Shown here: piece by piece, positions 1-64,000 of the stretch | Numbering within the stretch: the stretch's first letter is position 1 | Layout of the letters: each line of letters opens with the position of its first letter | From: Candidatus Omnitrophota bacterium | GTDB lineage: Bacteria; Omnitrophota; Gorgyraeia; Gygaellales; Profunditerraquicolaceae | Direction: 5' to 3' | Assembly (NCBI GenBank): GCA_022710715.1 | Contig: JAKLGJ010000003.1 | Span: 190,527 to 254,526, forward strand | Length of the DNA stretch: 64,000 nt | Program-made: the position numbers and the translations under genes | Notes under the pieces: model-generated | What the model saw: only the letters and a program-made list of their open reading frames with translations | Databases searched by the model: none | What the model was told of the DNA's origin: nothing

Positions 1-1778
1 CACGCCCGCGCTGATATACCCGGCGCTTTCCACGATCAGATCCTGACAATACCAGGCCGACTGGGCGCTCTCGAGTATATTAAAATTCCTCAACTCGCCG
101 TTAACCTGCACGGCAGTATCCCCGGCCTTGACCGTGCCATAGTTGTGCACGGTGCCGCCAATCACCCGTGTGCCCTCGCCGCTCATCTCAAGCAGCGAGC
201 CGGGAGCGTTGGCAACCGCAGCGTTCAACGCGCCGCCTCTGTAATAGAAGCGGTCGTAATTGTTAATCGTCCCCGCATTCAGCGTGCCGCCGCTCAAATC
301 GTACAAACCGCTGCTGGTTCCGTCGGGCGTTGCGGAAACCCATACGTTGCCGTTGACATTGACCTCGCCGCCGCTCTGGCGGAACTCGCCCCGGCCGCGG
401 TTGCCTACGACCAGATCACTATTCTCCACATGCAGTTGCCCGGTGCCCGATAACGTATACAGACCGACGCTGTTATCCTGACGGGCAAGCCACAAAGGAT
501 AATCAGTCATGATCACCGTGCCGCCGCTTTGAATAACCTCGCCTGTCCCCGCCCATTCGCCCAAAGCCATACCGTCGGCGCGGAACTCCCCGTCAGCCAT
601 CTCGAAAATGCCGTGGCCGGTCGACCCCGCTCCCAGATACACACCGCTATTCTCGGCGTTAAACTCGCCGCCGTCCTGATAAAAATATCCTTCGCCGTTG
701 GAACCAATGAAAACTTCCGACCGGTCGTCATTCAAATTCGTCGCCAGATACCCGTCGTACAAATAATACTCGCCCCGCGAACCCGCATCGGCGCCCAGGA
801 CCAGATCGCCATCCAGAAGATTATATCCGCCATCCTGCACAAAAGTCCCGTTGCCCTGAAAGCCTATGATCTCATTTCCGCCTATATACTGCTGCTGGCC
901 GTCATCGTTCAATAGCGCCTCGCCGAACTCATCCACCAGAAGCGCGGTCCGGCTGTTGAGAGATCCGCCGTACTGATAATACGCGCCGTGACTGCCGGCC
1001 ACGTCGCCGATCACCAGATCCGAGAAACTGCCCTCGCGGACTTCCCATCTTTCCTCATCTTCATTATACACCGCATTATCGCCGATGATCTCATGCATTC
1101 CGTCATTCTGAGAGAAAAACGCGCCCGGCGACCAGGTCCCTGCCGAATCTTCGACTTCAAACCCGGTTGATGAACTGGCGATCACCTCATGGCCCACAGT
1201 CAGGAACGCGTCTTCGCTCCAGGAATCCAACTCGTACGAACCATTGCTGTTGGACGCGACACCCAGTACCAACCCTGTGATCACTTTATTCGTCCCGCCA
1301 TACTGATACACACTGCCTGTGCCCTCGCTGCCGACCACCATCTCCCTGCTCTCCAGCTCGCCTGCATTCAAAGAATACGTCCCGAACGAACCATTCAAAT
1401 CCCCCAGACGCAGCTGATTGCCCACTGCAACCCGGCCGCCGCTCTGATCCACAAAACAATCCGTATCAAACCCGAAATACGCGTTCTGATGAACCGTCAA
1501 GTCGGCATTCGATTTAATATCCAGCTCCATGCCGTAATCAATTAACAGAGAATTCACATTCTGATTGGAATCTATCGCAACATAGCCCCAGAACGGGGAA
1601 CCCAGAATGAAAGCTTCGTCATCAGTGAACGGCACGCCGTTCGGATCCCAGTTGTCGGGATTTTCCCAATTGCTATCAGACCCATCCCCGCCGTCCCAGT
1701 AATAAGTCGTCTGCGCGAAAGCTGTGCACGCTATCAAAACTCCCATCAGCACCAGAAAAACTGTCTTTGAAAAACGCA
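1..1778 (-). CDS. Secreted repeat protein, 5' complete and 3' truncated by the window edge. Signal peptide MRFSKTVFLVLMGVLIACTAFAQ, then repeated G-x-(Y/F)-x-Q-x-GG units typical of autotransporter-associated (PATR-like) beta-strand repeats.
   Basis: Hand translation of the minus strand. ATG at 1776-1778 is preceded by GGAG, and the frame stays open to position 1. Absent from the ORF track because no stop lies inside the window. Plus-strand ORFs 145-1545 are antisense shadows of this gene. Confidence 0.6.
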
Positions 1779-2065
1779 TAGAAAACTCCTTTTTTAGCGG
1801 GTAAACAGAATCCTACACTTAATTGTAAGCATATTCCGTGCCAAAGATTAAAAAAAGTTCATACTAATTCACGCCGTAACCACGAGCTGCTCAATGCGTT
1901 AAGAATGCGCCTTCCAAGACCTTCTATGGCTGGAAGCCCGGTCCGATTCCATTGTTGCCGGCCTTAAACACAAACAGAGCGCCCGACCCCACCCGGCGCT
2001 CTATCACTATGCAGCATCAACCCTTTAGCGCATGATTAATATCAACATAAAATCAGCCCAAGCTG

Positions 2066-2146
2066 AAAAAAGGGGACAGGTCCACCCAAAACCCTCCGTC
2101 GAGAAATTTAGACAGATGTGTCCCCTTCTAAATTTGCTGTGTCCCC
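2066..2146 (+). repeat. REP-like element copy A: GGGGACAGGTCCACCC-N30-GACAGATGTGTCCCC-N14-GCTGTGTCCCC.
   Basis: Near-identical to copies at 2838, 3493 and 5320. Lies 5 nt after the RAYT stop. Confidence 0.85.
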
Positions 2147-2155
2147 TTTTTAGTT

Positions 2156-2821
2156 CTAGGGAACCCCACACACCATCTGATCCAGAGGAAGCTGTTTAAT
2201 CTTTTCTTTCATCCGTTCCACGAAATCCTCACTCCCTAATATCGTCCGGCGCGAGAAAGATTTCTGATTCATCACCCTGGAATCAAGCACAAAATCGCTG
2301 TAAGTCCTTTGCCGAGCCGCCGGATCGCTGCCAAGCCGCTCATACAACGGATCCATGCTCACCAAAGGATCCTTCTTCCCGGCAGCGTACACATTATAAC
2401 TGCTGAATCCGTATTCCTCGGGATAGGAAACCAACTCTCCGCGCACAGGGTTCAATTCCACATACTTGCCGCACTGCACCAGATAATTCTCCGAATCGAC
2501 AATGATACTCTTATACCGCCCCTGCCACAAATGCCCGATTAAACCGTAGCGCTTGCGAAAATACTGCATATAGGACAGGTTCACCTTCTGCATAAAAAGC
2601 GCGACATTCGACTCCATCTGCGGCCAAAGCAGCAAATGCACATGATTATTCATCAGGCAATAGTGCAGGATCTTGATAAAATTATTCGCCCTATGCTCCA
2701 GCAGCAATTTGTAATAATGCCGCTTATCCTCCCAGCAATGAAAAACGAACTGCTTGCCATTGCCCCGGCACATCACATGCAACCCCGCTCCAACCACGAT
2801 GATCCTGCGAATCCTCGGCAT
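2156..2821 (-). CDS. REP-associated tyrosine transposase (RAYT; IS200-like Y1 HUH transposase).
   Basis: HUH motif NHVHLLLW; catalytic Tyr region GHLWQGRYKS...ELNPVRGELV like E. coli RayT/YafM. Start moved to the internal ATG (MPRIRR) preceded by GAGGAGGAGG, because the ORF-track N-terminus is read through REP copy B. Confidence 0.8.
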   Translation of the reverse strand: MPRIRRIIVVGAGLHVMCRGNGKQFVFHCWEDKRHYYKLLLEHRANNFIKILHYCLMNNHVHLLLWPQMESNVALFMQKVNLSYMQYFRKRYGLIGHLWQGRYKSIIVDSENYLVQCGKYVELNPVRGELVSYPEEYGFSSYNVYAAGKKDPLVSMDPLYERLGSDPAARQRTYSDFVLDSRVMNQKSFSRRTILGSEDFVERMKEKIKQLPLDQMVCGVP

Positions 2822-2837
2822 CTGCTCCTCCTCCTCA

Positions 2838-2916
2838 CATAAGGGGACAGGTCCACCCAAAACGGCTCGTCGAGAATTTTGGACAGATGTGTCCCCTTCT
2901 AAATTTGCTGTGTCCC
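2838..2916 (+). repeat. REP-like element copy B, same orientation as copy A, between the RAYT start and the ORF6N-1 stop.
   Basis: Direct sequence identity to copy A over about 80 bp. Confidence 0.85.
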
Positions 2917-2932
2917 CTTTTCGAGGACGAGA

Positions 2933-3475
2933 TTAATCAGTCTTGAATCCAATCTGCGGCTTCGAAACCGGTGCCGACGATTTGGTGACAGGCTGCGCCG
3001 GCGCAAGCAATAATTGCTTGATAGCTTCGAAAATCGCATTGATCCGCTCATCGTGCTTATCCACTCGCCGCCCCAACGCTTCAAGCTTTTCCGCCAATTC
3101 CCGGTGAGTCAACAAGAGCTCGCGCAACTTCACAAACGCCCTCATAATAGCAATATTTACCTGAACAGCCCGCTCTGACCTCAAAACGCTTGAAAGCATC
3201 GCCACACCCTGTTCGGTAAAAACATACGGCAAGTGTCGCCTGCCGCCCCAACTTGACATCGCAAATTGCGATTTCAAATTTATTGCTTCTTCCTGGGTCA
3301 TCTGAAACATAAAATCATCCGGGAATCTATTACGATTCCTTTTAACCTGCTCATTCAACCGCATCGTTGCAACACCATACAACTGCGCCAGGTCCCGATC
3401 GATCAAAACCCGCTTACCCCGTACCACTAAAATTCTTGCTGCCACGGCTTCCACAGAAAATTTCCCTTCGTTCAT
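2933..3475 (-). CDS. ORF6N-domain (KilA-N-like, phage antirepressor-type DNA-binding) protein, paralog 1.
   Basis: MNEGKFSVEAVAARILVVRGKRVLIDRDLAQLYGV...RFPDDFMFQ...[46 protein letters not shown] plus a C-terminal coiled coil. Start trimmed to ATG 3475 because the first 27 aa of the track ORF translate REP copy C. Confidence 0.7.
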   Translation of the reverse strand: MNEGKFSVEAVAARILVVRGKRVLIDRDLAQLYGVATMRLNEQVKRNRNRFPDDFMFQMTQEEAINLKSQFAMSSWGGRRHLPYVFTEQGVAMLSSVLRSERAVQVNIAIMRAFVKLRELLLTHRELAEKLEALGRRVDKHDERINAIFEAIKQLLLAPAQPVTKSSAPVSKPQIGFKTD

Positions 3476-3492
3476 AGGCACACCTCCCTGGG

Positions 3493-3570
3493 CAAGGGGA
3501 CAGGTCCACCCTTTTGCGCTCGTCGATATTTTCGGACAGATGTGTCCCCTTTTCAATTTACTGTGTCCCC
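3493..3570 (+). repeat. REP-like element copy C.
   Basis: GGGGACAGGTCCACCC...GACAGATGTGTCCCC...CTGTGTCCCC. Confidence 0.85.
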
Positions 3571-3663
3571 TTTTACCCTAATAGACGCCATCGCCGCTCA
3601 AATCTAACAAAAATATTTTTAACCCAACACACTTTCAATAACCGCACACAACCACTCCCCCCT

Positions 3664-3744
3664 AAAAAAGGGGACACAGCATTTTCGAAAGGGGACACAT
3701 CTCCCCCTTTTTCTCGACGAGGGCTAAGGGGTGGACCTGTCCCC
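3664..3744 (-). repeat. REP-like element copy D, inverted relative to copy C with about 93 bp between them (REPIN-like inverted pair).
   Basis: GGGGACACAGC...GGGGACACATCT...GGGTGGACCTGTCCCC. Confidence 0.8.
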
Positions 3745-3751
3745 TTTTCCG

Positions 3752-3760
3752 TGGTATAAT
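3752..3760 (+). promoter_or_regulatory. Extended -10 promoter TGgTATAAT located 6 nt upstream of the xrtA ATG; predicts a leaderless transcript.
   Basis: TGGTATAAT at 3752-3760, ATG at 3767, no Shine-Dalgarno. Confidence 0.45.
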
Positions 3761-3766
3761 TACTGC

Positions 3767-4639
3767 ATGTTCAATTATCTGATCTGGGGATTAGTCGCCG
3801 CGCTTTATTCGCCGATCATCTACCAGCTTTACCGCAACCGCTGGGAAATGATCGACTACACCCACGCCTACTTCATCCTGCCGGTCTCTCTGTGGCTGAT
3901 CTGGCGCAAGCGCAAAGAACTGCGCCAAGCCGCCCGCGCAACCGCCGCAAGCCGCGCCGCCGCCCACGCCCGCACCCCCAAAAAGGCCGCGCGCTCCGCA
4001 TCCTGGGGTCTGGCAGCCCTCATCCTGGGCGTCCTGTTCTTCATCTTCGGCTGGCGCTGGGATTATCTGTTCATCTCCACCTTCTCGCTCATCCTCACCG
4101 GCTCCGGCCTGGTGCTTTATCTCTACGGCTCCAAAACCGCCAAACTGCTCAAGTTCCCCATTCTCTATCTTTTGCTCATGGTTCCGCCGCCTCTGGGCAT
4201 CCTGGACTCCATCACCCTGCCCATGCGTTACGGCATCTCCGCGGTCGCCGAATTCATCCTGCGCTCATTCCACGTGCCGGTAGTCCGCGACGGCCTGCTG
4301 CTCAACGTCGGCGGACAGGAAATATTCATGGGCCAGCCCTGCTCGGGATTCCGCTCCCTGATCACCCTGATCTCCCTGGGCCTGGCGTACGTGTACATCT
4401 GCAAATCCACGCGACGCACCAAAGCCATACTCCTGGCCTCGATCGTACCCCTGGCTTTAACCGGCAACCTTATCCGCGTGCTTTCGCTGTGCCTGGTCAC
4501 CTACCACTTCGGCCCGGAGATCGGCCAGGGCTTCTTCCACGATTTCAGCGGCATCCTCATGTTCATCGTGACCATTTCCGGCCTCATCGGTCTGGAAGCC
4601 TATTTAAACCGCCCGCGGGTCACGGAGGAGGAACGCTAG
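3767..4639 (+). CDS. xrtA: Exosortase (EpsH/XrtA family), polytopic membrane transpeptidase.
   Basis: WEMIDYTHAYFILPVSLWLIWRKR N-terminal motif; CSG active-site region PCSGFRSLITLISLGLAYVY; 8 predicted TM helices; followed directly by EpsI. Start set to ATG 3767 rather than GTG 3731, which lies in REP copy D. Confidence 0.75.
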   Translation: MFNYLIWGLVAALYSPIIYQLYRNRWEMIDYTHAYFILPVSLWLIWRKRKELRQAARATAASRAAAHARTPKKAARSASWGLAALILGVLFFIFGWRWDYLFISTFSLILTGSGLVLYLYGSKTAKLLKFPILYLLLMVPPPLGILDSITLPMRYGISAVAEFILRSFHVPVVRDGLLLNVGGQEIFMGQPCSGFRSLITLISLGLAYVYICKSTRRTKAILLASIVPLALTGNLIRVLSLCLVTYHFGPEIGQGFFHDFSGILMFIVTISGLIGLEAYLNRPRVTEEER

Positions 4640-5320
4640 ATGAAAAAAGCCGCCCCTGCCCGCGCCGCCGCCCCCGCCGCGCCCTTCAACCCCAGATACC
4701 TTATCGCCGCCATCCTCATCTGCGCGGCTATCGCAATCAGCTTCGCCATACCTAAACCCAAATACCAAAGCCTCAACGTCCTTAAACAGATCTCCATCCC
4801 GGTAAACTTCGGAGACTGGAAGGGCAACGACATCGGTCAGCAGCTCGACCTCAACGACGACCGCTACCGCTTCATCTCGGACATCTTCGCGCGCACCTAC
4901 ACCCGCGCAGACGGCGCGCAGCTCATGTTGCTGATCCTCGACGCAGGCAACTTCCACAATCCCAAAGTCTGCTTCGGCTCTTCCGGCTACAAAATCCGCG
5001 AGCTTCCCGACACCCGGATCAACGCCGGCAAACGCTCTTTTGAAACCACCACCCTGCTGATGACCAAAGATCCGGAATCCACCATGCTCATCTACTGGCT
5101 GTGCATCGATAAGAAAATAACTTCCTGGGCCGGCCAAAAAACCAAAGAACTCTGGTTCTCGCTCTTCAACAAAAAGAAAGCCGGACTCATGGTCCGGCTC
5201 GACGTTCCTGCTCATCCTCAAGCGCCCGAAGCCTCCGCGGCTTTAGCGCAGCAATTCGTTACTGAACTATCAACTCACCTTTCTGAAAAGGACCTGACTC
5301 TCATATTCGGCGCCCAGTAA
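4640..5320 (+). CDS. epsI: EpsI-family exosortase-associated protein.
   Basis: Unfused partner directly after the exosortase (stop/start overlap TAGATG); single N-terminal TM helix then a soluble domain, the EpsI architecture. Confidence 0.6.
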   Translation: MKKAAPARAAAPAAPFNPRYLIAAILICAAIAISFAIPKPKYQSLNVLKQISIPVNFGDWKGNDIGQQLDLNDDRYRFISDIFARTYTRADGAQLMLLILDAGNFHNPKVCFGSSGYKIRELPDTRINAGKRSFETTTLLMTKDPESTMLIYWLCIDKKITSWAGQKTKELWFSLFNKKKAGLMVRLDVPAHPQAPEASAALAQQFVTELSTHLSEKDLTLIFGAQ

Positions 5321-5396
5321 AGGGGACAGGTCCACCCAAAACCCTCCGTCGACAAAAACAGCCAGATGTGTCCCCTTTCAAATTTGCTATGTCCCC
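5320..5396 (+). repeat. REP-like element copy E, abutting the epsI stop codon.
   Basis: Identity to copies A-C. Confidence 0.85.
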
Positions 5397-5425
5397 TTTT
5401 CCTTTTCCAACTCACTCAACTCAAC

Positions 5426-5941
5426 TCAATTCACATCAAACCTCGGTTTGGGCGGCTCATCCGGAGGCGGCTCAATGAGTTTTTTGATCGTTGTGAAGAT
5501 CACCTGAATATCAGTTTCATGCATTTGATACTTCCGCTCTAATTCTTCAATTTTCTCCGATAACTCTTTGTGCGTTAACAACAGTTCTCGCAGCTTCACA
5601 AATGCCCGCATAATTGCTATATTTACCTGGACTGCACGTTCTGAACGCAGCACACTCGATAACATCGCCACACCTTCTTGAGTAAACACATACGGCAGGT
5701 ATCTGTGCCCACCCCAACTTGAGGTCACAAATTGTGACCTCAAGTCTACAACCTCTTCTCGGCTAAGTTGAAACATAAAATCTTCAGGAAACCTCTTAAG
5801 ATTCCTTCTAACGCCTTGAAGCAAAGCTTTCGTCTTCACACCATACAGCTCCGCCAAATCCCTATCCAGCATCACCTTCTTCCCTCGAATCAACAGAATC
5901 TTTGCAGCCACAACCTCCACCGAAATTTTCTCTTTTTTCAT
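5426..5941 (-). CDS. ORF6N-domain protein, paralog 2.
   Basis: [35 protein letters not shown]...[58 protein letters not shown] before ATG 5941. Confidence 0.7.
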
Positions 5942-6132
5942 CGCTCTCCCTCCCTTCATCACTAATAGACGCAGAGAGAAGCGAAATCTAACACAAATCT
6001 CCAGCAACTTATCTCCACCCACCTATAAAAACAAGTAGGACATGGGGACACGAACGAAAAGGAACCAGGTGCCGCGAGGTAACCCCAACAAGAAAAGCGC
6101 ATATTTCTATGCGCTTCCTTCGCCTCCTGATT

Positions 6133-6148
6133 CAAAAGGGGACACAGC
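6133..6148 (-). repeat. Truncated REP-like remnant (a single GGGGACACAGC arm) just 3' of the lipoprotein gene. A second GGGGACAC lies at 6044-6051.
   Basis: Matches the first arm of copies D, G and H only. Confidence 0.4.
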
Positions 6149-6158
6149 TTTTTTCCGC

Positions 6159-6350
6159 CTAATTGTCCAGATACTTGAACTTGCTGACTTTGCTCTGCAG
6201 GTTCGGCTGATGAATCTCTTCTTCGATCACCGTCTTGACGATCTTGCCTTCCGCATCCTTCTCCACCGTGACTTTCTTGTGATAGCCGGTTAACGTCGTG
6301 CACCCGGATAATAAAACCGCAACCAACACCACAACGATAGCCCTTAACAC
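6159..6350 (-). CDS. Small lipoprotein with lipobox LLSGC.
   Basis: Signal peptide plus lipobox; overlaps the GT26 gene by 7 nt (operonic). Confidence 0.45.
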   Translation of the reverse strand: MLRAIVVVLVAVLLSGCTTLTGYHKKVTVEKDAEGKIVKTVIEEEIHQPNLQSKVSKFKYLDN

Positions 6351-7855
6351 TTGAGCACCCCCTTTCGCATTTTATACCGCAACACCATCCCAAACAACTT
6401 CGCCCCATCAATGAAATACCGTTTAAACATCCTGCGCGGCTCCATGAACACGCGCCATAACCACTCCAGATGAATAGCAATCATTATTTTAGGCGCCCGC
6501 CGCACATATCCGGACAGAAAATCAAGATACGCTCCCACGCCCATGCATAACCTCGGCTTTAATGCCGCTCGATGCTTATGAATCCACTTCTCCTGTAAAG
6601 GAGCACCCATGCCTACCAGCAGAATATCCGCCCCGGAATTATTGACCTGTTCCACCACATCGTCATCATTCGCAAAAAATCCGTTGCACACTCCCGCAAC
6701 CTTTAATCCCGGGAACCGATTAGTTGCCATTTCAGCGGCCTTCCGAGCAACCCCCTCCTTGCCCCCCAATAAAAACACCGCCAATCCCCTGTTTGCGGCA
6801 ACACGCAAAACAGCAGGAGAAAACTCCGTCCCGTTGCAATTATCCAGCATCCTGATCCCCAGTAAAGAAGAAACCACCCCCAATCCGATCCCATCGGGCA
6901 ACACCAAATCTTTCCCGTTCAGAATGCCCCGATATGCTTCATCTTTCTGCGCTTTATATAAACAATCCGCATTGAGGAAGAAAATCGTTCTTTTGGCAGA
7001 CGACTTGTTCTCGCCATTCCCAAGTATATCTTCAGCAATGTTTACGGCTTCTTTAAAATAAAGGTTATCGTAAGACACATTAAGCACTAAAGCTCGATCT
7101 CGCTGTTGCACTCCCACAGAGTGCCTTTTCCCCATAAAGTAACTCTTGATCAACAATCCCAACAAAAACAGGCCGCTTTTCGCATATCTTCCCAGCATCA
7201 GTTGAGGATCCTGTGCAATCCTCCAGGTCCATTCCAGATTCAATTTCCGCAGCAACACCGGCGCCCGCTTCAGCCTACCGCCGGGATAATCCATCCATCC
7301 CCCGACGCCCAAACAAAGCCGGGGATTCAACTGATCTCGATGCTTATTGATCCACTTCTCCTGTAAAGGCGCGCCCATGCCCACAATCAGGATATCCGCA
7401 CCCGACCGATTAATCTCTTCGATAACAGCCGCATCATCGCTAAAATATCCGGGATGCGCACCAACGATCTTTAATCCGGGATAAGCCTTAACCAGATTGT
7501 CGCCGGCTTTCTTCACTATTTCTTCCTTGCTCCCCAATAAAAACACCTTATTTCCGCCGAAAGCCGCAGTGACTAAAACCACCGGCGTCAAATCAGACCC
7601 ATTGCAATTTCCACGCGATTCAGTTCCCAACGACGCGCTCAAAAGCCGCAGATAAACACCATCCGGCAAAACCAGTTCAGCCGAATTCAGGATCTTAGCA
7701 TATTCCTCATCGTGCAACGCTTTGTACAGATAATCCGCATTGAGAAAAAACACCGACTTCTTGCTTTTTCCCTGCAAATAATCCTTAACCGTATTCACGG
7801 CTTCCTGGAAAGTCAGATTATTGTAGTTGATCCCAAAAACGTCGGTTTTGTGCAT
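6344..7855 (-). CDS. Tandem-duplicated WecB/TagA/CpsF-family (GT26) glycosyltransferase, two complete domains in one polypeptide.
   Basis: Two about 245-aa halves that each carry FFLNAD..LY, VLPDG, LLG.KEE, GADIL.VGMGAPLQEKWI.KHR..L.PRLC.GVG and LEW.WR motifs. Confidence 0.75.
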   Translation of the reverse strand: MHKTDVFGINYNNLTFQEAVNTVKDYLQGKSKKSVFFLNADYLYKALHDEEYAKILNSAELVLPDGVYLRLLSASLGTESRGNCNGSDLTPVVLVTAAFGGNKVFLLGSKEEIVKKAGDNLVKAYPGLKIVGAHPGYFSDDAAVIEEINRSGADILIVGMGAPLQEKWINKHRDQLNPRLCLGVGGWMDYPGGRLKRAPVLLRKLNLEWTWRIAQDPQLMLGRYAKSGLFLLGLLIKSYFMGKRHSVGVQQRDRALVLNVSYDNLYFKEAVNIAEDILGNGENKSSAKRTIFFLNADCLYKAQKDEAYRGILNGKDLVLPDGIGLGVVSSLLGIRMLDNCNGTEFSPAVLRVAANRGLAVFLLGGKEGVARKAAEMATNRFPGLKVAGVCNGFFANDDDVVEQVNNSGADILLVGMGAPLQEKWIHKHRAALKPRLCMGVGAYLDFLSGYVRRAPKIMIAIHLEWLWRVFMEPRRMFKRYFIDGAKLFGMVLRYKMRKGVLKC

Positions 7856-7858
7856 AGC

Positions 7859-8623
7859 TTAAATTGAGTCGAATATACTCCAGCAATCCAAAGCTCCGTT
7901 AACGATCTTCTTAAAACTCTCCAATGAATCATCACGCTCTATCTTAGTGCGTTTCAAATCAAACAACTCGCAGCCCGGATAATTTATTCCATTGATCGCG
8001 CTGAATGCGCATTTATATCCTGCTTCCTGCACGATTTGCCGGGACAGTTGGTTGTAATGCCTTCGCAAACCATACGGATAAGCAAAGAATTCGATAGATT
8101 CGGATAAAACAGCTTCCAGATCAGCCTTGCAACCGACAATCTCTTCTTTCATCTGCTCCAATGGCGCCCTAGACAGCAAACAATGCGTGCGGGTATGGCC
8201 GCCGAACTCAATCCCGGCCGCACGCATCTCTTTTACCTGGTCTTTGGTCACAATTCCCTTATCTGCGGTAGTCAAAAAAACACATCCTGGCACATTGTTC
8301 TTCTTTAACAAGGGAAAAGCATTATAGTAAATACACTCGCGCCCGTCATCCATGCTCACCGCAATTACCGTGTTTTTCAATTCCTTCTGCCCGGTCAAAA
8401 ACTCATACGCCTGGCGCAAAGAAACAATCTCGAAATTATCTTTCAGATACTTCAGCTGATCTTCGAACATGCCCGTAGAAACGCTATATATGTTCGAAGC
8501 AACGTCCTCCACGTCATGATACATCAACACGCGCACGCCCGGCTGTGTCAGCCTACTCTTGTCAATTTTGCCCCAAGCAGCGCACCTGCGCCTTAACCAA
8601 ACCTTGGCTTTTGTTTTTAACAT
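7859..8623 (-). CDS. Polysaccharide deacetylase (CE4 / NodB-like).
   Basis: SMDDG...HTRTHCLL motifs. Confidence 0.6.
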   Translation of the reverse strand: MLKTKAKVWLRRRCAAWGKIDKSRLTQPGVRVLMYHDVEDVASNIYSVSTGMFEDQLKYLKDNFEIVSLRQAYEFLTGQKELKNTVIAVSMDDGRECIYYNAFPLLKKNNVPGCVFLTTADKGIVTKDQVKEMRAAGIEFGGHTRTHCLLSRAPLEQMKEEIVGCKADLEAVLSESIEFFAYPYGLRRHYNQLSRQIVQEAGYKCAFSAINGINYPGCELFDLKRTKIERDDSLESFKKIVNGALDCWSIFDSI

Positions 8624-8637
8624 ATTACCCGCGAATG

Positions 8638-8646
8638 TGATATAAT
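8638..8646 (+). promoter_or_regulatory. Extended -10 TGaTATAAT. Would place the TSS at or near the second ATG (8654), i.e. a leaderless mRNA for the secreted hydrolase.
   Basis: TGATATAAT at 8638-8646 overlapping the first ATG (8645). Confidence 0.35.
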
Positions 8647-10933
8647 GATTCCCATGAAGAAATTCATCTTCCTATTATTAATCATTATACCCCTATTCTG
8701 CCCCTCCATACAAGCCCAAACCCAAGAAAATGAAGATGGTGAGTGGTATCCCTTCTATTTTCCGGAGAAACTCGATCCCGACTCTCCCATGAACATCGGT
8801 AAGCTGGTTTTAGACGCCCCTGCCGGAAAACACGGTTTCTGCAAAGTCAAAGACGGCCATTTCTATTTTGAGGACGGAACAAGAGCGAAATTCTGGGGCA
8901 CTAATCTTTGTTTCAACGCCTGTTTTCCCACCAAGGAACAAGCAGAAATGTTGGCCACCCGCATTGCCTACTTCGGCTTTAATGCTGTCCGTCTGCATCA
9001 TATGGATTTCTATTTCGAGCCCAAAGGAATCTTTGAAGACGTTTGCCCGGCCTACAAAGACCCGCAGATGAAAAGAACTGGAGTTTTGAGCAAAAAACAA
9101 CTCGACAAGCTGGATTACCTGATTTACCAATTAAAAATTAGAGGCATCTACATAGATATGAATTTGCTTGTGGCTCGTCATTTCACGGAAGCGGACGGAG
9201 TCAAATTTGCAAAAGAACTGGGTATGGCGGCAAAACCGGTTTCCATGTTTGATCCCAAACTTATTGAACTGCAGAAACAGTACGCTAAAGACCTACTCAC
9301 GCATTATAACCCTTACACAAAACTACGTTACTGCGACGATCCGGTAATCGCACTTATTGAAATTACCAATGAGAACTCAATTATTGGGTCCTGGCAAGGG
9401 AATAATCTAAACGGAACCCTCTTGGGTCTAAAAACCAAGGGGATTCCCGATTATTACTCCCAGCAGCTTGATATCAGCTGGAACAAATGGTTGGAGAAAA
9501 AATACTTAACAACTGAGCATACTATTGCCGCCTGGGAGGATACGTCCACCCATCCCGCCCAACTACAAATGATTTTTCTGCCTTCACTGGATCAATGGAA
9601 AACGGAACAACACAGTACAGCTAAACTATCTAAATCTGTAACTTCAGAAGGTGTAACAATTAAGGTAAAAACTATCACAAATACCCCTTGGCATCTTCAG
9701 TTTAAATCACACATTGATATTACTAAAGATAAAAACTACATATTAAACTTTACCGGATACAGTTCTAAACCAACAACCGCCGGTTTGATTTGCCAACAAA
9801 CATCTCCGCCATGGGATAATGTAGGATTGGCTGAAAGTATTATTTTCACCACAACCCCACAGGATTTTGCCATACCCTTCACAGCAACTCAGAGCTCAAC
9901 AAAAGCAAAACTGGCTTTTCTCATCGGCTACGACACTTCGACAATCTATTTATCCAATATCACTCTGACAAGTGCAAACAATTTGCCATTGAAATCGGAA
10001 TGCGAACCTACCGATCACTTTAACTTTCCAAGACCTCTCTACAAATTGCGATTTTTTCATAATAAAAAAATCATCAAAGACATTGCTTCTTTCTATGCTG
10101 ATCTAACAAAAGAGTACATCGACCAAATGTTATCCACACTACGGACTGACATAGGTATTAAAGTGCCAATCACAGGCATCGGGGGCAACATTCATGAAGA
10201 AAACATTCCCGCAATGCAAAACTGCGACTTCACTGATCATCACACATATTGGGACCATCCCAAGTTTCCACACAAACCTTGGGACAGGAATGACTTTGTT
10301 ATCGAAAACAAATCAATGCTTCAAAATCCTTCATTGGGCATGATAGGTTCTATAGATAAATACCACTTCGATAAAACTAAACCATATACCATAACTGAGT
10401 GGAACCATTGCTATCCCAACAAATTTGCTTACGAATCCCCTATCCTGATAGCACTCCACGCAAAACAAAAAGAATGCGACGCATTATTTCAATTCGCATT
10501 CAGTCACGGCTGGGAAATAAACTTCAGACTAGATACCATTCAAAGCTATTTCGATATTCTTTCCAATGCGCAACAATTACTACTTTGCGGTATGGGCAGC
10601 TTCATCCACCTATCACAAGATACAGCAGACCACTCACTTAATAATGGCATCTTGCGGTTCAAATCATCCGGCATCGAGGGATACTGCGGGTCTATTGCCA
10701 ACACCCCGCTGTACTTAAATGCCCAACCAATAATTTCACGGGACAACGGCGCGATTATTATTTTAACTAACAGTCAACAGTCAACCGATGCTTTATTCTC
10801 AGTCGGCGAGATTAAAAATTCGAACAGCGGCTGGCGCAATAATAAATTCATCTGGGGGGCAAGACCAACACTAATGAAACGCATCAAAACAAAGCAAACA
10901 GCGGAAAATTCAGCAAAGACACAACTACCTTGA
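8645..10933 (+). CDS. Secreted glycoside hydrolase, GH5-like TIM barrel plus C-terminal beta-rich domains.
   Basis: Signal peptide MKKFIFLLLIIIPLFCPSIQA; RLHHMD and IEITNENS (NE catalytic-acid-type motif). Sole plus-strand gene of the glycan island. Start may be 8654. Confidence 0.5.
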   Translation: MIPMKKFIFLLLIIIPLFCPSIQAQTQENEDGEWYPFYFPEKLDPDSPMNIGKLVLDAPAGKHGFCKVKDGHFYFEDGTRAKFWGTNLCFNACFPTKEQAEMLATRIAYFGFNAVRLHHMDFYFEPKGIFEDVCPAYKDPQMKRTGVLSKKQLDKLDYLIYQLKIRGIYIDMNLLVARHFTEADGVKFAKELGMAAKPVSMFDPKLIELQKQYAKDLLTHYNPYTKLRYCDDPVIALIEITNENSIIGSWQGNNLNGTLLGLKTKGIPDYYSQQLDISWNKWLEKKYLTTEHTIAAWEDTSTHPAQLQMIFLPSLDQWKTEQHSTAKLSKSVTSEGVTIKVKTITNTPWHLQFKSHIDITKDKNYILNFTGYSSKPTTAGLICQQTSPPWDNVGLAESIIFTTTPQDFAIPFTATQSSTKAKLAFLIGYDTSTIYLSNITLTSANNLPLKSECEPTDHFNFPRPLYKLRFFHNKKIIKDIASFYADLTKEYIDQMLSTLRTDIGIKVPITGIGGNIHEENIPAMQNCDFTDHHTYWDHPKFPHKPWDRNDFVIENKSMLQNPSLGMIGSIDKYHFDKTKPYTITEWNHCYPNKFAYESPILIALHAKQKECDALFQFAFSHGWEINFRLDTIQSYFDILSNAQQLLLCGMGSFIHLSQDTADHSLNNGILRFKSSGIEGYCGSIANTPLYLNAQPIISRDNGAIIILTNSQQSTDALFSVGEIKNSNSGWRNNKFIWGARPTLMKRIKTKQTAENSAKTQLP

Positions 10934-10939
10934 TATCAA

Positions 10940-11875
10940 TCAGCCATTTTTTAACAAAAATGCCGTTTGAGTCCACAAATTACCTTTTGCGCTCAATTTT
11001 CGATATCTAGCATACGCATTACCACTAACCCTCGGTTTTTTGTTAAAAATCATTCCAAACCGCCTAAAAGATAGCAAAAGAACAAACACCATCTTCAAGA
11101 AACAACGATGTCGGATCCCCTTCACCAAATAAACAGGCGTTCTAACACAAGTTTCTCTTACCGCTCCCCAGAAAGGGAAATATCTCCAGGCGACCCATAA
11201 GCTATTACGTAACCGTCGACACTCGTGTTCAGAGTTAAAGATTCTTTTTTCAAGTGAAATACGGTGGAAAACTTTAATTTCCGGACAATACAATATTCCA
11301 AATCCGGCGTTTAACGCTTTAAGGCTCAACTCAGATTCCTCCCAACTGAAGAACAGATCATCCCAATAAAATCCAGCCTGTTCAAAAACTTCGCATCTAA
11401 TCGCATGTCCACAACCGCAGAATGTATATGTTGAAAACTCCTCATCCTGCTTTTCCATAAAGCTTTTCTGATATACCCACGAACCCATGTCTAGTTCTTT
11501 AGTATGCGAATTGAGAATCTTAAATCCGATTATCCCAATTTCAGGATTAGCTTTGAATTTACCAACTATTTTGCTCAAAGAACCGTCTTCAAAACTAGCA
11601 TCATTATCCAGGAATACCAAGAACCGCCCCCGAGCATTAGCAACACCGATATTGCGACCTCCCGGAACTCCCATGTTTTTATGCAAACAGATCAACTTGA
11701 CTCCTTGGGGTACAAAATCATGCTCCAACATCTCAATAGTGCCATCAGTAGAACCTTGATCAACAACAATTACTTCATAATCATTAAAATCCTGTTTAAA
11801 GAGGTCATTTAAGGTCAAAGCAATATCATGCTTTCTGTTCCAACTAAGAATAATAACACTAATCAATTTCGACAT
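10940..11875 (-). CDS. Family 2 glycosyltransferase.
   Basis: SVIILSWNR...VVDQGSTDGT...DNDA motifs; start at MSKLIS. Confidence 0.7.
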   Translation of the reverse strand: MSKLISVIILSWNRKHDIALTLNDLFKQDFNDYEVIVVDQGSTDGTIEMLEHDFVPQGVKLICLHKNMGVPGGRNIGVANARGRFLVFLDNDASFEDGSLSKIVGKFKANPEIGIIGFKILNSHTKELDMGSWVYQKSFMEKQDEEFSTYTFCGCGHAIRCEVFEQAGFYWDDLFFSWEESELSLKALNAGFGILYCPEIKVFHRISLEKRIFNSEHECRRLRNSLWVAWRYFPFWGAVRETCVRTPVYLVKGIRHRCFLKMVFVLLLSFRRFGMIFNKKPRVSGNAYARYRKLSAKGNLWTQTAFLLKNG

Positions 11876-12815
11876 TCTCTTTAGTCCCCTGGATCCACCC
11901 CACAAAGAAACCTAATAACGCTGCCCAATCCCTTACAAGAACAACAATCGGCAATAAAAAATAAGCCTGGGGTATACTTTTGATTTCGACAAACCATTTC
12001 CAATGGTTTTTAACAGTTAATCCAATCCACAAAATAAAAACCACACATCCACCCCCACCCCAAATAATGGTATTAAAAATAAAGGATAAAGTACAAAAAA
12101 GCAGAATAGCAAAATAAAGAGCCAATTTTCTTAGATGAAAGATTAAATCGACTTTAACTTGTCCTTTCCCTTTTGCATACTGATAATATTGTTTAAAAAA
12201 AGCACCTATTGTTGAACGAGGTCGCCAATAAATTTTAGCTTTTTCATTTATTACTGTCTTAAAACCGGCTTTTTCAATTTTTTTAATAAACAGATAATCC
12301 TCAGCTGTTCGCAATGTTTCTGGGTACCCCCCCACCCTCTCCCACACATACTTTTTAAAAGCCATACACGCAACATACGGCCACAATTGGATTGGATAAA
12401 ATACAGCAACTGAACATTTCTCGAAAATTGTTTTGCCATCAGGCAAACGAATTCCATATACAACATCAACAGACGGATCTTCAAAAAAAGGCCTAACCAT
12501 CTCTTCAACAAAAAAATTATCAAAAGTGCACCCTGCATCAGTTGAAACAATGAGTTCACAACGAGCGGAATCAATAGCCACATTGCGTCCACGTCCAGGC
12601 AACGCACAGCTTACGGAAAGCAATTTGACAGGCAAGGAATCCTTGTATTCATTAATAATACTCATCGTATTATCGCGAGATCCTCCATCAACAATAACAA
12701 TTTCATTAATCAATAAGGATTGCGATTTCAATCTTTCCAACAGATCTCTCGCAACCTTTTCTTCATTCTTAATTGGTATCACAACTGCTACTAAACTTTC
12801 TTTAAAGTGTTTCAT
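11859..12815 (-). CDS. Family 2 glycosyltransferase with a C-terminal transmembrane extension.
   Basis: VVIPIKNEE...IVDGGSRDNT...STDAG motifs; hydrophobic C-terminus. Confidence 0.65.
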   Translation of the reverse strand: MKHFKESLVAVVIPIKNEEKVARDLLERLKSQSLLINEIVIVDGGSRDNTMSIINEYKDSLPVKLLSVSCALPGRGRNVAIDSARCELIVSTDAGCTFDNFFVEEMVRPFFEDPSVDVVYGIRLPDGKTIFEKCSVAVFYPIQLWPYVACMAFKKYVWERVGGYPETLRTAEDYLFIKKIEKAGFKTVINEKAKIYWRPRSTIGAFFKQYYQYAKGKGQVKVDLIFHLRKLALYFAILLFCTLSFIFNTIIWGGGGCVVFILWIGLTVKNHWKWFVEIKSIPQAYFLLPIVVLVRDWAALLGFFVGWIQGTKENVEID

Positions 12816-14136
12816 TGTGAATCCTTTTTGAAGATACAACACAACTATTTGTTTGGCATTTCTCAGCTAGCGCCACAATAACAATAAAATACGTCAATGT
12901 TGAAGCACTGCGAGATAGATTATCGGAGAAACTTACAAGAAGATAAAGACACGAAAGTATTGTTACCGTCAAGGAGAATTGTCGAACAATATCATCAGAA
13001 CTATTCCTGAAGACCTTGTAATTTCCAATAGCAAGAGAAATATAAATTAATATATACAATATGCAACCGGGAAGGCCAGTTTCCACAAGTAAGCGAACAT
13101 AATCATTATGGGCATAAACTGATTTCATCTCGGGAAACATGCCTAACCCGACTCCCATAACAGGGTGCTCGTAAAAAAGCGGTAAACCTTCATTCCAAGT
13201 CTTTACTCTCCAAGTCCAAGAATCAGTATAATAGCCATGAGTTCTACCATGCCCAACATCTGCAAATCGCTGAATAATAAGCGGAGAGAACAAAAGAATA
13301 ATTAATATTAACGCTCCAAGAATTTTGAATCGATATTCGCGCACTAAAACAGCAAGAATGGCACACCCAAGAATTGCTGCTAGCCAGGCAGCCCGAGTAA
13401 ATGTCAACAGGAGAAAAATAGAATAGATAAGTAAAAGAATTAAATTAAACGCGCTATTAATTTTAAATTTGTTATAAACCAGATTAACGATTAAAACAAT
13501 CATAATAGTTAATAAAAAGAAGGCAAACATATTTGGATGCACAAAAGTACCATAAATTCTTTTAAAACCAGCATCTACAATACCAACATCCTTCCCGATC
13601 TGCCAGATAGAAAAAAAGATAGGTAAGATTGTTGCTCCTACAAAACTAATAAATATCTTTCTCAATTCACTTTTATCAAATAAATGAAAAGAAATCAACC
13701 CGATCATAAGCAAACCAACAAAACGAAGAAGGTCTATAAAACTTATTACAGGCTTGATCGAAAAGATCGAAGAAAAAGAACAGAAAGCAATAAAGCAAAT
13801 TAAGAGTCTAAAACTCCTGATCTTGAAAATATTTATTTTCTTAAACAACAGGAAAAATATCGAAACGATAATCACTGCTACAGTCATATATGAAGCGAGA
13901 TTCTCTGCGCCAACACCAAAACTTATTCCCGACTTCGAGAAAACATCAAGAAAACTTCTTATGAAAAGATAATACAGCAATCCCAATTTGAGGTTTAAGA
14001 ATAACAACGCAATAAAACCTATAATAAAAAAAGAACTGATAAGTACAACAAAATTAAGCTCATTAAACAACATCAAAACAGAAAAAAAGAGAAAAAGAGA
14101 AACAGACAAAACAACCAAACTTAATGCTCTATGCAT
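12802..14136 (-). CDS. Wzy-type O-antigen polymerase / O-antigen-ligase-like membrane protein.
   Basis: Polytopic; Wzy_C-like motif AHNDYVRLLVETGLPG. Confidence 0.6.
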   Translation of the reverse strand: MHRALSLVVLSVSLFLFFSVLMLFNELNFVVLISSFFIIGFIALLFLNLKLGLLYYLFIRSFLDVFSKSGISFGVGAENLASYMTVAVIIVSIFFLLFKKINIFKIRSFRLLICFIAFCSFSSIFSIKPVISFIDLLRFVGLLMIGLISFHLFDKSELRKIFISFVGATILPIFFSIWQIGKDVGIVDAGFKRIYGTFVHPNMFAFFLLTIMIVLIVNLVYNKFKINSAFNLILLLIYSIFLLLTFTRAAWLAAILGCAILAVLVREYRFKILGALILIILLFSPLIIQRFADVGHGRTHGYYTDSWTWRVKTWNEGLPLFYEHPVMGVGLGMFPEMKSVYAHNDYVRLLVETGLPGCILYILIYISLAIGNYKVFRNSSDDIVRQFSLTVTILSCLYLLVSFSDNLSRSASTLTYFIVIVALAEKCQTNSCVVSSKRIHNETL

Positions 14137-14169
14137 AAATTGCCTTTCTGATCAAAATTAATTTATAGA

Positions 14170-15393
14170 TTAATTACTTAATAATTCCTGAAGCAATTTG
14201 CCGCTCTTGAGAGATTCTTTTTTAAAATTATCAACTCGTTCTCTTAAATATTCAGATATTGAACTTTGCTGGTTCCAAAGCTCCAATATTTTATCGTTAA
14301 CATTTTTCAATTGGAACTCGGCGAGATTTATATAGTAATTCAGAGAATTAAAAACATCGCTATTAATGCCAACAGATTTCAAACTATACCCCAAACTCAA
14401 AGTAGGAACACAAGTAGAAAAAGCTGCAATCGTTGAGTGTGTACGCGTTCCGACGAAAAGTTTGCATTTACTTATAACGTACTTTACCTCATCAGCGGCA
14501 AGATCTTCATCAATTAGAATTACCCTAGGATCCTTCTGAAAAAATCCTTTTATTGCTCTCAAACACGTTAAATCATTATCATGGTCACTAGTCACATGCG
14601 GTATTAATAAGACATTACACGGGATTTTACTCAAGACAAATTGAACAATTTCAATACAATATTTGACCCAAATAGCGAAATTGCCCTTAGCAGCATACTT
14701 AGCAACCAGAGGGCTAAAATTAAAACCAACAAAATGACCTGTCAAGTCTATATTCATTCTGGATAAATCAGGCATTCGCGGCTCCATCATAAACGCAGGA
14801 TCAGTGACTTTATAAACGTTTTCCTTAAGCCCTAAAGAATGGCAATAATCAATCGTTTTGCTTTCACGAGCAAAAATAATTGTACGTCTCAATTGCTCAG
14901 CAATGAACCTTTCATACACGGGATCCTGCGTAAAAGGACCAATTGAAGCACCCCAAATAATTATCGGTTTCCTTTTTCGCAAAACAAAATCATTCAGTCT
15001 AAGAAAGAAATCTGGTCTTCCATAATCCAACGAAAAATTATCTCCCCCAATGGCTAAAACTGCTTGGCTTAAAGCAAGGTCATTACTTATTGTTCTAAAA
15101 ATAACATCTTCATAAAGAGATTCTGACACTCTTTCCAATATTCGCTCAGCAGCCCATGGAAAAGAAAACCTTCTTGGCACCAAATATTTCGCGTGCTTAA
15201 TTTTACCATTGTTTTCACGAACCACTTGTTTCCGATATTGCGCGTTACTAATGAAATTACTATAAACGAGAAATTGAGGATCCTTATAAAAATGAGACAG
15301 AATCGCGTAAGTGCCCTTCACAATCGCTTCACATCCGCGATTTTCATAAGGTCCATTGCCCACAAGAACAAATCGAGTATTAGGGTCAGGCAT
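14170..15393 (-). CDS. Polysaccharide pyruvyl transferase (CsaB/WcaK family).
   Basis: PF04230-like layout; overlaps the downstream FeS gene by 8 nt. Confidence 0.55.
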   Translation of the reverse strand: MPDPNTRFVLVGNGPYENRGCEAIVKGTYAILSHFYKDPQFLVYSNFISNAQYRKQVVRENNGKIKHAKYLVPRRFSFPWAAERILERVSESLYEDVIFRTISNDLALSQAVLAIGGDNFSLDYGRPDFFLRLNDFVLRKRKPIIIWGASIGPFTQDPVYERFIAEQLRRTIIFARESKTIDYCHSLGLKENVYKVTDPAFMMEPRMPDLSRMNIDLTGHFVGFNFSPLVAKYAAKGNFAIWVKYCIEIVQFVLSKIPCNVLLIPHVTSDHDNDLTCLRAIKGFFQKDPRVILIDEDLAADEVKYVISKCKLFVGTRTHSTIAAFSTCVPTLSLGYSLKSVGINSDVFNSLNYYINLAEFQLKNVNDKILELWNQQSSISEYLRERVDNFKKESLKSGKLLQELLSN

Positions 15394-16594
15394 GCAACCT
15401 CACTCCCACAAAAAGCTTAACCAATCGAATAAATTCTTTAACCACAACTTTACAAGACGGCGCACCCAAAACGGACATTCCTGTAACACCAGGGCAATTA
15501 CCAATCAAATTAGCATGTAAAGGATAACAAATTCGCTTGGTTCTGGTATTGATGGTAAAGGCATTCAGAATTGCTTGTAAGCGAAGGTTGTCAGCATGGA
15601 TTTTCTTCGCGTCCACTAAACCATCAACTATCTGCTTACCCTTATCTGAACGGATTATCATTACGTTTGTTCCAATTGTATCCCCTTTTTGCTCGGGTAA
15701 CCAAGCATCACCAAAGGAGATGTCCGAGAAATCGCCGAAGAAATCCTGACAACAATAGCAGGCTAAAGGAGTAAAATATCCGGATCCAAAACATGTTGCC
15801 CACGCATCAGTAGACAATTCACTGATTTCATGCTGATTGTCAACTTTAATCTTAGTTTTCCCGGGCCACCCATCTCCTCTCCATTGAAAATAAGTAACCT
15901 GTGAAGCACTCACTTTATGCTTTTTTAAATAGCGGCTCAAAGCTCTATAAGAAGGCGCTTGATTACAAAACAAAGCAAGAATTAAGACTATAGACTCTTT
16001 TAAAACTTTGTCATGCGACATTGCCTTACGCAATGCAATTGCATGACACGGTAAACATACGACAGCTACCTTACGAGGATTCCTTTTAAGTTCAATTATT
16101 GCTTTATCCAGCGACACAGGACAATACTTTGAACCTTTTGCATTAAAAATTTCCTCTTCGGTCGAAGCAATAAAAGCTTCCGCCCGGACCTCTCTTCCGT
16201 ATTTCAAGCGGGTAACGACCACACCATCAACAACTTTATTTCTTAACAATTCAATCGACATTGTCGTTACCAGCCCACCGGAAGAACAACTAAACCTCAA
16301 ATCACCATTACCAGAATAACCTTTATAAATAGCTTGGAAATTGCCTATTAAGGCATTTTCAGGAGCTTGACCAAAAATCGAAATATTAAGTTCTTTATGA
16401 TCAAAACCAAATCCCGGACAGACTTGCTGGCACTTGCCGCAAAATATACATTTCGTCGTATCTAAAACTGGATAATTAATGCCTTCGGAGGTAACACGAA
16501 TAGTAATTGCTTGTGTCGGACAAATACCCGCACATACTCCGCAGCCGCAACACATAGCTTTAGATAATCTATCAAAAACAGAATTGGTTTTCAT
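15386..16594 (-). CDS. Coenzyme F420 hydrogenase/dehydrogenase beta-subunit-like 2x[4Fe-4S] protein.
   Basis: CGCGVCAGICP and CIFCGKCQQVCP ferredoxin motifs plus a FrhB-like C-terminal domain. A common partner of pyruvyl transferases in CPS/EPS loci. Confidence 0.6.
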   Translation of the reverse strand: MKTNSVFDRLSKAMCCGCGVCAGICPTQAITIRVTSEGINYPVLDTTKCIFCGKCQQVCPGFGFDHKELNISIFGQAPENALIGNFQAIYKGYSGNGDLRFSCSSGGLVTTMSIELLRNKVVDGVVVTRLKYGREVRAEAFIASTEEEIFNAKGSKYCPVSLDKAIIELKRNPRKVAVVCLPCHAIALRKAMSHDKVLKESIVLILALFCNQAPSYRALSRYLKKHKVSASQVTYFQWRGDGWPGKTKIKVDNQHEISELSTDAWATCFGSGYFTPLACYCCQDFFGDFSDISFGDAWLPEQKGDTIGTNVMIIRSDKGKQIVDGLVDAKKIHADNLRLQAILNAFTINTRTKRICYPLHANLIGNCPGVTGMSVLGAPSCKVVVKEFIRLVKLFVGVRLHA

Positions 16595-17832
16595 GCAAAG
16601 GTAGAAAATGAGGACACATCATTCGCTATGTCCGTAGTCTTTAGAACTTTATGTTTGTAGACAACATAGTATGCTGAAACGACCCTAAAGACCCAGGATA
16701 CTAAAGCCGCAAGAGCTGCTCCAGCCAGCCCCCATAAAGGAATTAAGAAAAAATTTAAACAAAGATTAAAGAAAATTCCCAATATGCATGTCCCTAAAAA
16801 CAATTGCAGCAAGTTTTTCGGTAACCTTCCACCAATAATGCCAGCCGGAATCGCATATAAAATCCGAAAAAATCCTGCCGCAATAAAAAAGACTAACAAA
16901 TGGGCTGAATGGTCATATCGGCCTTTGAAAAACCAATGCAGCAATGGCTGACCGGCAAACAAATATCCAATACAAACTACTATGGCGAGTATTCCAGCTT
17001 TAATTGAATCATTTTTAATGGGACGAGAATTATCTTTTGCATAATGCGGCATCATCACAAACCATAAAGCGGTAGCAACTAACTCGAACCCTCGGGTTAC
17101 CGTTATAACCACTACATAATCAGCTAATTTCGAGAAACCAAGCATTTTCGAGATAAAAAATTGATCAACCTGAACCATTACGGTATACGAAAACGTAATA
17201 AAAAAAAGAACTATCCCCTCTTTTACAAATCTGGCGGAAACAGCTTTCTCTCCCGATGGCAAACGATGTGTTACTAGATTACCTAAAACAAAAGTACTAA
17301 AAAAGATCAAGGTATAAACAAAAATAAGTCCCCAAAAGCTAAAAATCTTAAAAACAAAACACATCATTGCTACGCAAACAGAGAAAAAAATAGAATTTGT
17401 TTTACTTAAAAGCATTGACGAAGAATACCTGTCTTGAGACCGTAACAATGCCGAGTAATACTCGGTCCCAACCGCTGCCACGACCGCAAAATAAGCAAAT
17501 AACATTTCCTTCTTTAAATGATACATAAGACCGACAATAATACAACCTACGGCTGCAAACAAAGATGAAAATAACAAGCACGATCGAATAAACTTTTTCC
17601 AGTCATATTCTTTAATGTTCTCTCTATTAAATACGCGTATTATTGCCATATTCTGACCGAATAGTAATAAAGATGATAACATAATAACAACGGTATTAAT
17701 AAATTTAAACCGCCCGAACAAATTCGGGGGCAATAAACGGCCCAGAATAACATTGGTCAACAGTTCAGCAATCGCTGCCACTCCTAATATAATAGACACT
17801 GAACCGACTTTTTGGATTAAACTTGATTTCAT
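16591..17832 (-). CDS. Wzx-type polysaccharide flippase (MOP superfamily).
   Basis: About 12 TM helices; overlaps the upstream gene by 4 nt. Confidence 0.65.
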   Translation of the reverse strand: MKSSLIQKVGSVSIILGVAAIAELLTNVILGRLLPPNLFGRFKFINTVVIMLSSLLLFGQNMAIIRVFNRENIKEYDWKKFIRSCLLFSSLFAAVGCIIVGLMYHLKKEMLFAYFAVVAAVGTEYYSALLRSQDRYSSSMLLSKTNSIFFSVCVAMMCFVFKIFSFWGLIFVYTLIFFSTFVLGNLVTHRLPSGEKAVSARFVKEGIVLFFITFSYTVMVQVDQFFISKMLGFSKLADYVVVITVTRGFELVATALWFVMMPHYAKDNSRPIKNDSIKAGILAIVVCIGYLFAGQPLLHWFFKGRYDHSAHLLVFFIAAGFFRILYAIPAGIIGGRLPKNLLQLFLGTCILGIFFNLCLNFFLIPLWGLAGAALAALVSWVFRVVSAYYVVYKHKVLKTTDIANDVSSFSTFA

Positions 17833-17850
17833 TGATTATACCCTTATTCC

Positions 17851-18336
17851 TTACTTTATTTCCTCAAACAACTCCCCATTATCATACTCCGCCGGAAGCA
17901 CCAGATGCGCTGGCTTGCCGAACAGGCAGTCGCCTTCCTTATAAAACCCTTCGGCGATGAGCTCGGAGCAGACAAACCGCCGCTTGCTGCTGAAGAGCCG
18001 GTGCAGCCCCTCCCCTATGCGCGTAAACAATAGCGACAGCGGGAACCAGAAGAACTGCAAAGTATCGTAAGGCAGGTTGTTCATGGTCGCCCACCAGAGC
18101 GCGACTTTGTAGCGCTGGCGCTCGGACTGGCCGCGGCGGCGCAGGTGCTTGATCTGTATGCCCTTATCCAGGTAGGACTGCTTTAGATTGACCAGGCGGG
18201 AGCGCGGGATGCCGGCTTCGATGCAGGTATAACCGCCTAAACAGCCCAGCACGTGAGTCCATTTGCTGCTGTCGCCATAGCCGGCCTGAACCTGCGTTTT
18301 CTCGATAAGCTGATTGTGTCCGGCGACCAGGATCAC
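17851..18336 (-). CDS. YiiX / peptidase C92 family (permuted papain-fold) protein; N-terminus appears disrupted.
   Basis: GDVILVAGHN...SSKWTHVLG and FVCSELIAEGF match YiiX GDLVF...SPWSHVG and YCSEFV. Only a GTG lying inside the conserved GDV motif is available as start. GC higher than the neighbouring island. Confidence 0.4.
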   Translation of the reverse strand: MILVAGHNQLIEKTQVQAGYGDSSKWTHVLGCLGGYTCIEAGIPRSRLVNLKQSYLDKGIQIKHLRRRGQSERQRYKVALWWATMNNLPYDTLQFFWFPLSLLFTRIGEGLHRLFSSKRRFVCSELIAEGFYKEGDCLFGKPAHLVLPAEYDNGELFEEIK

Positions 18337-18415
18337 ATCGCCGATCTTGAATGAGTCGATAGATTGCTTCGTCGCTTCGCTCCTCGCAATGACCCTACTC
18401 CGCTCCTCGCAATGA

Positions 18416-19276
18416 CTAACGCACCAGCTTGAGCAGATAATCCTTATACCCGGCGTCCATATCCTGGGCCAGCTTTTCCAGCTGCTCCCGGTTGATGTAT
18501 TTCATCCGATAGGCGGTTTCTTCCAGGCAGCCGATCTTCAACCCCTGCCGCTCTTCGATCATCCAGATGAAACGCGATGCGTCGCCGATGGAATCGTAGG
18601 TGCCGGTGTCCAGCCAGGCGTAGCCGCGGTCAAGCAGGACGACTTTGAGCTTGTTCTGCTTGAGATAAGCGGTGTTGACGTCGGTGATCTCCAGTTCCCC
18701 TCTGGCCGAAGGCTTGAGGTTCTTGGCGATCTCGATGACCTGGTTGTCGAAGAAATACAACCCCGTCACCGCCCAGTTGGATTTGGGATGCCGGGGTTTT
18801 TCTTCCAGGGAAACCGCGTTGTTGTTTTCGTCGAATTCCACCACGCCGTAGCGTTCGGGGTCTTTGACCGGATAGGCGAAGACTACCGCGCCTTTGAGAT
18901 CGAGCATGGCGATCTTGAGATGCTCCACCAGGCCGTGGCCGTAGAAGATGTTGTCGCCGAAGATCAAACAGGTGTTATCCTTGCCGATGAATTTCTCGCC
19001 GATCAGGAAAGCTTCGGCGATGCCTTTGGGAACTTTCTGCTCGGCGTAGGTGATGTTGATCCCTAATTGCGAGCCGTCGCCGATCAGGGCGTTGAACTGC
19101 TCCTGCGCGCCGGGCGAGGTAATGATGAGGATATCCCGGATGCCGGAGAGCATCAAAGTAGACAGCGGATAATAGAACATCGGCTTGTCGTAAAGCGGCA
19201 GCAAAGGTTTGGAGATGATCTTGGTCACCGGGTGGAGCCGTTTGCCGCGGCCTGCGGCGAGGATTATGCCTTTCAT
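18416..19276 (-). CDS. rfbA: Glucose-1-phosphate thymidylyltransferase.
   Basis: MKGIILAAGRGKRLHPVT...KPLLP...YGVVEFD canonical motifs. Confidence 0.9.
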   Translation of the reverse strand: MKGIILAAGRGKRLHPVTKIISKPLLPLYDKPMFYYPLSTLMLSGIRDILIITSPGAQEQFNALIGDGSQLGINITYAEQKVPKGIAEAFLIGEKFIGKDNTCLIFGDNIFYGHGLVEHLKIAMLDLKGAVVFAYPVKDPERYGVVEFDENNNAVSLEEKPRHPKSNWAVTGLYFFDNQVIEIAKNLKPSARGELEITDVNTAYLKQNKLKVVLLDRGYAWLDTGTYDSIGDASRFIWMIEERQGLKIGCLEETAYRMKYINREQLEKLAQDMDAGYKDYLLKLVR

Positions 19277-19434
19277 ACGCGCGTCCTTTTTTGTGCGAGC
19301 ATCCTCTTCAGTGTCGATTTAGGCAAAGCTGCGTTGAATCTGCGCATTTCTTCCAGCCAGGCGAGCTTTTGGGCGGCAGGCACGCGCAGCCAGCGTTTCA
19401 TCTTCTCTTCTTCGGATTCCCAGCCGTAACTCAT
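19274..19434 (-). CDS. Small 53-aa ORF (MSYGWESEEEKMKRWLRVPAAQKLAWLEEMRRFNAALPKSTLKRMLAQKRTRV), translationally coupled on both sides.
   Basis: Not in the ORF track (under 60 aa). TAATG overlap with the upstream NTase stop and ATGA overlap with the rfbA start. Confidence 0.35.
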
Positions 19435-19931
19435 TATTTCTTCCCTTTCATGATTCTCTTGAGCTTCTTCAGTTGCAAGATGTCGAATGTATCTATCTGC
19501 CGGGCAGAAGCTCTTTTCATAGCGATAAGATCATCTATCCCCATCACCGGAAGCGCTAAGCCGGACACTTTTACCCGCCGGGCGCGCTTGAGCGCTTCGG
19601 CAAAAGGAACCGGCGAATCCACAATAATATCTATCTCTTTCAATTCGCCTGGTTGGTAGTAATTGATCGCCTTGAGATTCTTCTGTTTGATTAACGCGGC
19701 CAATGCCGCCGGATCCAGCGCTTTTATGTCGATCGGCTGCTTCAAGCGGTATCCCAGAGAACGTAAGATGCGGTCAGCTTCCCGCAGAGTCTGCGGATCG
19801 ATACCGATCAAAAGATCCAGATCAGCGGTTGCCCTGGACACACCCAACAAATTGAGCGCGATGCCGCCCACGATCACATAATCGAATTTCTCGCGCTGGA
19901 ATGCTTTGAAAACATCCTCATAAATGATCAT
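19434..19931 (-). CDS. Pol-beta-superfamily nucleotidyltransferase-fold protein.
   Basis: VIVGGIALNLLGVSRATADLDLLI matches hG[GS]-x9-13-DhD. Confidence 0.5.
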   Translation of the reverse strand: MIIYEDVFKAFQREKFDYVIVGGIALNLLGVSRATADLDLLIGIDPQTLREADRILRSLGYRLKQPIDIKALDPAALAALIKQKNLKAINYYQPGELKEIDIIVDSPVPFAEALKRARRVKVSGLALPVMGIDDLIAMKRASARQIDTFDILQLKKLKRIMKGKK

Positions 19932-19977
19932 ACGCCCTTGCCTTTTCCTTCAGCTTCCCTTGCTTACCTTGCGCCCC

Positions 19978-21561
19978 TCACACCCAGTTATAGATTGCCC
20001 TGGGGATGAAGAAGGTGCGGTTGTTCAAAATGATCCCCATGATGTTGGCTTTTTTCTCGGCCAGCGGGAAGAGCGCGTTGCGCACCACCTGCTTGCGGGT
20101 CTTGCCTTCGTCGACCACCAGCAGCACGCCGTCGACCTGACTGCACAGCAAAATGCTGTCGCGATGGGTCAGATCGGGCGCGGAGATAAGCACCAGATCG
20201 TAGCTGCGCACCACATCCGCCAGAAGGGTATTCATGCGGTTGGAGTCGAGCACGGTGACCGGGTTGAGCTCGGTCTTGCCCGCGGGAAGCAGCGCCAGGT
20301 TCTTAGAGATGGTCTGCACGGTCTTCTCAAAGGTGACTTTTTCCTCGATCACGTCGACCAGCCCCGGCGCGTTCTCCTTCTGCTTGTTCTCGAATTTCTT
20401 CAGGGTGAGCTGGCGGAAATTGGCGTCGACCACCAGGACTTTGAGCCCCCATTTCTCGGCGAGCGAACGGCCGAGGTTGACCACGATGTCGGCAGCGTCT
20501 TCGCCGTAGGCGGCGGTGGTGAAGAGCAGCGATTTGAGGTTCTTGTCCTTGGAGATGAGCAGGATCTGTTCGGCCAGGGTATCGAATGATCGGGACTTGC
20601 CTTTTTTAGGGATGAAACCCAGCGAGGGCAAAGCCAGGTAGCGTTCGACTTCCTGCGGCGATTTGAAGGTCTGGTCCATGTATTCGAACATGAACGCCAG
20701 CATGCCCCCCAGGAACAGGGACATGAAGATGGCCAGAATGATGATCAATCCGCCGGACGGACCCACGGGCCGCAAAGGCGGCAGGGCCTGTTCGATGACT
20801 TTGACGCTGGCCGGGCCGATAGCGTCGACGTCGTTAGGCAGAAGCTGGCCGCCGAAGAGCATTTTCTCTTTGGGCCGCTCTCTCTGCTCGATCTTGCTGA
20901 TGCTTTCCTGGATCTGGACTACGGTGGAATGTTTATCGCCGTATTTGGTCTGGAGCTCGGCCACCTGCTGTTCCAGGTCGAAAAGGATATACGCGCGGCT
21001 GACCACGTTGGCCACTGCCGCGGCGATCATCGGATCGTAATCGCGATATTTGATCAGGAAGAGATTGGTGTCGCGGATAGGCTCGATGTCGATGCGGGAT
21101 TTAAGCCGTTCCAGCGCGAGGAACGCCAGCTGGCGGCCTCTGGTCTGGTCGTCGAGGGCTTTGAGCTTGGCGGTGAGCATTTTGCGCTCGAGCTTCAGGA
21201 GGAGCGCTTTGAGCGGAGTTGCGGCTCTCTCTTCCACTTCCATGGGCAGGAAATTCTGCAGGGAGCGGAATTCGATGGTCCTGCGCAGCACCGGGAAGGA
21301 TTTGACGATTTCCGCCTGGGTCAGCGCCGCTTCCATGTTGCGGCTGCCCAAAAGCTCGCGATAGTAGGGCGATTCGACCTGTTTCTCGGCGGAGATGAGC
21401 ATCTTGACCTGGGCTTCGTATTCCGGGGTCCGCAGCATGTTGCCGATGATCACGGTGATCATCACGGTGATAAAACAGGTGATGATCACGGCTTTCTGGC
21501 GGAAAAGCACGCGCAGATAATCGCGCATGGTTGTTTCGGGTAATTGCTCGAGCTGTTCCAT
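19978..21561 (-). CDS. Polysaccharide chain-length determinant (Wzz N-domain) fused to a BY-kinase-like P-loop domain with a degenerate Walker A (TTAAYGEDAADIV).
   Basis: Two-TM Wzz topology with coiled coil; C-terminal domain has kinase-like DxD and hydrophobic strands but lacks GK[ST] and a C-terminal Tyr cluster. Confidence 0.6.
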   Translation of the reverse strand: MEQLEQLPETTMRDYLRVLFRQKAVIITCFITVMITVIIGNMLRTPEYEAQVKMLISAEKQVESPYYRELLGSRNMEAALTQAEIVKSFPVLRRTIEFRSLQNFLPMEVEERAATPLKALLLKLERKMLTAKLKALDDQTRGRQLAFLALERLKSRIDIEPIRDTNLFLIKYRDYDPMIAAAVANVVSRAYILFDLEQQVAELQTKYGDKHSTVVQIQESISKIEQRERPKEKMLFGGQLLPNDVDAIGPASVKVIEQALPPLRPVGPSGGLIIILAIFMSLFLGGMLAFMFEYMDQTFKSPQEVERYLALPSLGFIPKKGKSRSFDTLAEQILLISKDKNLKSLLFTTAAYGEDAADIVVNLGRSLAEKWGLKVLVVDANFRQLTLKKFENKQKENAPGLVDVIEEKVTFEKTVQTISKNLALLPAGKTELNPVTVLDSNRMNTLLADVVRSYDLVLISAPDLTHRDSILLCSQVDGVLLVVDEGKTRKQVVRNALFPLAEKKANIMGIILNNRTFFIPRAIYNWV

Positions 21562-21587
21562 ATGAATCCTCCCTTTAAAAGATACGA

Positions 21588-22262
21588 TTAGAAAACACCT
21601 TGCGAGACGACCACGATGTCGCCGGTTTGCAGCACCAGGTCATCGTCGGAATTACCGTCCATAACCGCTTTGATATTCACTTTGATCGTTTCATAGCCGG
21701 GCTTGTTTGAGCGCGGCCGCAATACTTTGACGTGGGTTGAGCCGAATTTGGTAAAACCGCCGGCCATGGAGATGGCGCGCAGGACCGTGGTGCTGCCTTC
21801 GAGCTGGAAGGTGCCGGGCCGCATCACTTCGCCGTAGACGAAGAATTTATGCGAGCGGGCTTCGCGCAATGAAACCGAAACCACCGGGTATTTCATGTAA
21901 CCGTCGGAAAGACGGTCCTGGATTTCTTTCTGGATGCCGGTCAGGGTCAAGCCGTTGACTCTGACGCTGCCCACGTAGGGGAACGAGATCGAGCCGTCGG
22001 GAGCCACGGAGACGGTGACCAGCAGCTTTTCCGGCTGGAGCACGCTGATATCCATGATATCGTCCACGCCGACCACGTATTCCGTGCCGGGAGCCATATC
22101 CGGGCTGGAAGCCGCGGGCGCTGAAACGGCGGACGCGGGGACTGCGGGTGCCGAGGCTGCGGGCGCCGGGACCGCAGGCGCTTCATCCTTGGCCGCTTCC
22201 GCGGCGCATGCGACTGACGCTCCGAAAAGTAACAGTATAAGACCGGTTAAAAACTGTTTCAT
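21588..22262 (-). CDS. Wza-like polysaccharide export protein (Poly_export + SLBB), short EpsE-type.
   Basis: Signal peptide, an Ala/Pro-rich linker, then a PES/SLBB domain. RBS GGAGGAG precedes ATG 22262. Confidence 0.65.
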   Translation of the reverse strand: MKQFLTGLILLLFGASVACAAEAAKDEAPAVPAPAASAPAVPASAVSAPAASSPDMAPGTEYVVGVDDIMDISVLQPEKLLVTVSVAPDGSISFPYVGSVRVNGLTLTGIQKEIQDRLSDGYMKYPVVSVSLREARSHKFFVYGEVMRPGTFQLEGSTTVLRAISMAGGFTKFGSTHVKVLRPRSNKPGYETIKVNIKAVMDGNSDDDLVLQTGDIVVVSQGVF

Positions 22263-22292
22263 CACTCCTCCTTTGATTAGAAACTTATCCAC

Positions 22293-22544
22293 TCAATTAG
22301 TCGCTACGCGATGCAGCAACTCTGAAATAAAAGTCTGGTATTTTACTCCCATTTTGCGCGCTTTTTCCTTGATGTTCCTCAAATCCTGGCTGTTAATGCG
22401 GACATTGAGGACCGCGTCTTTTTTTCTGGCGGCAAGAGATTGAGCGATCTGGTGAAACTCTTCCGGAGTTACGTTCACGAATTGATCATTGATCAAGGCT
22501 TCTTCGATCTCTTTTTCTTGTGCGGGCAGTTTAAGTCTTCTCAT
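22293..22544 (-). CDS. BrnA-like ribbon-helix-helix (CopG/COG3514) antitoxin-type regulator, orphan (no BrnT partner).
   Basis: LNVRINSQDLRNIKEKARKMGVKYQTFISELLHRV matches the BrnA core. Confidence 0.5.
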   Translation of the reverse strand: MRRLKLPAQEKEIEEALINDQFVNVTPEEFHQIAQSLAARKKDAVLNVRINSQDLRNIKEKARKMGVKYQTFISELLHRVATN

Positions 22545-22592
22545 TACGCAAAACCTCCATAAAACTTTTTAGCAGGTTCCAGGAAAGCTTAC

Positions 22593-22628
22593 GCATGTAT
22601 TATAACATGCATACAATTGTATATACAA
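22593..22628 (-). promoter_or_regulatory. Putative sigma70 promoter and operator. Inverted repeat GCATGT-N6-ACATGC whose loop is TATAAT on the minus strand, plus the perfect 12-bp palindrome TTGTATATACAA (a -35-like TTGTAT 18 bp upstream).
   Basis: Direct reading of the sequence upstream of the RHH gene. Confidence 0.4.
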
Positions 22629-22673
22629 ATCTATTTCTTTTCTTCAATTGAATGCGGCTTTTTCAACGCCCCC

Positions 22674-22754
22674 AAAAAAGGGGACACAGCAATTTGCAAA
22701 GGGGACACATCTGTCCGATTTTCTCGACGAGCCGTTTTGGGTGGACCTGTCCCC
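22674..22754 (-). repeat. REP-like element copy G, immediately 3' of the sugar transferase gene. Followed by a perfect 21-bp tandem duplication (22747-22788) spanning the REP end and the gene's last codons.
   Basis: GGGGACACAGCAATTTGCAAAGGGGACACATCTGTCCG...GGGTGGACCTGTCCCC; CTGTCCCCTATTTCGCGCCGA repeated twice. Confidence 0.8.
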
Positions 22755-22774
22755 TATTTCGCGCCGACTGTCCC

Positions 22775-24193
22775 CTATTTCGCGCCGATGCCGAGGATAA
22801 CCGCAGGCACGGTTTTGGCGATGATCTTGGCGTCGAGCCACAGGGACCAGTTGTCGATGTAATCCAGGTCCAGCTTGACCCATTTGGCGAAATCCACGAT
22901 CTGATTGCGCCCGGAAACCTGCCAGAGGCAGGTGATGCCCGGCCGCATGGAAAGCCTGCGGCGGTGCCAGGCGTCGTATTCCTTGACTTCCAAGGGCAAC
23001 GGCGGACGCGGCCCCACGGTGCTCATATCCCCGCAGAACACGTTCCATAATTGCGGCAGCTCGTCGATGGAAAACTTGCGCAGGATGCGGCCCAGCCAGG
23101 TCACCCTGGGGTCGTTTTTCATCTTGAACACCGGGCCGGTCATCTCGTTATGCACGCGCAATTCGTTCAATTTCATCTCCGCGTCTTTGATCATGGTGCG
23201 GAATTTGTACAGGGTGAAAATGCGGCCGTTAAGCCCCACCCGTTTCTGCCGGAAGAATACCGGCCCCGCGGAAGTCACTTTTATCAAGAGCGCCACGATC
23301 AGGAAAAAAGGCGACAGCGCCACAAGCAGGACGCCGGCAAAAACAAAATCGAAAACGCGCTTGATCAGCAGATGCCAGAGTTTATCCGGCGTGGAATCAA
23401 AGGTCAACAGGGGAAATTTGCCCAGCTCCCCGACTTTAGCCCGGGAGAACTGCATCTCGAAATAATCCACGGCCACGTGTATCTTCAAACCTTCCATTTC
23501 GCACAGATAGAGGATATCCTCGATCTTGTTCAGCCAGGAACGCGGGATCACGAAAACCACCTCATCGATCACCATGCTGCGCAGGATCAGGGGCATGTCC
23601 TTGAAGGTCCCCAGGACTTTCACCCCTTCCACGCTCTCCCCCTTCTTGCCCGGATCGTCGTCGATGATGCCGGCGAGCTTGTACCCCCAGGAAGAATGCT
23701 CCTTGATCAACTGGATGAATTGCTGGGCGCGTTTGTTGGTGCCCACCACCAGGAGATATTTGACGTTGAAGCCGCGGCGGCGGATCAGGCGGAAAAACAG
23801 GATGAGAAATATTTTCGAAGCCAGAGTCAACACCGTGGCGATGCCGAAGACCAGCAGGATGAACGCGCGGCTGATCTCATGCAGCCGGAATAAATAGATC
23901 ACGCTGGAGTAAAATACGAACCCCACGAAAGCGGTGCGCAGCACGATCAGCCAGATATCCCAGAGCGGCTTGGTGCGAAAGGATTCGTACATTTTGAACC
24001 AATAGAGCAATCCGCTCCAGGTGAAAACGAACAGCGGCAGCAGGCCGACGTATTCGTTCAACGGATGGATCATGCCCATGCTATCGCTCAAATAACCGCG
24101 GAATTCGAAGCCGATGAGGAATGACGCGGCGGCAATGAACATATCCACGAAAACCGCTGTTTTTCTAAGCATTGAAATGCGTTCTTTAAGCAT
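22775..24193 (-). CDS. Polyprenyl-phosphate glycosyl-1-phosphate transferase (WbaP/EpsL-type initiating sugar transferase).
   Basis: N-terminal TM bundle plus a C-terminal bacterial sugar transferase domain (KRVFDFVFAGVLLVALSPFFL...FRQKRVGLNGRIFTLYKFRTM). Confidence 0.8.
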   Translation of the reverse strand: MLKERISMLRKTAVFVDMFIAAASFLIGFEFRGYLSDSMGMIHPLNEYVGLLPLFVFTWSGLLYWFKMYESFRTKPLWDIWLIVLRTAFVGFVFYSSVIYLFRLHEISRAFILLVFGIATVLTLASKIFLILFFRLIRRRGFNVKYLLVVGTNKRAQQFIQLIKEHSSWGYKLAGIIDDDPGKKGESVEGVKVLGTFKDMPLILRSMVIDEVVFVIPRSWLNKIEDILYLCEMEGLKIHVAVDYFEMQFSRAKVGELGKFPLLTFDSTPDKLWHLLIKRVFDFVFAGVLLVALSPFFLIVALLIKVTSAGPVFFRQKRVGLNGRIFTLYKFRTMIKDAEMKLNELRVHNEMTGPVFKMKNDPRVTWLGRILRKFSIDELPQLWNVFCGDMSTVGPRPPLPLEVKEYDAWHRRRLSMRPGITCLWQVSGRNQIVDFAKWVKLDLDYIDNWSLWLDAKIIAKTVPAVILGIGAK

Positions 24194-24219
24194 CTGCGAT
24201 TGTTCCTTGCGCTATGAGA

Positions 24220-25395
24220 TTAAAACAATACGGTCAGGCCGCAGGTCACGGCGTTCTTTTCGTAGTCGCGGGTGTCGGAGTTGGAGTCGGTTTGAGAATA
24301 TGCATACGAGACGTTGGCTTTGATGTTGTCCGCGACGTCATAGACCAGGCCGACATTGATTCCCTGGAACGTGTCTCTGACGTCAACCACGGTATAGGTG
24401 CCTTCGCCGTAAAAAGCGTTCACCCCCAGACCGAGCCTGCGGAATATCTGGTTGCCCAGGCCGGCGGAAAACTGCCACTGATTGAAAAGGTCCTGGGTGG
24501 ATGAATTGGTGGTGTATTGTTTGGAATAGGAGATCGAAGCCCGGGTAGTGGCGTCTAAATCGTCGGTCAGGGTGACCTGGAAGAACGGTTTGACGTAATT
24601 CCTGTTATTGAACGAACGGATGAAATCGTAGCCGGTTTTTCCGTCGAGATAAACCTGGGAAGTGAAATAATGCCTGCCTCCCGCGCCCAGGGAATTGATG
24701 GTGGCCGACGCGCCGGGATCGAATTCGCGCACCGCGATATCGTAGGAAATCGACCCCTGGGTTTTGGAACTGAAGATATAATCCCCGGATACCCCGAAGC
24801 GGTTATAATAGGAATCGCTCATGTCGTTGCGGGAGTAATCGGTGATCTCGTTGGCGTAACGCAGCGAACCGGTGAATTCTTTGGTGAAATCGCGGCTATA
24901 GGAGGCGTTGAATCGGTTGCGCAAATAGCTGTACCGGCCGGAAGTGCGGCCGAATTCGTCTTCGAAGCTGCTCGGCTCTTCGGCGTGGGTAAACGTATCG
25001 CTCAAGCTGAAACGCTCGTAAGGATTGAGTTCCCGGTTATACCGGGCGTTGATATGTTCGGAGGTATTGTCGAAATCGCTGTATTTATCGAAGAACTGCT
25101 GGTTGATCCGGGCGGTAAAGGCCAGGTTCTGGGTTTTGCCTTCATAGGCGGCGTCCAGGCCGACCGAAGCGGTAGTGATATAATCATCCTTCTCGTTGGT
25201 CTGGGCGTAGGTGATGTTGTCATCGTAGGAAACCGACAGCGAACCCAGGGCTTTGAGATCCCAGCCATTGATCAGATACGCGTGCGCGCGCGCCGGGGCG
25301 CAAAAGCAGCAAACGACAGAGCAAACGGCAGTTACGATAAGGCTGGAAACGGCACTGCGGCGGAAGATAAAAAAACGGCTCAAACGTGGTCGCAC
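24220..25395 (-). CDS. Outer-membrane beta-barrel protein (OmpL-like; PEP-CTERM/EPS-locus associated type).
   Basis: Signal peptide ...CAPARAHA; alternating amphipathic strands; aromatic-rich; C-terminal Phe. Confidence 0.5.
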   Translation of the reverse strand: MRPRLSRFFIFRRSAVSSLIVTAVCSVVCCFCAPARAHAYLINGWDLKALGSLSVSYDDNITYAQTNEKDDYITTASVGLDAAYEGKTQNLAFTARINQQFFDKYSDFDNTSEHINARYNRELNPYERFSLSDTFTHAEEPSSFEDEFGRTSGRYSYLRNRFNASYSRDFTKEFTGSLRYANEITDYSRNDMSDSYYNRFGVSGDYIFSSKTQGSISYDIAVREFDPGASATINSLGAGGRHYFTSQVYLDGKTGYDFIRSFNNRNYVKPFFQVTLTDDLDATTRASISYSKQYTTNSSTQDLFNQWQFSAGLGNQIFRRLGLGVNAFYGEGTYTVVDVRDTFQGINVGLVYDVADNIKANVSYAYSQTDSNSDTRDYEKNAVTCGLTVLF

Positions 25396-25584
25396 GGTTT
25401 CCGGGAATCCTTTCTGGCGCTTAAGGCATTAAGGTACAATAAGTTAATTCATAAAGTAAACAATGTAAAGTATATCATACCATCAGGCTTATTTCAAGCA
25501 AATAGAAACAATTCCCGGTTTCGGGCTGCGCAGGCTGCCTCACGCAGGTTTTCCCGCGCAAGCTGCCCGTACCTTCTCACGGGA

Positions 25585-25968
25585 TCATTGTTTTTGGGAG
25601 AGCGTTTGGCTGATGCACTCAATGAGTTTCTGGGTGGTGACCGGCTTGGCCAGGAACGGACGGCCGCCGATGTTGCCTTTCTGGGCCTCTACCTCTTTGT
25701 CGCTGACGATCGCGGTGAGAAAAACGACCGGAATGCGGGAGAGTTCGGGATCGTTCTTGAGTTCGGCGAAGATGTCCACGCCGCTCAAATCCGGCATGAT
25801 AATGTCCAGAAAGATCATTTCCGGCTTGAATTCCTTGATCACCGGTATGGCCAGGAGCCCGCGGGATTCGGTACGCACTTCGAAATCGCCGGCCGCTTCA
25901 AGGTTCAATTTGACCATCCGGGCAAAAGATTCTTCGTCGTCTATGATGAGAATTTTACGCTTGGCCAT
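25585..25968 (-). CDS. Single-domain response regulator (REC only).
   Basis: ILIIDDE...D...K receiver motifs. Confidence 0.8.
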   Translation of the reverse strand: MAKRKILIIDDEESFARMVKLNLEAAGDFEVRTESRGLLAIPVIKEFKPEMIFLDIIMPDLSGVDIFAELKNDPELSRIPVVFLTAIVSDKEVEAQKGNIGGRPFLAKPVTTQKLIECISQTLSQKQ

Positions 25969-25979
25969 GGGCAGCCTCC

Positions 25980-27266
25980 TTACAGCTTAAGCAACAGCAC
26001 CGTTCGCACCCCGCCGATGGGCCGGTTTTTAACCACGATGCTGGCATTGTGCATATCCATAATGTTTTTCACGATGGGAAGGCCCAATCCGGTGCCTCCC
26101 TTGCCCTGCTTGGTGGTGACAAAAGGGAAAAAGATCTTGTCGATCATTTCCGGCGGTATGCCGCTGCCGGTGTCTTCGATCTCCAGCACCACCACCGTAT
26201 CCTTGAGCGCGAAATCCGCCGCGGGATCGACGTCTTCGGGCGGGACTTTGGAGAATTCCCTGACATTGGTGCGCAAGGTCAGGATGCCTCCCGAAGCCAT
26301 AGCGTCGACGGAATTCATCACCAGGTTCATGATCACCTGTTCGATCTTGATCCTGTCCACGTTCACGAACAATTGTTCGTGCCAGAATTCCTTGACCACG
26401 CCGATATGGAACTTGCTGAATTCGTGCTTCATCAGCAGCAGCGAATTCTCGATGAGCTGGTGCAGATTGTGGCGGCCGAACTGTATTTCCGACACGCGCG
26501 AGAAATCCAGCAAACCTTTGATGATGCTATCCGCGCGAACCACGGCTTCGCTCATGTAGTTCAAAGTGGAAGCCACATTCTCGTTGTCGGAACGCACGGT
26601 GCGGTAAAGGTATTCTATTCCCTGCAGGATGATCGCCAGGGGATTTTTGACTTCATGAGCCACTCCCGAAGCCAGGCGGCCGACCACCTCCATCTTTTCG
26701 GAATAGACCAGTTGCGCCTGGGTATCCTTGACCTCGGCGTAAGCGGCCATCAGGTCGCTTTCGGCTTTTCTGCGTTCTTCGATCTCCCTGGTCAACTGCT
26801 CGTTGGCATCGATAAGTTCGGCGGTGCGTTCGGACACGCGCAGTTCAAGTTCGTCGCGGACCCGGCGCAGATCGTCTTCGATACGCTTGCGCTCGATGGC
26901 GTAGCGGATGCTGCGCACCAGCAACCGGCTGTCCACCTGGCCTTTAACCAGGTAATCCTGGGCGCCCTGGCGCACGGCATTGATGGCGAACGTCTCATCG
27001 TTGATGCCGGTCATCACGATAATAGGCATCTGGGGAAACGCGGTGTAGGCGTTCAAAAAGGTCTGGAATCCGTCGGAATCCGGCAGCATCAGATCGAGTA
27101 GGACCACGTCGAACAACGTGTCTTTGAGCCGCTGCAGACCGGCGGCAAGGGTAGTGGCGATTTCGATTTCAAACGGCTGGTTGGATTGCTTGAGCAGATC
27201 GGAGAGCGTGACCGCGATGAGATTATTGTCCTCGATCATCAAAACCCGGATGGTTTGATTGTCCAT
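25980..27266 (-). CDS. Hybrid sensor histidine kinase (N-terminal REC, coiled coil, HisKA, HATPase_c).
   Basis: VLMIEDN...DLMLPD; H-box SGVAHEVKNPL; G boxes. Confidence 0.8.
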   Translation of the reverse strand: MDNQTIRVLMIEDNNLIAVTLSDLLKQSNQPFEIEIATTLAAGLQRLKDTLFDVVLLDLMLPDSDGFQTFLNAYTAFPQMPIIVMTGINDETFAINAVRQGAQDYLVKGQVDSRLLVRSIRYAIERKRIEDDLRRVRDELELRVSERTAELIDANEQLTREIEERRKAESDLMAAYAEVKDTQAQLVYSEKMEVVGRLASGVAHEVKNPLAIILQGIEYLYRTVRSDNENVASTLNYMSEAVVRADSIIKGLLDFSRVSEIQFGRHNLHQLIENSLLLMKHEFSKFHIGVVKEFWHEQLFVNVDRIKIEQVIMNLVMNSVDAMASGGILTLRTNVREFSKVPPEDVDPAADFALKDTVVVLEIEDTGSGIPPEMIDKIFFPFVTTKQGKGGTGLGLPIVKNIMDMHNASIVVKNRPIGGVRTVLLLKL

Positions 27267-27291
27267 AGTGGTTTAGATTGTACCACAAATT

Positions 27292-28128
27292 CTACGGCTG
27301 CACAAGGTTAACTAAAGGCGCGAGCGCATCTACGCCGCTTTTGCCGCTGTAATCGGGTTGAGGCGGGTCAGCCTGGTACAGAACACCCAGAGGGATACGT
27401 TCTCCCCATTCCAGGGATTTAGTCAACGCCCAGACCAGGTCCGCAGGCCGGTAATCCGGCTGCGCGGCCGCCTGATAAACCCGCTGGGAGTACCACTCAT
27501 GGGTATTCTTTTTATTGAAGGTCACGCAGGGCTGAAGCACGTCGATCAGCGCGAATCCCTTGTGCCGGATGCCGGCCAGGATCAGGCCGGATAGAGATTC
27601 GCTGTCCCGGGAAAAACCGCGGGCGACAAACCCGGCGCCCGCGGCAATAGCCAGAGTCAGCGGCGAAAGATGCGCGTTGATCACTCCCCCGGTCTGCACC
27701 GCGGTCTTCAGACCTTCATCGGTGGTAGGCGAAGCCTGGCCTTTAGTCAGGCCGTAGATCTGGTTGTCGTGCACGATCACGGTGATGTCGATATTGCGGC
27801 GGATGGCGTGGATGAAATGGTTGCCGCCCTCGCCGTAACAATCGCCGTCGCCGGTAGTAACCAGCACGGTCAATTGCCGGTTGGCGATCTTGATCCCGGT
27901 AGCCACCGGCAGCGCCCGGCCGTGCAAACCGTTAAAACAATTGGCCTTGATATAATGCGGCAGCTTGGCCGCCTGGCCGATACCGGAAACCAGCATCAGC
28001 TCTTGAGGCGGTTTGCCCAGTTGAGCCAGGGCTTTTTTTACCGCGTTAAGGATGCCGAAATTCCCGCATCCCGGGCACCAGGCTATTTCGTCTTGAGTTT
28101 TAAAATCCGCAGTATCCATATCAGGCAA
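27292..28128 (-). CDS. korB: 2-oxoacid:ferredoxin oxidoreductase, beta (TPP-binding) subunit.
   Basis: CPGCG...GDGD.YGEGGNHFIHA TPP motif. Confidence 0.8.
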   Translation of the reverse strand: MPDMDTADFKTQDEIAWCPGCGNFGILNAVKKALAQLGKPPQELMLVSGIGQAAKLPHYIKANCFNGLHGRALPVATGIKIANRQLTVLVTTGDGDCYGEGGNHFIHAIRRNIDITVIVHDNQIYGLTKGQASPTTDEGLKTAVQTGGVINAHLSPLTLAIAAGAGFVARGFSRDSESLSGLILAGIRHKGFALIDVLQPCVTFNKKNTHEWYSQRVYQAAAQPDYRPADLVWALTKSLEWGERIPLGVLYQADPPQPDYSGKSGVDALAPLVNLVQP

Positions 28129-29842
28129 TGAGTTGATGAAAAAGCTCGTCCACGGTAAACGGACGGCCGTCGTATTTGAGGATCGAATCGCTGACTTTGA
28201 TCCCGGTTTCCCTGCGCAGCAGTTTCGCCAGTTGCGCGCCGGCGTTATTTTCCACGGTCACGATCCGGCGCGCGTCGTTGAGCAGATACGCCATTTCCTG
28301 CGCGGGGAACGGCCAGACCTGCGGCAGATGAATGAAACCCACGCGCTCCCGGCCGGAACCGCCGGCATGAGCGGCTTCTTTCATCACCCCGTATACCGAA
28401 CCGCACCCGATGAGGATAACGTGCGCTCCGGCGATATTCTCGCTGACCGGCTTTACCGCTTCCTGCGACAATAAACGCATGCGCTTATGATAGCGCTTCT
28501 CCACCATGCGCACGCGCATCAAAGCGTCTTCGGTGATATGCCCTTCTTCATTATGCTCGTCGCTATCCGCGTAAACGGGGTCCGCGACCCAGGATGGGAC
28601 TGCCCGGGGGGAAACGCCGTTCTCGGTCAGCGCGTAGCGTTTATAACCGGCGACTTTTTTCGAGGCTTCGCGGGAAATCAATCCCCGCTCGATTTTTACC
28701 CCGGGATCAAGCGGGGCGATATCCCGTACCGAATCCGCCAGCAGCTGGTCGGACATGATGATGACCGGGACCTGGAATTTTTCCGCGGTATTGAACGCTC
28801 TGGCCGTCAGGGAATATAACTCTTCGACGGTGCCCGGGGTATAGATGACGCGGCCGAATTCCCCGTGACCGGCGGCAAGGATGAAATCCAGATCCGCCTG
28901 CTCGGTGCGGGTCGGGAATCCGGTGGCAGGGCCGGGCCGCTGCGCGTCCAGTATCACCAGCGGGGTCTCGGTCATGCCCGCCAGACTTAACCCCTCGACC
29001 ATCAGGCAGAACCCGCCGCCGGAAGTCGAAGTCATGGACCGCACGCCGGCGAATGAGGCGCCGATGACCATGTTCACCGCGGCGATCTCGTCTTCGGCCT
29101 GCTCGACGATGATGTCGAATTCCTTGGCGCGCGCGGCGATCTCGTTCATCACCCCGGTAGACGGGCTCATGGGATACGCGCTGTAGAATTTACAACCGGC
29201 GCGTATCGCGCCTAACGCCACCGCTTCGCTGCCGCTGACCACCGAACGCTCCCGGGTATCGCCGGGTTCGACCGAATACAATCCGTTTCTTCTCTCCCGC
29301 CCGGCAAATTCGTACCCGGACCGGGCGCAGGCGATGTTTATGTCGACGATCTCCGGAGACTTATCGCTGAACGTACCGCGCAACGCTTTTTCCACGCAGG
29401 AAACATCCAGCTCCATGATCCCCGCGATCATTCCGCAGGCTACCGCGTTGACAAAAATATCCTTGCCCCCTTTTTCCATCGCCAGATCGTATAAAGGCGC
29501 GTCGAGGATCGCCCCGGGCACCGTCTCCGGCAGGTTTACCGGCCCGAATTTCTTCTGATCCGCGATAAGCAGACCGTCCGCGGCCAGCGCGGAAGCGTGC
29601 AATGCGGGACTGGCCTTATCCAGGCAGACGATGATCTCGCACCGGGAGCGCGCGGCGTACACGGGTCTGGAGGAAATACGTATCTGGAAAAAATTGTTTC
29701 CGCCGCGGATGCGGGACATGAAATCCTGATGCGCGAAAAGGCGCAGGTGGGCGTTCTGGCACATGAGGGACAGGACCTGGCCGATGGTTTGAGTGCCCTG
29801 CCCGGCTTCCCCGCAAATACGGATGGAGAGTTCGCTAACCAT
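28121..29842 (-). CDS. korA: 2-oxoacid:ferredoxin oxidoreductase, fused gamma-alpha subunit.
   Basis: N-terminal POR catalytic (gamma) domain GEAGQGTQT plus an alpha domain. Start trimmed to MVSELS with GAGGT RBS. Confidence 0.75.
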   Translation of the reverse strand: MVSELSIRICGEAGQGTQTIGQVLSLMCQNAHLRLFAHQDFMSRIRGGNNFFQIRISSRPVYAARSRCEIIVCLDKASPALHASALAADGLLIADQKKFGPVNLPETVPGAILDAPLYDLAMEKGGKDIFVNAVACGMIAGIMELDVSCVEKALRGTFSDKSPEIVDINIACARSGYEFAGRERRNGLYSVEPGDTRERSVVSGSEAVALGAIRAGCKFYSAYPMSPSTGVMNEIAARAKEFDIIVEQAEDEIAAVNMVIGASFAGVRSMTSTSGGGFCLMVEGLSLAGMTETPLVILDAQRPGPATGFPTRTEQADLDFILAAGHGEFGRVIYTPGTVEELYSLTARAFNTAEKFQVPVIIMSDQLLADSVRDIAPLDPGVKIERGLISREASKKVAGYKRYALTENGVSPRAVPSWVADPVYADSDEHNEEGHITEDALMRVRMVEKRYHKRMRLLSQEAVKPVSENIAGAHVILIGCGSVYGVMKEAAHAGGSGRERVGFIHLPQVWPFPAQEMAYLLNDARRIVTVENNAGAQLAKLLRRETGIKVSDSILKYDGRPFTVDELFHQLIA

Positions 29843-29849
29843 GATCTTA

Positions 29850-30575
29850 TTATACCTCTTTTTCAGGCAAAGGGGAAACCCTGCGTTTGCGCGCCAGCGC
29901 ATAGATTGCCACCGGCAGCGCTATCGCAACGAAAGCCGCGGCGGCAACTATGATGAACCCCGGCGAAAACAGCTCATGGTACGAATGAACCTCGCCCAGC
30001 CGGCTGCCGAAGTACGCCGAGATAAAAGCCCAGGGAATGCTCCCCAGCAGCGTGGCCCAGAAATAATCCCTGAAGCGCACTTCCAGCAGGCCGCAGCCGT
30101 AATTCAGCACTTCGTAGGGAACCAGGGGAATGAGCCGGCAGACCAGCACGGTGATGAATCCGCGCTGCTTCAGGGTCTGGTCGAGTTTTTTGAGTTTGCC
30201 CTTGAGCATTTTTTCGACGAAAGAACGGCCGGCGTAGCGCGCGATGAAAAATGTGCAGCTCGAACCTGTCACTGCGCCCAGGAGCAGACATGCCGCGCCC
30301 CGGAGCGGGCCGAAAGCCAGGCCGGCTGCCAAAGAAAGCATGCCGATAGGCGGCAGGATGGAAATGGTGTTGAGTGCATACGCCAGCACGAAGACCGCCA
30401 TGGCGCCGTGGCCGAATTGCCGCAGGTAAACGCGCAGGGCTGCGGGATTGAGCTGATGGATCTGCGGCCAGAAGCGGCGGATCAACCACCAGGCAAGCAG
30501 GACGCAGCCGGCCAGAAGCGCCAGTTTAGCGACGAACGCGAGCGTTTTTCGATTTCCGAAACGGGAAGCGGTCAT
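29850..30575 (-). CDS. TVP38/TMEM64 (DedA-superfamily) membrane protein.
   Basis: Typical TVP38 motif region GxxxGxxxxF...RLIPxxP. Confidence 0.6.
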   Translation of the reverse strand: MTASRFGNRKTLAFVAKLALLAGCVLLAWWLIRRFWPQIHQLNPAALRVYLRQFGHGAMAVFVLAYALNTISILPPIGMLSLAAGLAFGPLRGAACLLLGAVTGSSCTFFIARYAGRSFVEKMLKGKLKKLDQTLKQRGFITVLVCRLIPLVPYEVLNYGCGLLEVRFRDYFWATLLGSIPWAFISAYFGSRLGEVHSYHELFSPGFIIVAAAAFVAIALPVAIYALARKRRVSPLPEKEV

Positions 30576-30582
30576 GTATGTT

Positions 30583-31458
30583 TTACCGGTAGATGATAAG
30601 GATACAGGCGGACAGCCACAGGGCCAGGTTGATCTGGATGGCCCGGTCCGCGAGCAGGATGCGCGTGGGATCTCCCTCCTGCGCTTCCAGCCGGGTCAGG
30701 TACAGATAGCGGAATAAGCCGAAAAAGACAAAGGGGATGGTGACGATCATCCAGTGCGAACCGATGCGGCGCACGGTTTCGTTGTCGATGGTATACAGCA
30801 CATAGACGACCGCGATCGCGGCGGCGGCGATGGTGATCATCTGCTCCAGCAGAGGCAGGTCGTACTGCTCGAGCACCGAACGGTGATGCTGATCTTTTTC
30901 TTTCAGCAAGCGCATCTCCTGCTTGCGCTTGATAAAACCCAGGAACGATGCCAGCAGTACGGTCAACAAAAGTATCCAGACGGAAACCGCGACCTGGGCC
31001 ACGATCGCGCCGGCGATGATGCGCATCAGGAAAAAAATCGCCAGGCAGGCGACATCCAGCAGAAATATTTTTTTCAGCACGGTCGAATAGAGCACATTGA
31101 GCAGGATATACACGACGATGACCAGACCCAGCAGCATGGAGCAGCGAAAAGCCGCTGCCAGGGCGATCAGGGTCAACGCGCTTGCTCCGGCCACTGCCAC
31201 CCGTCTGCGGATCAATCCCGCAGCGATCGGGCGCAGGCGTTTGACCGGATGCACCGCGTCGGCGCGCATATCGATGACGTCATTGACCAGATAGGCCGCG
31301 CTCGAGGCCAGGCAAAAGATCCCGAAAGCCAGACTCGCGTTGATATTCTCCGGAAAACTGAACAGCCTGCCGCCGAATATCAGCGGGCAGAAAACAAAAA
31401 AGTGTTTAACCCATTGCTGGGGGCGCAAAGCGCGTAAGAAATGATAAATGTGCTTCAT
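30583..31458 (-). CDS. UbiA-family prenyltransferase resembling decaprenyl-phosphate phosphoribosyltransferase (DPPR synthase).
   Basis: NDVIDMRADAVHPVKRLRPIAAGLI Asp-rich motif; about 9 TM helices. Confidence 0.6.
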   Translation of the reverse strand: MKHIYHFLRALRPQQWVKHFFVFCPLIFGGRLFSFPENINASLAFGIFCLASSAAYLVNDVIDMRADAVHPVKRLRPIAAGLIRRRVAVAGASALTLIALAAAFRCSMLLGLVIVVYILLNVLYSTVLKKIFLLDVACLAIFFLMRIIAGAIVAQVAVSVWILLLTVLLASFLGFIKRKQEMRLLKEKDQHHRSVLEQYDLPLLEQMITIAAAAIAVVYVLYTIDNETVRRIGSHWMIVTIPFVFFGLFRYLYLTRLEAQEGDPTRILLADRAIQINLALWLSACILIIYR

Positions 31459-33107
31459 CGGTAGATCGCGGTGAGCATGGAGATGAGAGTAAAATTATTG
31501 TATCCCGCCAGGATGATCAACCCCATGCACAGGATACGCAATGCCGTCCGGTGCTTGGCCAAACCCAGGAATACCAGCATCAGGAGCAGCAGCGTAACAT
31601 TGCCGCTGTAGGTGAACAGTTCTGCCCGCCCGTAGGAGTTGACGCCGTAGAAACAATGCAGCAGCACATTGAACCCCAGGCACAGGGATAATCCCGTGAT
31701 CACCGGAGAACCGGATAAGCCGGACACGCCTCCCCGATCGGCAGCTTCGAATTTACTCATCTTATCCGTAACCTGCTGCACATTGACCGCCAGGCCGCTT
31801 GCCAGAGCAGCCAGCCAGAAGATCAAAGCGGACATTCCCAGCGAGCCGAAATACCATCCGGAGGAAAATGACAGCGCCGGATATATCCGGCCGGGCGCGA
31901 GCAGGATATCCGGAACAGGCGCGACCACATTGAAGATGAACAACTGGCGGATGACGTGTTTAAATGTCTCCCAGGGCTGCTGGAAGAGAAATCCCGACGC
32001 GAATCCCTGCTCGCCCAGGATCTTCCAGGAAACAAAGATCTCGCTCGACGAGTAGATCAGCTTCTGCGCCAGTGACAAAAACAGGCTGATACCGAATACC
32101 GCGGCTGCCCAGAGCAGTGCGCGCGCCAGGCGATGTTCCTTTTTATCTACCGCCAGCGCGACAGCCAGACAGATCCCGGTCTGCATGAGATTGGTTACAG
32201 TCACGCCGAAGGAAAAAACACCCAGCGCCACCCACAGGGAAAGATTCACCCGGCGGGAGCGCGCCGACTGGAGAAAAACCAGATACGTCGCGGCCAGGCT
32301 GCACACCGCCCAGGCCTGCGTATCCGGCACCGCACCGAAGAACAACTGGCTGAAGGACAGCCCGAAAACCAGCGTTGCCAGGAATGCGTCGAGATAGAAA
32401 GTCACTATCCGGCGGAAGATCAAAAAAGCCAGGACTGTCGCCGCCCCCCCGCATCCGGCAGTCAACACTACTGCCGCGCGCGCCGACGAATGCAGCGCCG
32501 CTGCCAGCGGCACTCCCCAGGGATGTACAAGCAGCGCGAACAACGGATGCACGAACGCGCGATGGAATTGCGGCGCGGCGCCGGCGATAGTATCGATCAC
32601 CTGCGGAGCGTCGAGCTGGAACATCAGGTTCTCCGCGCTCAAAGCCATGCCGCGCTGGAACGCCATCCCGAAATACAGATACACCAGCCAGAATACAACG
32701 CCCGTGCTCACGCAGGCCGCGGCGACAGGCAAAGTGCGCGAGAGGGAAAAAGGCAGCGCGGCATTGAGTTTTCGCAGCAGATTGATCCTCTCCTGCCGGG
32801 CGCATTGTTTGATCGCGGCGAGATTACGGATAAACAGGAACAGATACGCGGCTGCGCCGGTAAAAAGTATGCTGATAAGAAAAAGGTAGGATTGGGTTTT
32901 GCCGTAGTAATACGCGAGCGGATGCGCGCCCCGGTTGTGGAACAACTGCGCCGCCGGACCCGCGCCGGAACCGTCATAGATCTGGCGCACCAGCAGGCGG
33001 CCATAGGAAAAATAAATGATCCACACCAGGAAGAGAAAACCGCCTACGACGCACAGGAATGCCGGCAGGGTCAATTGCCGCGCCGCGGATTTACGTTCGG
33101 TAACCAT
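31455..33107 (-). CDS. Polytopic membrane protein, possibly a GT-C-type glycosyltransferase.
   Basis: About 14 hydrophobic segments with large loops; 4-nt overlap with the UbiA gene. No confident family assignment by eye. Confidence 0.3.
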   Translation of the reverse strand: MVTERKSAARQLTLPAFLCVVGGFLFLVWIIYFSYGRLLVRQIYDGSGAGPAAQLFHNRGAHPLAYYYGKTQSYLFLISILFTGAAAYLFLFIRNLAAIKQCARQERINLLRKLNAALPFSLSRTLPVAAACVSTGVVFWLVYLYFGMAFQRGMALSAENLMFQLDAPQVIDTIAGAAPQFHRAFVHPLFALLVHPWGVPLAAALHSSARAAVVLTAGCGGAATVLAFLIFRRIVTFYLDAFLATLVFGLSFSQLFFGAVPDTQAWAVCSLAATYLVFLQSARSRRVNLSLWVALGVFSFGVTVTNLMQTGICLAVALAVDKKEHRLARALLWAAAVFGISLFLSLAQKLIYSSSEIFVSWKILGEQGFASGFLFQQPWETFKHVIRQLFIFNVVAPVPDILLAPGRIYPALSFSSGWYFGSLGMSALIFWLAALASGLAVNVQQVTDKMSKFEAADRGGVSGLSGSPVITGLSLCLGFNVLLHCFYGVNSYGRAELFTYSGNVTLLLLMLVFLGLAKHRTALRILCMGLIILAGYNNFTLISMLTAIYR

Positions 33108-33216
33108 GCGTCCATTATACCACTAAAAAAGAAAAGAGAGCTCTGATTTTGAACCCTCTTTTGAGAAACGCTGCGCTGCATGAGCCGGATCGGCGTTACC
33201 GCCTCTATTATGCCGA

Positions 33217-33579
33217 TCAGGCAACAGTCACTTTTTTCATTTTGGTGAAATAGATCCCCAGCCGGTGCGAATGATGATCCTCGTTGACCACATTGGAACG
33301 CACCTCGCCCAGAGCTTCCATCGGGCCGGAAAGCTTGACCACGTCATTATCCACTTTGAGCAGAGTGAAACGCATGGACAGGATAGTGGAAATAGGAATA
33401 TCTTTATCCGTCAATAAAGCCATCCCGGTCTGGCTGATATCGAGCATCTGGGCCTGGATATCCTGGCCGCCGAGCATGACTTTGGTGGTAGACGGTTCAT
33501 TGGTCCGGTAGACTACCGTGCAGTTCATGCGCATGCGTTTGCTGGTTCGACGGTCCGTGCCGGAAAAAATTCTGTTCAT
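33217..33579 (-). CDS. PilZ-domain (c-di-GMP-binding) protein.
   Basis: RRxxxR-like DRRTSKRMR and DxSxxG-like DISQTGMAL motifs. Start at MNRIFS with AAAGGAG RBS. Confidence 0.55.
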   Translation of the reverse strand: MNRIFSGTDRRTSKRMRMNCTVVYRTNEPSTTKVMLGGQDIQAQMLDISQTGMALLTDKDIPISTILSMRFTLLKVDNDVVKLSGPMEALGEVRSNVVNEDHHSHRLGIYFTKMKKVTVA

Positions 33580-33882
33580 AATAAGCGCTCCTTTCGCAGC
33601 GGGCGAAACTGTCGCCACGGGGCGTATGCCGGCGCAATGCACGTTAGCGCCGGGCACTATTTGCTGTAGAGACAATAGTCCTTACATTGAAAATAAGCAT
33701 TATCTATACCAAACTCGCGCCTGGCAGAAAATATAATCAGCAAGTATATGAATTATAAAGTGTTATATCAAAAAATCGGCGAGGCTAAATTAAAAGGATT
33801 TACGCGAAAAAGCCGGAAAAGTTGAATCCCGGCTACACCCTGTTGATTTATCCAAACAAGGGGACATTTAGGTGCGACACCG

Positions 33883-34116
33883 CTACATCTGGGTGATGGC
33901 TTCCTGGATCATGGGCATGATCCCTTCGATCTCTTCTTTAGTCAGCCTGCCGAGTTTGGCAAAACGGTAGTTGCCTTCCTGATCCTGATTTTCGCGCACG
34001 ATCTGAAGCTTCTTGGGGCCGTTATTATAGGAATACACGCTGACCACGATTTTCTGGTTCTCTTTGGTCCAGGCCTTGGAAAACAGTTGTTCGTCAAGAT
34101 TGCTATCGTAAGGCAT
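33883..34116 (-). CDS. Small PC4/YdbC-like ssDNA-binding protein.
   Basis: AWTKENQKIVVSVYSYNNGPKKLQIVRENQDQEGNYRFAKLGRLTKEEIEGI pattern resembles bacterial YdbC. Confidence 0.4.
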   Translation of the reverse strand: MPYDSNLDEQLFSKAWTKENQKIVVSVYSYNNGPKKLQIVRENQDQEGNYRFAKLGRLTKEEIEGIMPMIQEAITQM

Positions 34117-34147
34117 GCTCTCCTCCTCTTAGTAATACTTTGCTTGT

Positions 34148-34176
34148 ATTATACCTCTGCCGGCTGAAAAAAGCAA
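34148..34176 (-). promoter_or_regulatory. Sigma70-type promoter for the PC4-like gene: -35 TTGCTT, 17 bp spacer, -10 TATAAT, with RBS AGGAGGAG downstream.
   Basis: Read on the minus strand. Confidence 0.45.
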
Positions 34177-34201
34177 GAGGCTGGGCGTTTAACCCAGCCT
34201 C
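34177..34201. terminator. Bidirectional intrinsic terminator. 9-bp stem GAGGCTGGG / CCCAGCCTC, 7-nt loop, T-tracts on both strands (TTGCTTTTTT on minus, TTTTTC on plus).
   Basis: Perfect inverted repeat. Sits after cheW and REP copy H. Confidence 0.6.
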
Positions 34202-34205
34202 TTTT

Positions 34206-34286
34206 TCAAAAGGGGACACAGCAAATTTCAAAGGGGACACATCTGTCCGATTTTCTCGACGAGCCCCAAGGGGTGGACCTGTCCCC
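34206..34286 (-). repeat. REP-like element copy H, overlapping the cheW stop codon.
   Basis: Near-identical to copy G. Confidence 0.8.
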
Positions 34287-34780
34287 TATGCGAGGAGTTC
34301 GGCGGCGAGCGAGACGTCTTCGGTCAGGACTTTGTCGATGTCGAGCAGGATCTTGACCTTGTCGCCGATCTTACCCATGCCGGTGATAAAATCCGTGTGC
34401 ACTTTGTTGCCGAAACTCGGCGCCGGCTCGATATTGTCCTGGGATATATCCAGCACCTCGCACACCCGGTCGACGGCGATGCCCATAAGCGAATTGTTGA
34501 CGTTGAGCACGATGATGCAGGTCTCGTTGGTATAATCGTGCTTAGGCATCCCGAATTTCAAACGCAGGTCGATCACCGGGATCACTTTTCCGCGCAGGTT
34601 GATCACGCCTTTAACGTAATCCGGCACCTGGGGGACCGCAGTGATCTCCATCAGCCCGATGATCTCGCGCACTCCCAGGATCTCCAGGCCGTACTCTTCA
34701 TGTCCCAGGGCGAAGGTGAGGTATTTTCCTTCCTTAGCCAGGGCCTGAACCATAGTATTGGATTTCTCATTGCTTGGCAT
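34286..34780 (-). CDS. cheW: Chemotaxis coupling protein CheW.
   Basis: CheW-like domain LTFALGHEEYGLEILGVREII...VINLRGKVIPVIDLR. Confidence 0.85.
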   Translation of the reverse strand: MPSNEKSNTMVQALAKEGKYLTFALGHEEYGLEILGVREIIGLMEITAVPQVPDYVKGVINLRGKVIPVIDLRLKFGMPKHDYTNETCIIVLNVNNSLMGIAVDRVCEVLDISQDNIEPAPSFGNKVHTDFITGMGKIGDKVKILLDIDKVLTEDVSLAAELLA

Positions 34781-34797
34781 GTATTCCCTCCCCAGGA

Positions 34798-36450
34798 TTA
34801 GAAGCCTTTAAAGTTTTTGTCGTCGTCCAAAGGAATAACTTCTTCCGGCTTGAGCACCTTCGGCGATTGTTTGACATCGGCTGTCTTGGTAGTTACGCCT
34901 GCCGTCAAAGGTATATGCGCCTGTTTCTTGCCCGCGGCTGCCGCAAGCTTCTGCGGATGAGCGGCCGACAGTCTGCGCTCGACGGGATGCGCCGCCTGAT
35001 GAGTGGTTACCAGGGTGGCGTTGGCTCCGTCTACGACCTTACGCAGTTCCTGCACCATACCGCGCAGCGCGTCTGCTTGAGATGCAAGCTCTTCGGATGC
35101 GGATGCAGATTCTTCGGCCGCTGAAGCGTTCTGCTGGGTAACCTGATCCATCTGGGATACCGCGTTGGTAACCTGACCGATGCCCTCCGCCTGTTCTTTA
35201 CTGGCAGCGGCGATCTCGGAAACGATATCCGCGACTTTTTTGGAACTGTCGGTAATGCTCTTTAGGGAATCGCCGGCCTTCTTGACGATATCCGTTCCGG
35301 CCTTGACTTTGTTGATGCTGTCTTCGATCAAACTGGCGGTATCTTTGGCGGATTCCGCAGATCTGCGGGCCAGGTTACGCACTTCTTCGGCGACCACAGC
35401 GAACCCTTTGCCATGCTCCCCTGCGCGCGCCGCTTCCACTGCCGCATTCAACGCCAGAAGGTTGGTCTGGAAAGCGATCTCTTCTATGGTTTTGATAATC
35501 TTGGAAATCTTATCCGACGATTCGTTGATCTCGCCCATTGCCGACTGCATTTCCGACATGGCGGAATTACCCTGCTCCGCGGAAGATTTCGCTTCTGCGG
35601 CAAGCTGGTTGGCTTTGGAAGCGTTGTCCGCGTTCTGTTTGGTCATCGAGGACATTTCGTCCAGGGAACTGGACGTCTCTTCCAGCGAGGCCGCCTGTTC
35701 GGTAGCGCCCTGGGAAAGCTGTTGCGAAGCCGAAGACACCTGGTTGGCCGCCGAAGCGGTCTGCTCTGCGCCGTCGTTGAGGCTGTTGACGATGCGGTTG
35801 ATCGGACGGGTTATAGCCAGGGTCAGCGCCACGCCGATAAAAATAGCCAGCGCCAGGCCGATAATGATGAAGCTGATCATGAGCATCGAAGCTTTATTGC
35901 TCAAGGACGTATTGTCGTCCGACGTTTTCTGGCCGCTTGCGATCATCAGATCGATGAGTTTTTCCATTCTCTGCTGCTCGACTTCCGCGGTCGTTTTCGC
36001 GTCGCCTACCAGAAGGACATTGAACTCGTCCTCTTTTCCCGCGCGCTTGAGGCTGACCAGCTTATCCAGGTTGGCGCGATAGGCTTTGCGGGAATCCACA
36101 AAATCCTGATTGGCTTTTTTGAGCTCTTCCGTATTGATGGATTGCTCGAGCCGCTCGACGCTTTTGCTGATGACGGCGGAAAAGCCTTTGATCTGCGTGT
36201 CGAATTTGACGATTTCTTCATCGGTTTTAGCTTTGGCCATGTCCCGGATGGCAATGCGCACATTCAAAAAAGCGGACGAGATTTTCTGTAATTCGGCGAT
36301 GGGGATAGTGATATCTTTATAGAGAAGCGCACCGGCTTTGTCTATTTTCTTGATGTTTACCACGCCGACCATACCTATCGCCAACGCGACCAGCGCCACT
36401 ATTAGGAAGCCACCCAGCAATTTCACACCGAGTTTCATGTTCTTAAGCAT
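34798..36450 (-). CDS. Methyl-accepting chemotaxis protein (4HB sensor, TM, HAMP, MA domain).
   Basis: Highly conserved signalling hairpin ...[35 protein letters not shown]. Start set to ATG 36450 with AGGAGG. Confidence 0.85.
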
Positions 36451-36606
36451 GCCGTTCCTCCTTAGACGTTGAATAAACAGAGGCATTTTTCCTCAATACC
36501 TCCGATATACATTGTACTTATCGGTTAGCGAAGGCAATACTTTAGAGTAATTTTAAAATAAATCATGGCGAGCATTGCAGCAAAGCAGGCGGGGTCAAAC
36601 GGCGGA

Positions 36607-37086
36607 TTACGATTTTCTCGAAGCGGAAGCGTTCTTTTTCTTAAGTTTATCTCGCTGAATCTGCAACTGCGACTCCAGCCGGCGCAGGCGCTCTTCCGGC
36701 CGCGCGTAGCCGAGCATTCTGCACAGAGCGTAATTGGCATAGGCGACCGCGCCGGACAGATCCAGAAGCGCAACGATGTTAAGGCAGGCTTCGGCGGCTG
36801 CATGGTAGAGACGCAGCGCGTCCCGGTCTTTCCGGGTCTGGGCGACGTTCTGCACAAGCATGAAGGTAACGGACTGCCCCTCCCATACGCAGGAATCGGC
36901 TTTAATGATCACCGGCAGACAGTGCTGCCCTTTCGGCTTCATCAGCGCTTCCGAGGCGCCTTGAAAGGCCTGCTGGAGCAACTGGTTGAAATCATGCGCT
37001 TCGAAAAGGAATGAGATATGCAGATTGGCGAGTTCGGCAGGTTTGTATCCGAACAGATGGGTCAGGAACCGGTTGGCGAAAAGGAT
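36607..37086 (-). pseudogene. N-terminally truncated PAS-domain protein fragment.
   Basis: In-frame extension upstream of the track ORF reads AGKILFANRFLTHLFGYKPAELANLHISFLFEAHDFNQLLQ (PAS core) and is bounded by a TGA with no start codon. The track start is a TTG. Confidence 0.45.
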
Positions 37087-37138
37087 CTTCCCGGCTCATG
37101 GCTTATTGTACAAAAATTCTCTTCGCCGCACAAGCGAA

Positions 37139-37951
37139 TTATTCCGGCTGCGTAGCCGTTACGCCGGGCTGGGGAGCGACGCGCAGATTGGGGTAGAGCA
37201 CGACGATACTGATGCGGCGGTTACGGGGATCTTCGGGATCGGCTTTGATCACCGGGCGGGTCGCGGCAAAACCCGCGACCATGCTGATGCGCCGGATGTC
37301 CAGACCGGATTTCTCCAGCTCCAGCCTGGCCGACGAAGCGCGGGCGGTGGAAAGCTCCCAGTTAGTGTACACGCTGGAAGGGAATTCCAGCGCGTCGGTA
37401 TGGCCTTCGATCACGAGTTTGTTATCCGTTTCGTTGAGATTCTCGCTCAAGGCCTTGAGGATCACTTTGCTGTTGGGGTTGAGTTCCGAGCTGCCCAGCT
37501 GGAACAGGGGTTTTCCCTGATTGTCCATGATATCGATGCGCACCCCCTCTTCGGTCAGGGTCACCTGCACCTGTTCTTTAAGATCGCCCAGTTTATGTTC
37601 GATGGTTTTTCTCAACTTGTCGCGCAGATCCGAGGCGCTGACCACAAAAGTCAGCCTGGTCTGCGTCGAGGAATGGAATAATCCCGGCTGCTTGCGGTTG
37701 CCCCGCAGATTGCCCTTCTCGTCGAAAATAGTCTGCCCCAGTTTCTGGAATATCGCGCGGTACTTGAAGTACCCGGCGATCTCGGAACGCTTCTCGCCGG
37801 TAAGCATCGTGGTGACCAGCCACATCACCAGAAAAAACGCCATCATCGCGGTCATGAGATCGGCATACGCGACTTTCCAGGCTCCGCCGTGATGGCCGCC
37901 GACCACTTTTTTCACCCGTTTGACGATAATCGGCGCTTTCTGATCGCTCAC
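37139..37951 (-). CDS. motB: Flagellar stator protein MotB (OmpA-like C-terminus).
   Basis: AWKVAYADLMTAMMAFFLVMWLV plug/TM; peptidoglycan-binding domain. Confidence 0.85.
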   Translation of the reverse strand: MSDQKAPIIVKRVKKVVGGHHGGAWKVAYADLMTAMMAFFLVMWLVTTMLTGEKRSEIAGYFKYRAIFQKLGQTIFDEKGNLRGNRKQPGLFHSSTQTRLTFVVSASDLRDKLRKTIEHKLGDLKEQVQVTLTEEGVRIDIMDNQGKPLFQLGSSELNPNSKVILKALSENLNETDNKLVIEGHTDALEFPSSVYTNWELSTARASSARLELEKSGLDIRRISMVAGFAATRPVIKADPEDPRNRRISIVVLYPNLRVAPQPGVTATQPE

Positions 37952-38800
37952 TTATTTACCCTGGCCTTTGACCGCGGTTTCCATTTCGCTGAACGACGGC
38001 TTGACCTCGCCCGGTATGGCCCGTCTGCCGAATTCCACCGCCATCAGCGGAGCTACGCCCCGGGCAAAGGCGATCAGCGCGGCTTTGATGATCTGCAGAT
38101 ACACCCCTTCCTCGCGAGCCTTATGCTCGAGATTGGTGGACATGGGGCTGAAAATACAATACGACCCGAAGATCCCGAAGAACGTCCCCAGCAGCGCTAC
38201 GGCGATATGATGGCCGATGACCAGGGGCGGCTGGTCGATCTTGCCCATGGTCAGAACAACGCCGATAACCGCGGCGACGATGCCCAGACCGGGCAACCCG
38301 TCGGCGATCCGGTTGACCGCGTGCGACGGCTCCAGGGCATGCTCGTGATGCGTGTCTATCTCCAGGTCGATCAGGCTCTCCAGTTCGAACGGGGGGATAT
38401 TCGCGCTGACGACCATGCGCACGTTGTCGCAGATGAACTGCACCAGCTCGTGGTTTATCTTATATTTTTTGAACAACTCGCTCTGTTTGGGATTCTCGAT
38501 ATCGCCTTCCACGGAGAGCGGCCCATCCTTGCGGATCTTGGAGAATAAACCGTACAATAAAGAAAGATAGTTCAGATAGGATTTCTTATTCGGCGGGACG
38601 GCTGTGAACATGGCCGGAAGATTCTTGAGTACAGCAGCGACCACTCCCGGGGGATTAGCGATAAGAAAAGCGCCTATGGCTGCGCCGAAAATGATCATCG
38701 CTTCCACCGGCTGGAATAGAATCGCCACGTTCCCCTTTTCCAGTATGTATCCGCCGACAACCGAAAACATGACCACAACGATCCCGATAATCACGAGCAT
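37952..38800 (-). CDS. motA: Flagellar stator protein MotA.
   Basis: Collinear with E. coli MotA motifs (YLQ...LER.DIENP...LP.FGIVAAV.GVV...EFGR). Confidence 0.85.
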   Translation of the reverse strand: MLVIIGIVVVMFSVVGGYILEKGNVAILFQPVEAMIIFGAAIGAFLIANPPGVVAAVLKNLPAMFTAVPPNKKSYLNYLSLLYGLFSKIRKDGPLSVEGDIENPKQSELFKKYKINHELVQFICDNVRMVVSANIPPFELESLIDLEIDTHHEHALEPSHAVNRIADGLPGLGIVAAVIGVVLTMGKIDQPPLVIGHHIAVALLGTFFGIFGSYCIFSPMSTNLEHKAREEGVYLQIIKAALIAFARGVAPLMAVEFGRRAIPGEVKPSFSEMETAVKGQGK

Positions 38801-38803
38801 AGT

Positions 38804-41399
<2,596 letters not shown>

Positions 41400-41403
41400 G
41401 TGC

Positions 41404-43462
<2,059 letters not shown>

Positions 43463-43475
43463 TCTCCATGCACGT

Positions 43476-43964
43476 TCAGGTTACCTTCTGCAGTTCCTTG
43501 AGCGTTTCCTGGAACAGCCGTTCCTTGACTTCCGAGGTTATGGACTGGCTGACCAGCCGCTGCGCCAGTTCCAGGGAAATCTCGGAAATTTCGTTATACG
43601 CCTCCAGCAGGAGACGGTTGTTATCCTCCTGCACCGCGTTGTGCGCTTTCTGGCGGATCTGATCGGCTTCCTCATGCGCCTTACGCAGGATTTCATCCCG
43701 CAGCTTGCCGGCTTCCAGTTTCGCCCCGGCCAAAACTTCATCCGCCTGCTGCTGTATGCCGACGAGCTTACGCGAGTACTCCGCTTCCTGCTTTTTGACC
43801 GCTTGCTTGGTCTCTTCGATCAGCTCCAGGTCTTTCCGGATCGTCTCTTTGCGCTGCGCCAGCAGCGCGCAGATGGGTTTCCAGGATATTTTCCACAGGA
43901 TGCCCACGGCCAGCAGAAAAGTGATGATCTGGGCAACCAGAATCCCCGCATTGATCTCAAGCAT
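43476..43964 (-). CDS. atpF: Fo ATP synthase b subunit.
   Basis: Single N-terminal TM plus a long charged helix. Confidence 0.8.
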   Translation of the reverse strand: MLEINAGILVAQIITFLLAVGILWKISWKPICALLAQRKETIRKDLELIEETKQAVKKQEAEYSRKLVGIQQQADEVLAGAKLEAGKLRDEILRKAHEEADQIRQKAHNAVQEDNNRLLLEAYNEISEISLELAQRLVSQSITSEVKERLFQETLKELQKVT

Positions 43965-43979
43965 GGTTTTCCTCGCTGT

Positions 43980-44345
43980 TTAATGCACCAGCAGCTTGGT
44001 GAACGGGTTGACGAATAAAATGATGATACCGATGAAAAGCGTATACAATACCAGCGATTCGATGAACGCCAGACCGATCATCAGCACCATCTGGATCTTC
44101 GGCGTCGCTTCCGGCTGACGGGCGATGCCGTCCAGAGCGCTGGTAATGGCCTTGCCTTGCGCGATACCGCAGAGAGCCGCGACGACGGCCAGCGCGAATC
44201 CGGCCACGATGATGGAAACGCTGAAATAATTGACGTACGCCGGCTGCGCCAACTGTTGCGCCGCCCCGGCGCCGCCTTCAGCCGCCCAGGCAACCGCGCC
44301 CTGCGTCAACAACGCCATACAACAACCCGCGAGTTTCTTGACCAT
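43980..44345 (-). CDS. atpE: Fo ATP synthase c subunit with an about 40-aa N-terminal extension.
   Basis: Hairpin with conserved Glu (AFIESLVLY); the extra N-terminal segment is hydrophobic. Confidence 0.8.
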   Translation of the reverse strand: MVKKLAGCCMALLTQGAVAWAAEGGAGAAQQLAQPAYVNYFSVSIIVAGFALAVVAALCGIAQGKAITSALDGIARQPEATPKIQMVLMIGLAFIESLVLYTLFIGIIILFVNPFTKLLVH

Positions 44346-44360
44346 GTGTCCTCCCTTTGT

Positions 44361-45095
44361 TTAGTGTTCCTCGAGTTTGACTGCGCTCGCAACGTACGAG
44401 ACAGACAGAACCATGAAAATAAGCGCCTGGATGAACCCGACCATCAAACCCAGCAGCAGGATGAACGGCCGCAAGAACAACGGCCCCAGGCTCAATCCTT
44501 TGACGATGAGTTCCTTGCCGAAAAAGAATTCCAGCATCAGGAAAGCCAGTATGCCCAGCAGGATCTCCTTGGCGAAGATATTGCAGAACAAACGCAAAGC
44601 CAGCGAGAACGGCCGGGCGAAATTACCGATCATCTCGATGATGAACATCAATCCGCGGATAGGAAACATATACCAGGGAAGCGACGGCCCGAAGAAATGC
44701 TTCAGGTATCCCAGCCCCTGCCGGCGAAACCCCATGAAGTTATAGTACACGAATACCACCAGCGACAGGCCCACGGTAACATTCAGGTCCGAAGTCGGGG
44801 AGATCAGGCCGGGGAACAAGCCGATAAGGTTGCCGACAAAGATGTACAGGAAGATCCCGATAAACAAAGGATAATACCGGACCGCGTCATGGCCGATGGC
44901 GTCGTCGATCATGCCGGTAATACTCTCGAAACACATTTCAAAGACCGATTGCAGCGCGTGCGGTACCCGCCGGGCGGTTTTGAGCACCGCCAGCGACGCG
45001 ACCCCGATAGCCAGCCATACCAGCCAGGTCATCAGCAGGCTGGTGGGAATGTTCGCGATATGGTATTCGATGCTTTCCGGAACAACCGAGCTCAT
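44361..45095 (-). CDS. atpB: Fo ATP synthase a subunit.
   Basis: Conserved Arg helix ...LALRLFCNIFAKE. Start trimmed to MSSVVPESIEY; the upstream 117 aa of the track ORF is a Gly/Arg-rich read-through. Confidence 0.85.
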   Translation of the reverse strand: MSSVVPESIEYHIANIPTSLLMTWLVWLAIGVASLAVLKTARRVPHALQSVFEMCFESITGMIDDAIGHDAVRYYPLFIGIFLYIFVGNLIGLFPGLISPTSDLNVTVGLSLVVFVYYNFMGFRRQGLGYLKHFFGPSLPWYMFPIRGLMFIIEMIGNFARPFSLALRLFCNIFAKEILLGILAFLMLEFFFGKELIVKGLSLGPLFLRPFILLLGLMVGFIQALIFMVLSVSYVASAVKLEEH

Positions 45096-45478
45096 ACACT
45101 GCGCCTTTCTCTCGTCTTCTGCGACTGAACGGCCCTGCCGATCAACCAGACCGATACCGCCAGTCCCGCGACCAGCCCGCACACGATACCCCAGACGTTC
45201 ACCGCAGCCGGTCCTACCAGCAGCCAGAAGGCTATGCCCATCGCGGCAAACCGCAGGAAAGGGTTTTTGAACAGGTAACTCGTCCAGTGCCGGCGATAAA
45301 CGGATATCGCCGCTTTCAGACCGATGATCAATAAAAACAGGTCTGCCAGACTCACCAGAACGCCCGCGATCACGCCGGTAAACAGGTGGGCCCTGCCCAG
45401 AACCATACCGCTGGCTATCAGCAACACTGCCAGGCACGCCGCACACCGGGCAGCCCGCAGCTGGATATTATGTATCAT
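45092..45478 (-). CDS. atpI: ATP synthase protein I (AtpI-like small membrane protein).
   Basis: 4 TM helices; located upstream of atpB. Confidence 0.55.
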   Translation of the reverse strand: MIHNIQLRAARCAACLAVLLIASGMVLGRAHLFTGVIAGVLVSLADLFLLIIGLKAAISVYRRHWTSYLFKNPFLRFAAMGIAFWLLVGPAAVNVWGIVCGLVAGLAVSVWLIGRAVQSQKTRERRSV

Positions 45479-45680
45479 CGGAAAGCTTCTTGATCTCTTT
45501 AATCACCTGCCAGAAACCGGCAGCGATACCCAGGATGAGAAATACTAACGTAAAAAGCGGCGAACTGCCGAACCGCTTATCGATCGCCAGCCCTATGCCC
45601 AGCCCCAGCGCCGTGGCGACGATCATGGTAATGCCCAGCGACGAAAGCGACCAGAGCTGCCAGGAAGCGTTTTTGCTCAT
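45468..45680 (-). CDS. AtpZ / ATPase_gene1-family small membrane protein.
   Basis: Two-TM 70-aa protein at the head of the atp operon. Confidence 0.5.
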   Translation of the reverse strand: MSKNASWQLWSLSSLGITMIVATALGLGIGLAIDKRFGSSPLFTLVFLILGIAAGFWQVIKEIKKLSDDT

Positions 45681-46090
45681 CGCGCCACAGCGCCGCAGTT
45701 CACATCGCCGCAGCGCATGGTATTATCGATGCAGGAGATGAGCTTGTGGGCTTCCACCGGCTTGGCGATGAAATTCCTGCCGCCGATCTCGCGCATCAAT
45801 CTGGATCCGATCTCCTCTTCCGTGACCAGCGCGGTCAAAAACAGAATGGGCACGCTTTTGAGCAATTCGTTGCGCAGCAGCGCGTCGGCGACGTCCGGAC
45901 CGGACATGTTCGGCATCATCACGTCCAGGATGATCAGATCCGGCTTATTCTGCTGCGCCAGGGTAAGACCGGTTTCTCCGGTATGCGCGATGCTGACCTG
46001 GAACCGGCCGCTGCGTTCCAGGATCTGCTTCACAAAAAAACAAAAGTCTTTTTCGTCGTCGATCAAAAGGATTTTCTTTACTTCTGCCAT
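45677..46090 (-). CDS. Single-domain response regulator (REC only).
   Basis: [11 protein letters not shown]...DVMMP...K. Start ATG 46090 with AGGAGGAAGC RBS; the track ORF over-extends. Confidence 0.75.
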   Translation of the reverse strand: MAEVKKILLIDDEKDFCFFVKQILERSGRFQVSIAHTGETGLTLAQQNKPDLIILDVMMPNMSGPDVADALLRNELLKSVPILFLTALVTEEEIGSRLMREIGGRNFIAKPVEAHKLISCIDNTMRCGDVNCGAVAR

Positions 46091-47769
46091 GCTTCCTCCT
46101 GCTGCGCGGGTTGGCCCGCATAGACTGGTAGTTTGATCAAAAAGGCGGTGCCTGTGCCCACCTGACTCTTCACTTCGATCGAACCGCGATGGCGCTCGAG
46201 GATCATGTGAGAGATACTCAATCCCAGCCCCGTGCCCTTTCCCGGTTCTTTGGTCGTAAAGAACGGGTCGAAAATGCGATCGAGATTCTCCGGCGCGATA
46301 CCGGTACCGGTATCGCTGACGTTCACCCCTGCCCAGGACGCGCCGTCCGACTGTTCCTGCGTGACGCATACGGACAGCCTGCCGCCTTTGGGCATGGCGT
46401 CGATACCGTTCAGGAAGAGGTTGAAGAAAACCTGGCGCAGCATGGTCACGTCCGCCTCGATGAGAACGGGCAGCGGCGGGAACTGCCGCTGGATCTCCAC
46501 CGCGTTCAACGACGCCTGATGTTCGAGCAACCCCGCGGCTTCGGCGATCAAAGCGCACAGGTCCACCGCTTTGAGCTCGAGTTTCGAGGCGCGGGAGAAC
46601 TTAAGCAGCTCGATGATGATATTGTTGGCGCGCAGGATCGAATTTTTCATCTTCTCGATCGACTCGCCGGTCATCGGATCGTCGTTTTTCATCGTGCCCT
46701 TGAGGAATTCCAGCCCGCTCATGATGATGCCCAGCGGATTGCGGATCTCGTGCGCGATGCCCGACGCCAGCTGCCCGACGGAAGCGAGCTTCTCGGTCTG
46801 GATAAGCTGGTCCTGGGTGGCGTGCAGCTTCTTGATCGTCTCTTCGAGCATCTCTATTTTCGCCTGCAGATCGTTGTAGAGCTTGAAATTCTCGATGGCG
46901 ACCCCGCCCTGGCCCGCGAGCACGGCCAGCAGGGTATATTCGCGTTCCGTAAACCCCTCTTCGCTTTCTTTCTCGCAGATGTTCATCACGCCGAAAGTCG
47001 TGCGCTGGGAACGCAGCGGCAAGCTGGCCAGCGGCGGCGTATACAAAGACGCCGGAGCCATGTCCGGATGGCTCTGCATCAATTCGTCGAACGACTCCCG
47101 GCTGTTGATCACGATCGGCTTGCCTTCCCTGATCACTCTGCCGGGAATGGTGTTCTCCACCTCGAGCTGCGCGGGCGCCGATGCGGCGCCGTCGCCGTTG
47201 CCGCGCACCGCTTTGACCGTCAGTTGCCGGCTGTGGTCATCGAGCATCAACAGCGAACCTTTTTTCGCCCGGGTAATGGATAAGGCCGAATCGAGTATCC
47301 TGCCTAAATAAGCGTCGAGGTTCGATTCGCTGGTCACCGAGCGGTTGATTTCGAACAACGTGCGCAATTCGGTGGCTTTGACGTAATCGATCGCGTACGC
47401 CTGCTTGCGCAGGCAACGCTCGACGGTCGAGACCAGTTCATTGATGTCGAACGGCTTGCAGATGAAATCGAACGCGCCGATCTTGAGCGCTTCCACGGCG
47501 GCTTCGATGGTCGGATAGCCGGTGACCAGGATCACCTCGATGTACGGATTGGTGATCTTGATCTGCTTGAGCACGTCCGTGCCGGTAAGGCCGGGCATCT
47601 TGAGATCGGTCACCAGGAGGTTGAAGGCATTGGTCTTGAGTTTTTCCACCGCGACGGAACCGTTCTCCGCCGTTTCCACCTCATACCCTTTGTCGGTGAG
47701 AACTCGTTTGATAAGCTGGATGATGATGTCTTCGTCATCCGCGATCAGTATCCGGGGTTTTATCATCAT
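46078..47769 (-). CDS. Hybrid sensor kinase: REC, GAF, HisKA, HATPase_c.
   Basis: ILIADDE...D; H-box [11 protein letters not shown]; N, G1, G2 boxes. Confidence 0.85.
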
Positions 47770-47963
47770 GCTCCTTCAAAACCGCTGGAGTTGCGTACCC
47801 ATTCCTTGAGCTGCTCGCGCTCGAATCTCCATTTATGCATCACTTTTTTTGCGGGCAGACTGCCGTCTTTGAGAAGCCGGTATACCGAACGCTTGCTCAA
47901 CCGCAGAAACGTTGCCGCTTCGTCAAGAGTCAGAATTTCGACGTCCTTATCAAGAACAAACAT
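47766..47963 (-). CDS. Stand-alone excisionase/MerR-type helix-turn-helix DNA-binding protein (65 aa).
   Basis: LTLDEAATFLRLSKRSVYRLLKDGSLPAKKV. 4-nt overlap with the GAF kinase start. Confidence 0.55.
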   Translation of the reverse strand: MFVLDKDVEILTLDEAATFLRLSKRSVYRLLKDGSLPAKKVMHKWRFEREQLKEWVRNSSGFEGA

Positions 47964-48142
47964 CCCATCCTTTCTGTAAAGCCCCCCCGGCTTTACTTCC
48001 GGCCGTTGATACTGCCGGACAGACGATATCCTTCCTGCGCAGCGCGCCAGGCGAATAGCAGTTAAACTGCCAGTAATATCACTGTGTTACCGTTATTATC
48101 GGCCTGGCCTTGAAAAACTTTAATGCGTGAAAAAAAAGGGAT

Positions 48143-49642
48143 TTACGGGGAAACCGGCAGGAGGATGGTGAAGGTAGTCCCTTTTCCGACGACGCTCTCA
48201 ACGGAAATGGAACCTTTGTGATTCTCGATAATGCGATAGACGATGGACAGCCCCAGACCGAGACCTCCGCTGGGGGATTTGGTGGTAAAGAAAGGGTTGA
48301 AGATGCTTTCCATCTGTTCCTGCGGGATACCGCAGCCGTTATCCGCGACCTGCAGCTGCGCCGCATGCGCCTGCTGCAGCCCGACGGTCCTGACCAGGAT
48401 CTCGCCCGGCTCCGGCCGTTTGACCGACTCGATGGCGTCGCGCGCGTTGGTAATAAGATTGATCAATACCTGCTGCAGCTGGTTGAGGTCGCCGAGCACG
48501 TGCGGCAGATCCGGCTGCAGCTCGACGCGCATCCTGATATTGTGCACTTTCAACTGCGCCTTCAATAAGGAAAGCGAATCTTCCACCGCCCGGTTAAGGT
48601 CGCAGGCCTGGACTTTAAAATCGGTCTTGCGGGCGAAGGAACGCACGTTCTGGATGATCTTCTCCATGCGTTCGGTCTGATCCACGATCTTCTGCAGATC
48701 CGCGCGGACTTTATGCTGCGGCTCGATATCCAGCAGCGCGACCTGGGCGAAACCGCGTATGCCGGTCAGCGGCTGGTTGAGCTCGTGGGAGATCCCGGCG
48801 GCCAGCTGTCCCATGGCCGTCATCTTGCTGGAATGGATCAGCTGCTGCTGGGTGTCCTGAAGCTTCTTGTACGCTTCCTGCAGCGCCTGCTCGGCCTGCT
48901 TGCGCTCGGAGATGTCGTTGGCCACCACCAGGGCCACGGTGATCATCCCGCTGTGATGCTTGAGGGGCTGAATGCTGGTCTGGTACCAGCGTTTCCGTCC
49001 CCCGACGATTGTTTCGCTCTCGCCCGTCATCCCCTGATCGGAATCGATCACCTGCTGCACCCATTTAAGCTGATTATCCGCGTATTCCTGCGGAAAAATT
49101 TCGTGCATGGTCTTACCGATGTAATCGGCCGGCTTGCCCCCCAGTTCTTTCGCGCCTTCGTTATTAAGGAAAAGCACCACTCCGTTACGGTCGACGGTTA
49201 CGATAGCCTGCTGCAACGACTCCACCAGAGTGCGGTATTTCTCCTCGCTCTCCCTGATGCGGTTCTCCATTTTGTGCTTGTACAGAGCGGTCTCGATGCC
49301 GCTGACGATCTCCCGCTCTTCGAAAGGCTTGAGTATGTATCCGTAGGGGCCGGTAAGTTTCGCCCGCTGCAGGGTCTCGGCATCGGCATAAGCGGTCAGG
49401 TACATCACCGGGATATTGAACCGGCCGAAGATCTGCTCCGCGGCGTCGATACCGTCCATCGCCCCGTCGAGCATGATATCCATGAGCACCAGGTCGGGTT
49501 TAAGCGCTTCGGCTTTGGCCAGGGATTCTGCCGCCGTGGCCACCGCGGCGACCACGTCGTAACCGATGCCGCGCAAACGCTCGGCAAGATCCTTGCGCAC
49601 GATCCCCTCATCCTCGACTATCATCAAACGTGTCCCGGCCAT
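48143..49642 (-). CDS. Hybrid sensor kinase: REC, PAS, HisKA, HATPase_c.
   Basis: LMIVEDE...D; H-box AGISHELNQPL; G boxes. Confidence 0.85.
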   Translation of the reverse strand: MAGTRLMIVEDEGIVRKDLAERLRGIGYDVVAAVATAAESLAKAEALKPDLVLMDIMLDGAMDGIDAAEQIFGRFNIPVMYLTAYADAETLQRAKLTGPYGYILKPFEEREIVSGIETALYKHKMENRIRESEEKYRTLVESLQQAIVTVDRNGVVLFLNNEGAKELGGKPADYIGKTMHEIFPQEYADNQLKWVQQVIDSDQGMTGESETIVGGRKRWYQTSIQPLKHHSGMITVALVVANDISERKQAEQALQEAYKKLQDTQQQLIHSSKMTAMGQLAAGISHELNQPLTGIRGFAQVALLDIEPQHKVRADLQKIVDQTERMEKIIQNVRSFARKTDFKVQACDLNRAVEDSLSLLKAQLKVHNIRMRVELQPDLPHVLGDLNQLQQVLINLITNARDAIESVKRPEPGEILVRTVGLQQAHAAQLQVADNGCGIPQEQMESIFNPFFTTKSPSGGLGLGLSIVYRIIENHKGSISVESVVGKGTTFTILLPVSP

Positions 49643-49675
49643 GGTCCTCTATCCTCGCGCGCCCGGCGCGCTTGG

Positions 49676-52600
49676 TTATTTGAAGCGTATCTTGAACAGC
49701 GTCCCTTTGTTGCGCAGCACTTCGAACGTGCCGTTGAGCTGCTCCACCAGGGTAAGCACGATCTGCAGCCCCAGGCTCGGCGTTCTGTACACATCCATCC
49801 CGGCAGGCAAACCTTTGCCGTTGTCTTCGATGGACAAAGTATATGTTGTATCAGGTTCCTGCCTGAAGTCAATACAAATTTCCCCCTGCCGGGAATCGCT
49901 GAAAGCGTGCTTGAGCGCGTTGGACACCAGCTCATTCACGATCAACCCGCAGGGAATGGCGTGATTCACCGTCAATGTTATATTATCGACCACATTGATC
50001 CTGAACTTGATTTTTTTCGTGTCCACCACATAGGACGCGAACAACCCCGCGGCCAGGTCATGGATATACTTGGTAAAATCGATCTTGGTCAGGCTTTTGA
50101 GATAATATAATCTCTCGTGGATCAATACCATGGATTTGATCCGGCTCTGGCAGTCTTTGAACATCACCCGGTCATCGGGGTCCTTGAGGGATTTGGACTG
50201 CAGATTGATCAGGCTGGAAACCACCTGAAGGTTATTCTTGACCCGGTGATTGATCTCCTTAAGCAAAATCTCCTTTTCTTTCAGCGCGGCGGTCATGCTC
50301 TCCTGAATCCTGACCCGCTCGCTGATGTCCAGCGCGGTGAAAATCATCCCTTTGCTCCAGTCCGACTGATCCAGCGGCACGGAACTCAAGAGCACGTTGA
50401 TTACGACGCCGTCTTTGCGCAGCCAGCGGGTTTCTACCGTGCCCATCCCGGTCTTTCTGATCTGATCGTACTTGACCCTACCCACGAATTCGTAATCTTC
50501 CTGCGCGGGATACAGCATCCGCGCTTCGCGACCGGTCAGCTCTCCGGCTGCATACCCGGTCATCTTGCAGAAACAGTCGTTGACCTGCTGAATCACCCGG
50601 TTCACCACCAGGCCGATACCGATGGGCGCGGCGCGGAATATGCTGTTGAGTTTGTTTTCACGCTCGCGCAATGCCTGCTGCGCCAGTTCCATTTCGGTGA
50701 CGTCCCTGACTGTGGCCAGCAGACAGGCCTCTCCGTCGATCACGATGCGTTCGGCGGAGACCGAAGCCACGAACGATTCCCCGGATTTGCGCCGCTGTAA
50801 AATGCGCATATGGGCGGCGGCGCTGTCTAAAGCCTGCAGCAGACGCTTGCGATCCTGATCGTCTACCCAGATGCCCAGTTCCACCGACGTTTTGCCGATC
50901 GCCTCGCTGCGCGAATAACCGAAGATCTTCTCCGTCGCTTCGTTGGTTTCGATGATGCGGCCCGTTTCCAGAGAGCTGATGGTCATCCCGTCCGCGCTGG
51001 AGTGGAAAGCCTTGGAAAACTTTTCTTCGGACAACCGCAGCGCCGCTTCAGCGCGCTTGCGCTCGGTTATATCGATATTGGTCCCGATATACCCTTTGAC
51101 GCTGCCGTCGGGATCGCGCCATGATACCGCGTATCCCAGGACGAAAGTGACCTTGCCTTCCGGGCTGCAGAACCGGCATTCCAGCCCCCATTTCCCTTCG
51201 GAAGCGACCAGCCGCGGCCACTCCTTATCGATCAGGGCGCGGTCATCCGGATGCACCCCCTCGAGCCATCCTTTGCCCAGGGATTGCTCAAAGGTCAATC
51301 CGGACATCTCGCTCCAGCAGCGGTTGACATAGAGGCAATCGCCGTTCTGGTCGGTCAGATAGATCGCGATCGGCGATTCCTCGGCCAGGGCGCGGAAGCG
51401 TTCCTCGCTCTCCCGCAGAGCCTCCTCCGCGATCTTCAAGGCGGTGATATCCTCGCAATACACCAGCCACCCGCCGTCTTCAAGCGCTACGGTGTGAAAA
51501 GAAACGATTTTCTGGCTGCCCTCCCTGCAGACGATAGGAAAAACGCGGACATGTTTCATCCCCGGACGCATTGTCCGGGTATCGCTGATCCATTCAGCAA
51601 CGACCTGCTTCCGGGCCGGCTCATCCGGGAAAGCCCGCTTGAACCAGGTTGCGCCGTCCGGGAGATCCTCCAGCGAATAACCGGTGATCTCGGTAAAACG
51701 GTTATTGACATACGACAGCTTGCCCGCCAGGGTGAGCATCATGATGCCCAGCGGCGATTGCTCGGAAAGCATCTCGAATTTCCGGTGCTGCGCCTGGACC
51801 AACTCTTCCATGCGTTTACGCCCGGTAATATCGGTGAACATGGCGAATGCCCCGCCGAACCCCCCGGCTGCGTTGCGCAGCGGAGTGGCGGAAACCAGCA
51901 TCCAGCGCACCGAACCGTCTTTGTGCCGGAACCGGCGCTCGAACCGCGCGTCTTCTCCCTGCACGCTTAAAGCTATTTTCTCCCGGTGATCATCCAGATC
52001 CTCCGGAGCCACAAAATCGGCAAATGGCTTGCCCACCATTTCCTCGGGAACAAGCCCGAGCATATCCGCCATTTTCTGATTAACAAAGGTAGTAATATAC
52101 TCTTCGTTCATACCCCAGATGCCTTCGTTGGCGGTCTCGACAATGCGCCGGTAGCGTTCTTCGCTTTCGCGCAACGCCGTTTCGATGTTTTTACGCTCGG
52201 TGATATCGCGGCTGATCCCCTGTAAGGCTACCATCCGGCCCCGGGGATCGCTCAACAGGCAGAACCGGGCTTCCAACCAGCGCAGCGAACCGTTCTTGTG
52301 CCGGACCTGGAGCTCCTCGGTATAATACTGCGATGCTTTGCCCCGCTGCCGGGAATGCTGCTCCCTGATCTCCTTGAGCCGCTTGCGCAAATAGGCGTAC
52401 GTCGCCGGGGTGATCACATCCTTGAAATCGGTATTCATCGCTTCTTCGACACTGTACCCCAGCAGCGTTGTTACCGCCGGGCTGACGAACGTATGGCGCA
52501 AACGCGTATCCATCACCCAGACGATATCCCGGATATTCTCGGCCAGGAACCGGTATTTCCGCTCGCTCTCTTCAAGAATGCGGTGTTCGGTTTTGCTTTC

Positions 52601-53518
52601 GGTGATATCCCGGATGGATTCGATCGCGCCGATCTTATTGCCTTTGGCGTCATAGAGAATCGCGGCTTTTGCCCAGAGGATCCTCTTCCTTCCCTGCGGC
52701 CGGGAAAATTCGGTTTCGGCGATAAGCGTGCCGTTCTCCCGGCGCAGCATGGTATAGAATTTCTGCTCGATCATTTTGTGCTGGCGTAAAACCAGATCGA
52801 TCAGGATCGGCCGGCGCTGACCGTAGAAAAACAGGGCGTATTCGAAATTTCCTTTTCCCAGGATATCCTGGGCTTTGACGCCGGTCAACTCTTCGATAGC
52901 GTGATTCCAGGCGATCACCGTTCCTTTTCTATCTATGGCAAAGGTTGCGTCCGGCAGGAAATTGATGATGTCCAGCAGGCGTTGCTGGGAAGACCTTACC
53001 GCCGACGCGGCTTTGCGGTGCGCGGAAACATCGGTGCCCACCCCGAAAAAATAATCAAATTCGCCGTCAGCGCGGAATACCGGGCTGAACTGCCATTCCA
53101 CGTCTATCAGTGCGCCTTTTCGGGGTTGAAGGCTGCAGGCGAGTTGATACGGACGCCGGGAACGCAGCGACTCTTTGAAGTTTCGCAGGAAATCCGGGCG
53201 TTTTTCAGCGGGAACAAATGTGTCGACGAAAGGTTTGCCCAGGGCCTGCTTGCGGCTGCAGCCCAGCGCTTTCAGCAGCATATCGTTCATCATCGCCACC
53301 GCGCCGGCGTGGTCGAGCACGAAAAAGAGAACCGGGAAAGCCCGGACCAGGCTGCGGGAAAAGTCGCGTTCCTTGATCAGCTGTGTTATAGCAAGTTTAT
53401 GGTCGGCTTCGAGCTTCTCCAGCTCAAAGAGACGGCGATGCAGCAGTTTTAATTCGCGGATAAGCGTCCTGTCTGAAGGCGGTGAGGATGGATTGGCTGG
53501 GGGGATATGTTCGGGCAT
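49676..53518 (-). CDS. 1280-aa cytoplasmic multi-PAS (>=7 PAS/PAC) sensor histidine kinase of the HisKA_2/HWE type.
   Basis: Repeated PAS cores (SE.RYR...E..DI.W); HisKA_2 H-box EINHRVKNNLQVVSSLINLQ; HATPase_c_2. Confidence 0.85.
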   Translation of the reverse strand: MPEHIPPANPSSPPSDRTLIRELKLLHRRLFELEKLEADHKLAITQLIKERDFSRSLVRAFPVLFFVLDHAGAVAMMNDMLLKALGCSRKQALGKPFVDTFVPAEKRPDFLRNFKESLRSRRPYQLACSLQPRKGALIDVEWQFSPVFRADGEFDYFFGVGTDVSAHRKAASAVRSSQQRLLDIINFLPDATFAIDRKGTVIAWNHAIEELTGVKAQDILGKGNFEYALFFYGQRRPILIDLVLRQHKMIEQKFYTMLRRENGTLIAETEFSRPQGRKRILWAKAAILYDAKGNKIGAIESIRDITESKTEHRILEESERKYRFLAENIRDIVWVMDTRLRHTFVSPAVTTLLGYSVEEAMNTDFKDVITPATYAYLRKRLKEIREQHSRQRGKASQYYTEELQVRHKNGSLRWLEARFCLLSDPRGRMVALQGISRDITERKNIETALRESEERYRRIVETANEGIWGMNEEYITTFVNQKMADMLGLVPEEMVGKPFADFVAPEDLDDHREKIALSVQGEDARFERRFRHKDGSVRWMLVSATPLRNAAGGFGGAFAMFTDITGRKRMEELVQAQHRKFEMLSEQSPLGIMMLTLAGKLSYVNNRFTEITGYSLEDLPDGATWFKRAFPDEPARKQVVAEWISDTRTMRPGMKHVRVFPIVCREGSQKIVSFHTVALEDGGWLVYCEDITALKIAEEALRESEERFRALAEESPIAIYLTDQNGDCLYVNRCWSEMSGLTFEQSLGKGWLEGVHPDDRALIDKEWPRLVASEGKWGLECRFCSPEGKVTFVLGYAVSWRDPDGSVKGYIGTNIDITERKRAEAALRLSEEKFSKAFHSSADGMTISSLETGRIIETNEATEKIFGYSRSEAIGKTSVELGIWVDDQDRKRLLQALDSAAAHMRILQRRKSGESFVASVSAERIVIDGEACLLATVRDVTEMELAQQALRERENKLNSIFRAAPIGIGLVVNRVIQQVNDCFCKMTGYAAGELTGREARMLYPAQEDYEFVGRVKYDQIRKTGMGTVETRWLRKDGVVINVLLSSVPLDQSDWSKGMIFTALDISERVRIQESMTAALKEKEILLKEINHRVKNNLQVVSSLINLQSKSLKDPDDRVMFKDCQSRIKSMVLIHERLYYLKSLTKIDFTKYIHDLAAGLFASYVVDTKKIKFRINVVDNITLTVNHAIPCGLIVNELVSNALKHAFSDSRQGEICIDFRQEPDTTYTLSIEDNGKGLPAGMDVYRTPSLGLQIVLTLVEQLNGTFEVLRNKGTLFKIRFK

Positions 53519-53655
53519 AGGTTAACAAAAAAAGCAACTCTCCTCCATGAGTAGTTGCCTGACCCTTACGTTGTTGTTCCAAAATGCTCAAGTGTGTTTA
53601 TTATATCACCGCGCGCACGCATCGCCAAGCACTATCTCGATGCCGGCGCGGGCGC

Positions 53656-53686
53656 AAAAAAAAGCAGCGGATATACACCTGCTATC
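53656..53686 (-). terminator. Candidate intrinsic terminator after flgM: short GC stem followed by an 8-T tract on the minus strand.
   Basis: AGCAGG...CCGCTGC TTTTTTTT. Confidence 0.3.
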
Positions 53687-53730
53687 CCCTGCCGGTTACA
53701 TGAAACAAATCAGCCGCGAGCGTGTACCGT

Positions 53731-54054
53731 CTACGGCTCTCCCAGTTCTTCCAACAGCTTTTCTGCAGTCCTGTCCGCGACTTCCGGATTGAGATACTCT
53801 CCCTGATCGATCTTCGCCCGGGCTTCTTCGACTTTCTTGAGATCGACATCAGGCATGTTCTTGACTATGTGCGTATAGCGTGCGACTTCTGCCGCGGATA
53901 AGCCTTCTTTGGAAAGCATGAGTTTGTCCTTAGCTGGCGTTTCTTTTTTTTGGGCTGCCTCAATGCTGTTCTTTGCAGAATCTATAGATGCATGCGCTCC
54001 TGGTTTGACCCGGCGCGACTGGTCTATTCCCTGCGGATTTATCTTGTGTATCAT
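53731..54054 (-). CDS. flgM: Anti-sigma-28 factor FlgM.
   Basis: C-terminal DLKKVEEARAKIDQGEYLNPEVADRTAEKLL FlgM signature; RBS GGAGGA. Confidence 0.75.
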   Translation of the reverse strand: MIHKINPQGIDQSRRVKPGAHASIDSAKNSIEAAQKKETPAKDKLMLSKEGLSAAEVARYTHIVKNMPDVDLKKVEEARAKIDQGEYLNPEVADRTAEKLLEELGEP

Positions 54055-54073
54055 CTTTCTTCCTCCATTTTCA

Positions 54074-54100
54074 GTTACGGCACATTTCGCTGAAACTTTA
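54074..54100 (-). promoter_or_regulatory. Sigma28 (FliA) promoter: TAAAGTTT, 11-nt spacer, GCCGTAAC (consensus TAAAGTTT-N11-GCCGATAA).
   Basis: Read on the minus strand 20 nt upstream of the flgM ATG. Confidence 0.7.
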
Positions 54101-54237
54101 GCACTTTATTGCAATTTTTACTTAATAAGTTAAAGTGTAACTTAATTATTCTCAATATGATATGTACATGCCCCTGCCCTGGCATGGCTTTATCTCTGCC
54201 AACAATTACCACCCGGCTGCAGCTAATTTTTTTTCGA

Positions 54238-54888
54238 TCATTGCTGCTTTTGCGACGCCAGAACGATGTCTTTCAGATAAATCTCGGTTTCCTGACCGGC
54301 AGGCGGCTCTGACGTCAGTTTGACGAAAACAATGGCGTTGCCGTCGACTCCATCCTTGAGAATGTCCTTATCCAGGACGATCTCTTTCCAGTCTTTACCC
54401 AGGTTCACGGAAACCATTTCCACCTTGTGCGTGGTCCAGCGGTGGATATCGGTAACCCCGACCTTCAAGACCTCATCCCCGACCTTGCCCTTCGCCTGAA
54501 GAACGAGTTTATTGTCGCGCAGACTGACCGGATCGGCAAAATTGATCTGTATTCCCACCCAGCCCAGCTGATTTACCGGCAGGACTATTTCATTGGAGCC
54601 GGTAACCCGGGTGTTGTCCCGGGCGTCGCCGAAAAACTCGAACCCGGATATGGAACCGATCACTGCCGCCTCCTGCTCGTTGGTCTGCGTCACCAGTTTC
54701 TTCATTAACGTGGGGGTGATGCGATTCTTCTGGCGCATGGACAGAGAGATCCTGGCCTTGGCCGGCGGATTAAGGATAATATAGGTTAACGGCAGAATAA
54801 CCACTACCAGAGAAGTCAAAGCGATGAACCCGGCGAGTTTCCATTTATCCATTACGCGTAAATCCTCCCATCCCATTGCCGCACTCAT
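54238..54888 (-). CDS. Hypothetical N-terminally membrane-anchored protein.
   Basis: One TM helix then a soluble beta-rich domain; ATGA overlap with the upstream small ORF. Confidence 0.4.
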   Translation of the reverse strand: MSAAMGWEDLRVMDKWKLAGFIALTSLVVVILPLTYIILNPPAKARISLSMRQKNRITPTLMKKLVTQTNEQEAAVIGSISGFEFFGDARDNTRVTGSNEIVLPVNQLGWVGIQINFADPVSLRDNKLVLQAKGKVGDEVLKVGVTDIHRWTTHKVEMVSVNLGKDWKEIVLDKDILKDGVDGNAIVFVKLTSEPPAGQETEIYLKDIVLASQKQQ

Positions 54889-55079
54889 ACCTTATCCCCC
54901 AGCAGATGGTCAATTTCTTCTTTGGTTAACGCGCTGTCATATACCGGCTGCCTGCGCGCTGGCCTCCTCTGCTGACGGCGGTCGATTTCGGGAATTTCTT
55001 CTTTCTTGTAACCGAACAGACCGGGGAACTCGTTCTGCATATCCTCCGCGGTGAAAAAGTGCGAACTCTCCGACCACAT
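54885..55079 (-). CDS. Hypothetical 64-aa acidic/basic protein.
   Basis: Operonic between the XRE-cupin gene and the anchored protein. Confidence 0.3.
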   Translation of the reverse strand: MWSESSHFFTAEDMQNEFPGLFGYKKEEIPEIDRRQQRRPARRQPVYDSALTKEEIDHLLGDKV

Positions 55080-55100
55080 ACTTGCCCTCCTTTGTGGAGC

Positions 55101-55649
55101 TTACGTTTTAGCCCTTAACAATATCCACAAAAAACTGATCTCTTCGTCGCCCAAATTCTTGATGTATTGAAATCGCGGCTTGATCAGATACATGCTGTCT
55201 CCAGGCTCAAGCTCGAATGTTTTATCATTGACCGCAACGCCGGTTTTCCCGCGCACCGGTACGCCCAGCATCTCATCCGCTTCGGGACAATTCTCGCAGG
55301 CGATCGTCTCGGCTTTCTTCAGACGCATGAGAACCGGCAGCATCTTGATATTCAAAACGCTTGACGCCAGCATCTCATAATTCGGCAGCGCATCCGCGGC
55401 GAAAACTTTATTTTTATCCTGACGCTTGAGAAAAACGAATTCCCGGGGTTCTTCTTTCTGAAAAAAATAACCCACCGCCGTTTCCAGCGCTGCGGCGATT
55501 TTGGACAGGGATTCGACTGACGGCGATGACATGCCGTTTTCAAGCTGCGAGAGAAAACTGGCGGTAAGATTGGTTTTGGCGGCAAGTTCTTTGAGCGGGA
55601 TGTTCTTGGTCTGTCGGAGATGCCGAATTCTGCGGCCTATATCTTTCAT
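55101..55649 (-). CDS. XRE-family HTH plus cupin-domain transcriptional regulator.
   Basis: N-terminal IRHLRQTKNIPLKELAAKTNLTASFLSQLENG HTH; C-terminal cupin. Confidence 0.75.
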   Translation of the reverse strand: MKDIGRRIRHLRQTKNIPLKELAAKTNLTASFLSQLENGMSSPSVESLSKIAAALETAVGYFFQKEEPREFVFLKRQDKNKVFAADALPNYEMLASSVLNIKMLPVLMRLKKAETIACENCPEADEMLGVPVRGKTGVAVNDKTFELEPGDSMYLIKPRFQYIKNLGDEEISFLWILLRAKT

Positions 55650-55792
55650 ACGCGACTTTTCCTTACAGCGCTATGGTCATTGCTGTCATGGGAATAGCTA
55701 TGAAAAAACTACAAAAAAACTACCCAGGCTTAGTTGTGCTGGCACCACCCACCGCAACAGCTTGTGTAGTTGAGTCTAATTAAACTTAGTTA

Positions 55793-55821
55793 ATTTTAAC
55801 TACATTATCAGAAATTGTCAA
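55793..55821 (-). promoter_or_regulatory. Sigma70 promoter: TTGACA, 17 bp spacer, TAAAAT on the minus strand, about 135 nt upstream of the XRE-cupin gene.
   Basis: Perfect -35 and 5/6 -10 with canonical spacing. Confidence 0.45.
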
Positions 55822-55868
55822 TACTTATTGCAAATAATATTGTTAGGACGTTAAGCGCCGATCCGGGC

Positions 55869-56390
55869 TTACGGCAGACCGAAACGGCAACCGCAATAAT
55901 GCTGGCGGTAAAGCTGGTGGGCTTTGGCGAAATCGATAGTCTTCTTGAATCCGTCTTTCTTCTTGAAATTATATTCTTTATAGGCCGCGGGATCGATCTC
56001 CTTTCCCAGAGCATTGATCAACTCCGCGTCTTTATGCGGACTGATGGAAAGGGTGGTAGCAATCTGCATGATTCCCATTTCCTGCGCTTTGCGGCTGGTC
56101 GCGCGCAGACGCAGGGCGAAACAAACGCTGCAGCGCCTGCCCCCTTCCGGTTCGCCCTCCAATCCGGTAACCGCAGTATCCCAGGAATCAGAATCATACT
56201 CGCCCTCGACAAGCGCGATCCCGAAGGTAGCGGCTACCTGTCGCGCCACCGCCAATCGCCTTTCGTATTCCTCTCGGGGATAAATGTTGGGATTGTAGAA
56301 ATAACCGACCACCTCCATCCCCTCTTCCTGCAGCGTTTGTATCGCGGCGCTGGAACAGATACCGCAGCAAATATGCAAAAGTATTTTCAT
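55869..56390 (-). CDS. queH: Epoxyqueuosine reductase QueH (DUF208).
   Basis: ILLHICCGICS...YFYNPNIYPREEY...HYCGC conserved Cys pattern. Confidence 0.7.
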   Translation of the reverse strand: MKILLHICCGICSSAAIQTLQEEGMEVVGYFYNPNIYPREEYERRLAVARQVAATFGIALVEGEYDSDSWDTAVTGLEGEPEGGRRCSVCFALRLRATSRKAQEMGIMQIATTLSISPHKDAELINALGKEIDPAAYKEYNFKKKDGFKKTIDFAKAHQLYRQHYCGCRFGLP

Positions 56391-56399
56391 CCGCTCTCC

Positions 56400-57158
56400 T
56401 TAAAAAGACACGGTCATGCCGTCGCGCGCCGCGACGACATCCAGATTCAATTCCCGCGCCAGCTGCTGCGACAGCAACTCCGGTTTCGCCTTAAGCATGG
56501 TCATCCCGAAATGAGTCAGAATCGTCTTCCGGGGCCGCAACTCTCCGAGCAGGATTTTTACTTCCTCGATGCTCAAATGATCCACCCCGGGCCGGGGATG
56601 CAGAAGGATCACGTTGATAATCAGGATATCCGTCCGGTAAAACGAGGTCAATTCCGGGAAGAAGCGGGTATCGGTCATCAATCCGACCGTGCTGTTCCCC
56701 AGGGTAAATTTCAAACCGTAGGTCTGCGCCGGATGGACATGCGGCATGGAGGTTTCGAAAACGAAAGCGCCGATGCGGAATTGCCCGCGGGGTTTGAGTA
56801 TTTCGATTTTTTCGGGGAACGGACGCAGATACTGAAAAATGACCGGATCGCCGTCCAGCGCGTCCTGCGGCGCACAAACCACGCCCCGCTTCTTGAACCC
56901 GCCTTCGGTCATGGCCTCGATGATGACATTGACGTCGTTGGCATGATCGATATGGCGGTGCGTCAGGATGACGCCGTCGAGCGCTTCGGGATTGAGTTTC
57001 GGCCGGCTCTTGATGCAGCGCACCAGACTGCCCGGCCCGGGATCAACCAGCACCTGTGTACCGGCGCAGGAAATCCATAAGCCGCCGGACTGGCGCAACT
57101 GCTTGATCATCACGAATCGCGCTCCGGCAGTGCCGAGAAATTTTATAAAATCAGCCAT
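56400..57158 (-). CDS. MBL-fold metallo-hydrolase.
   Basis: THRHIDHANDV motif. Start trimmed to MADFIKF, because the track N-terminus runs into the palindrome. Confidence 0.7.
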   Translation of the reverse strand: MADFIKFLGTAGARFVMIKQLRQSGGLWISCAGTQVLVDPGPGSLVRCIKSRPKLNPEALDGVILTHRHIDHANDVNVIIEAMTEGGFKKRGVVCAPQDALDGDPVIFQYLRPFPEKIEILKPRGQFRIGAFVFETSMPHVHPAQTYGLKFTLGNSTVGLMTDTRFFPELTSFYRTDILIINVILLHPRPGVDHLSIEEVKILLGELRPRKTILTHFGMTMLKAKPELLSQQLARELNLDVVAARDGMTVSF

Positions 57159-57167
57159 AGGTTTGAT

Positions 57168-57227
57168 GGGGACGTTCCCCAAGGTACCACCCCTGTAACC
57201 AGGGGTGGTACCTTGGGGAACGTCCCC
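57168..57227. repeat. Perfect 28-bp inverted repeat (GGGGACGTTCCCCAAGGTACCACCCCTG, loop TAAC) between the NYN gene stop and the MBL gene start.
   Basis: Both arms are exact reverse complements. Shares GGGGAC and CCACCCC cores with the REP-like family. The T-tract lies only on the plus strand. Confidence 0.8.
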
Positions 57228-57710
57228 TTATTTTAGCCAGAGAGAGCGCAATTCCCTGTTGATCGCCAGCATCGAACTCTGGCTGATCTCCGCTTTACCG
57301 GCATCCTTGCCGGCAGAGCCGGCCGCGCGCTTGTGCGCCACTGCCGCGAATTCCGCAACCTTCAGGACCTGCGTGCCGGCGGACCGGGCAAAAAAACGGA
57401 CTTCATTATCGTCGGAAACGACCAGCACCGTTTTGGGATGAGCCGCCGATTCCACCAGCCGCTTGATCCTCTCGTCCGCGCTCTCTTCGCGCGAGAAGAG
57501 GATCTCCAGAGCCGGATCTTCGATGTGCGCGCTGCCGGCGGCGGGAAACCCGTCGAAAACGATGGTGATTTTGTTCTTCCGGCTGCCGCAGAGATGCCGC
57601 TCCCGGATGCAATGGACCAGCGCCCGGGGTTTATCCGCGCCTTTGAGCACTCCTTCAAACACCCGGTGCCGGACGAGATTGTACCCGTCTATGATGTAAT
57701 GTAAAGACAT
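57228..57710 (-). CDS. NYN-domain (YacP-like) putative RNase.
   Basis: MSLHYIIDGYNLV...TIVFDG...VVSDD motifs. Confidence 0.55.
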   Translation of the reverse strand: MSLHYIIDGYNLVRHRVFEGVLKGADKPRALVHCIRERHLCGSRKNKITIVFDGFPAAGSAHIEDPALEILFSREESADERIKRLVESAAHPKTVLVVSDDNEVRFFARSAGTQVLKVAEFAAVAHKRAAGSAGKDAGKAEISQSSMLAINRELRSLWLK

Positions 57711-58635
57711 ACGTGATGCCCCCGACAGCCGCCAGCACGAGCATAATAAAAAACCCGAGCAGCGACATGGCAAAAGCGGCGTTTCTACCCAGGCCCGCCT
57801 GGGCGAAAAAGTAAACCGTTAACGCGTCCCGCAAACCCAGTCCGCCGATGGAAATGGGCAGCATGGTCACCGCGCCGATGATCGGAACGAATACAAAAAA
57901 ATAGATCAACCCGATATCGAAACCCAGCGATCTGCAGAGCAGGTAACTCGTAAGCGGGGAAAGCAACTGCACGCCCAGAGAGATCAGCAGGCTTAGCCCC
58001 ACCGCTTTCTTCTTGTGGCGGAAAATATGCGTATGGGTATGGATGCTGCCGAGGGTCGCGCGCAGCGAACCGGTGACCGGGGAAGCAAGCATGGCGTTGA
58101 TCTTACGGTAGAAATACGAATTGAACAGCACCAGCAGCAGGCCGGCTAACACCGCGGCGATCACCGCGACGCTGACATACACGCTGCGTTCGGTAATCAT
58201 CGAGGTCCCGGCGATCAGGGAGAGTATCGACACGATAACCAGCCCGCCGTAACCGCTCAATCGATCGACCAGCGCGCTGGCGACCACTTCCGGGGTCCTG
58301 CGGGTGGAAGCGGCCAGGTCAAAACTGCGCACCACATCTCCCCCGATCGACGAAGGCAGGAAGATATTAAAAAAAATACCGCCGGCATACGGCGGTATTA
58401 ATTGCTTGAGCCCCAGATCGATCCCCGCGGCTTTCAACAATGTCTTCCAGCGCAGGAAACAGAGCATATAGACAACGACATACAGGCCGGCTGCTCCGGC
58501 AAAAAGCAGCTTGTCGGCCCTGCGCATCAAGCCCAGGAGACTGCGCAGATCGACCTGCCGCAACAAAAAAATCAGCAACGCGAGGCTGATCACCACCCTC
58601 GTCAGGAGTATCCCTGCTTTCTTGAGGGTTTCCAT
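57655..58635 (-). CDS. Flippase-like / lysylphosphatidylglycerol-synthase-TM-region (UPF0104) membrane protein.
   Basis: 8 TM helices; LSPLTSYLL region typical of the family. Confidence 0.5.
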   Translation of the reverse strand: METLKKAGILLTRVVISLALLIFLLRQVDLRSLLGLMRRADKLLFAGAAGLYVVVYMLCFLRWKTLLKAAGIDLGLKQLIPPYAGGIFFNIFLPSSIGGDVVRSFDLAASTRRTPEVVASALVDRLSGYGGLVIVSILSLIAGTSMITERSVYVSVAVIAAVLAGLLLVLFNSYFYRKINAMLASPVTGSLRATLGSIHTHTHIFRHKKKAVGLSLLISLGVQLLSPLTSYLLCRSLGFDIGLIYFFVFVPIIGAVTMLPISIGGLGLRDALTVYFFAQAGLGRNAAFAMSLLGFFIMLVLAAVGGITYVFTLHHRRVQSRPAPGV

Positions 58636-58670
58636 GCGCCCTCCCCCCGACGAGCGCCTCCCCGACCGGC

Positions 58671-59570
58671 TCATCGATCGGAGAGTTCTTTGCCGGTCAA
58701 TTGTCTGTACGCCTCGAGGTATTTCAAGGTGGTCTTGCGGATGATATCCTGCGGCAACGAGGGCGCGGGCGGCGTCTTATTCCAGTCCAGCCCCTCCAGG
58801 TAATCCCGCACAAACTGCTTATCGAAACTGGGCTGGCCCTTCCCGGGCGCATACTGCGCCGCGGGCCAGAAACGCGATGAATCCGGCGTCAGGACTTCGT
58901 CGATCAGGATGATCGCGCCGTCTTTTTCGCCGAATTCGAATTTCGTATCCGCGATGATAATACCGTGCGTCAGCGCGTAATCGCGGGCCGTGGAATACAG
59001 AGCGATGCTGGTCTGCCGGAGAAAATCCGCGGTTTTCTTGCCGACGGTCTTTTCAACATACGACTGGTTTACATTGATATCGTGGCCCTTTTCCTCTTTG
59101 GTCGAAGGCGTAAACAGCACCTCCGGCAAACGCGCGGATTCGGTCAGCCCCGCCGGCAAAGCGATGCCGCATACCGACTGACTGGCGCGATATTCCTTCC
59201 AGCCGGAACCGGAAAGATATCCCCTGACCACGCATTCAACCGGCAGAGGCCTGGTTTTCTTTACCAGCATTGAACGGCCGGAAAGCTGATCTTTGTATTT
59301 CTTCGCCGCCGCGGGAAATTCCTTGACGTCGGCAGTGATAAAATGATTGGGCACCACCCCGGCGAGCAGGTCGAACCAGAAACAGGACATCGCGGTCAGG
59401 ACTTTTCCCTTGGAAGGAATACCGCTGGGCAACACCACGTCGAAACAGGAGATGCGGTCCGTAGAGACCACCAGCAGCGTATCGCCCAGATCGTAGACAT
59501 CCCTGACCTTTCCCCGCCTGAACAGCTTGATATCCGTAAACCGCGTTTCCAGCAGCACTTCTTCGCTCAT
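58671..59570 (-). CDS. purC: Phosphoribosylaminoimidazole-succinocarboxamide synthase.
   Basis: GKVRDVYD...[15 protein letters not shown] synthetase motifs. Confidence 0.9.
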
Positions 59571-59579
59571 CGTTCCTCC

Positions 59580-61388
59580 CTACACCGGCCTGTTCAAACG
59601 CATGCGCAGGCCTTCGAATTCATCCCACAATTCCTGCGGGAAATCGTTCTTGAACTCCTTGAAGAATTTCTTCACCCTTTCCAGCTCTTCCAGCCAGGCT
59701 TTACGATCGACCATCAGCAGTTTTTCCAGCGATTCTCTGGGCAGGTTCAAACCGGTCAGATCGATGTCTTCGATCTTGGGGATATAACCGATCGGAGAAG
59801 GCAACGCCTGCAGCTTATTCTCGCAGCGGGCGACGATCCACTCCAGCACGCGCAGATTTTCCCGGTACCCCGGCCAGAGGAATTTCCCCTTTTCGTCGAT
59901 CCGGAACCAGTTCACGTGAAAGATCCGGGGAGCCGCAGCCATCCGGTAGCCCATGTTCAGCCAGTGCTTGAAATACGTCGCCATATTGTACCCGCAAAAC
60001 GGAAGCATGGCCATGGGATCGCGGCGCACCTCGCCCTGTTTGCCGTACTGCGCGGCGGTGCGTTCCGAAGCCATGGTCGCGCCGACAAACACGCCGTGGC
60101 GCCAGTTGAACGATTCATAGACCAGCGGAGCGAGATGCGCGCGGCGACCGCCGAAGATGATCGCGGATATCGGCACGCCGTGGTGCTGCTCCAGCCGGAA
60201 CGATGCCGAAGGGCACTGGTTGATCGGCGCGGTGAAACGGCTGTTGGGATGCGCTCCCAGAATCGGCTTCCCCTGACCGTCGAGCATTCCCGGTTTCCAA
60301 GGTTTTCCCTGCCAATCAATGCCGCGGCTGGGAACTTCTCCGTCTGCGCCTTCCCACCACAGCGTTCCATCCGGCTTGAGCAGGACATTGGTAAAAATGG
60401 TGTTCTTTCTGATCGTTTCGACCATGGTGGGATTGGTATGCGAATTGGTCCCCGGAGCCACGCCGAAGAATCCCGATTCCGGATTAATCGCCCAGAGCGC
60501 TCCGTCCGAATCCACCCGCATCCAGGCGATGTCGTCGCCGACGGTCCAGATACGGTAACCTTTGCGCTTTAACCCTTCGGGCGGAAGCAGCATCGCCAGG
60601 TTCGTTTTACCGCAGGCGCTGGGAAACGCGGCGGCGATATAGGTGATCCGACCGTTAGGCTCTTCGATGCCCATGATCAGCATATGCTCGGCGAACCATT
60701 TCTCCTTGAGCCCCATAAAACTGGCAATGCGCAAAGCCAGGCATTTTTTTCCCAGCAGGACGTTACCGCCGTAACCGGATCCCACGCTCCAGATAGTATT
60801 ATCCTGGGGAAAATGCAGGATCAACCGCTTGTTCACATCCAGATCGGCCAGCGAATGCAGGCAGCGGGTAAAATCCGCGCCTTTATCCAGTAATGCCGTC
60901 ACCGCAGCGCCGGCGCGGGTCATGATGAGCATATTCAACACGACATACCGGGAATCCGTCAGTTCCACGCCGATCTTGCTGAATGTCGAGCCCACCGGTC
61001 CCATGGAAAAAGGAATGACATACATCGTCCGTCCCCGCATGGCCCCTTTGAAGATCGCGCGCGCTTTCTGATATCCGGCGCGCGGAGCCATCCAGTTGTT
61101 ATTCGGCCCGGCCTCTTTTTTCGTGCGGCTGCAGATATAGGTCAAGTGTTCCGTGCGGGCCACATCGTTGGCGTTGGTCCGGTGCAGAAAACTGCCCGGC
61201 ATTTTTTCTTCATTCAGAGGGATCAGCTCTCCCGCGGTCACCGCTTCTTTTTCCAGACGCTGCTTTTGCTCGGCCGAGCCGTCAATCCAGACAATATCGT
61301 CGGGCTGGCACATATCGGCCATTTTTTTGACCCACGCTTTCAGATGCTTGTTGTGGGTGGGGAATTTCTTGACGTTGTACGTGTGCAT
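59580..61388 (-). CDS. pckG: Phosphoenolpyruvate carboxykinase (GTP).
   Basis: Length and P-loop/kinase motifs of PEPCK-GTP. Confidence 0.9.
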   Translation of the reverse strand: MHTYNVKKFPTHNKHLKAWVKKMADMCQPDDIVWIDGSAEQKQRLEKEAVTAGELIPLNEEKMPGSFLHRTNANDVARTEHLTYICSRTKKEAGPNNNWMAPRAGYQKARAIFKGAMRGRTMYVIPFSMGPVGSTFSKIGVELTDSRYVVLNMLIMTRAGAAVTALLDKGADFTRCLHSLADLDVNKRLILHFPQDNTIWSVGSGYGGNVLLGKKCLALRIASFMGLKEKWFAEHMLIMGIEEPNGRITYIAAAFPSACGKTNLAMLLPPEGLKRKGYRIWTVGDDIAWMRVDSDGALWAINPESGFFGVAPGTNSHTNPTMVETIRKNTIFTNVLLKPDGTLWWEGADGEVPSRGIDWQGKPWKPGMLDGQGKPILGAHPNSRFTAPINQCPSASFRLEQHHGVPISAIIFGGRRAHLAPLVYESFNWRHGVFVGATMASERTAAQYGKQGEVRRDPMAMLPFCGYNMATYFKHWLNMGYRMAAAPRIFHVNWFRIDEKGKFLWPGYRENLRVLEWIVARCENKLQALPSPIGYIPKIEDIDLTGLNLPRESLEKLLMVDRKAWLEELERVKKFFKEFKNDFPQELWDEFEGLRMRLNRPV

Positions 61389-61401
61389 GTCGCTACCTTC
61401 C

Positions 61402-62325
61402 TTATTGCTTTAACAGATATGCGTGAACGGCATGCGCAGCCACTGCGCCGTCGCTCGCCGCGGTCACCACCTGGTATAAACTCTTTTCCCGGCAGTCGCC
61501 GCAGGCAAAAATCCCTTCGCGCGACGTTTTCATTCTCTCGTCGGTTATGATAAATCCCGTCTCGTCCATGTCCACCGCCCCCGCCAGAAAATCGGTGGTC
61601 GGCGCAATCCCGATAAAAACAAAGACTCCGTGGCAGGGAATCGTCTGTTCCGCGCCCGTATGCACGTGTTTGACCAGCACCCCTTCGACTTTTTTGTCGC
61701 CCAGGATCCTTGCGACTTCGCTATCCAGGATAAACGAGATTCTGGGATTCCGCTTGACCTGCTCCTGCAGTATCTCCGCCGAACGCAAATGCTGCCTGCG
61801 GTGGACGATGGTCACTTTGCTGGCAATACCCGCCAGGTAAAGCGCTTCTTCCAGCGCCCGGTCGCCGCCGCCGACGATTATCAATTCTTTGTTCTTGAAC
61901 AGCGGACCGTCGCAGGTGCCGCAATAGGAAACCCCCCTGCCGATCAACAGCTCTTCTCCGGGCACACCCAGACGTTTCCAGTGCGCGCCGGTCGCGATAA
62001 TGATGCTGCGGGTCTCGAAAACCGCGTCTTCGGTTTCCACGGCATAGACCGGATGAATGGACTGCGACGTCGCCCTGATCCCGGAGACCCGGACAGTCTC
62101 CACCTTGACGCCCAGATCGTCGATCTGGCTTTTAAAACGATCCATCAGCTCTTGGGTGCCGATCCCTCCGGGAAATCCGGGGAAATTCTCGATGGTCGGC
62201 GAAAGCAGGATCTGCCCGCCGGGAACCATCTTTTCCATGATCAACGTATTGAGCCGGTACCTGCCGGTATACAGAGCCGCAGCCAACCCTGCGGGTCCGG
62301 CGCCGATAACGATCACATCAAACAT
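61402..62325 (-). CDS. trxB: Thioredoxin-disulfide reductase family flavoprotein.
   Basis: VIGAGPAG FAD motif; CGTCDG redox motif; GGGD NADPH site. Confidence 0.8.
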   Translation of the reverse strand: MFDVIVIGAGPAGLAAALYTGRYRLNTLIMEKMVPGGQILLSPTIENFPGFPGGIGTQELMDRFKSQIDDLGVKVETVRVSGIRATSQSIHPVYAVETEDAVFETRSIIIATGAHWKRLGVPGEELLIGRGVSYCGTCDGPLFKNKELIIVGGGDRALEEALYLAGIASKVTIVHRRQHLRSAEILQEQVKRNPRISFILDSEVARILGDKKVEGVLVKHVHTGAEQTIPCHGVFVFIGIAPTTDFLAGAVDMDETGFIITDERMKTSREGIFACGDCREKSLYQVVTAASDGAVAAHAVHAYLLKQ

Positions 62326-62364
62326 AGCACAGTACTCCGTAATAGTGTTTCCGGCAGGAAGCCG

Positions 62365-62850
62365 TTAGAGATTCTTGATCTTTTTGCCCAGCAGCGCTTT
62401 CTTCCACATCGGCACATAATCGACAATCAGCTTGCCCAGAAGATGGTCTATCTCATGCTGCATCACGCAGGCCAGCATGTTCTCGGCATCCACGACCACC
62501 GGACGACCGTCTTCATCCAGCGCCTGCACGGTCACCTTTTTCGCGCGTTTGACTTTCACCGAGATACCCGGGCAGCTCAAGCATCCTTCTTCGATCGCCT
62601 GACGCCCTTCCTTTTTGACGATGCGGGGATTGATCAGCTTATACAGCCCTTTGCCGATATCCACCACGATCATGGAAATGTCCAGCCCGACCTGCGGAGC
62701 AGCCAGCCCGATGCCCGAAGATTCATACATCAGCCGCGACATCAGGGAGAGCATCCGCTTATGTTCGGCGGTGACCTGTTTCACCGGCTTTGTCTTTTTG
62801 CGCAGGACCGGGTCGCCGATCGTTCTAATCTTTAATTCGGTTTCGTTCAT
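62365..62850 (-). CDS. def: Peptide deformylase.
   Basis: [15 protein letters not shown] and HEIDHL motifs. Confidence 0.95.
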
Positions 62851-63175
62851 CGACTTTCACTATAGCTGGTTTGACCTTTCGCGCCTCGAGATCCTCAACG
62901 AGCGCATACGAAAGAATGATCACCTCATCGCCCACGCAGGCGCCGCGCGCAGCCGGGCCGTTCATGCAAACGATCCCGGACCGCCGCTTTCCCTCAATGG
63001 CATAGGTTTCCAGGCGGATCCCGTTATTGACGTTAAGCACTTCGACTTTTTCGCCCGGCAGGATCGCCGCCTTTTCCAGCAGCGCGGCATCCACCGTAAT
63101 GCTGCCTTCATAATAAAGATTGCTCTCGGTTACCCGGGCGCGATGAATTTTCGATTTCAGCATTGTCCTCAACAT
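62825..63175 (-). CDS. panD: Aspartate 1-decarboxylase.
   Basis: [16 protein letters not shown]...GSIT pyruvoyl-forming motif. Confidence 0.9.
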
Positions 63176-63189
63176 AGACCTTCCTTCTG

Positions 63190-63696
63190 TTATTTCAGCG
63201 CCCCGGCCAATTCCCGCCCGAACTCTTCCGAAGCGAACGGGCCGGCGCCGGTGATCACGATCCCGTCGCGCTGCACATCCGCACCGGTGTAGATGGCGCC
63301 GTATTTTCTGATCTGGCCTTCCTCGGAAGCCCAGACGGTTGCTTTCTTATCTTTGAGTACCCCGGCGCGCGCCAGGATAACCGGCGCGATACAGATAGCG
63401 CCGATGATCTTCCCCTGCGCCGCAGCTTCGCGGACCAGCGCGTGCGCAACCGGATCATCCCAGTATTGCCGGGCGCCGTTGCCGCCGACAAAAACCACGG
63501 CGTCATAGTCGCCGGCGCGCGCATCAGCCAGCGCGATATCCGGCTGCACCACCGCGCCCAGCTTGCCCCGTGCCGGCTTGAGACTGCTGCAGGCGGTACT
63601 GATTGCGACGCCCCCCCTGCGCAGGATCTCCTTCGGCTGCAGATACTCTTCGTCGCGAAAATCTTTTTGCGCCAGAATCAACAGCGCTTTCTTCAT
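63190..63696 (-). CDS. DJ-1/PfpI-family protein.
   Basis: Nucleophile-elbow GAICIAP. Confidence 0.8.
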
Positions 63697-63718
63697 TGTC
63701 TGAACCTCGGACGCTCCA

Positions 63719-64000
63719 CTACCTGGCCCGGATCGCGGTCACAGCCACGCAATCCACTACATCCTCGGCCGAACATCCCCGGGACAGATCGCTGCAGGGA
63801 TTCTTCAATCCCATCAGCAACGGACCCAGGGCCCGCGCGCCGGCCAGGCGCTCGGTCAACTTATAGCCGATATTCCCGGCATCCAGATTGGGAAAAATCA
63901 ACACGCTGGCGTTTCCCGCTACCGCGCTGCCCGGAGTCTTGATTTTTGCGACGTCCGGCACGATAGCCGCGTCAAGCTGCAATTCCCCGTCAACCAGCAG
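63719..64000 (-). CDS. pta: Phosphate acetyl/butyryl-transferase, C-terminal part only (gene continues beyond the window).
   Basis: C-terminal Pta motifs IFPNLDAGNIGYKL...GPLLMGL. Confidence 0.6.
   Translation of the reverse strand: MLVDGELQLDAAIVPDVAKIKTPGSAVAGNASVLIFPNLDAGNIGYKLTERLAGARALGPLLMGLKNPCSDLSRGCSAEDVVDCVAVTAIRAR

Follow-up and report, generated by a model that had tools for sequence, protein, structure and literature searches.

Most described REP/RAYT systems come from Proteobacteria, with a few other phyla also represented, and units of 60-150 nt are normal for REPINs and BIMEs. In E. coli (PMC3479197), the single-copy gene of TnpA_REP (165 aa, structure 4ER8) is flanked by REPs, palindromes carrying a GTAG tag, and BIMEs are composite units of alternating arm orientation found near the 3' ends of ORFs. 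The Pseudomonas REPIN-RAYT system (Bertels & Rainey 2011, PMC3116915) consists of a non-autonomous unit of inverted short repeats, forming a strong hairpin and present in hundreds of copies, and of an associated single-copy RAYT that is apparently vertically inherited. Repeats with the motif GGGGWSAS (GGGG[AT][CG]A[CG]) have been published around the RAYT-like genes called 'TIRYT' (PMC3733652; PMC6006769). In TIRtrons (Di Nocera et al. 2013, PMC3733652), they act as terminal inverted repeats and belong to moderately abundant families occurring as singles, dimers and clusters, while TIRYT proteins, subclass 2.1 of TnpA_REP (Quentin et al. 2018, PMC6006769), are RAYT-like Y1 transposases longer than the E. 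coli RAYT and equipped with a C-terminal HTH.

A comparable arrangement was found in a Candidatus Omnitrophota MAG (GCA_022710715.1, contig JAKLGJ010000003.1, positions 190,527-254,526 of the forward strand), a 64,000-nt stretch hereafter called the window. Its 81-nt unit is probably a lineage-specific, non-autonomous repeat of the REP/BIME type, belonging to, and most likely dependent on, an adjacent RAYT-like HUH-Y1 transposase that is apparently single-copy. Copies were searched with the pattern GGGGACA-N20-50-TGTCCCC-N5-25-TGTCCCC, using 100 dinucleotide-preserving shuffles as background. Eight matches were obtained in the window and none in the shuffles; these represented seven distinct elements because copy G matched in two registers. 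The GGGGACA heptamer itself occurred 28 times in the window (6.5 +/- 2.5 expected). A real, non-random repeated element around the RAYT gene is thereby confirmed, and the seven full copies and one remnant counted by the initial annotation were recovered, the five that it had placed within 4 kb being clustered within 3.3 kb around the RAYT gene. The features are as follows, copy coordinates including the conserved flanking A and TTTT:

2070-2150, plus strand: element copy A, 3' end 5 nt from the RAYT stop codon (last C of the right-hand core 9 nt away)
2156-2821, minus strand: RAYT-like Y1 HUH transposase, 221 aa, HUH motif H60-V-H62, catalytic tyrosine Y120 in CGKYVELNP
2841-2921, plus strand: element copy B, in the gap separating the ORF6N-1 stop codon from the ribosome-binding site of RAYT, whose start codon is 21 nt from the GGGGACAGG end of the copy
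2933-3475, minus strand: ORF6N-1, KilA-N-like DNA-binding protein, 180 aa (Pfam ORF6N, 2.7e-34), on the RAYT strand and upstream of RAYT
3494-3574, plus strand: element copy C, between the ORF6N-1 upstream motif and the ORF6N-1 ribosome-binding site
3580-3608, minus strand: ORF6N-1 upstream motif, GTTAGATTT-N14-GCGTCTATT
3666-3746, minus strand: element copy D, inverted partner of C, 91-nt spacer
5320-5400, plus strand: element copy E, the EpsI TAA stop ending 1 nt before its GGGG
6134-6148, plus strand: remnant, right arm only (AAAAGGGGACACAGC, 15 nt, repeat family D8), upstream of ORF6N-2 and 8 nt past the stop codon of a 63-aa ORF
22676-22755, minus strand: element copy G, directly 3' of the native stop codon of the sugar-transferase gene
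34208-34287, minus strand: element copy H, its first G overlapped by the CheW TAG stop

An eighth copy was located outside the window, about 1.4 kb to its left (L122 13557-13636), and four further copies were detected with the strict pattern on a separate 805-kb metagenome contig, bringing the known distinct copies to 12 across the window, its left flank and that contig. Density was much higher around the RAYT gene (8 copies in about 72 kb) than on the 805-kb contig (only 4, strict pattern); the element is thus both present elsewhere and clustered at the transposase, two points on which the initial proposal had been made to depend. A scan of genome contigs for the 16-mer yielded chance matches only. 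Twelve known copies are nevertheless few for a REP/REPIN family, whose genome-wide numbers run from tens to hundreds, as in the Pseudomonas system with its hundreds, and this counts against such a reading. Like REPINs and TIRtron repeats, the units also occurred as doublets: C and D lie on opposite strands 91 nt apart, in agreement with the inverted doublet first noticed, and other inverted doublets were found at L119 and twice at the related locus L126 (spacers of 91-258 nt for all).

The unit is a fixed composite, of equal length (about 81 nt) in all copies. Its left arm, (A)GGGGACAGGTCCACCC, is followed by a central CGTCGA box and by a middle arm in inverted orientation, GATGTGTCCCC, the end of which recurs as a third arm, GCTGTGTCCCCTTTT. 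Little or no variation is present in four blocks, namely AGGGGACAGGTCCACCC, C(C)GTCGA, AGATGTGTCCCCTT and TGTCCCCTT(TT). The cores, GGGGACAG in the left arm and GGGGACAC in the middle and right arms, were found in all copies and fit the TIRtron motif GGGG[AT][CG]A[CG] exactly. The three-core layout originally described therefore stands, with spacers corrected to 23 and 10 nt (instead of 30 and 14); copies D and E do not conserve the GACAG proposed before ATGTG. The composite build with alternating arm orientation recalls E. coli BIMEs, whereas the fixed 81-nt length, the three cores and the central box set the unit apart from TIRtrons. At the 5' junction, A/GGGGACAGG is preceded by NAA or ATA, and none of the copies compared displayed the GTAG-type tag of E. 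coli REPs. Since 60-150 nt is usual for REPIN and BIME units, the length of 81 nt is unexceptional; the claim of a new REP/REPIN family holds for the sequence family, but the unit is of a known kind rather than a new class, and knowledge of the REP/RAYT class is left unchanged by it.

Folding of single units was weak and inconsistent (DNA free energy of -8 to -17 kcal/mol, z of -0.3 to -4), in contrast with the strong hairpin of Pseudomonas REPINs, which likewise counts against a REP-type reading. The consensus stem has only 8+3 bp, intra-unit complementarity being limited to the 7-8-nt cores and a few additional positions, so that the arms are poor palindromes compared with the short imperfect palindromes of REPs. 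The C-D stretch, including its 91-nt spacer, reached -64 kcal/mol (z -10). Covariation is no test of any structure here because the arms are invariant.

The gene flanked by copies A and B encodes a RAYT-like Y1 HUH transposase, as originally proposed. It matched Pfam Y1_Tnp (48 bits) and, as its sole NCBIfam match, REP_Tyr_transpos at 48.6 bits, below the cut-off of 80. In an alignment of 33 homologues, H60, H62 and Y120 were invariant, which settles in favor of the initial annotation the question of catalytic residues that it had raised. Y120 aligned with the catalytic Y132 of ISDra2 TnpA and, in the profile alignment, paired with Tyr115 of the 4ER8 chain, which we take to be the catalytic residue. 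The best PDB match of the family profile was 4ER8, E. coli TnpA_REP (E 1.5e-5), at 28.1 bits versus 21.5 bits on 2XM3. The window protein shares with the E. coli enzyme the HUH and Tyr residues and the NPV(R/K)xG following the latter, but is longer (221 versus 165 aa) and only weakly similar. Its greater length is a feature of TIRYT proteins; unlike in subclass 2.1, no C-terminal HTH (Bac_DnaA_C, HTH_23 or HTH_28) was detected, Pfam giving no match for the C-terminal 94 aa or for two homologues even when E values as high as 5 were allowed. This missing domain and the sub-threshold NCBIfam score both weigh against the preferred reading. Each of the 12 contigs found to encode the exact protein has it at one and the same locus, as would be expected of a single-copy gene like those of E. 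coli and Pseudomonas.

Related transposase loci displayed the same association. GGGGAC-core repeats flanked six of the seven loci examined (40-62% identity), so that enzyme and repeat co-occur and appear, from these sequence comparisons, to have diverged together across the clade. The closest relative, L126 (62% identity), carries a 60-nt element without the third arm, which matches the initial 60 nt of the window unit at 75-80% identity. It stands on both sides of the L126 RAYT, in the same relative orientation as in the window, and also forms inverted doublets. Four further genes (L127, L132, L140, L142) lie between inverted AAAGGGGACG[GTC]TTCTATTT, and at L130 an inverted pair brackets the RAYT and the next gene. 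The direct flanking by A and B pointed out initially is thus real and kept in L126, and differs from the terminal inverted repeats of TIRtrons and from the inverted repeats of the distant relatives; the gene-proximal cores are still inverted to each other because each unit has cores in both orientations. The flanking repeats of the relatives, the homologous element of L126 and the fit of the cores to GGGGWSAS are the reasons for assigning the unit to a REP/BIME-like family served by the RAYT. Omnitrophota is not among the phyla described for TIRtrons, and the range of REP/RAYT systems would hereby extend to Candidatus Omnitrophota and relatives, including an Aminicenantes genome. A 22-nt GGGGACG hairpin, a 60-nt palindrome and the 81-nt triple-core unit offer a natural series for studying how RAYT and substrate change together.

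The direct layout also fits a different origin, in which B-RAYT-A would be an autonomous insertion sequence resembling IS200/IS605, with solo units arising from it by deletion (as PATE/MITE-like derivatives) or through recombination of the direct copies. Single-strand Y1 transposons such as IS608 and ISDra2 use direct-orientation ends on one strand, and the B and A ends are the same structure on one strand, in an arrangement retained at L126. The Y1 HUH fold, the tyrosine aligned with ISDra2 Y132 and the lack of a target-site duplication flanking the unit are further similarities, and at L132 three REP copies (family D2) include the ~35 nt that end the RAYT coding sequence, as expected of MITEs derived from a full element. 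On the other hand, repeats far outnumber the gene, which stays at one locus on 12 of 12 contigs, and solo units are single 81-nt copies free of RAYT-flank sequence. The profile scored higher on TnpA_REP than on IS200-family TnpA, no NCBIfam IS200/IS605 model matched the protein at E <= 0.01, and no tnpB was found near the gene. An insertion-sequence origin is accordingly unlikely.

Copies were often placed at gene ends. The abutment of E, G and H on the stop codons of EpsI, the sugar transferase and CheW agreed with the coordinates, and overall 6 of the 12 distinct copies had their 5' end against the native stop of a co-directional gene, a described property of REPs (PMC3733652) shared with the location of E. 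coli copies near ORF 3' ends. The sugar-transferase C-terminus preceding copy G (...GIGAK) is intact and conserved in homologues. Such positions could also denote cis-acting signals of the host, at the RNA or DNA level, that serve as terminators or stabilisers of mRNA ends in one direction and as promoter or 5'-UTR modules when reversed, spread by recombination with the RAYT as a mere neighbour. TGTCCCC at the end of the unit is followed by TTTT, terminator-like matches fall inside copies, and upstream of the exosortase gene the end of copy D supplies a -35-like hexamer, TGGACC, 17 nt ahead of a TATAAT. However, a 7-8 bp stem with a loop of 40-60 nt is poor for termination, CheW has a separate canonical terminator hairpin (~34168-34207), copy H being placed between it and the stop codon, and copies B and C are in 5' leader regions. 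No Rfam 15 family matched anywhere in the window at gathering score, and the association with RAYT recurs at 6 of the 7 related loci examined. Host signals as the whole explanation are quite improbable; a signal role leaves the origin of the copies unexplained and therefore complements transposition rather than replacing it. For annotation, the copies explain several apparent terminator and promoter signals in the polysaccharide/exosortase locus, as well as assembly breaks, one Logan contig ending inside a copy.

Under the preferred reading of a RAYT-dependent repeat, the transposase would bind the GGGGACA-containing arms on single-stranded DNA and nick beside a core, the unit being moved or copied in trans as in IS200/IS605-type chemistry, and insertions would survive mainly directly 3' of stop codons. 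As secondary consequences, copies downstream of genes would present a stem followed by a T-run, and those in the opposite orientation may give -35-like or 5'-UTR sequence to RAYT, ORF6N-1 and the exosortase gene. That nicking, or stalling of replication, takes place immediately past the left-hand core is suggested by three independent tandem micro-duplications ending at GGGGACA(G) of the left arm (copy G, L118 and L119), the one at copy G being:

22747-22788, minus strand: perfect 21-nt tandem duplication at the copy G junction (TCGGCGCGAAATAGGGGACAG twice)

In the three cases, the duplicated unit joins 6-14 nt from the very end of the upstream gene, stop codon included, to the initial 6-8 nt of the element (at copy G, 13-14 and 7-8 nt, the G of the stop being shared). 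At two of these three junctions, the G of the stop codon doubles as the first G of the core. These duplications might tentatively be seen as footprints of RAYT nicking at GGGGACAG and out-of-register restart of nick-primed synthesis, a doubtful proposal whose nick position is based on three junctions only. If true, it would reveal where this RAYT clade cleaves and how its insertion near stop codons proceeds, and give a concrete handle on how REP-type repeats get copied.

Insertion of a whole unit could be followed at copy C, which is a clean 81-nt insertion relative to the upstream region of the paralogue ORF6N-2: the element is absent from the corresponding site there, and removal of exactly the 81 nt of C restores collinearity. 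Counting against the preferred reading, empty sites or presence/absence polymorphism were not observed, all sampled populations being identical. Both ORF6N genes of the window are bracketed by oppositely oriented copies (D and B at ORF6N-1, the remnant at 6134 and E at ORF6N-2), as would be the case if the units were boundaries of ORF6N gene cassettes, either recombination sites or ends of an ORF6N-carrying element. This possibility is largely refuted and very remote: ORF6N homologues at 72% identity in other Omnitrophota (L138, L139) lack GGGGAC-type flank repeats, none of the window's repeats being present at these loci, most copies (A, G, H, Z and M1-M4) are not beside ORF6N genes, and RAYT relatives have repeats without any ORF6N gene. 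By these comparisons, ORF6N-1 is best regarded as a neighbour and not as a conserved part of the RAYT module. The motif upstream of ORF6N-1 was also observed upstream of RAYT genes in relatives.

The repeats around the RAYT gene (REP-associated Y1/HUH transposase) form a genuine, lineage-specific family of REP/BIME-like type, linked in Omnitrophota to a transposase of the RAYT type, and belong to a kind of system that is already known. The pattern proposed in the initial annotation returned seven distinct elements in the window versus none in 100 dinucleotide-preserving shuffles, and the heptamer GGGGACA occurred there 28 times versus 6.5 expected. Copies were placed by an HMM built from the seven window copies, and the ORF6N genes code for DNA-binding proteins:

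2070-2150, plus strand: copy A (HMM)
2156-2821, minus strand: RAYT-like gene, Y1_Tnp (Pfam)
2841-2921, plus strand: copy B (HMM)
2933-3475, minus strand: ORF6N-1
3494-3574, plus strand: copy C (HMM)
3666-3746, minus strand: copy D (HMM)
5320-5400, plus strand: copy E (HMM)
5426-5941, minus strand: ORF6N-2, paralogue of ORF6N-1
6134-6148: 15-nt remnant of the right arm
22676-22755, minus strand: copy G (HMM)
34208-34287, minus strand: copy H (HMM)
plus strand: exosortase/EpsI pair

Element length was uniform (81 nt in all copies, counting a conserved 5' A and 3' TTTT), with four invariant or nearly invariant blocks (AGGGGACAGGTCCACCC; C(C)GTCGA; AGATGTGTCCCCTT; TGTCCCCTT(TT)) and variable segments between them. 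The layout described initially held, with copies A and B direct around RAYT, C and D as an inverted doublet, and E, G and H abutting stop codons; the spacers, given as 30 and 14 nt, measured 23 and 10 nt.

Copies were concentrated around the transposase gene. An eighth copy, Z (L122 13557-13636), was located on contigs extending the window leftward and brought the cluster to six copies within about 6.2 kb. Scanning JGI metagenome contigs with the strict pattern yielded four more copies (M1-M4) on one 805-kb contig of GC content similar to the window, as well as one short contig duplicating copy D. Around RAYT, copies occurred about every 9 kb, versus about every 200 kb on the 805-kb contig. 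All the loci (117/117) retrieved from genome contigs with the 16-mer GGGGACAGGTCCACCC had matched by chance and lacked the full element.

The key test of repeat ownership was the comparison of seven loci encoding RAYT homologues at 40-62% identity. In L126 (62%), a 60-nt element GGGTCCAGGTCCACCG-N-CTCGTCGAC-N-CGGCCGGACCTGTCCCC was present on both sides of RAYT, in the same relative orientation to it as in the window and also in inverted doublets, and aligned in the same register with nucleotides 1-60 of the window unit (75-80% identity). This element had no third arm, so that the triple architecture of the window is a lineage-specific extension repeating the end of the middle arm. Inverted AAAGGGGACG[G/T/C]TTCTATTT copies flanked RAYT in L127, L132, L140 (an Aminicenantes genome) and L142, while an inverted pair enclosed RAYT and the next gene in L130 and a diverged downstream copy only was found in L141. 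Further copies were located near RAYT in the loci with inverted repeats, where the downstream one often overlapped the RAYT stop codon. These flanking repeats indicate that enzyme and GGGGAC-core repeat travel and diverge together, which is the signature of REP/RAYT systems. Three REP copies of L132 (6401-6452, 10630-10681 and 11151-11202) carried about 35 nt matching the 3' end of the RAYT coding sequence (...KRGRxxKxxK*) and appear derived from the 3' flank of RAYT itself, as MITEs do.

Polysaccharide-synthesis genes surrounded the RAYT patch. The ORF6N genes were rejected as owners of the repeats, their homologue loci (72% identity, other Omnitrophota) carrying no such repeats; judged from these loci, ORF6N is a neighbour. 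Integron attC-like cassettes were considered because of the gene-repeat-gene layout and rejected on reading the sequence, in which solo copies were dispersed and neither an integrase gene nor a GTTRRRY-type core was seen. Searches of the window against Rfam families, tRNAs and viral contigs gave no matches.

The exact RAYT protein (221 aa) was found on 12 contigs, at the same locus every time, one of them in the MAG GCA_035453765.1, annotated as Candidatus Omnitrophota. Its sole NCBIfam match was 'REP-associated tyrosine transposase' (48.6 bits, under the curated cut-off of 80), and none of the NCBIfam IS200/IS605 models matched. Among solved structures, the family profile ranked 4ER8 best (E 1.5e-5), above IS200-family structures; 4ER8 was reached by this profile alone, the single-sequence search giving marginal ISDra2 matches only. 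An IS200/IS605 element would likewise have direct ends on one strand, whereas the window gene was single-copy across the 12 contigs, and both the family profile and the NCBIfam search point rather to RAYT.

Absence of the catalytic residues had been named initially as an argument against the proposed repeat family. The HUH histidines H60 and H62 and the tyrosine Y120 (CGKYxELNP) were invariant in the alignment of 33 homologues; the catalytic machinery is intact. Y120 aligned with the catalytic Y132 of ISDra2 TnpA and was paired in the 4ER8 alignment with Tyr115 of the chain, which we take to be the catalytic tyrosine of the E. coli enzyme TnpA_REP. The tyrosine in GRYKS, perhaps the one meant in the initial annotation, was rejected as catalytic, with Phe in its place in most homologues. 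A search of RAYT for the C-terminal domain typical of TIRYTs (HTH or DnaA_C) found none. Most RAYT homologues (alignment A2) displayed an AT-hook-like K/R-RGRP-KK C-terminal tail and REPs with A/T-rich stems (AAATAG...CTATTT). The window RAYT and its 62% relative P0002 lacked this tail, and these two are the ones with long, GC-rich elements, a coincidence that amounts to one evolutionary event and is only suggestive.

Copy C is an insertion relative to a paralogous site: with its exact 81 nt removed, the leader of ORF6N-1 became collinear with that of ORF6N-2 (GCGTCTATTAG, ribosome-binding site, ATG). Half of the 12 distinct copies (E, G, H, M1, M2 and M4) had the stop codon of a long ORF in the same direction at their GGGGACAGG end, ending 0-1 nt before the first G of that end or overlapping it by 1 nt, and stop codons were also abutted by two L126 and three L130 copies. 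These are native stop codons. Two of the placements are further evidence of insertion, copy G following a sugar-transferase C-terminus (...GIGAK*) conserved to the last residue in homologues and copy H having the cheW stop codon on one side and, on the other, a canonical terminator hairpin distinct from the element. One Logan contig terminated within copy H, as assemblies do at repeats. REP copies have been described at distances below 20 bp from the 3' ends of ORFs, with termini able to supply TAG stop codons (PMC3733652); the abutment supports classification as REP and not novelty.

Three of the six stop-abutting copies displayed a tandem duplication, whose unit joined the final 6-14 nt of the ORF, stop codon included, to the first 6-8 nt of the element (L118 and L119 carry copies outside the window):

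window 22747-22788: duplication at copy G, TCGGCGCGAAATAGGGGACAG twice
L118 4567-4606: duplication, GAGCTGAAATGAGGGGACAG twice
L119 1233-1258: duplication, ACTCTAGGGGACA then ACTTTAGGGGACA

In the copy G and L119 duplications, the final G of the stop codon doubles as first G of the core. All three micro-duplications (13-21 nt) end at GGGGACA(G), with 2-3 nt of microhomology (CA or CAG) at each junction. From these three cases we infer a recurrent break or stall directly 3' of the left core, possibly the nick site of RAYT. Empty sites or strain polymorphism were sought in sugar-transferase and cheW contigs of other samples and none was found; all sampled populations were identical, their contigs matching the window through copies G and H, duplication included. 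The nearest other species was only about 63% identical in protein and thus too distant for an empty site to be recognised at the DNA level.

Both cores, GGGGACAG and GGGGACAC, fit GGGG[AT][CG]A[CG], a motif that Di Nocera 2013 (PMC3733652) reported for the inverted repeats flanking RAYT-like genes of the 'TIRYT' type and that Quentin 2018 (PMC6006769) discussed for TnpA_REP subclass 2.1. Full units were direct around the window gene, whereas TIRYT repeats are inverted, and the window protein lacked the C-terminal HTH of subclass 2.1. The GTAG tag of E. coli REPs was absent, and the arms, alternating in orientation, resembled BIMEs more than classical REPINs. We consider it rather likely that RAYT would mobilise the units in trans on single-stranded DNA through their GGGGACA arms, with copies kept next to stop codons and exerting side effects on transcript ends (TGTCCCCTTTT as candidate end) and promoters.

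Folding of single units as DNA was weak and inconsistent (-8 to -17 kcal/mol, z -0.3 to -4). The consensus fold comprised an 8-bp GGGGACA/TGTCCCC stem and three further pairs, at positions invariant in 12/12 copies, which makes covariation uninformative on structure. L126 units formed a more regular, still imperfect palindrome of no better energy (-7 to -11 kcal/mol). Strong folds were those of the L132 REP doublet and the C/D doublet.

The GGGTGGACCTGTCCCCTT end of copies D and Z adjoined promoter-like sequences (window 3732-3760, plus strand; L122 13625-13665). At copy D, TGGACC was followed 17 nt on by a TG-extended TATAAT ahead of the exosortase gene, and copy Z displayed CCCC / TTGACA-N17-TATACT; the ends of the element may contribute -35 boxes, whether carried or newly created.

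A motif, GTTAGATTT-N14/15-(C)GTCTATT, sat 20-35 nt ahead of the ribosome-binding site in the window, at loci of RAYT relatives (L126, L130, L132) and at ORF6N-homologue loci (L138, L139):

window 3580-3608, minus strand: motif site
window 5964-5992, minus strand: motif site
L126 3402-3430; L130 9950-9978; L132 9938-9966: motif sites
L138 ~3490 and ~4955; L139 ~1058: motif sites

Throughout the 1.2 Mb searched it lay upstream of ORF6N (5 genes) or RAYT (3 genes), bar one loose match on the L138 minus strand with longer spacing and the ending GTCTATA. The window RAYT had no such motif of its own and is probably co-transcribed with ORF6N-1, given its position after that gene and copy B. The right half of the motif resembled the relatives' REP (ACGTTTCTATT). 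The motif may serve both gene types as a common operator or promoter, and the KilA-N-like ORF6N protein perhaps binds to it. ORF6N proteins (~170 aa) were very numerous in Omnitrophota metagenomes (at least ~8000 matches at E < 1e-20, mostly on short contigs) and, at 65-75% identity, more conserved than the sugar transferase (best match 63%); in other genomes they were encoded inside polysaccharide gene clusters beside Fic, AbiEii and nucleotidyltransferase genes.

A perfect 28+4+28 palindrome, GGGGACGTTCCCCAAGGTACCACCCCTG-TAAC-CAGGGGTGGTACCTTGGGGAACGTCCCC, was found once in the window (57168-57227, minus strand; DNA free energy -39.9 kcal/mol, z -11.8), directly after the TAA stop codon of the ORF at 57228-57773. 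Its termini displayed a GGGGACG core, as in REPs of related RAYT loci, and it may represent a second kind of REP or, alternatively, a terminator. Within the inverted M2/M3 doublet, the 153-nt spacer (L119 1331-1483) had its own terminal inverted repeats (GCATATGAGCG ... CGCTCATATGC) and is possibly a structured RNA or a small element nested in the doublet.

Follow-up and report, generated by a model that had tools for sequence, protein, structure and literature searches.

Analysis of the window (the whole 64-kb stretch of DNA analysed here), which belongs to the genome of an uncultured Candidatus Omnitrophota bacterium, revealed an exosortase gene and its partner EpsI on the plus strand, enclosed by two minus-strand genes for ORF6N-domain proteins, an arrangement that the initial annotation had described correctly. 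The exosortase gene (3767–4639; Pfam EpsH, PF09721, 202.7 bits, E=8.8e-60) is followed directly by that of EpsI (DUF3485; 4640–5320), whose start codon comes immediately after the exosortase stop and whose product matched TIGR02914 (70 bits, cut-off 42.8) and PF11984 (84 bits). Residues C192, R196 and H258 of the exosortase occupy columns that are invariant among 20 homologs. Among the NCBIfam exosortase models tried, only the general one, TIGR02602, reached its cut-off (156 bits; cut-off 105.6). The earlier label xrtA had to be dropped, as the protein scored below the TIGR03109 cut-off (138.1 vs 208 bits); assignment to XrtV (191 against an NCBIfam cut-off of 313) or XrtB (186 against 275) was likewise rejected, and the protein is left without a named subtype. 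A homolog survey found this type of exosortase to be common to Omnitrophota, Brocadiales and Nitrospirota.

The pair has a PEP-CTERM protein gene on one side and, on the other, a low-GC variable glycan cluster followed by conserved export and priming genes. The window begins with the first 593 codons of a gene for a secreted protein of 761 aa (1–1779, minus strand; full gene at L001 5728–8013), whose C-terminal 55 aa, encoded immediately left of the window, matched TIGR02595 PEP_CTERM (18.7 bits, cut-off 16); because its C terminus is a PEP-CTERM sorting signal, this protein is likely an exosortase substrate. On the other side, a 63-aa lipoprotein gene (6159–6350, minus strand), which has an 86% identical paralog immediately left of the window, overlaps the end of a gene that domain models identify as a double WecG/TagA/CpsF glycosyltransferase (6344–7855, minus strand). 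The latter opens the low-GC variable part of the exopolysaccharide (EPS) locus, where GC content was 0.48 at 6–8 kb and 0.35–0.44 in the glycan island at 8–18 kb. The locus resembles the described PEP-CTERM/exosortase systems with EpsI (Haft et al. 2006, PMC1569441) in the Cys/Arg/His columns of the exosortase, the adjacent EpsI, the nearby PEP-CTERM protein gene and an EPS locus with priming transferase, export, chain-length/tyrosine-kinase and EpsL-like proteins. It differs from them in that the exosortase stayed below the cut-offs of all named subtypes (XrtA, XrtB, XrtV and others), and the ORF6N genes, a transposase gene and the repeats described below are foreign to such systems.

Of 80 related loci, drawn from three phyla, about 74 have EpsI directly 3′ of the exosortase, and just four have ORF6N genes within 10 kb. 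In L072 and L073 a convergent WecG gene directly follows EpsI and ORF6N is absent; several Omnitrophota loci besides the present one retain neighbours of the pair (a convergent WecG gene or the gene for the ~761-aa protein) without ORF6N. The GC content of xrt-epsI (0.60) is host-like (genome, 0.52–0.59). Given this composition and the conserved adjacency, the exosortase–EpsI pair is a resident, vertically kept member of an exopolysaccharide/PEP-CTERM locus.

ORF6N-1 (2933–3475; 180 aa, the same length as in the source record) and ORF6N-2 (5426–5941; 171 aa) matched Pfam ORF6N (PF10543) with 118.2 and 117.3 bits, respectively (cut-off 27.8). They share 66% identity over 156 aa, slightly more than the 60% first estimated. 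The earlier view that they arose by duplication did not hold: ORF6N-1 shares 75% identity with P0002, and ORF6N-2 83% with a gene of L002, so both are closer to genes of other genomes than to one another and are not local duplicates. GC contents of 0.44–0.51, shared with the transposase gene, mark both copies as foreign. Judging from these sequence comparisons, the two genes are separately acquired single-gene cassettes. An AF2 model of ORF6N-2 (pLDDT 76.6) showed an alpha/beta domain followed by a single long helix (residues 101–156), which probably serves dimerisation, and a Foldseek comparison gave the N-terminal fold a weak likeness to the DNA-binding domain of Dachshund/Ski (probability 0.9, E 0.2). 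Each gene also carries an internal palindrome. That of ORF6N-2 (5717–5745, from an inverted-repeat search) is perfect, with arms of 13–14 bp and a minimum free energy (MFE) of −21.7 kcal/mol (z = −4.4 vs synonymous recoding); that of ORF6N-1 (3253–3277) is a weaker copy, found by pattern match with three mismatches, with a hairpin of −12.5 kcal/mol. A covarying internal palindrome was present in every ORF6N gene examined.

Both ORF6N genes are preceded by a conserved block, GTTAGATTT-N12-CGTCTATT, at 3578–3609 and 5962–5993, which upheld an earlier observation. A position matrix built from 17 instances (threshold 14; 0.05 matches in shuffled windows) found these two sites alone in the 64-kb window, with scores of 43.6 (ORF6N-1) and 45.8 (ORF6N-2). 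The ORF6N-2 motif is intact (5942–5995, minus strand; covariance model, 34 bits, E=4e-4) and is made up of GTTAGATTT, the spacer of 12 nt, CGTCTATT as the loop and a 3′ arm that includes the Shine-Dalgarno sequence. For ORF6N-1, the covariance model matched only the 5′ part (GTTAGATTT, spacer and CGTCTATT; 3569–3611, minus strand; 22.3 bits), over just 43 nt compared with 48–56 nt in other matches. All 16 ORF6N genes or remnants that were fetched, five held-out loci among them, have the motif upstream, as do genes for BrnT-like, 23S_rRNA_IVP, DOC/RhuM-like and CBM96 PEP-CTERM proteins, and it occurs on 18 viral contigs as well. It is thus a family- and phylum-wide cis element, not confined to this locus. 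An integron attC site was considered, since GTTAGAT fits GTTRRRY, and rejected: no inverse core site RYYYAAC lies upstream, and the invariant loop with a varying stem is the reverse of attC.

The 12-nt spacer of the motif pairs with the Shine-Dalgarno region, and the pairing is marked by covariation and G·U pairs. In the ORF6N-2 hairpin the arms CGCUUCUCUCU/GGGAGGGAGAGCG gave a folding energy of −17 kcal/mol. Across the instances, 84.6% of hairpin cells were paired, compared with 73.5% in shuffles (none of 500 reached 84.6%); double-sided changes were present in 12 of the 13 hairpin pairs, and covariation was 0.37 against 0.22. The MFE was lower in the sense than in the antisense orientation (−13.5 vs −7.6 kcal/mol; p=3.5e-7), and G·U made up 20% of pairs. 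Upstream of the motif lies an A/T-rich tract only, without a conserved −35 element, and a terminator-like hairpin immediately precedes the motif in many instances. Next to the ORF6N-1 motif, on its upstream side, is a sigma-70-like site, TTGAAA-17-TATTTT. The hairpins of the PEP-CTERM and 23S_rRNA_IVP instances leave the true Shine-Dalgarno sequence uncovered.

Five full copies of a REP-like repeat lie within 2063–5400: copies A (2063–2150), B (2834–2921), C (3487–3574) and E (5313–5400) in plus orientation, identified from the repeat family and alignment, and the inverted copy D (3661–3748, minus strand; from inverted repeats and alignment), which ends 19 nt before the exosortase ATG. A sigma-70-like site, TGGACC-17-TATAAT (3732–3760), overlaps this end of copy D before the exosortase gene. 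The last 15 nt of the repeat recur as a partial copy at 6134–6148 (minus strand; same method as copy D). The window contains seven full copies and a further one lies immediately to its left (L001), eight in all, where 0.06 copies would be expected by chance. The repeats are about 80–88 nt long, carry three GGGGACA/TGTCCCC blocks, share 75–95% identity and have hairpin z-scores of −0.4 to −3.6 (DNA fold, with −3.6 for copy A); seven of the eight are intergenic, and copy E begins 8 nt before the EpsI stop codon. They are thus short, extragenic, multi-copy and hairpin-forming, as REPs are. Copies A and B flank, at distances of 6 and 13 nt, a gene for a Y1 (HUH-type) tyrosine transposase (2156–2821, minus strand; Pfam Y1_Tnp, 48.5 bits, cut-off 23), which is RAYT-like in being a single-copy gene in the window with its own REPs. 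The likeness to REPIN-RAYT systems lies in this Y1 gene flanked by a structured extragenic repeat whose copies cluster round it. The differences are that the protein falls below the NCBIfam RAYT cut-off (REP_Tyr_transpos, NF047646; 48.6 vs 80 bits), that the repeat is long (~80 nt) and that the two gene-flanking copies are direct, not inverted.

REP copy C interrupts the loop of the hairpin upstream of ORF6N-1 (junction on the minus strand, ..CGTCTATTAGGGT|AAAAGGGGACA..), and the distance from CGTCTATT to the ATG is 104 nt in ORF6N-1 compared with 22 nt in ORF6N-2. In relatives the motif-to-start gap, counted from a 6-nt-longer scanning window, is 15–21 nt, with 34 nt in one. The initial annotation was right in placing REP C between the block and the ORF6N-1 start; the duplication that it put before the insertion was not supported. 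Landing in the hairpin loop, REP C displaced the 3′ arm and shifted the signal away from the ribosome-binding site by 88 nt, and the insertion probably altered ORF6N-1 control.

The arrangement of the motif suggests how such a cassette may be expressed. Because the spacing of the two boxes is fixed, because only an A/T-rich tract lies upstream and because many instances abut a terminator-like hairpin, we read GTTAGATTT and CGTCTATT as the probable −35 and −10 elements of a promoter belonging to the cassette, perhaps of ECF type with "CGTC" as its −10, and the variable spacer between them as an anti-Shine-Dalgarno sequence. In read-through transcripts from outside, the spacer would pair with the ribosome-binding site and mask it, so that externally initiated transcripts would be poorly translated and translation would be limited to transcripts begun at the cassette's own promoter. 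Each ORF6N cassette would then be self-contained, with a ~170-aa protein bearing an N-terminal DNA-binding ORF6N domain, a fixed expression module and an internal palindrome. IS10 and IS50 use fold-back insulation against read-through transcription. Promoter-encoded anti-Shine-Dalgarno insulation is a described phenomenon, with CT-rich insulators in sigma-54 promoters (bioRxiv 10.1101/086108). The present element resembles such insulators in that an upstream pyrimidine-rich stretch pairs with the Shine-Dalgarno region. It differs in having its 5′ arm enclosed by the two invariant boxes and an invariant loop, and in being common to many unrelated genes and viral contigs. Note that promoter plus insulation leaves the uncovered Shine-Dalgarno sequences of the PEP-CTERM and 23S_rRNA_IVP instances unexplained.

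Alternatively, the motif might be a transcribed 5′-UTR riboregulator, in which a hairpin sequesters the Shine-Dalgarno sequence, a pseudoknot joins the conserved loop to the conserved 5′ end and a trans factor opens or closes the structure. In Omnitrophota such an element would define a regulon that takes in genes for defence, toxins, phage functions and PEP-CTERM proteins. Such a role would fit the covariation and strand asymmetry of the hairpin, its retention even where the real Shine-Dalgarno sequence is uncovered and the sigma-70-like site immediately 5′ of the ORF6N-1 motif. In 34–36 of 36 instances the loop GUCUA and the 5′ flank UAGAU are complementary, with two one-sided flank/loop changes remaining G·U, and Rfam 15 gave no match to the motif at E≤1 in window positions 1–10000 and six loci with strong instances. 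However, the pseudoknot pairs show no double-sided covariation, and it seems sterically doubtful that a linker of only 2 nt could span a stem of 11–13 bp. The two invariant boxes have a promoter-like fixed spacing, the sequence further upstream offers the A/T-rich tract alone, and several instances abut a terminator-like hairpin, which leaves no space for a separate promoter. We regard the riboregulator as a less likely alternative to the promoter with anti-Shine-Dalgarno spacer. Transcripts would start at the G of GUUAGAUUU for a riboregulator and 5–9 nt past CGTCTATT for a promoter.

The position of the ORF6N genes beside the exosortase allows further explanations. The present locus is not alone in this adjacency: among other Omnitrophota, L012, L013 (with two copies) and L133 have ORF6N genes no more than about 2.5 kb from an exosortase pair, and in L002 too ORF6N lies next to the pair. 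Over the 80 exosortase loci, four of five ORF6N matches and 12 of 13 block instances were within 2.5 kb of the pair. The proteins might be dedicated transcription regulators of exosortase/EPS genes, with the block or the internal palindrome as the binding site through which genes for surface polymers are controlled, much as had been proposed in calling them cassette-specific regulators. Consistent with this, four of seven sampled ORF6N relatives are within sugar-nucleotide or polysaccharide clusters, and in four loci the same motif precedes a CBM96 PEP-CTERM gene divergent from xrt. However, 76 of the 80 exosortase loci, including most from Omnitrophota, are without ORF6N, in agreement with the earlier statement that it is no regular exosortase component. 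Other relatives have HsdR, AbiGi or zeta-toxin genes as neighbours, or sit between lexA and dinB. Plasmids of unrelated phyla carry the family, PADLOC lists it as a candidate for defence, and the GC of both copies is foreign. A dedicated regulatory role is thus improbable, and we read the concentration of motif-bearing genes near exosortase pairs as a sign of an insertion hot spot or of a common regulon rather than a dedicated partnership. A functional link could also account for the concentration of block instances near pairs and for the relatives in polysaccharide clusters. Mobilisation by REP/RAYT, either of the whole xrt-epsI unit, as the initial annotation had suggested, or of each ORF6N cassette between inverted REPs (B(+)...D(−) and E(+)...partial(−)), is very unlikely. 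The five full REPs and the RAYT-like gene do fall within 3.3 kb, a plus-orientation REP lies 11–25 nt 3′ of each ORF6N stop, a minus-orientation REP or REP remnant lies upstream of each ORF6N block, and L058 also has a RAYT-like gene, 0.7 kb upstream of xrt. However, REPs usually cluster beside their RAYT gene anyway. The native GC of xrt-epsI, at odds with that of the ORF6N and RAYT-like genes, and the loci that keep its neighbours without ORF6N contradict movement of the whole unit. The ORF6N copies are 66% identical and the REPs 75–95%, so the units were not copied together; ORF6N relatives elsewhere lack flanking copies of the REP, and a related 805-kb contig has five REP copies, none near ORF6N.

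The distribution of ORF6N relatives indicates what kind of gene was inserted. A protein search gave at least 8000 matches, with copies on Bacteroides, Legionella and Sulfuricurvum plasmids, and neighbours of relatives include AbiEii, AbiGi, Fic, BrnT/CopG, zeta toxin and the type I restriction gene HsdR. The family is thus abundant, mobile and linked to defence islands. Both proteins matched three PADLOC PDC-S05 profiles over their full length (nearly all 177 positions), with E=3e-57 for ORF6N-1 and E=8e-59 for ORF6N-2 in a profile library without curated cut-offs, and they share with PDC-S05 neighbourhoods rich in Abi, toxin–antitoxin and restriction-modification genes. According to the accessible part of bioRxiv 10.1101/2024.09.26.614923, a PDC-S05 member with a Virulence_RhuM domain lowered plating of T7 and T5 about 1000-fold, whereas the ORF6N genes here belong to a different, 170-aa subfamily; that part of the account of PDC-S05 mentions neither the upstream motif nor the internal palindrome. 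The HMM family label and this one RhuM-domain member of another subfamily suggest a defence role for the ORF6N proteins. Phage anti-repressors of the KilA-N/Bro-N/Rha type share the ORF6N domain with them (PHROG "anti-repressor" matches, E 1e-27; a weak Phage_pRha match), but the present genes are stand-alone, chromosomal and outside prophages, and the family is rare among sequenced phages (five records).

We favour, with a probability of roughly 0.6, a resident xrt-epsI pair whose surrounding gaps were colonised by a RAYT-like gene, REPs and two self-insulated ORF6N cassettes. If this reading of the hairpin is true, a phylum-wide expression signal hides the ribosome-binding site.

All elements described in the initial annotation are present at the locus. 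A 761-aa PEP-CTERM protein gene (start 1779, minus strand, C-terminus left of the window) is followed by a RAYT-like Y1 transposase gene (2156–2821, minus), flanked by two copies of an 88-nt structured repeat, REP A (2063–2150, plus) and REP B (2834–2921, plus), and then by ORF6N-1 (2933–3475, minus), REP C (3487–3574, plus), the conserved block of ORF6N-1 (3578–3609) and the inverted REP D (3661–3748, minus). Next come the exosortase (3767–4639, plus) and EpsI (4640–5320, plus) genes, REP E (5313–5400, plus), ORF6N-2 (5426–5941, minus) with its conserved block (5962–5993), a 15-nt REP remnant (6134–6148, minus), a 63-aa lipoprotein gene (6159–6350, minus) and a WecG/TagA/CpsF glycosyltransferase gene (6344–7855, minus) encoding two complete domains fused in tandem (503 aa, two matched stretches). 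A 1.62-Mb metagenome contig at JGI, from digester sample 3300010429, carries the exosortase gene, and the NCBI source name of the ORF6N proteins is a Candidatus Omnitrophota MAG. In composition the locus is a mosaic, each part of a known kind: an exosortase/EpsI pair, ORF6N genes of PDC-S05 type, and a RAYT gene with its REPs.

The remainder of the EPS locus runs to ~25.4 kb and encodes a deacetylase, glycosyltransferases, Wzy, a pyruvyl transferase, RmlA, a chain-length/tyrosine-kinase protein, an export protein, a priming transferase and an EpsL-like protein. Its glycan-specific part (Wzy, GT2s, pyruvyl transferase, deacetylase, WecG), with a GC content of 0.35–0.44 at 8–18 kb and 0.48 at 6–8 kb, looks like a serotype-like island exchanged horizontally. 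An AbiEii/DUF2204-like nucleotidyltransferase gene between rmlA and the chain-length determinant gene (19434–19931) is one more defence/TA-type lodger of this polysaccharide locus; an unannotated 161-aa gene (17851–18336) lies near it. A 762-aa secreted protein (8645–10933), for which no Pfam or NCBIfam family was found, has homologs (44–89% identity) near the exosortase pair in L005, L006, L013, L031 and L066, and is a steadier neighbour of the pair than ORF6N. The 63-aa lipoprotein has a paralog left of the window (L001 5525–5728; 86% identity over 49 aa). Each lipoprotein gene overlaps the stop of its upstream gene, that for WecG or the 761-aa PEP-CTERM protein, and after the left one comes a REP copy (L001 5417–5499) that shares 95% identity with REP E.

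The exosortase scored 138 bits against the XrtA model, under the cut-off of 208, and also failed every other subtype model, passing only generic ones; the XrtA label proposed at first was wrong, and the pair should not be so named. The GC content of the pair (0.59–0.61) equals that of the window bulk (0.52–0.59), and the ORF6N genes (0.44–0.51), the RAYT gene (0.48–0.49) and the glycan part (0.35–0.48) are all lower. A profile of 20 exosortase homologs retrieved 80 loci in GTDB genomes (Omnitrophota, Brocadiales, Nitrospirota and others), with EpsI directly after the exosortase in ~74 of them. Given this conservation and the native GC, the idea that the pair is a REP-mobilised cassette is not supported; the pair is resident. 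A WecG gene directly follows EpsI, in convergent orientation, in L072 and L073, and the 762-aa protein has a homolog near the pair in the five loci named above; ORF6N-2 and its neighbours were accordingly inserted into a conserved arrangement. The anticipated ORF6N–exosortase adjacency does recur beyond this locus, but ORF6N genes lay within 10 kb of the exosortase in only 4 of the 80 loci: L002, L012 (decayed), L013 (two copies) and L031 (a weak, RhuM/DOC-like match). The locus is no new exosortase accessory system, and ORF6N should not be counted into the exosortase system.

A sigma-70-like site, TGGACC-17-TATAAT (with TG), lies in the region 3732–3769, with its -35 inside REP D and its -10 ending 6 nt before the exosortase ATG. 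No Shine-Dalgarno (SD) sequence precedes this ATG in that region, and an alternative GTG start (3731) falls within REP D. Because of the close -10 and the absence of an SD sequence, the exosortase may be made from a leaderless transcript, with a promoter partly supplied by REP D.

The two ORF6N proteins share 66% identity over 156 residues. They had been regarded as local duplicates, which they are not: ORF6N-1 is closer to relatives in other metagenomes (72–75%) and ORF6N-2 to the L002 gene (83%), and in a 38-sequence alignment many homologs are nearer to ORF6N-2 than ORF6N-1 is (63%). The family is very large, with at least 8000 matches. It is also present on Bacteroides, Legionella and Sulfuricurvum plasmids (~50% identity) but, among phages, in only five metagenomic records. 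Both proteins match PHROG anti-repressor families and, over their full length, the PADLOC candidate defence family PDC-S05 (E ~1e-57 to 1e-59). A preprint describes a ~1000-fold reduction of T7 and T5 plating in E. coli by one PDC-S05 member, characterized there as a RhuM-domain protein (bioRxiv 10.1101/2024.09.26.614923). The AlphaFold model of ORF6N-2 (pLDDT 76.6) predicts a ~100-residue alpha/beta domain, with a weak likeness to the Dachshund/Ski DNA-binding fold in a fold search, and a single helix (101–156); comparison with PDB sequences gave no match. Among seven ORF6N homologs selected solely for long contigs, four (L124, the place of P0005, L128, L132) lie within sugar-nucleotide or polysaccharide clusters that also carry Fic, AbiEii, AbiGi, MNT-type nucleotidyltransferase, DUF1016 and BrnT/CopG genes. 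The remaining three are found with AbiGi and zeta-toxin genes around them (L130), beside a type I HsdR gene (L131), and between lexA and dinB, 1.5 kb upstream of another exosortase–EpsI pair (L133).

A near-perfect palindrome at codons ~64–76, with the consensus YTTGARGTnnCAA-N-TTGnnACYTCAAR, was present in all ORF6N genes examined and is conserved in at least four phyla. In the window it occupies 5717–5745 (29 bp, ORF6N-2) and 3253–3277 (ORF6N-1), and elsewhere L002 5961–5991, L124 6194–6228 and 4579–4607, L125 949–975, 1006–1032, 1297–1331 and 1623–1649, L128 5915–5941, 6194–6228 and 7351–7377, L130 7196–7226, L131 7195–7221 and L133 7197–7231; it is also found inside the ORF6N genes of L153–L155. 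The segment is the least conserved part of the protein, with the lowest model confidence, and its arms vary between genes while complementarity is kept through compensatory, amino-acid-changing substitutions. In 8 of 12 Omnitrophota genes (z -3.2 to -9.4 versus synonymous recoding), and likewise in the Bacteroides, Legionella and Sulfuricurvum genes, no other 42-nt stretch of the coding sequence is more stable than the palindrome; its sense and antisense folding energies were about equal. Further copies are located away from intact genes (L125, L128, L124), and the decayed gene of L012 still retains its palindrome. The palindrome could be an operator for the dimeric ORF6N protein, or a recombination hot spot.

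The block upstream of the ORF6N genes reads GTTAGATTT-N12-CGTCTATT on the coding strand. Its conservation, noted initially, proved significant: a matrix built from 17 instances found only two sites in the 64-kb window, both of them the ORF6N blocks, versus 0.05 hits in shuffles. The motif lies 5' of all fetched ORF6N genes and remnants, including five loci outside its definition set, and also precedes BrnT-like toxin genes (L047, L128), a DOC/RhuM-like fragment (L031), 23S_rRNA_IVP four-helix-bundle genes directly upstream of the exosortase gene (L003, L009) and an orthologous CBM96 PEP-CTERM protein gene divergent from it (L003, L004, L009, L047). An exact-pattern scan of IMG/VR revealed the hairpin element on 18 viral contigs (L135–L152; for example, L137 4181–4234 and L143 3538–3591), nearly always 5' of a conserved 46–58-aa gene (..RHRKLIEETKRIIRWRLFLDECGL..) in the integrase or regulatory region of integrase-bearing elements. 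It was absent from plasmid-borne ORF6N homologs of other phyla. As features of the ORF6N cassette, both the block and the internal palindrome are undescribed and merit follow-up. GGGGAC(A/G)...G/TGTCCCC palindromes with flanking A and T tracts adjoin the motif in other Omnitrophota genomes (L012 8400–8480; L013 745–820; L003 7905–7950; L128 5850–5882) and have the appearance of bidirectional terminators; they are also similar to the arms of the REP in the window.

The 12-nt spacer is variable in sequence, yet complementary to a GGAGG-containing stretch just downstream; the pairs of spacer and SD arm include UUGCCACC/GGUGGCAA, CCUCCUU/AAGGAGG, CUUGUGGUUUUCUA/UAGAAGGUUACAAG (four G·U pairs) and, at ORF6N-2, CGCUUCUCUCU/GGGAGGGAGAGCG. 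Across 36 instances, mean hairpin energy was -13.5 kcal/mol in the sense versus -7.6 in the antisense orientation (Wilcoxon p=3.5e-7), 86 of 434 pairs were G·U, and shuffling of the spacer only gave a mean z of -1.95, with p<=0.05 in 19 instances. A MAFFT alignment placed the variable 3' arms out of register, so that RNAalifold detected flank–loop pairing only, and was replaced by this alignment-free test and a covariance-model alignment. In the latter, which comprises 38 hits fitted to the model and is thus biased towards structure, 84.6% of cells pair (73.5% in shuffles), 12 of 13 pairs show double-sided changes (7.3), and covariation is 0.37 (0.22; slid controls, 0.07–0.135); none of 500 shuffles attained any observed value.

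Two readings of this hairpin were weighed. The preferred one is that the motif is the cassette's own promoter with insulation against read-through: the invariant boxes would be its -35 and -10, in an arrangement (TGTTAG-N16-CGTCTA) that resembles ECF-type promoters, and the spacer would act as an anti-SD, masking the ribosome-binding site only in read-through transcripts. Such masking is known from IS10. It is also described for CT-rich insulators in sigma-54 promoters in a preprint (bioRxiv 10.1101/086108). The promoter reading is favoured because box spacing is fixed, only an A/T-rich tract without a further conserved box lies 5' of the motif, many instances directly abut a terminator-like hairpin, and the SD begins just 4–8 nt past CGTCTATT. 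Alternatively, the motif could be a transcribed riboregulator; the 5'-flank UAGAU can pair with the loop GUCUA, the hairpin is kept even where the true SD is not covered, and a sigma-70-like site lies immediately 5' of the ORF6N-1 motif. Transcript 5' ends are expected at GUUAGAUUU for a riboregulator and 5–9 nt after CGTCTATT for an insulated promoter. A general housekeeping promoter was rejected, since the 64-kb window contains no further site of at least 14 bits. An attC reading of GTTAGAT was also discarded (no inverse core site; loop conserved, stem not), as was a sigma-54 reading, because only the viral spacers, but not those of ORF6N, resemble TGGCAC-N5-TTGC.

The REP 18-mer AAGGGGACAGGTCCACCC had eight matches at up to 3 mismatches, seven of them REP copies, versus 0.06 expected. 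REP C directly follows ..CGTCTATTAGGGT of the ORF6N-1 motif and so lies within the hairpin loop, and in this motif the covariance-model match (22.3 bits) is confined to the 5' part. On these grounds a secondary REP insertion at ORF6N-1 is upheld, but not the proposed order of events, as no local duplication preceded it. Excision of REP C in silico did not restore a canonical hairpin at ORF6N-1. A REP 17-mer scan of JGI metagenomes, a collection that does not include the source contig, gave 42 loci, nearly all chance matches; real copies occurred only on one related 805-kb contig, where they had no association with ORF6N. Another Omnitrophota genome carries a RAYT-like gene (L058 2987–3739, 37% identical) flanked by 26-nt inverted GGGACAG repeats in the same relative position, 0.7 kb upstream of the exosortase gene and between it and a large secreted protein gene. 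The similar distances from the ORF6N starts to the upstream minus-orientation REPs (191 and 193 nt) were attributed to chance, since the stretches in between show no alignment.

Across the 80 exosortase loci, all but one of 13 motif instances (12) fall no more than 2.5 kb from the pair, as do 4 of 5 ORF6N hits, and this zone amounts to only about one third of the flanking DNA; a binomial estimate is ~1.5e-5, or ~2e-3 with orthologous instances counted once. This concentration makes the flanks of exosortase pairs a preferred site of motif-bearing accessory genes in the phylum. An insertion hot spot at the junction where the conserved part of the EPS locus meets the variable one is the favoured explanation, and a shared regulon including PEP-CTERM genes could also account for the adjacency. 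We advance only tentatively, at a probability of roughly 0.3, the fullest reading: that GTTAGATTT-N12-CGTCTATT, as a riboregulator or as a translation-insulated promoter, is a structured element with a regulatory role in Omnitrophota and their viruses that has not been described before, tying defence (ORF6N/PDC-S05), toxin, phage-early and PEP-CTERM surface genes into a regulon around the exosortase locus, and that the ORF6N palindrome is an operator of its own dimeric product or a site of cassette-exchange recombination.

The motif is a compact cis element, conserved across a phylum and its viruses, with invariant boxes and a covarying SD-masking hairpin, and has no match in Rfam. Omnitrophota are essentially uncultured, and a recognisable expression signal therefore helps to read their genomes and link viruses to hosts; the viral copies could act as markers that connect Omnitrophota viruses with their hosts. 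The conserved architecture of ORF6N/PDC-S05 genes, an expression module plus an internal palindrome, offers direct handles on the family's mode of action. Omnitrophota exopolysaccharide and exosortase loci are gathering points for defence and toxin genes, which fits a co-evolution of surface-polymer loci and phage defence.

Follow-up and report, generated by a model that had tools for sequence, protein, structure and literature searches.

An exosortase gene and a secreted GH5-like gene in the 64-kb stretch of DNA analysed here (hereafter the window) both open directly behind a near-consensus promoter-like sequence, raising the question of whether they are expressed as mRNAs without any leader. 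The putative promoter of the exosortase gene, an extended -10 element TGGTATAAT, occupies positions 3752-3760 (+) and is followed by six nucleotides (TACTGC) and the ATG at 3767-3769. The element of the GH5-like gene, TGATATAAT at 8638-8646 (+), is followed by seven nucleotides (GATTCCC) and the ATG at 8654-8656. A preliminary description of this DNA had proposed a perfect extended -10 element adjoining the ATG of both genes, and its coordinates proved exact to the base. The lack of a Shine-Dalgarno (SD) sequence, proposed in the same place, was also borne out: no motif of the GGAG, GAGG or AGGA type occurs in the 18 nt 5' of either ATG, and no SD 5-mer lies from 18 to 4 nt upstream of these two start codons or of that of a third gene, p550, which is described below.

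Promoter geometry and start codons

In all three genes the second and sixth bases of the -10 hexamer are A and T, a TG stands one base 5' of the hexamer, and the predicted transcription start, about 7 nt past the hexamer, falls on the start codon (N6 at 3767, N7 at 8654 and N6 at 33107). For the exosortase and GH5-like genes this geometry would fit leaderless transcripts made from extended -10 promoters, as had been suggested. A promoter scan of positions 1-12000 placed the site of the GH5-like gene at rank 1 (TTAACA-18-TATAAT, 11/12, with TG), its -35 hexamer TTAACA (5/6) lying at 8617-8622 (+) with an 18-nt spacer. The exosortase site scored 10/12 with TG (TGGACC-17-TATAAT), with a -35-like hexamer TGGACC (4/6) at 3732-3737 (+) and a 17-nt spacer, and no -35 match was found for p550.

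SD-like 5-mers precede 29 of the 54 gene starts in the window within a 15-nt region (-18 to -4 relative to the start codon), compared with 5.3% of random positions, and many of them are the full GGAGG. The absence of an SD sequence at the genes discussed here is informative because about half of the other genes in the window are SD-led.

The N-termini of homologues support ATG 3767 and ATG 8654 as the true starts. The sole alternative in-frame start of the exosortase is GTG 3731, which would add 12 residues that have no counterpart among 30 aligned homologues, and it is unsupported by their N-termini; eight of the 30 begin with MFNY or MLNY exactly at the position of ATG 3767. Conservation past this ATG (W19, L25, Y26, P28, L33, Y34, R37 and W38, numbered as in the first sequence of the alignment) indicates that the residues from Met 3767 onwards are translated. 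The GH5-like gene also has only one alternative in-frame start, ATG 8645, located within the -10 hexamer itself. In JGI metagenome 3300010429, where the window is part of a 1.62-Mb contig, the gene call uses this codon to give a 762-aa form, and the NCBI annotation of the identical protein (hypothetical, Candidatus Omnitrophota) has 759 aa starting at 8654. Nine of the ten aligned members of the GH family, including that of the window, have a Met followed by 1-3 basic residues within the next few positions and then a hydrophobic stretch, a predicted signal-peptide pattern placed directly at the Met; the remaining one is L005. An in-frame TAG six codons upstream of ATG 33107 leaves no earlier start possible for p550, and the NCBI entry for the identical protein, again placed in Candidatus Omnitrophota, has the same start (550 aa). 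All three genes use ATG, and the NCBI starts agree for the GH5-like protein and p550.

The exosortase coding sequence (3767-4639, +; 290 aa plus stop), in which A3767 is the predicted transcription start, matches PF09721 with 202.7 bits (cut-off 25.7) and TIGR02602 with 156.2 bits (cut-off 105.55), and its C204, R208 and H270 are invariant in 31 sequences. The label xrtA, under which the gene had been described, had to be dropped: the protein scores 138.1 bits against the XrtA model TIGR03109, below its curated cut-off of 208, and stays below the cut-off of every named subtype, the best matches being XrtV (191 bits, cut-off 313) and XrtB (186.2 bits, cut-off 275). The family is mainly one of Omnitrophota, Nitrospirota and anammox Planctomycetota. 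An EpsI-family gene (4640-5320, +; 226 aa; TIGR02914 with 70 bits against a cut-off of 42.8, and PF11984) has its ATG directly after the exosortase stop codon. It is preceded by the strong SD sequence GGAGGAGG at 4624-4631 (+), inside the 3' end of the exosortase gene, so the second cistron is SD-led. The surrounding genes are of EPS type and encode WecG-type and GT2 glycosyltransferases, a polysaccharide deacetylase, Wzy_C, a flippase and a pyruvyl transferase.

The GH5-like gene (8654-10933, +; 759 aa) is monocistronic, with A8654 as its predicted transcription start, and encodes a secreted, clan GH-A-like enzyme with an inserted CBM4. The designation GH5-like is reasonable as a description of the predicted fold and the putative catalytic motif only. 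The protein matched neither a Pfam family (E up to 1) nor an NCBIfam family (E up to 0.001), and it falls outside the GH5 sequence model (Pfam Cellulase, PF00150). A phmmer search of the PDB gave weak matches to GH5 mannanases (E of 2.7e-4 and weaker) and a match to CBM4 (E of 3e-6). Foldseek analysis of an AF2 model (pLDDT 88, built from 34 homologues) again retrieved GH5 mannanases, with E of about 1e-8 over only about 200-230 aligned columns because the CBM4 is inserted in the barrel, and CBM4 was also matched. N239-E240, the candidate Asn-Glu acid/base motif, and E582-W583, which holds the candidate second catalytic Glu, are invariant in the family. It is reasonable to view the modelled protein as a (β/α)8 GH5-mannanase-like barrel interrupted by CBM4, followed by a C-terminal β domain.

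Conservation and excess of the layout

We collected 80 exosortase-orthologue loci from GTDB species representatives, mostly belonging to Omnitrophota, Nitrospirota/Thermodesulfovibrionia and anammox Planctomycetota, and added four more via homologues of the GH family. Counting was based on the 57 exosortase orthologues with an ATG near the aligned N-terminus, with all ATGs in the same DNA as background. A -10 hexamer matching at least 5/6 positions was found at N5-8 in 30 of the 57 (background 2.8%), a perfect TATAAT at N5-8 in 17 (0.32%), and a hexamer of at least 5/6 plus TG at N5-8 in 19 (0.28%), counts that are not fully independent because the genomes are phylogenetically related. Orthologues from Omnitrophota typically carry TG(C/G/T)TATAAT-N6/7-ATG with variable -35 regions, and those from Nitrospirota carry TTGCC(A/C)-N17/18-TATTAT-N5-7-ATG, by sequence a complete, correctly spaced σ70-type promoter ending at the ATG. 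The Brocadia orthologues are without the layout and have a TATAAT about 45 nt upstream. Several other lineages are also without it, and the layout is therefore dispensable for protein function. By inspection, orthologues with only GTG or TTG near the aligned N-terminus (e.g. L025, L050 and L056) have no adjacent -10 element.

The GH family gave a uniform picture, since TGnTATAAT or TGnTATACT is found at N6-8 in all ten orthologues (the window, L005, L007, L013, L032, L067 and L082-L085), of which L005, with an unusual N-terminus, is the least certain. Synteny is kept as well, in the order exosortase-EpsI, GH-like gene and then a convergent EPS operon. Distant membership of the GH family was also considered for other large secreted proteins that carry the layout near exosortases (680 aa in L036 and L037, 711 aa in L066), and was discarded because blastp showed no significant similarity.

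Within the Omnitrophota loci and the window, the strict layout precedes 27 of 239 long ORFs (non-overlapping, at least 150 aa), and 22 of these 27 belong to the exosortase or GH family; the other five encode an EpsI, a 711-aa protein, a PLD-like protein, and the PFOR and p550 of the window. Expressed as rates for the Omnitrophota loci, the layout is present in about 73% of the exosortases and 100% of the GH-family genes, compared with about 5 of about 215 other long ORFs (approximately 2%), a sample that is small because the loci were selected for containing an exosortase. The gene calls supplied with the source genomes (68 genes in five loci) led to the same distinction: a perfect TATAAT at N6-7 is found only on the exosortase (3/4) and the GH gene (4/5), the fifth GH gene carrying TG-TATACT at N8, and a 5/6 hexamer precedes 4 of 59 other genes. 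The layout common to the two genes is therefore no coincidence, as had been suggested at the outset, because it is conserved for exactly these two families in many genomes.

The window itself holds eight TGNTATAAT sites where 0.89 would be expected, a count that no dinucleotide-preserving shuffle out of 100 attained. In five cases the site is upstream of a gene in sense orientation, and three of these five are followed by N6-7 and an ATG opening an ORF of at least 100 aa (3767, 8654 and 33107). When all spacings from 0 to 20 nt between TGNTATAAT and the next ATG starting such an ORF were considered in the window, ORF-opening ATGs occurred at 6 and 7 nt only; plain TATAAT gave the same two spacings plus one case at 2 nt. 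Among the Omnitrophota loci, 14 of 27 TGNTATAAT sites have an ORF-opening ATG at N6-7, and the neighbouring spacings are empty. A chance likeness in A/T-rich intergenic DNA could be imagined, given that TANNNT is common in low-GC sequence and that the GH5-like gene is placed at the margin of a 35-44% GC island. However, the ninefold excess over expectation, which no shuffle reproduced, and the contrast between a 0.3% background for perfect TATAAT at N5-8 and its frequency in the exosortases and about eight of ten GH-family genes leave such an explanation next to no probability; the statistics and the cross-species conservation have already refuted it.

Other genes with the layout and the upstream repeat

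A search of the other genes in the window for the motif followed by N6-7 and ATG gave a third perfect case, p550, a 550-aa polytopic membrane protein (31455-33107, -), for which TGGTATAAT lies at 33114-33122 (-), six nucleotides before ATG 33107 and downstream of a T-rich spacer. p550 is an orphan that is distantly related to DUF6080 and is followed by UbiA-family and VTT/DedA genes. Neither Pfam, with E values up to 1 allowed, nor NCBIfam gave a family, and a homologue search returned only p550 itself and seven distant DUF6080 proteins. A candidate fourth leaderless start belongs to a pyruvate/2-oxoacid:ferredoxin oxidoreductase (PFOR) gene (28121-29842, -), with TATAAT at 29849-29854 (-), six nucleotides before ATG 29842, and with the POR domain beginning at residue 13 of the 573-aa form. 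This case is ambiguous because the hexamer lies just past an upstream stop codon (8 nt) and a GAGG is located 12 nt upstream. Looser forms precede def (TATAGT-N8, ATG 62850) and a response-regulator/kinase hybrid (TGGTACAAT-N10, ATG 27266). Hence, the earlier proposal that the layout is tied to two EPS-related genes needs dividing: the tie to both families is strong, but it is not exclusive because the identical TGGTATAAT-N6-ATG recurs at p550, a gene of no demonstrated EPS role, and PFOR has TATAAT-N6-ATG. Judging from their sequences, non-EPS genes in the window may share the layout.

These additional cases bear on whether the layout could simply be the default promoter form of the genome or phylum, with nothing specific to the two EPS genes. 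Besides p550 and the looser examples at PFOR, def and the hybrid, such a default would be in line with the genome-wide occurrence of leaderless genes in some phyla (PMC3160421, PMC12340547). However, about half of the window genes are SD-led, two other TGNTATAAT promoters in the window (22599-22607 and 53600-53608) have leaders of about 50-80 nt, and the low frequency among the other long ORFs of the Omnitrophota loci differs sharply from that in the two families. As only about 2% of the other genes have the layout, it is family-specific rather than a genome default, and we consider the default explanation unlikely.

A dispersed REP/REPIN-like repeat lies immediately upstream of the exosortase gene. 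The copy at 3661-3748 (+; about 85-88 nt, with GGGGACA/TGTCCCC arms; families D2 and I1-I4 of the repeat search) stops 3 nt short of the TG in the exosortase promoter, and the -35-like TGGACC falls within it. Five full copies are present at 2.0-5.4 kb, and a 15-mer of the repeat, GGTGGACCTGTCCCC, has seven exact occurrences in the window. The elements flank a RAYT-like IS200/Y1 transposase gene, two ORF6N paralogues and, as inverted copies, exosortase-EpsI. At another of the loci, L083, the same 15-mer GGTGGACCTGTCCCC lies at the same 7-nt distance from the -10 element, at an exosortase gene whose protein is only 62% identical, and this conserved position makes a role of the element in the promoter possible. 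The idea that the GGGGACA repeats form a dedicated operator is unsupported, because members of this dispersed REP-like family also lie at the 3' ends of unrelated genes (22740 and 34272).

Predicted expression and comparison with known systems

Taken together, we estimate a probability of about three in four that the exosortase and GH5-like genes are expressed as leaderless mRNAs, as their sequences suggest. In the mechanism we propose, the housekeeping σ70-type RNA polymerase would transcribe both the exosortase-EpsI unit and the monocistronic GH5-like gene from a near-consensus TGnTATAAT, recognising TG and TATAAT with little or no need for a -35 element. With only 6-7 nt between the end of the hexamer and the start codon, the expected first transcribed base is the A of AUG, and the resulting mRNAs would start with 5'-pppAUG and have no 5' UTR and no SD sequence. 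With neither of these, translation would begin with the ribosome and initiator tRNA binding directly to the AUG at the 5' end, as in the known leaderless pathway. EpsI, the second cistron of the same transcript, would be translated from its own SD sequence, which would permit the output to differ between cistrons. Where transcription starts, how the ribosome is recruited and any regulatory purpose are our inferences from the DNA. Such a purpose is likely to be a compact, host-independent expression signal of about 16 nt, with an output set independently of SD strength, and a signal of this size would travel with the genes as the EPS island moves between genomes. An additional upstream promoter may also yield a leadered transcript. 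Condition-specific expression, which had been put forward as a possibility, stays a conjecture; an Rfam scan of the whole window gave no riboswitch or leader RNA, and no operator was found.

A different view of the same sequences is that the TATAAT-like element is not a functional promoter and that transcripts start further upstream, the A/T-rich stretch being an unstructured loading site for S1-dependent, SD-independent initiation. Non-SD initiation on A/U-rich leaders is known, and the low-GC EPS island contains several genes without an SD sequence. However, what is conserved is the specific TGnTATAAT rather than general A/T richness, its distance from the ATG is fixed at 6-7 nt, the -35 boxes of the Nitrospirota orthologues are correctly spaced at 17-18 nt, and the exosortase and GH5-like sites of the window have -35 matches of 4/6 and 5/6. 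Moreover, the ATG of the GH5-like gene is only 30 nt from that of a divergent gene, which leaves little room for another promoter. We therefore regard such a loading site as very unlikely, and leaderless expression from the extended -10 element as the preferred reading.

The well-described cases of leaderless initiation come from a few cultured phyla, and Omnitrophota are uncultured, often ultra-small and possibly host-dependent bacteria. In the literature searched, no paper was found that links leaderless expression to Omnitrophota or to exosortases. The mechanism is already known, and the present case is a new instance that leaves knowledge of the mechanism unchanged. What appears modestly new is the predicted leaderless state as a conserved attribute of two syntenic families across phyla, in genomes in which about half of the genes are SD-led. 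It suggests that Omnitrophota genomes mix SD-led genes with a leaderless minority, and that one gene family, and not only a whole genome, can keep a leaderless state over long periods. Mixed start modes of this kind affect start-codon calling, and JGI and NCBI indeed disagree on both the exosortase and the GH5-like gene. The TGnTATAAT-N6-7-ATG arrangement would also be a simple, portable signal for expressing Omnitrophota genes in other hosts.

A bolder proposal makes the exosortase and its partner, the GH5-like enzyme, a small leaderless regulon that at least two phyla would have retained because the absence of a leader is functional in itself. The promoter-plus-AUG module of about 16 nt would moreover travel with the genes during horizontal transfer of EPS islands, here beside REP/RAYT elements. 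This is speculative and, in our judgement, unlikely. If true, synthesis of the two proteins might be coupled to a ribosome or initiation-factor state typical of attached or starved cells, or the arrangement might serve to fix a low exosortase:EpsI ratio.

The bacterial leaderless signature is a TANNNT -10 element located about 12 nt in front of the start codon, to which some lineages such as Lactococcus add a strong TG (PMC3160421), and experiments in Deinococcus have established that an ORF-adjacent -10 element is a promoter with spacing requirements (PMC12340547). Leaderless genes with an ORF-adjacent -10 element have been catalogued in Actinobacteria, Deinococcus-Thermus, Aquificae and some Firmicutes (Zheng et al. 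2011, PMC3160421; Cortes et al. 2013, PMC3898074; PMC12340547). The genes described here resemble them in having TANNNT/TATAAT about 6-7 nt before the AUG, no SD sequence and a start expected at the A. Unlike the catalogued genome-wide cases, leaderless expression would be a minority mode here, with about 3-6 of about 55 window genes, and it goes with two gene families, being maintained across both Omnitrophota and Nitrospirota. The sites also resemble extended -10 (TGn) σ70 promoters, with TG one base 5' of a consensus TATAAT and a -35 element that is weak or absent (none at p550, 4/6 at the exosortase and variable in the Omnitrophota orthologues). Unlike typical promoters of that class, the GH-gene promoter has a good -35 hexamer as well (TTAACA, 5/6), and the Nitrospirota orthologues lack TG at the canonical position and use a conventional -35/-10 pair.

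The gene neighbourhood is like that of PEP-CTERM/exosortase EPS loci of the XrtA-EpsI type, in which the exosortase is followed by EpsI among genes for glycosyltransferases, Wzy, a flippase and a pyruvyl transferase. It differs in that the exosortase falls below the cut-offs of XrtA and the other named subtypes, and in that EpsI is a separate gene, resembling the B and V types. The classic single-gene leaderless mRNAs are those of phage lambda cI, transcribed from PRM, and Tn1721 tetR, in which the promoter abuts the AUG and translation starts from the 5'-terminal AUG; both encode regulators on mobile elements in an SD-dominated host. In the exosortase and GH5-like genes the predicted promoter abuts the AUG in the same manner, but their products are a membrane transpeptidase-like sorting enzyme and a secreted glycoside-hydrolase-like protein.

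Repeats and composition around the exosortase-EpsI pair

The window carries dispersed copies of a REP/REPIN-like element that is ~85 nt long and has three GGGGACA/TGTCCCC arms. Copies lie at 2063-2150, 2834-2921, 3487-3574, 3661-3748 (inverted) and 5313-5400, together with a partial copy at 6130-6153, and a 15-mer of the element recurs at 22740-22754 and 34272-34286. The element has a predicted fold of -17 kcal/mol (z = -2.4). A RAYT-like IS200/Y1 transposase gene (2156-2821, minus strand) has copies on both sides, and inverted copies enclose the exosortase-EpsI pair. In L083, a related Omnitrophota locus from another genome, where the exosortase is only 62% identical, the 15-mer is again present upstream of the exosortase gene.

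The exosortase-EpsI pair also sits between two paralogous genes encoding ORF6N-domain (KilA-N-like) proteins (2933-3556 and 5426-6022, both on the minus strand), which share 74% DNA identity over 279 nt and both have the REP/REPIN-like element upstream; a regulator and a mobile-element protein are both possible assignments for the two paralogues.

Positions 1-18000 of the window form a block of distinct composition, in which the GC skew is -0.17 to -0.30 on either gene strand, compared with ~0 in the remaining window; GC content is 35-44% at 8-18 kb versus ~57% in the remainder. This distinct composition suggests a foreign origin for the EPS island. To the left of the window, at L001 1-5224, a giant ORF of >3600 aa with faint HEAT-repeat matches lies directly upstream of the region.

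The GH-like gene and further promoter-like sites

At 8623-8689, the GH-like gene (ATG at 8654) and a divergent polysaccharide deacetylase gene (ATG at 8623, minus strand) have start codons separated by only 30 nt. A minus-strand TATAAT at 8689-8684, within the stretch encoding the GH signal peptide, is a candidate promoter of the deacetylase-WecG operon, in which case the divergent transcripts would overlap. The WecG/TagA-family glycosyltransferase (6344-7855, minus strand; 503 aa) consists of two WecG domains fused in tandem, as seen in two Pfam stretches.

Three perfect plus-strand copies of TGNTATAAT (25176-25184, 27948-27956 and 34528-34536) lie antisense within minus-strand genes, and could be antisense promoters or else the chance share of the eight extended -10 sites in the window. 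Looser leaderless-like starts were observed on the minus strand for a response-regulator/histidine-kinase hybrid (TGGTACAAT-N10-ATG, 27264-27285), peptide deformylase (TATAGT-N8-ATG, 62848-62864) and a pyruvate/2-oxoacid:ferredoxin oxidoreductase (TATAAT-N6-ATG, 29840-29854); in the short form of the last protein, the POR domain starts at residue 13.

Promoter layouts in related loci

In L083, a PLD-like gene (4461-5954, minus strand) diverges from the GH-family gene (6001, plus strand) across an intergenic region of 46 nt. Since each ATG is preceded by a TG-extended -10 at N6/N7, these 46 nt hold two back-to-back predicted leaderless promoters.

Exosortase orthologues from Nitrospirota/Thermodesulfovibrionia have a common complete promoter, TTGCC(A/C)-N17/18-TAT(T/C)AT-N5-7-ATG, seen in the ~60 nt before the exosortase ATG in L009, L011, L015, L039, L043, L046, L051 and L058, with the -35 box kept between species.

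Follow-up and report, generated by a model that had tools for sequence, protein, structure and literature searches.

The AT-rich block described here is, at a probability that we put at about 0.8, a replaceable polysaccharide cassette that lies behind a conserved gene, p161, moves between lineages through homologous recombination, and is mosaic. It was found in a 64,000-nt stretch of DNA (the window, meaning the whole stretch analyzed) that is an exosortase-linked, Wzx/Wzy-dependent polysaccharide locus of Omnitrophota. The host is Candidatus Omnitrophota according to the source names of identical proteins and of relatives. The cassette swap is the familiar serotype-cassette pattern in a little-studied phylum and extends a known principle; it is not a new one.

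Gene content and composition of the locus

A framework of host composition would supply the generic functions. On the minus strand, we found a BBP2/EpsL-like outer-membrane beta-barrel (24220 to 25395; weak BBP2_2 annotation, with EpsL and TIGR03016 matches below cut-off), a priming polyprenyl-phosphate sugar-phosphate transferase (22775 to 24193; Bac_transf, 236 bits, plus CoA_binding_3), a Wza-type outer-membrane polysaccharide export protein (21588 to 22292; Poly_export, 66.5 bits, plus SLBB), a Wzc-like chain-length/ATPase protein (19978 to 21561; Wzz 23.1, GNVR 23.8, and AAA_31 25.7 bits, all just below the Pfam cut-offs), and an RfbA-type glucose-1-phosphate thymidylyltransferase (18416 to 19276; NTP_transferase, 235 bits). 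On the plus strand, an exosortase of the EpsH family and EpsI (3731 to 5320; Exosortase_EpsH [PF09721], 202 bits; DUF3485, 84 bits) also have host composition. The exosortase scored 156.1 with TIGR02602 (cut-off, 105.55) and EpsI scored 70 with TIGR02914 (cut-off, 42.8). The exosortase did not reach a named subtype among XrtV (191; cut-off, 313), XrtB (185.9; cut-off, 275), and XrtA (137.9; cut-off, 208). The framework is interrupted by toxin-antitoxin-like genes, and a response regulator (25585 to 25968) and a hybrid histidine kinase/response regulator (25980 to 27266) adjoin the locus.

The AT-rich block would supply the repeat-unit-specific set. On the minus strand, this comprises a Wzx flippase (16591 to 17832; Polysacc_synt, 38.4 bits; cut-off, 28.2), an FrhB/FdhB-like Fe-S flavoprotein (15386 to 16594; FrhB_FdhB_N, FrhB_FdhB_C, and Fer4, with 2x[4Fe-4S]), a polysaccharide pyruvyl transferase of the CsaB/WcaK family (14170 to 15393), a Wzy polymerase (12802 to 14136; Wzy_C, 71 bits; cut-off, 31.7), and two GT2 glycosyltransferases, GT2b (11859 to 12842; Glycos_transf_2, 62.8 bits) and GT2a (10940 to 11905; Glycos_transf_2, 100.6 bits). 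Both Wzx and Wzy thus lie inside the variable block, with Pfam matches above the cut-offs. The pyruvyl transferase matches PF04230 (PS_pyruv_trans) over its full length at 134.8 bits, above the curated cut-off of 25.3, and the WcaK and CsaB equivalog models fall below theirs; the FrhB-like protein is its putative partner. To the left, on the minus strand, are a CE4 polysaccharide deacetylase (7859 to 8623; Polysacc_deac_1, 80.7 bits) and a tandem-fused GT26 with two WecG/TagA domains (6344 to 7855; Glyco_tran_WecG, 374 bits in two stretches). Pfam thereby bore out the gene calls of the initial annotation. Together, the enzymes would build a pyruvylated, partly de-N-acetylated heteropolysaccharide.

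The block also contains, on the plus strand, a 762-aa secreted protein (8645 to 10933) that had been called a GH5-like hydrolase. We found no Pfam match for the window protein itself, and this call holds at the level of the family profile only, where the protein appears to be a clan GH-A, GH5-like hydrolase; an inserted CBM4/9 has to be added. Its family profile matched CBM4 (1gui, E = 8e-24) and GH5 mannanases (8gf3, E = 5.6e-8). Among 38 homologues, 17 matched Cellulase (PF00150), 30 matched CBM_4_9, and 12 matched GH42. We looked for the catalytic pair of clan GH-A, an NE acid/base on strand 4 and an E nucleophile on strand 7, and found that N242-E243 and E585 are nearly invariant (at least 90% of the 38 sequences). 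The predicted hydrolase probably trims or releases one specific polymer, which would be the locus's own. The cassette of the L004 lineage likewise closes with its own glycoside hydrolase, which is GH129-like.

We monitored composition by sliding-window GC and codon usage. GC is 38% (0.380) over positions 8645 to 17832, with a minimum of 31%, and is 0.512 to the left (1 to 8644) and 0.560 to the right (17833 to 64000). In 1-kb windows, it drops from 0.55 to 0.60 to 0.31 to 0.41 from about 9000 to 17800. An island of about 35 to 40% GC in DNA of about 60% GC had been proposed; the island is confirmed, but the host figure is closer to 56%. As a reference for third codon positions, we used 31 host ORFs from 25.5 to 64 kb (mean GC3, 0.701; standard deviation, 0.060). 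GC3 in the core is 0.30 to 0.37 versus 0.70 ± 0.06 in the host: GT2a 0.37, GT2b 0.30, Wzy 0.30, pyruvyl transferase 0.30, FrhB-like protein 0.33, and Wzx 0.35. The z scores are -5.5 to -6.7 for these six genes and -4.3 for the 762-aa ORF (GC3, 0.44). The deacetylase (0.54) and the tandem GT26 (0.55), both at about -2.6, are intermediate, and RfbA (0.79), the Wzc-like gene (0.80), and p161 (0.76) are host-like, as the initial annotation had it. The GC-normalised dinucleotide signature, delta*, differs from the host by 0.117 in the AT-rich block versus 0.023 in the adjacent framework genes. Low GC and codon usage atypical of the genome, as expected of a variable cassette block, are thus both found here, and composition is far from uniform.

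The left edge of the block is graded, and the right edge is razor sharp: the p161 stop is at 17851, followed by an 18-nt spacer, and the wzx ATG is at 17832. Since the window was assembled from metagenomes and its composition changes abruptly, the junction could in principle be a chimera in which DNA of a low-GC organism was joined to high-GC DNA. We found that independent assemblies from ENA and JGI, including a 1.62-Mb contig, match the window at 100% identity from 8416 to 29276, across the junction; therefore, this is not an assembly chimera. The genes are also co-oriented with only the 18-nt spacer between them, and the same architecture is seen in six more lineages, whose samples are unrelated. 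We consider such an artefact extremely unlikely.

Could the genes instead be native and vertically inherited, their AT-richness having arisen in place by selection or mutation bias (membrane-protein amino acids, rare codons, low expression)? Wzx and Wzy, which are polytopic membrane proteins, do have the lowest GC; the AT-richness of wzx and wzy is nearly universal and still calls for an explanation (PMC3715488); and cassettes are AT-rich in 45% GC as well as 56% GC hosts. However, under host codon preferences the core genes would have a GC of 0.49 to 0.54, and we observed 0.33 to 0.40. Amino acid content accounts for the former value only, so the GC shift is mostly synonymous. In addition, the soluble enzymes (pyruvyl transferase, FrhB-like protein, and GT2s) are as AT-rich as the membrane proteins.

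Cassette contents differ behind a conserved framework

We compared the locus with relatives. The framework (BBP2 porin, priming transferase, Wza, Wzc-like protein, and p161) is kept in L004, L005, L007, L015, L019, L021, and L022, and the AT-rich Wzx/Wzy/GT sets that follow p161 differ among them. Across seven lineages, the proximal flank (Wzc-like gene and p161) is conserved and the cassette contents are all different. The Wzc-like protein is 63% identical in L004, 51% in L005, and 45% in L006; RfbA is absent from L004, L005, and L007.

The replacement is clearest in L007, L019, and L021, which are 93 to 97% identical upstream in the framework and unalignable downstream of p161. Between L019 and L007, identity is 96.7% across 3.8 kb of the framework and 90.9% in p161, and the alignment breaks off some 30 nt short of the p161 stop. 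L021 shows the same pattern against L007 and L019, alignable upstream with nothing past the end of p161. Thus, the proposed check of sister genomes for a replaced cassette was positive, with different gene sets after p161.

The window and L021 are discordant in identity. p161 is 72.9% identical between them; the first 800 nt or so of wzx are 85 to 94% identical, then identity falls to 55 to 73%, and then there is no similarity. With L021, the 5' part of wzx (17018 to 17832) shares about 90% identity, and the block of high identity begins at the junction spacer. This discordance was significant by Fisher's test (P ~1e-13), with one shared gene, p161, as the baseline. The exchange would have gone via RecA-type recombination. 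These data support the earlier suggestion that horizontal exchange gave rise to a serotype-variable core.

They also bear on a native origin. Genomes that are 93 to 97% identical upstream have nothing in common downstream, the L021 discordance is not what vertical inheritance predicts, and Wzx and GT4 genes of host composition are present at the same locus of L007, L019, and L021. On the other side, all 12 contigs with identical RfbA carry the same cassette, and no within-population variation was seen among them. Taken together, a native origin without horizontal exchange is very unlikely. Selection could still help to hold imported cassettes AT-rich, and their AT-richness may mirror a common pool of AT-rich genes, which could be the low-GC majority of the phylum.

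L095 carries a homologous cassette with the whole gene order from Wzx to the tandem GT26 at 66 to 78% amino acid identity (pyruvyl transferase, 71%; GT2b, 66%; GT2a, 75%; 762-aa hydrolase, 78%), but with an unrelated Wzy. The Wzy of the window lies in a nested subcassette (about 12470 to 14349) that is dissimilar to the gene at the same L095 position: it has no tblastn match in L095, the DNA there is unalignable, and the 477-aa L095 protein at this position is weakly Wzy_C-like. The deacetylase (52%; GC3 of the L095 copy, 0.34) and the GT26 (58%; P0392, same position) are more divergent. Since L095 keeps the order through the tandem GT26, the functional cassette reaches left to 6344, and it appears to span about 6344 to 17850 with the tandem GT26 as its putative distal end. 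The extent first assigned, 8624 to 17850, is right for the compositionally youngest layer but too short for the functional cassette. Positions 8645 to 17850 look like the most recent layer. The deacetylase is in the syntenic cassette, yet it is of an older layer with intermediate composition, as is the tandem GT26.

We found no donor. Outside L095 and L021, the best relatives of the pyruvyl transferase are at most 44% identical, apart from one 67% fragment. No deacetylase or GT26 end was present within the 10 kb available for the sister cassettes.

The 3' end of p161 and the cassette junction

p161 (17851 to 18336, minus strand) is a conserved Omnitrophota gene of 161 aa and the last gene of host composition before the block. 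It has more than 270 homologues at 65 to 77% identity. Neither p161 nor its homologues have a Pfam or NCBIfam match above cut-off, and His28 and Cys123 are invariant. Compared with the permuted papain-like amidases (YaeF/YiiX), which are marked by a His...Cys catalytic order and a papain-like fold, 6 of 32 family members gave weak Peptidase_C92 matches.

The spacer at 17833 to 17850, from the p161 stop to the wzx start, is the proximal recombination breakpoint and coincides with the GC cliff. In the GC-rich clade, the cassette is docked directly behind p161, whose 3' end is the crossover zone, with proximal crossovers in its last 30 or so codons or just past its stop. The C-terminal tails of p161 diverge past a conserved FDNxxLF motif, and the L021 tail extends into what is spacer in the window. 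In L005, an AT-rich methyltransferase gene is bracketed by two remnants of the p161 3' end. In L022, a second p161 copy, mosaic and degenerate, lies ahead of the cassette. The cassette also has internal breakpoints, in wzx and around wzy; therefore, the cassettes are mosaics. GC3 falls from 0.6 to 0.77 to 0.27 to 0.40 directly past the p161 stop in six independent GC-rich lineages (the window, L004/L016/L017, L015, L019, L021, and L022). In a seventh, L007/L023, an intermediate block follows p161 first and the AT-rich genes are further on.

Left of the cassette, at a distance of 0.2 to 4 kb, are an IS200-like Y1 transposase gene (2156 to 2860), a pair of ORF6N/KilA-N-like genes, and an 88-nt repeat in seven copies. 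With the toxin-antitoxin-like genes in the framework and the duplicated p161 of L022 and L005, which is readable as att-like duplication, they could point to an island that came in on a self-mobile element (phage, ICE, or transposon) and was integrated site-specifically instead of by homologous recombination. In contrast, we found no integrase, recombinase, or transposase among the genes of 6344 to 17850 (the Y1 transposase is about 3.5 kb outside), no tRNA gene in the window, and no direct or inverted repeats at either border. The cargo is biosynthetic only, and the breakpoints are scattered over the p161 3' end, the inside of wzx, and the surroundings of wzy, which is typical of homologous exchange and not of a fixed att site. 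A mobile island is highly improbable on this evidence.

Relation to known polysaccharide loci

The pattern also fits the documented behavior of the Wzx/Wzy-dependent O-antigen clusters of Salmonella (PMC3715488) and of the cps clusters of Klebsiella (PMC4616057). The locus resembles the O-antigen clusters of Salmonella and Escherichia coli between galF and gnd; its own values are 33 to 40% GC in about 56%, and it has intermediate layers, crossovers at the flank, and a swap of wzy alone. It differs in its phylum, in a proximal flank that is p161 and not galF/JUMPstart, and in its tie to exosortase/EpsI and a Wza/Wzc-like export set, which suggests an EPS- or capsule-like locus and not a lipid-A-linked O antigen. 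In Klebsiella cps loci, a conserved 5' end (wza, wzc) precedes a variable part with GT genes, wzx, wzy, and genes for modifying enzymes; pyruvyl transferases are among the latter, as is, in one case, a "coenzyme F420 hydrogenase" gene (PMC4616057). The locus resembles these group-1 capsule loci in its conserved end with wza and a wzc-like gene and its variable region with a pyruvyl transferase, but it is without wzi, wzb, and gnd, and its Wzc-like protein matches Wzz/GNVR/AAA_31 below cut-off only. As in PEP-CTERM/exosortase EPS loci (EpsH/EpsI, XrtB/XrtV types), exosortase and EpsI above family cut-offs share one neighborhood with an EpsL-like barrel, priming transferase, Wza, and chain-length protein; unlike in those loci, the XrtV and XrtB models are below cut-offs and EpsL is far below.

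Variable polysaccharide cassettes in Omnitrophota are already known from a 2026 preprint, in which the hypervariable regions of complete genomes include a variable polysaccharide cassette of 25 kb and carry capsule/LPS glycosyltransferases, and variability within populations was seen from read soft-clipping (bioRxiv 10.64898/2026.06.07.730766). We add, for the same phylum, between-lineage evidence, a defined docking gene, breakpoints, and the composition contrast. A GC-rich Omnitrophota lineage thus varies its exopolysaccharide by exchanging cassettes at a defined junction. p161 and wzx/wzy could serve for strain typing in metagenomes, which could reveal phage- or host-driven surface selection and habitat-glycan pairing, here with a putatively pyruvylated glycan. 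The locus is also a clean nonenterobacterial case for the unresolved puzzle that wzx/wzy cassettes are AT-rich almost everywhere.

Omnitrophota are uncultured and mostly ultra-small, and some are epibionts or predators. To our knowledge, their surface chemistry is essentially unknown. We view as unlikely, though worth stating, a wider reading in which the p161 3' end would be a clade-wide dedicated docking point for a pool of AT-rich glycan cassettes circulating among Omnitrophota of very different GC, and the pyruvylation module (Wzx, FrhB-like protein, pyruvyl transferase, and GT2) would be common to them and to methanogenic archaea that are neighbors, hosts, or prey of some Omnitrophota. 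If so, surface-glycan switching or archaeal-surface mimicry would be part of an epibiotic lifestyle. The module itself appears to be ancient and common to both groups, with no evidence of recent transfer. It occurs in the same Wzx-FrhB-PyrT-GT2 order in Methanosarcina mazei (CP009509, L013) and in L014, and the M. mazei module is 41 to 43% identical to the window in the pyruvyl transferase and 28 to 29% in the FrhB-like protein. The named best matches of the pyruvyl transferase are dominated by Methanosarcinales.

Composition of the AT-rich island

We found that GC content, measured in a 1-kb sliding window, falls to a trough of 0.31 to 0.41 at about 9.0 to 17.8 kb, next to a shoulder of 0.45 to 0.50 over 5.0 to 9.0 kb, while most of the 64 kb lies at 0.55 to 0.60. 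By segment, GC was 0.380 for 8645-17832, 0.512 for 1-8644, and 0.560 for 17833-64000. The initial annotation had placed an island of about 35 to 40% GC in host DNA of about 60% GC. The island value agrees with our measurement, and the host value is too high, the measured figure being about 56%.

As that annotation had also proposed, we examined codon usage. The host GC3 reference was the 31 ORFs of the right-hand 38 kb (mean, 0.701; standard deviation [SD], 0.060). Six co-oriented minus-strand genes had a GC3 of 0.30 to 0.37, which is 5.5 to 6.7 SD below the host mean: GT2a (10940-11905), GT2b (11859-12842), Wzy (12802-14136), pyruvyl transferase (14170-15393), an FrhB/FdhB-like Fe-S flavoprotein (FrhB-like; 15386-16594), and Wzx (16591-17832). 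The 762-aa ORF at 8645-10933, on the opposite strand, had a GC3 of 0.44. The deacetylase (7859-8623; GC3, 0.54) and the tandem GT26 (6344-7855, minus strand; GC3, 0.55) are intermediate, and RfbA and the Wzc-like gene are host-like, both as originally described. These last two share a GC3 of 0.70 to 0.80 with Wza, the priming transferase, and p161, a conserved 161-aa Omnitrophota gene (17851-18336, minus strand). When the core proteins were recoded with host codon preferences, 0.49 to 0.54 GC was expected and 0.33 to 0.40 was observed. Thus, the composition step is present and mainly synonymous, not a by-product of membrane protein composition. The GC-normalized dinucleotide distance from the host (delta*) was 0.117 for the core and 0.023 for the adjacent framework genes, the host-composition export genes around the island.

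The right border is exact: the p161 stop codon TAA lies at 17851 and is followed by an 18-nt spacer and the wzx ATG at 17832. Such a step could arise if an assembly had joined unrelated DNA. However, 8416-29276 is 100% identical across independent assemblies from ENA and JGI, which include a 1.62-Mb contig, and the same step recurs in unrelated samples. This excludes assembly chimerism as its cause.

Cassette replacement behind p161

The window derives from a Candidatus Omnitrophota MAG, as shown by the source names of proteins identical to its own and by how the nearest genomes are named. We scanned species-representative genomes with the Wzc-like protein and obtained three relatives. In one (L004), with Wzc 63% and p161 74.5% identical to those of the window, the barrel, priming transferase, Wza, Wzc, and p161 are all kept. 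After p161, GC is about 33%, down from about 55%, and the cassette encodes Wzx, Wzy, a GT4, a TupA-like ATP-grasp protein, a second GT4, a 303-aa ORF, and a GH129-like hydrolase. The window island proteins had no tblastn match to this cassette at an E value of ≤1e-3. By blastp (E ≤ 1e-5), the only cassette pair linked was Wzy, weakly (27% over 139 aa). In a second relative (L005), the framework genes at the locus have about 45% GC, which falls to about 32% after Wzc.

p161 served well as an anchor for comparison, with more than 270 homologues at 65 to 77% identity and no family assignment. A scan of metagenomes with the p161 alignment yielded 80 loci. Most came from low-GC Omnitrophota, where p161 stands in other gene contexts without a composition step. 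Among the GC-rich lineages, the step directly follows the p161 stop in L004 and its lineage mates L016 and L017 and in L015, L019, L021, and L022; in L007 and L023, it comes after an intermediate block. We found that gene content 3′ of p161 differs in each GC-rich lineage. The L015 cassette begins with Wzy, that of L021 runs Wzx, a different pyruvyl transferase, and an FrhB-like gene, and that of L022 contains Wzx, Wzy, and GT2. The comparison with sister genomes suggested earlier thus revealed different cassettes after p161 behind a shared framework.

We then located where identity breaks. L019 and L007 share a framework that is 96.7% identical over 3.8 kb and p161 genes that are 90.9% identical, but their alignment is lost about 30 nt short of the p161 stop, and nothing beyond that point aligns. 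L021 shows the same pattern against both of them (upstream identities, 92.7% and 94.6%). Between the window and L021, p161 is 72.9% identical, the first ~800 nt of wzx (17817-17018) is 85 to 94% identical, and beyond 17018 identity is 55 to 73% and then none. This p161-wzx discordance has a Fisher P of about 1e-13. At the start of the shared block, what is spacer in the window is the p161 C-terminal tail in L021. L005 lacks an intact p161, and two p161 3′-end remnants flank an AT-rich methyltransferase gene. In L022, a second p161 copy has a 5′ part like the first copy and a 3′ part like other lineages and has lost the conserved His. Because of these breaks, the discordance, the remnants, and the mosaic copy, we identify the p161 3′ end as the proximal crossover zone. 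Cassettes have internal breakpoints as well.

These data contradict a compositional bias acting in place on polysaccharide genes without transfer. The codon analysis argues against it, as do the host-composition Wzx and GT4 genes at the same loci of L007, L019, and L021 and the cassette replacement with its identity discordance. We concluded that the composition step and the cassette exchange are real. The earlier reading of the block as a serotype-variable core produced by horizontal exchange is correct, given the replacement and discordance across relatives. Salmonella and Escherichia coli O-antigen clusters show the same pattern, and in Klebsiella cps loci, the region that follows wzc likewise varies (PMC4616057). 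For Omnitrophota genomes, a 2026 preprint (10.64898/2026.06.07.730766) has already reported polysaccharide cassettes that vary. For one clade, we add to this the docking gene, the positions of breakpoints, the mosaicism of the cassettes, and how their GC departs from that of the host.

In the 17851-18420 region, the p161 frame stays open upstream of its GTG at 18336 and there encodes N-terminal residues conserved in homologues (..SFKIGDVILV). Since this upstream open stretch contains no ATG, GTG, or TTG, p161 may have a noncanonical start or a truncated N terminus. Just 5′ of p161, at 18362-18392, is a 31-nt GC-rich motif, TCATTGCGAGGAGCGAAGCGACGAAGCAATC; in L022, a motif resembling it comes after the first p161 copy.

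Extent and source of the cassette

Searching with the tandem GT26 protein led to P0392, which is 58% identical to it and encoded on NCBI contig JASEYN010002878.1 (L095; assembly GCA_030154545.1). There, genes for Wzx, FrhB-like, pyruvyl transferase, a 477-aa Wzy-like protein, and two GT2s in a row are followed by one for a 758-aa CBM4 protein, which is read from the opposite strand, and then by the deacetylase and tandem GT26 genes; every gene is AT-rich. Amino acid identities to the window were 77% for Wzx, 66% for FrhB-like, 71% for pyruvyl transferase, 66% for GT2b, 75% for GT2a, 78% for the 762-aa hydrolase, 52% for the deacetylase, and 58% for the tandem GT26; Wzy had none. The cassette DNAs are 72 to 75% identical, with just 66 to 67% for the deacetylase and GT26, and window positions 12470-14349 (wzy) are unalignable. 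Because L095 keeps the order from Wzx to GT26, the functional cassette runs from wzx through the tandem GT26 (6344-17832), with wzy as a nested, swappable unit. The higher GC and greater divergence of the window deacetylase and GT26 suggest that these two are an older resident layer and that 8645-17850 is the latest-acquired part.

Our donor search identified none: pyruvyl transferase homologues were ≤44% identical bar one 67% fragment, in a search that overlooked the 71% identical L095 relative and was thus not exhaustive. The best named relatives of the pyruvyl transferase were mostly Methanosarcinales (40 to 44% identity). Methanosarcina mazei has the same order of Wzx, FrhB-like, pyruvyl transferase, and GT2. 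We rejected this module as a recent donor; it is syntenic yet only 28 to 43% identical and so an old shared module. In composition, the cassettes match the low-GC genomes that make up most of the p161-bearing Omnitrophota. Dinucleotide and tetranucleotide signatures set the island apart from the host and did not discriminate between low-GC Omnitrophota and other AT-rich sources.

FrhB-like and pyruvyl transferase genes are consistently paired in Omnitrophota, Methanosarcina, and other taxa (window, 14170-16594; L013 from M. mazei CP009509, 6608-9224; L014, 6611-9224; L095, 1140-3525; L021, 5618-7134, in reversed order). We found no description of a redox partner's part in pyruvylation.

Encoded functions and neighboring elements

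Pfam confirmed all the initial gene calls bar one, the "GH5-like" 762-aa ORF, whose protein itself has no match in Pfam or NCBIfam. Against PDB sequences, it weakly resembles GH5 mannanases and a CBM4. We built a profile from 38 homologues out of a family of >5,000, and this profile matched the CBM4 of laminarinase 1gui (E = 8e-24) and GH5 mannanases (E = 5.6e-8). Among the 38, Pfam matched Cellulase (GH5) in 17, GH42 in 12, and CBM_4_9 in 30, and an N-E pair at 242-243 and E585 are nearly invariant. From these matches, the ORF is best described as a predicted secreted clan GH-A, GH5-like hydrolase carrying an inserted CBM4/9 domain. Promoter and terminator scans of 5 to 20 kb were at chance level overall. 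The single notable match, the best promoter-like one (8617-8646; 11/12, extended −10 TG), extends to this ORF's annotated ATG. Translation may in fact begin at the ATG at 8654; alternatively, the mRNA may be nearly leaderless. From the 21-nt gap ahead of the ORF, the deacetylase gene diverges.

Each of two unrelated cassette types ends in a large glycoside hydrolase of its own, GH5-like/CBM4 (window, 8645-10933; L095, 6814-9090) and GH129/GH101-related (L004 lineage; L016, 15653-18064). This suggests that a matched polymer-processing enzyme travels with the biosynthetic genes.

The 503-aa GT26 is two complete WecG/TagA domains fused in tandem. Its full-length relatives are scarce, with a single one at 58% identity and a few at 31 to 35%; the majority of homologues have just one domain or are Bac_transf fusions.

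Exosortase and EpsI (3731-5320) scored above family cutoffs, the exosortase reaching no named-subtype assignment, and the surroundings mark an exosortase-linked EPS system. The framework also encodes a BBP2/EpsL-like barrel, a priming transferase, Wza, and the Wzc-like protein, whose domain matches are slightly under the cutoff. No Rfam family reached its gathering score in the window, hence no JUMPstart-like or other known RNA.

An ~88-nt intergenic repeat family with GGGGACA/TGTCCCC hairpin arms has seven full copies at 75 to 91% identity (2063-2150, 2834-2921, 3487-3574, 3659-3751 [inverted], 5313-5400, 22669-22761 [inverted], and 34208-34289) and a partial one (6130-6153). These flank the gene of an IS200-like Y1 transposase (2156-2860), the two ORF6N genes, and the exosortase and EpsI genes; repeats and transposase together look like a REP/RAYT-type system. 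No copy abuts the AT-rich block. The features that would define delivery of the block by a mobile element are missing: we found no integrase in 6344-17850, no fixed junction, no tRNA target (the window has no tRNA genes), and no repeats at the island borders, the 88-nt repeats all lying outside the cassette. Two milder GC dips (0.47 to 0.50) occur at 33000-34500, adjoining another repeat copy, and at 53500-56000.

The two ORF6N (KilA-N-like) genes (2933-3556 and 5426-6022, both minus strand) are paralogues, 74% identical over 279 nt. They flank the host-composition exosortase-EpsI pair, and their GC3 values, 0.55 and 0.48, are under that of the host. Small selfish or defense-like inserts are scattered in the conserved framework and differ from lineage to lineage. 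Those of the window (19273-19931 and 22293-22544) are a DUF2204/AbiEii-like nucleotidyltransferase with a 53-aa partner and a CopG-like gene. Those of sister loci (L007, 3818-4396 and 8700-10004; L021, 2603-3253; L022, 1-666 and 2337-2975) include a zeta-toxin-like gene, AAA_14/DUF4143, AbiEii, Fic, and PRiA4_ORF3.
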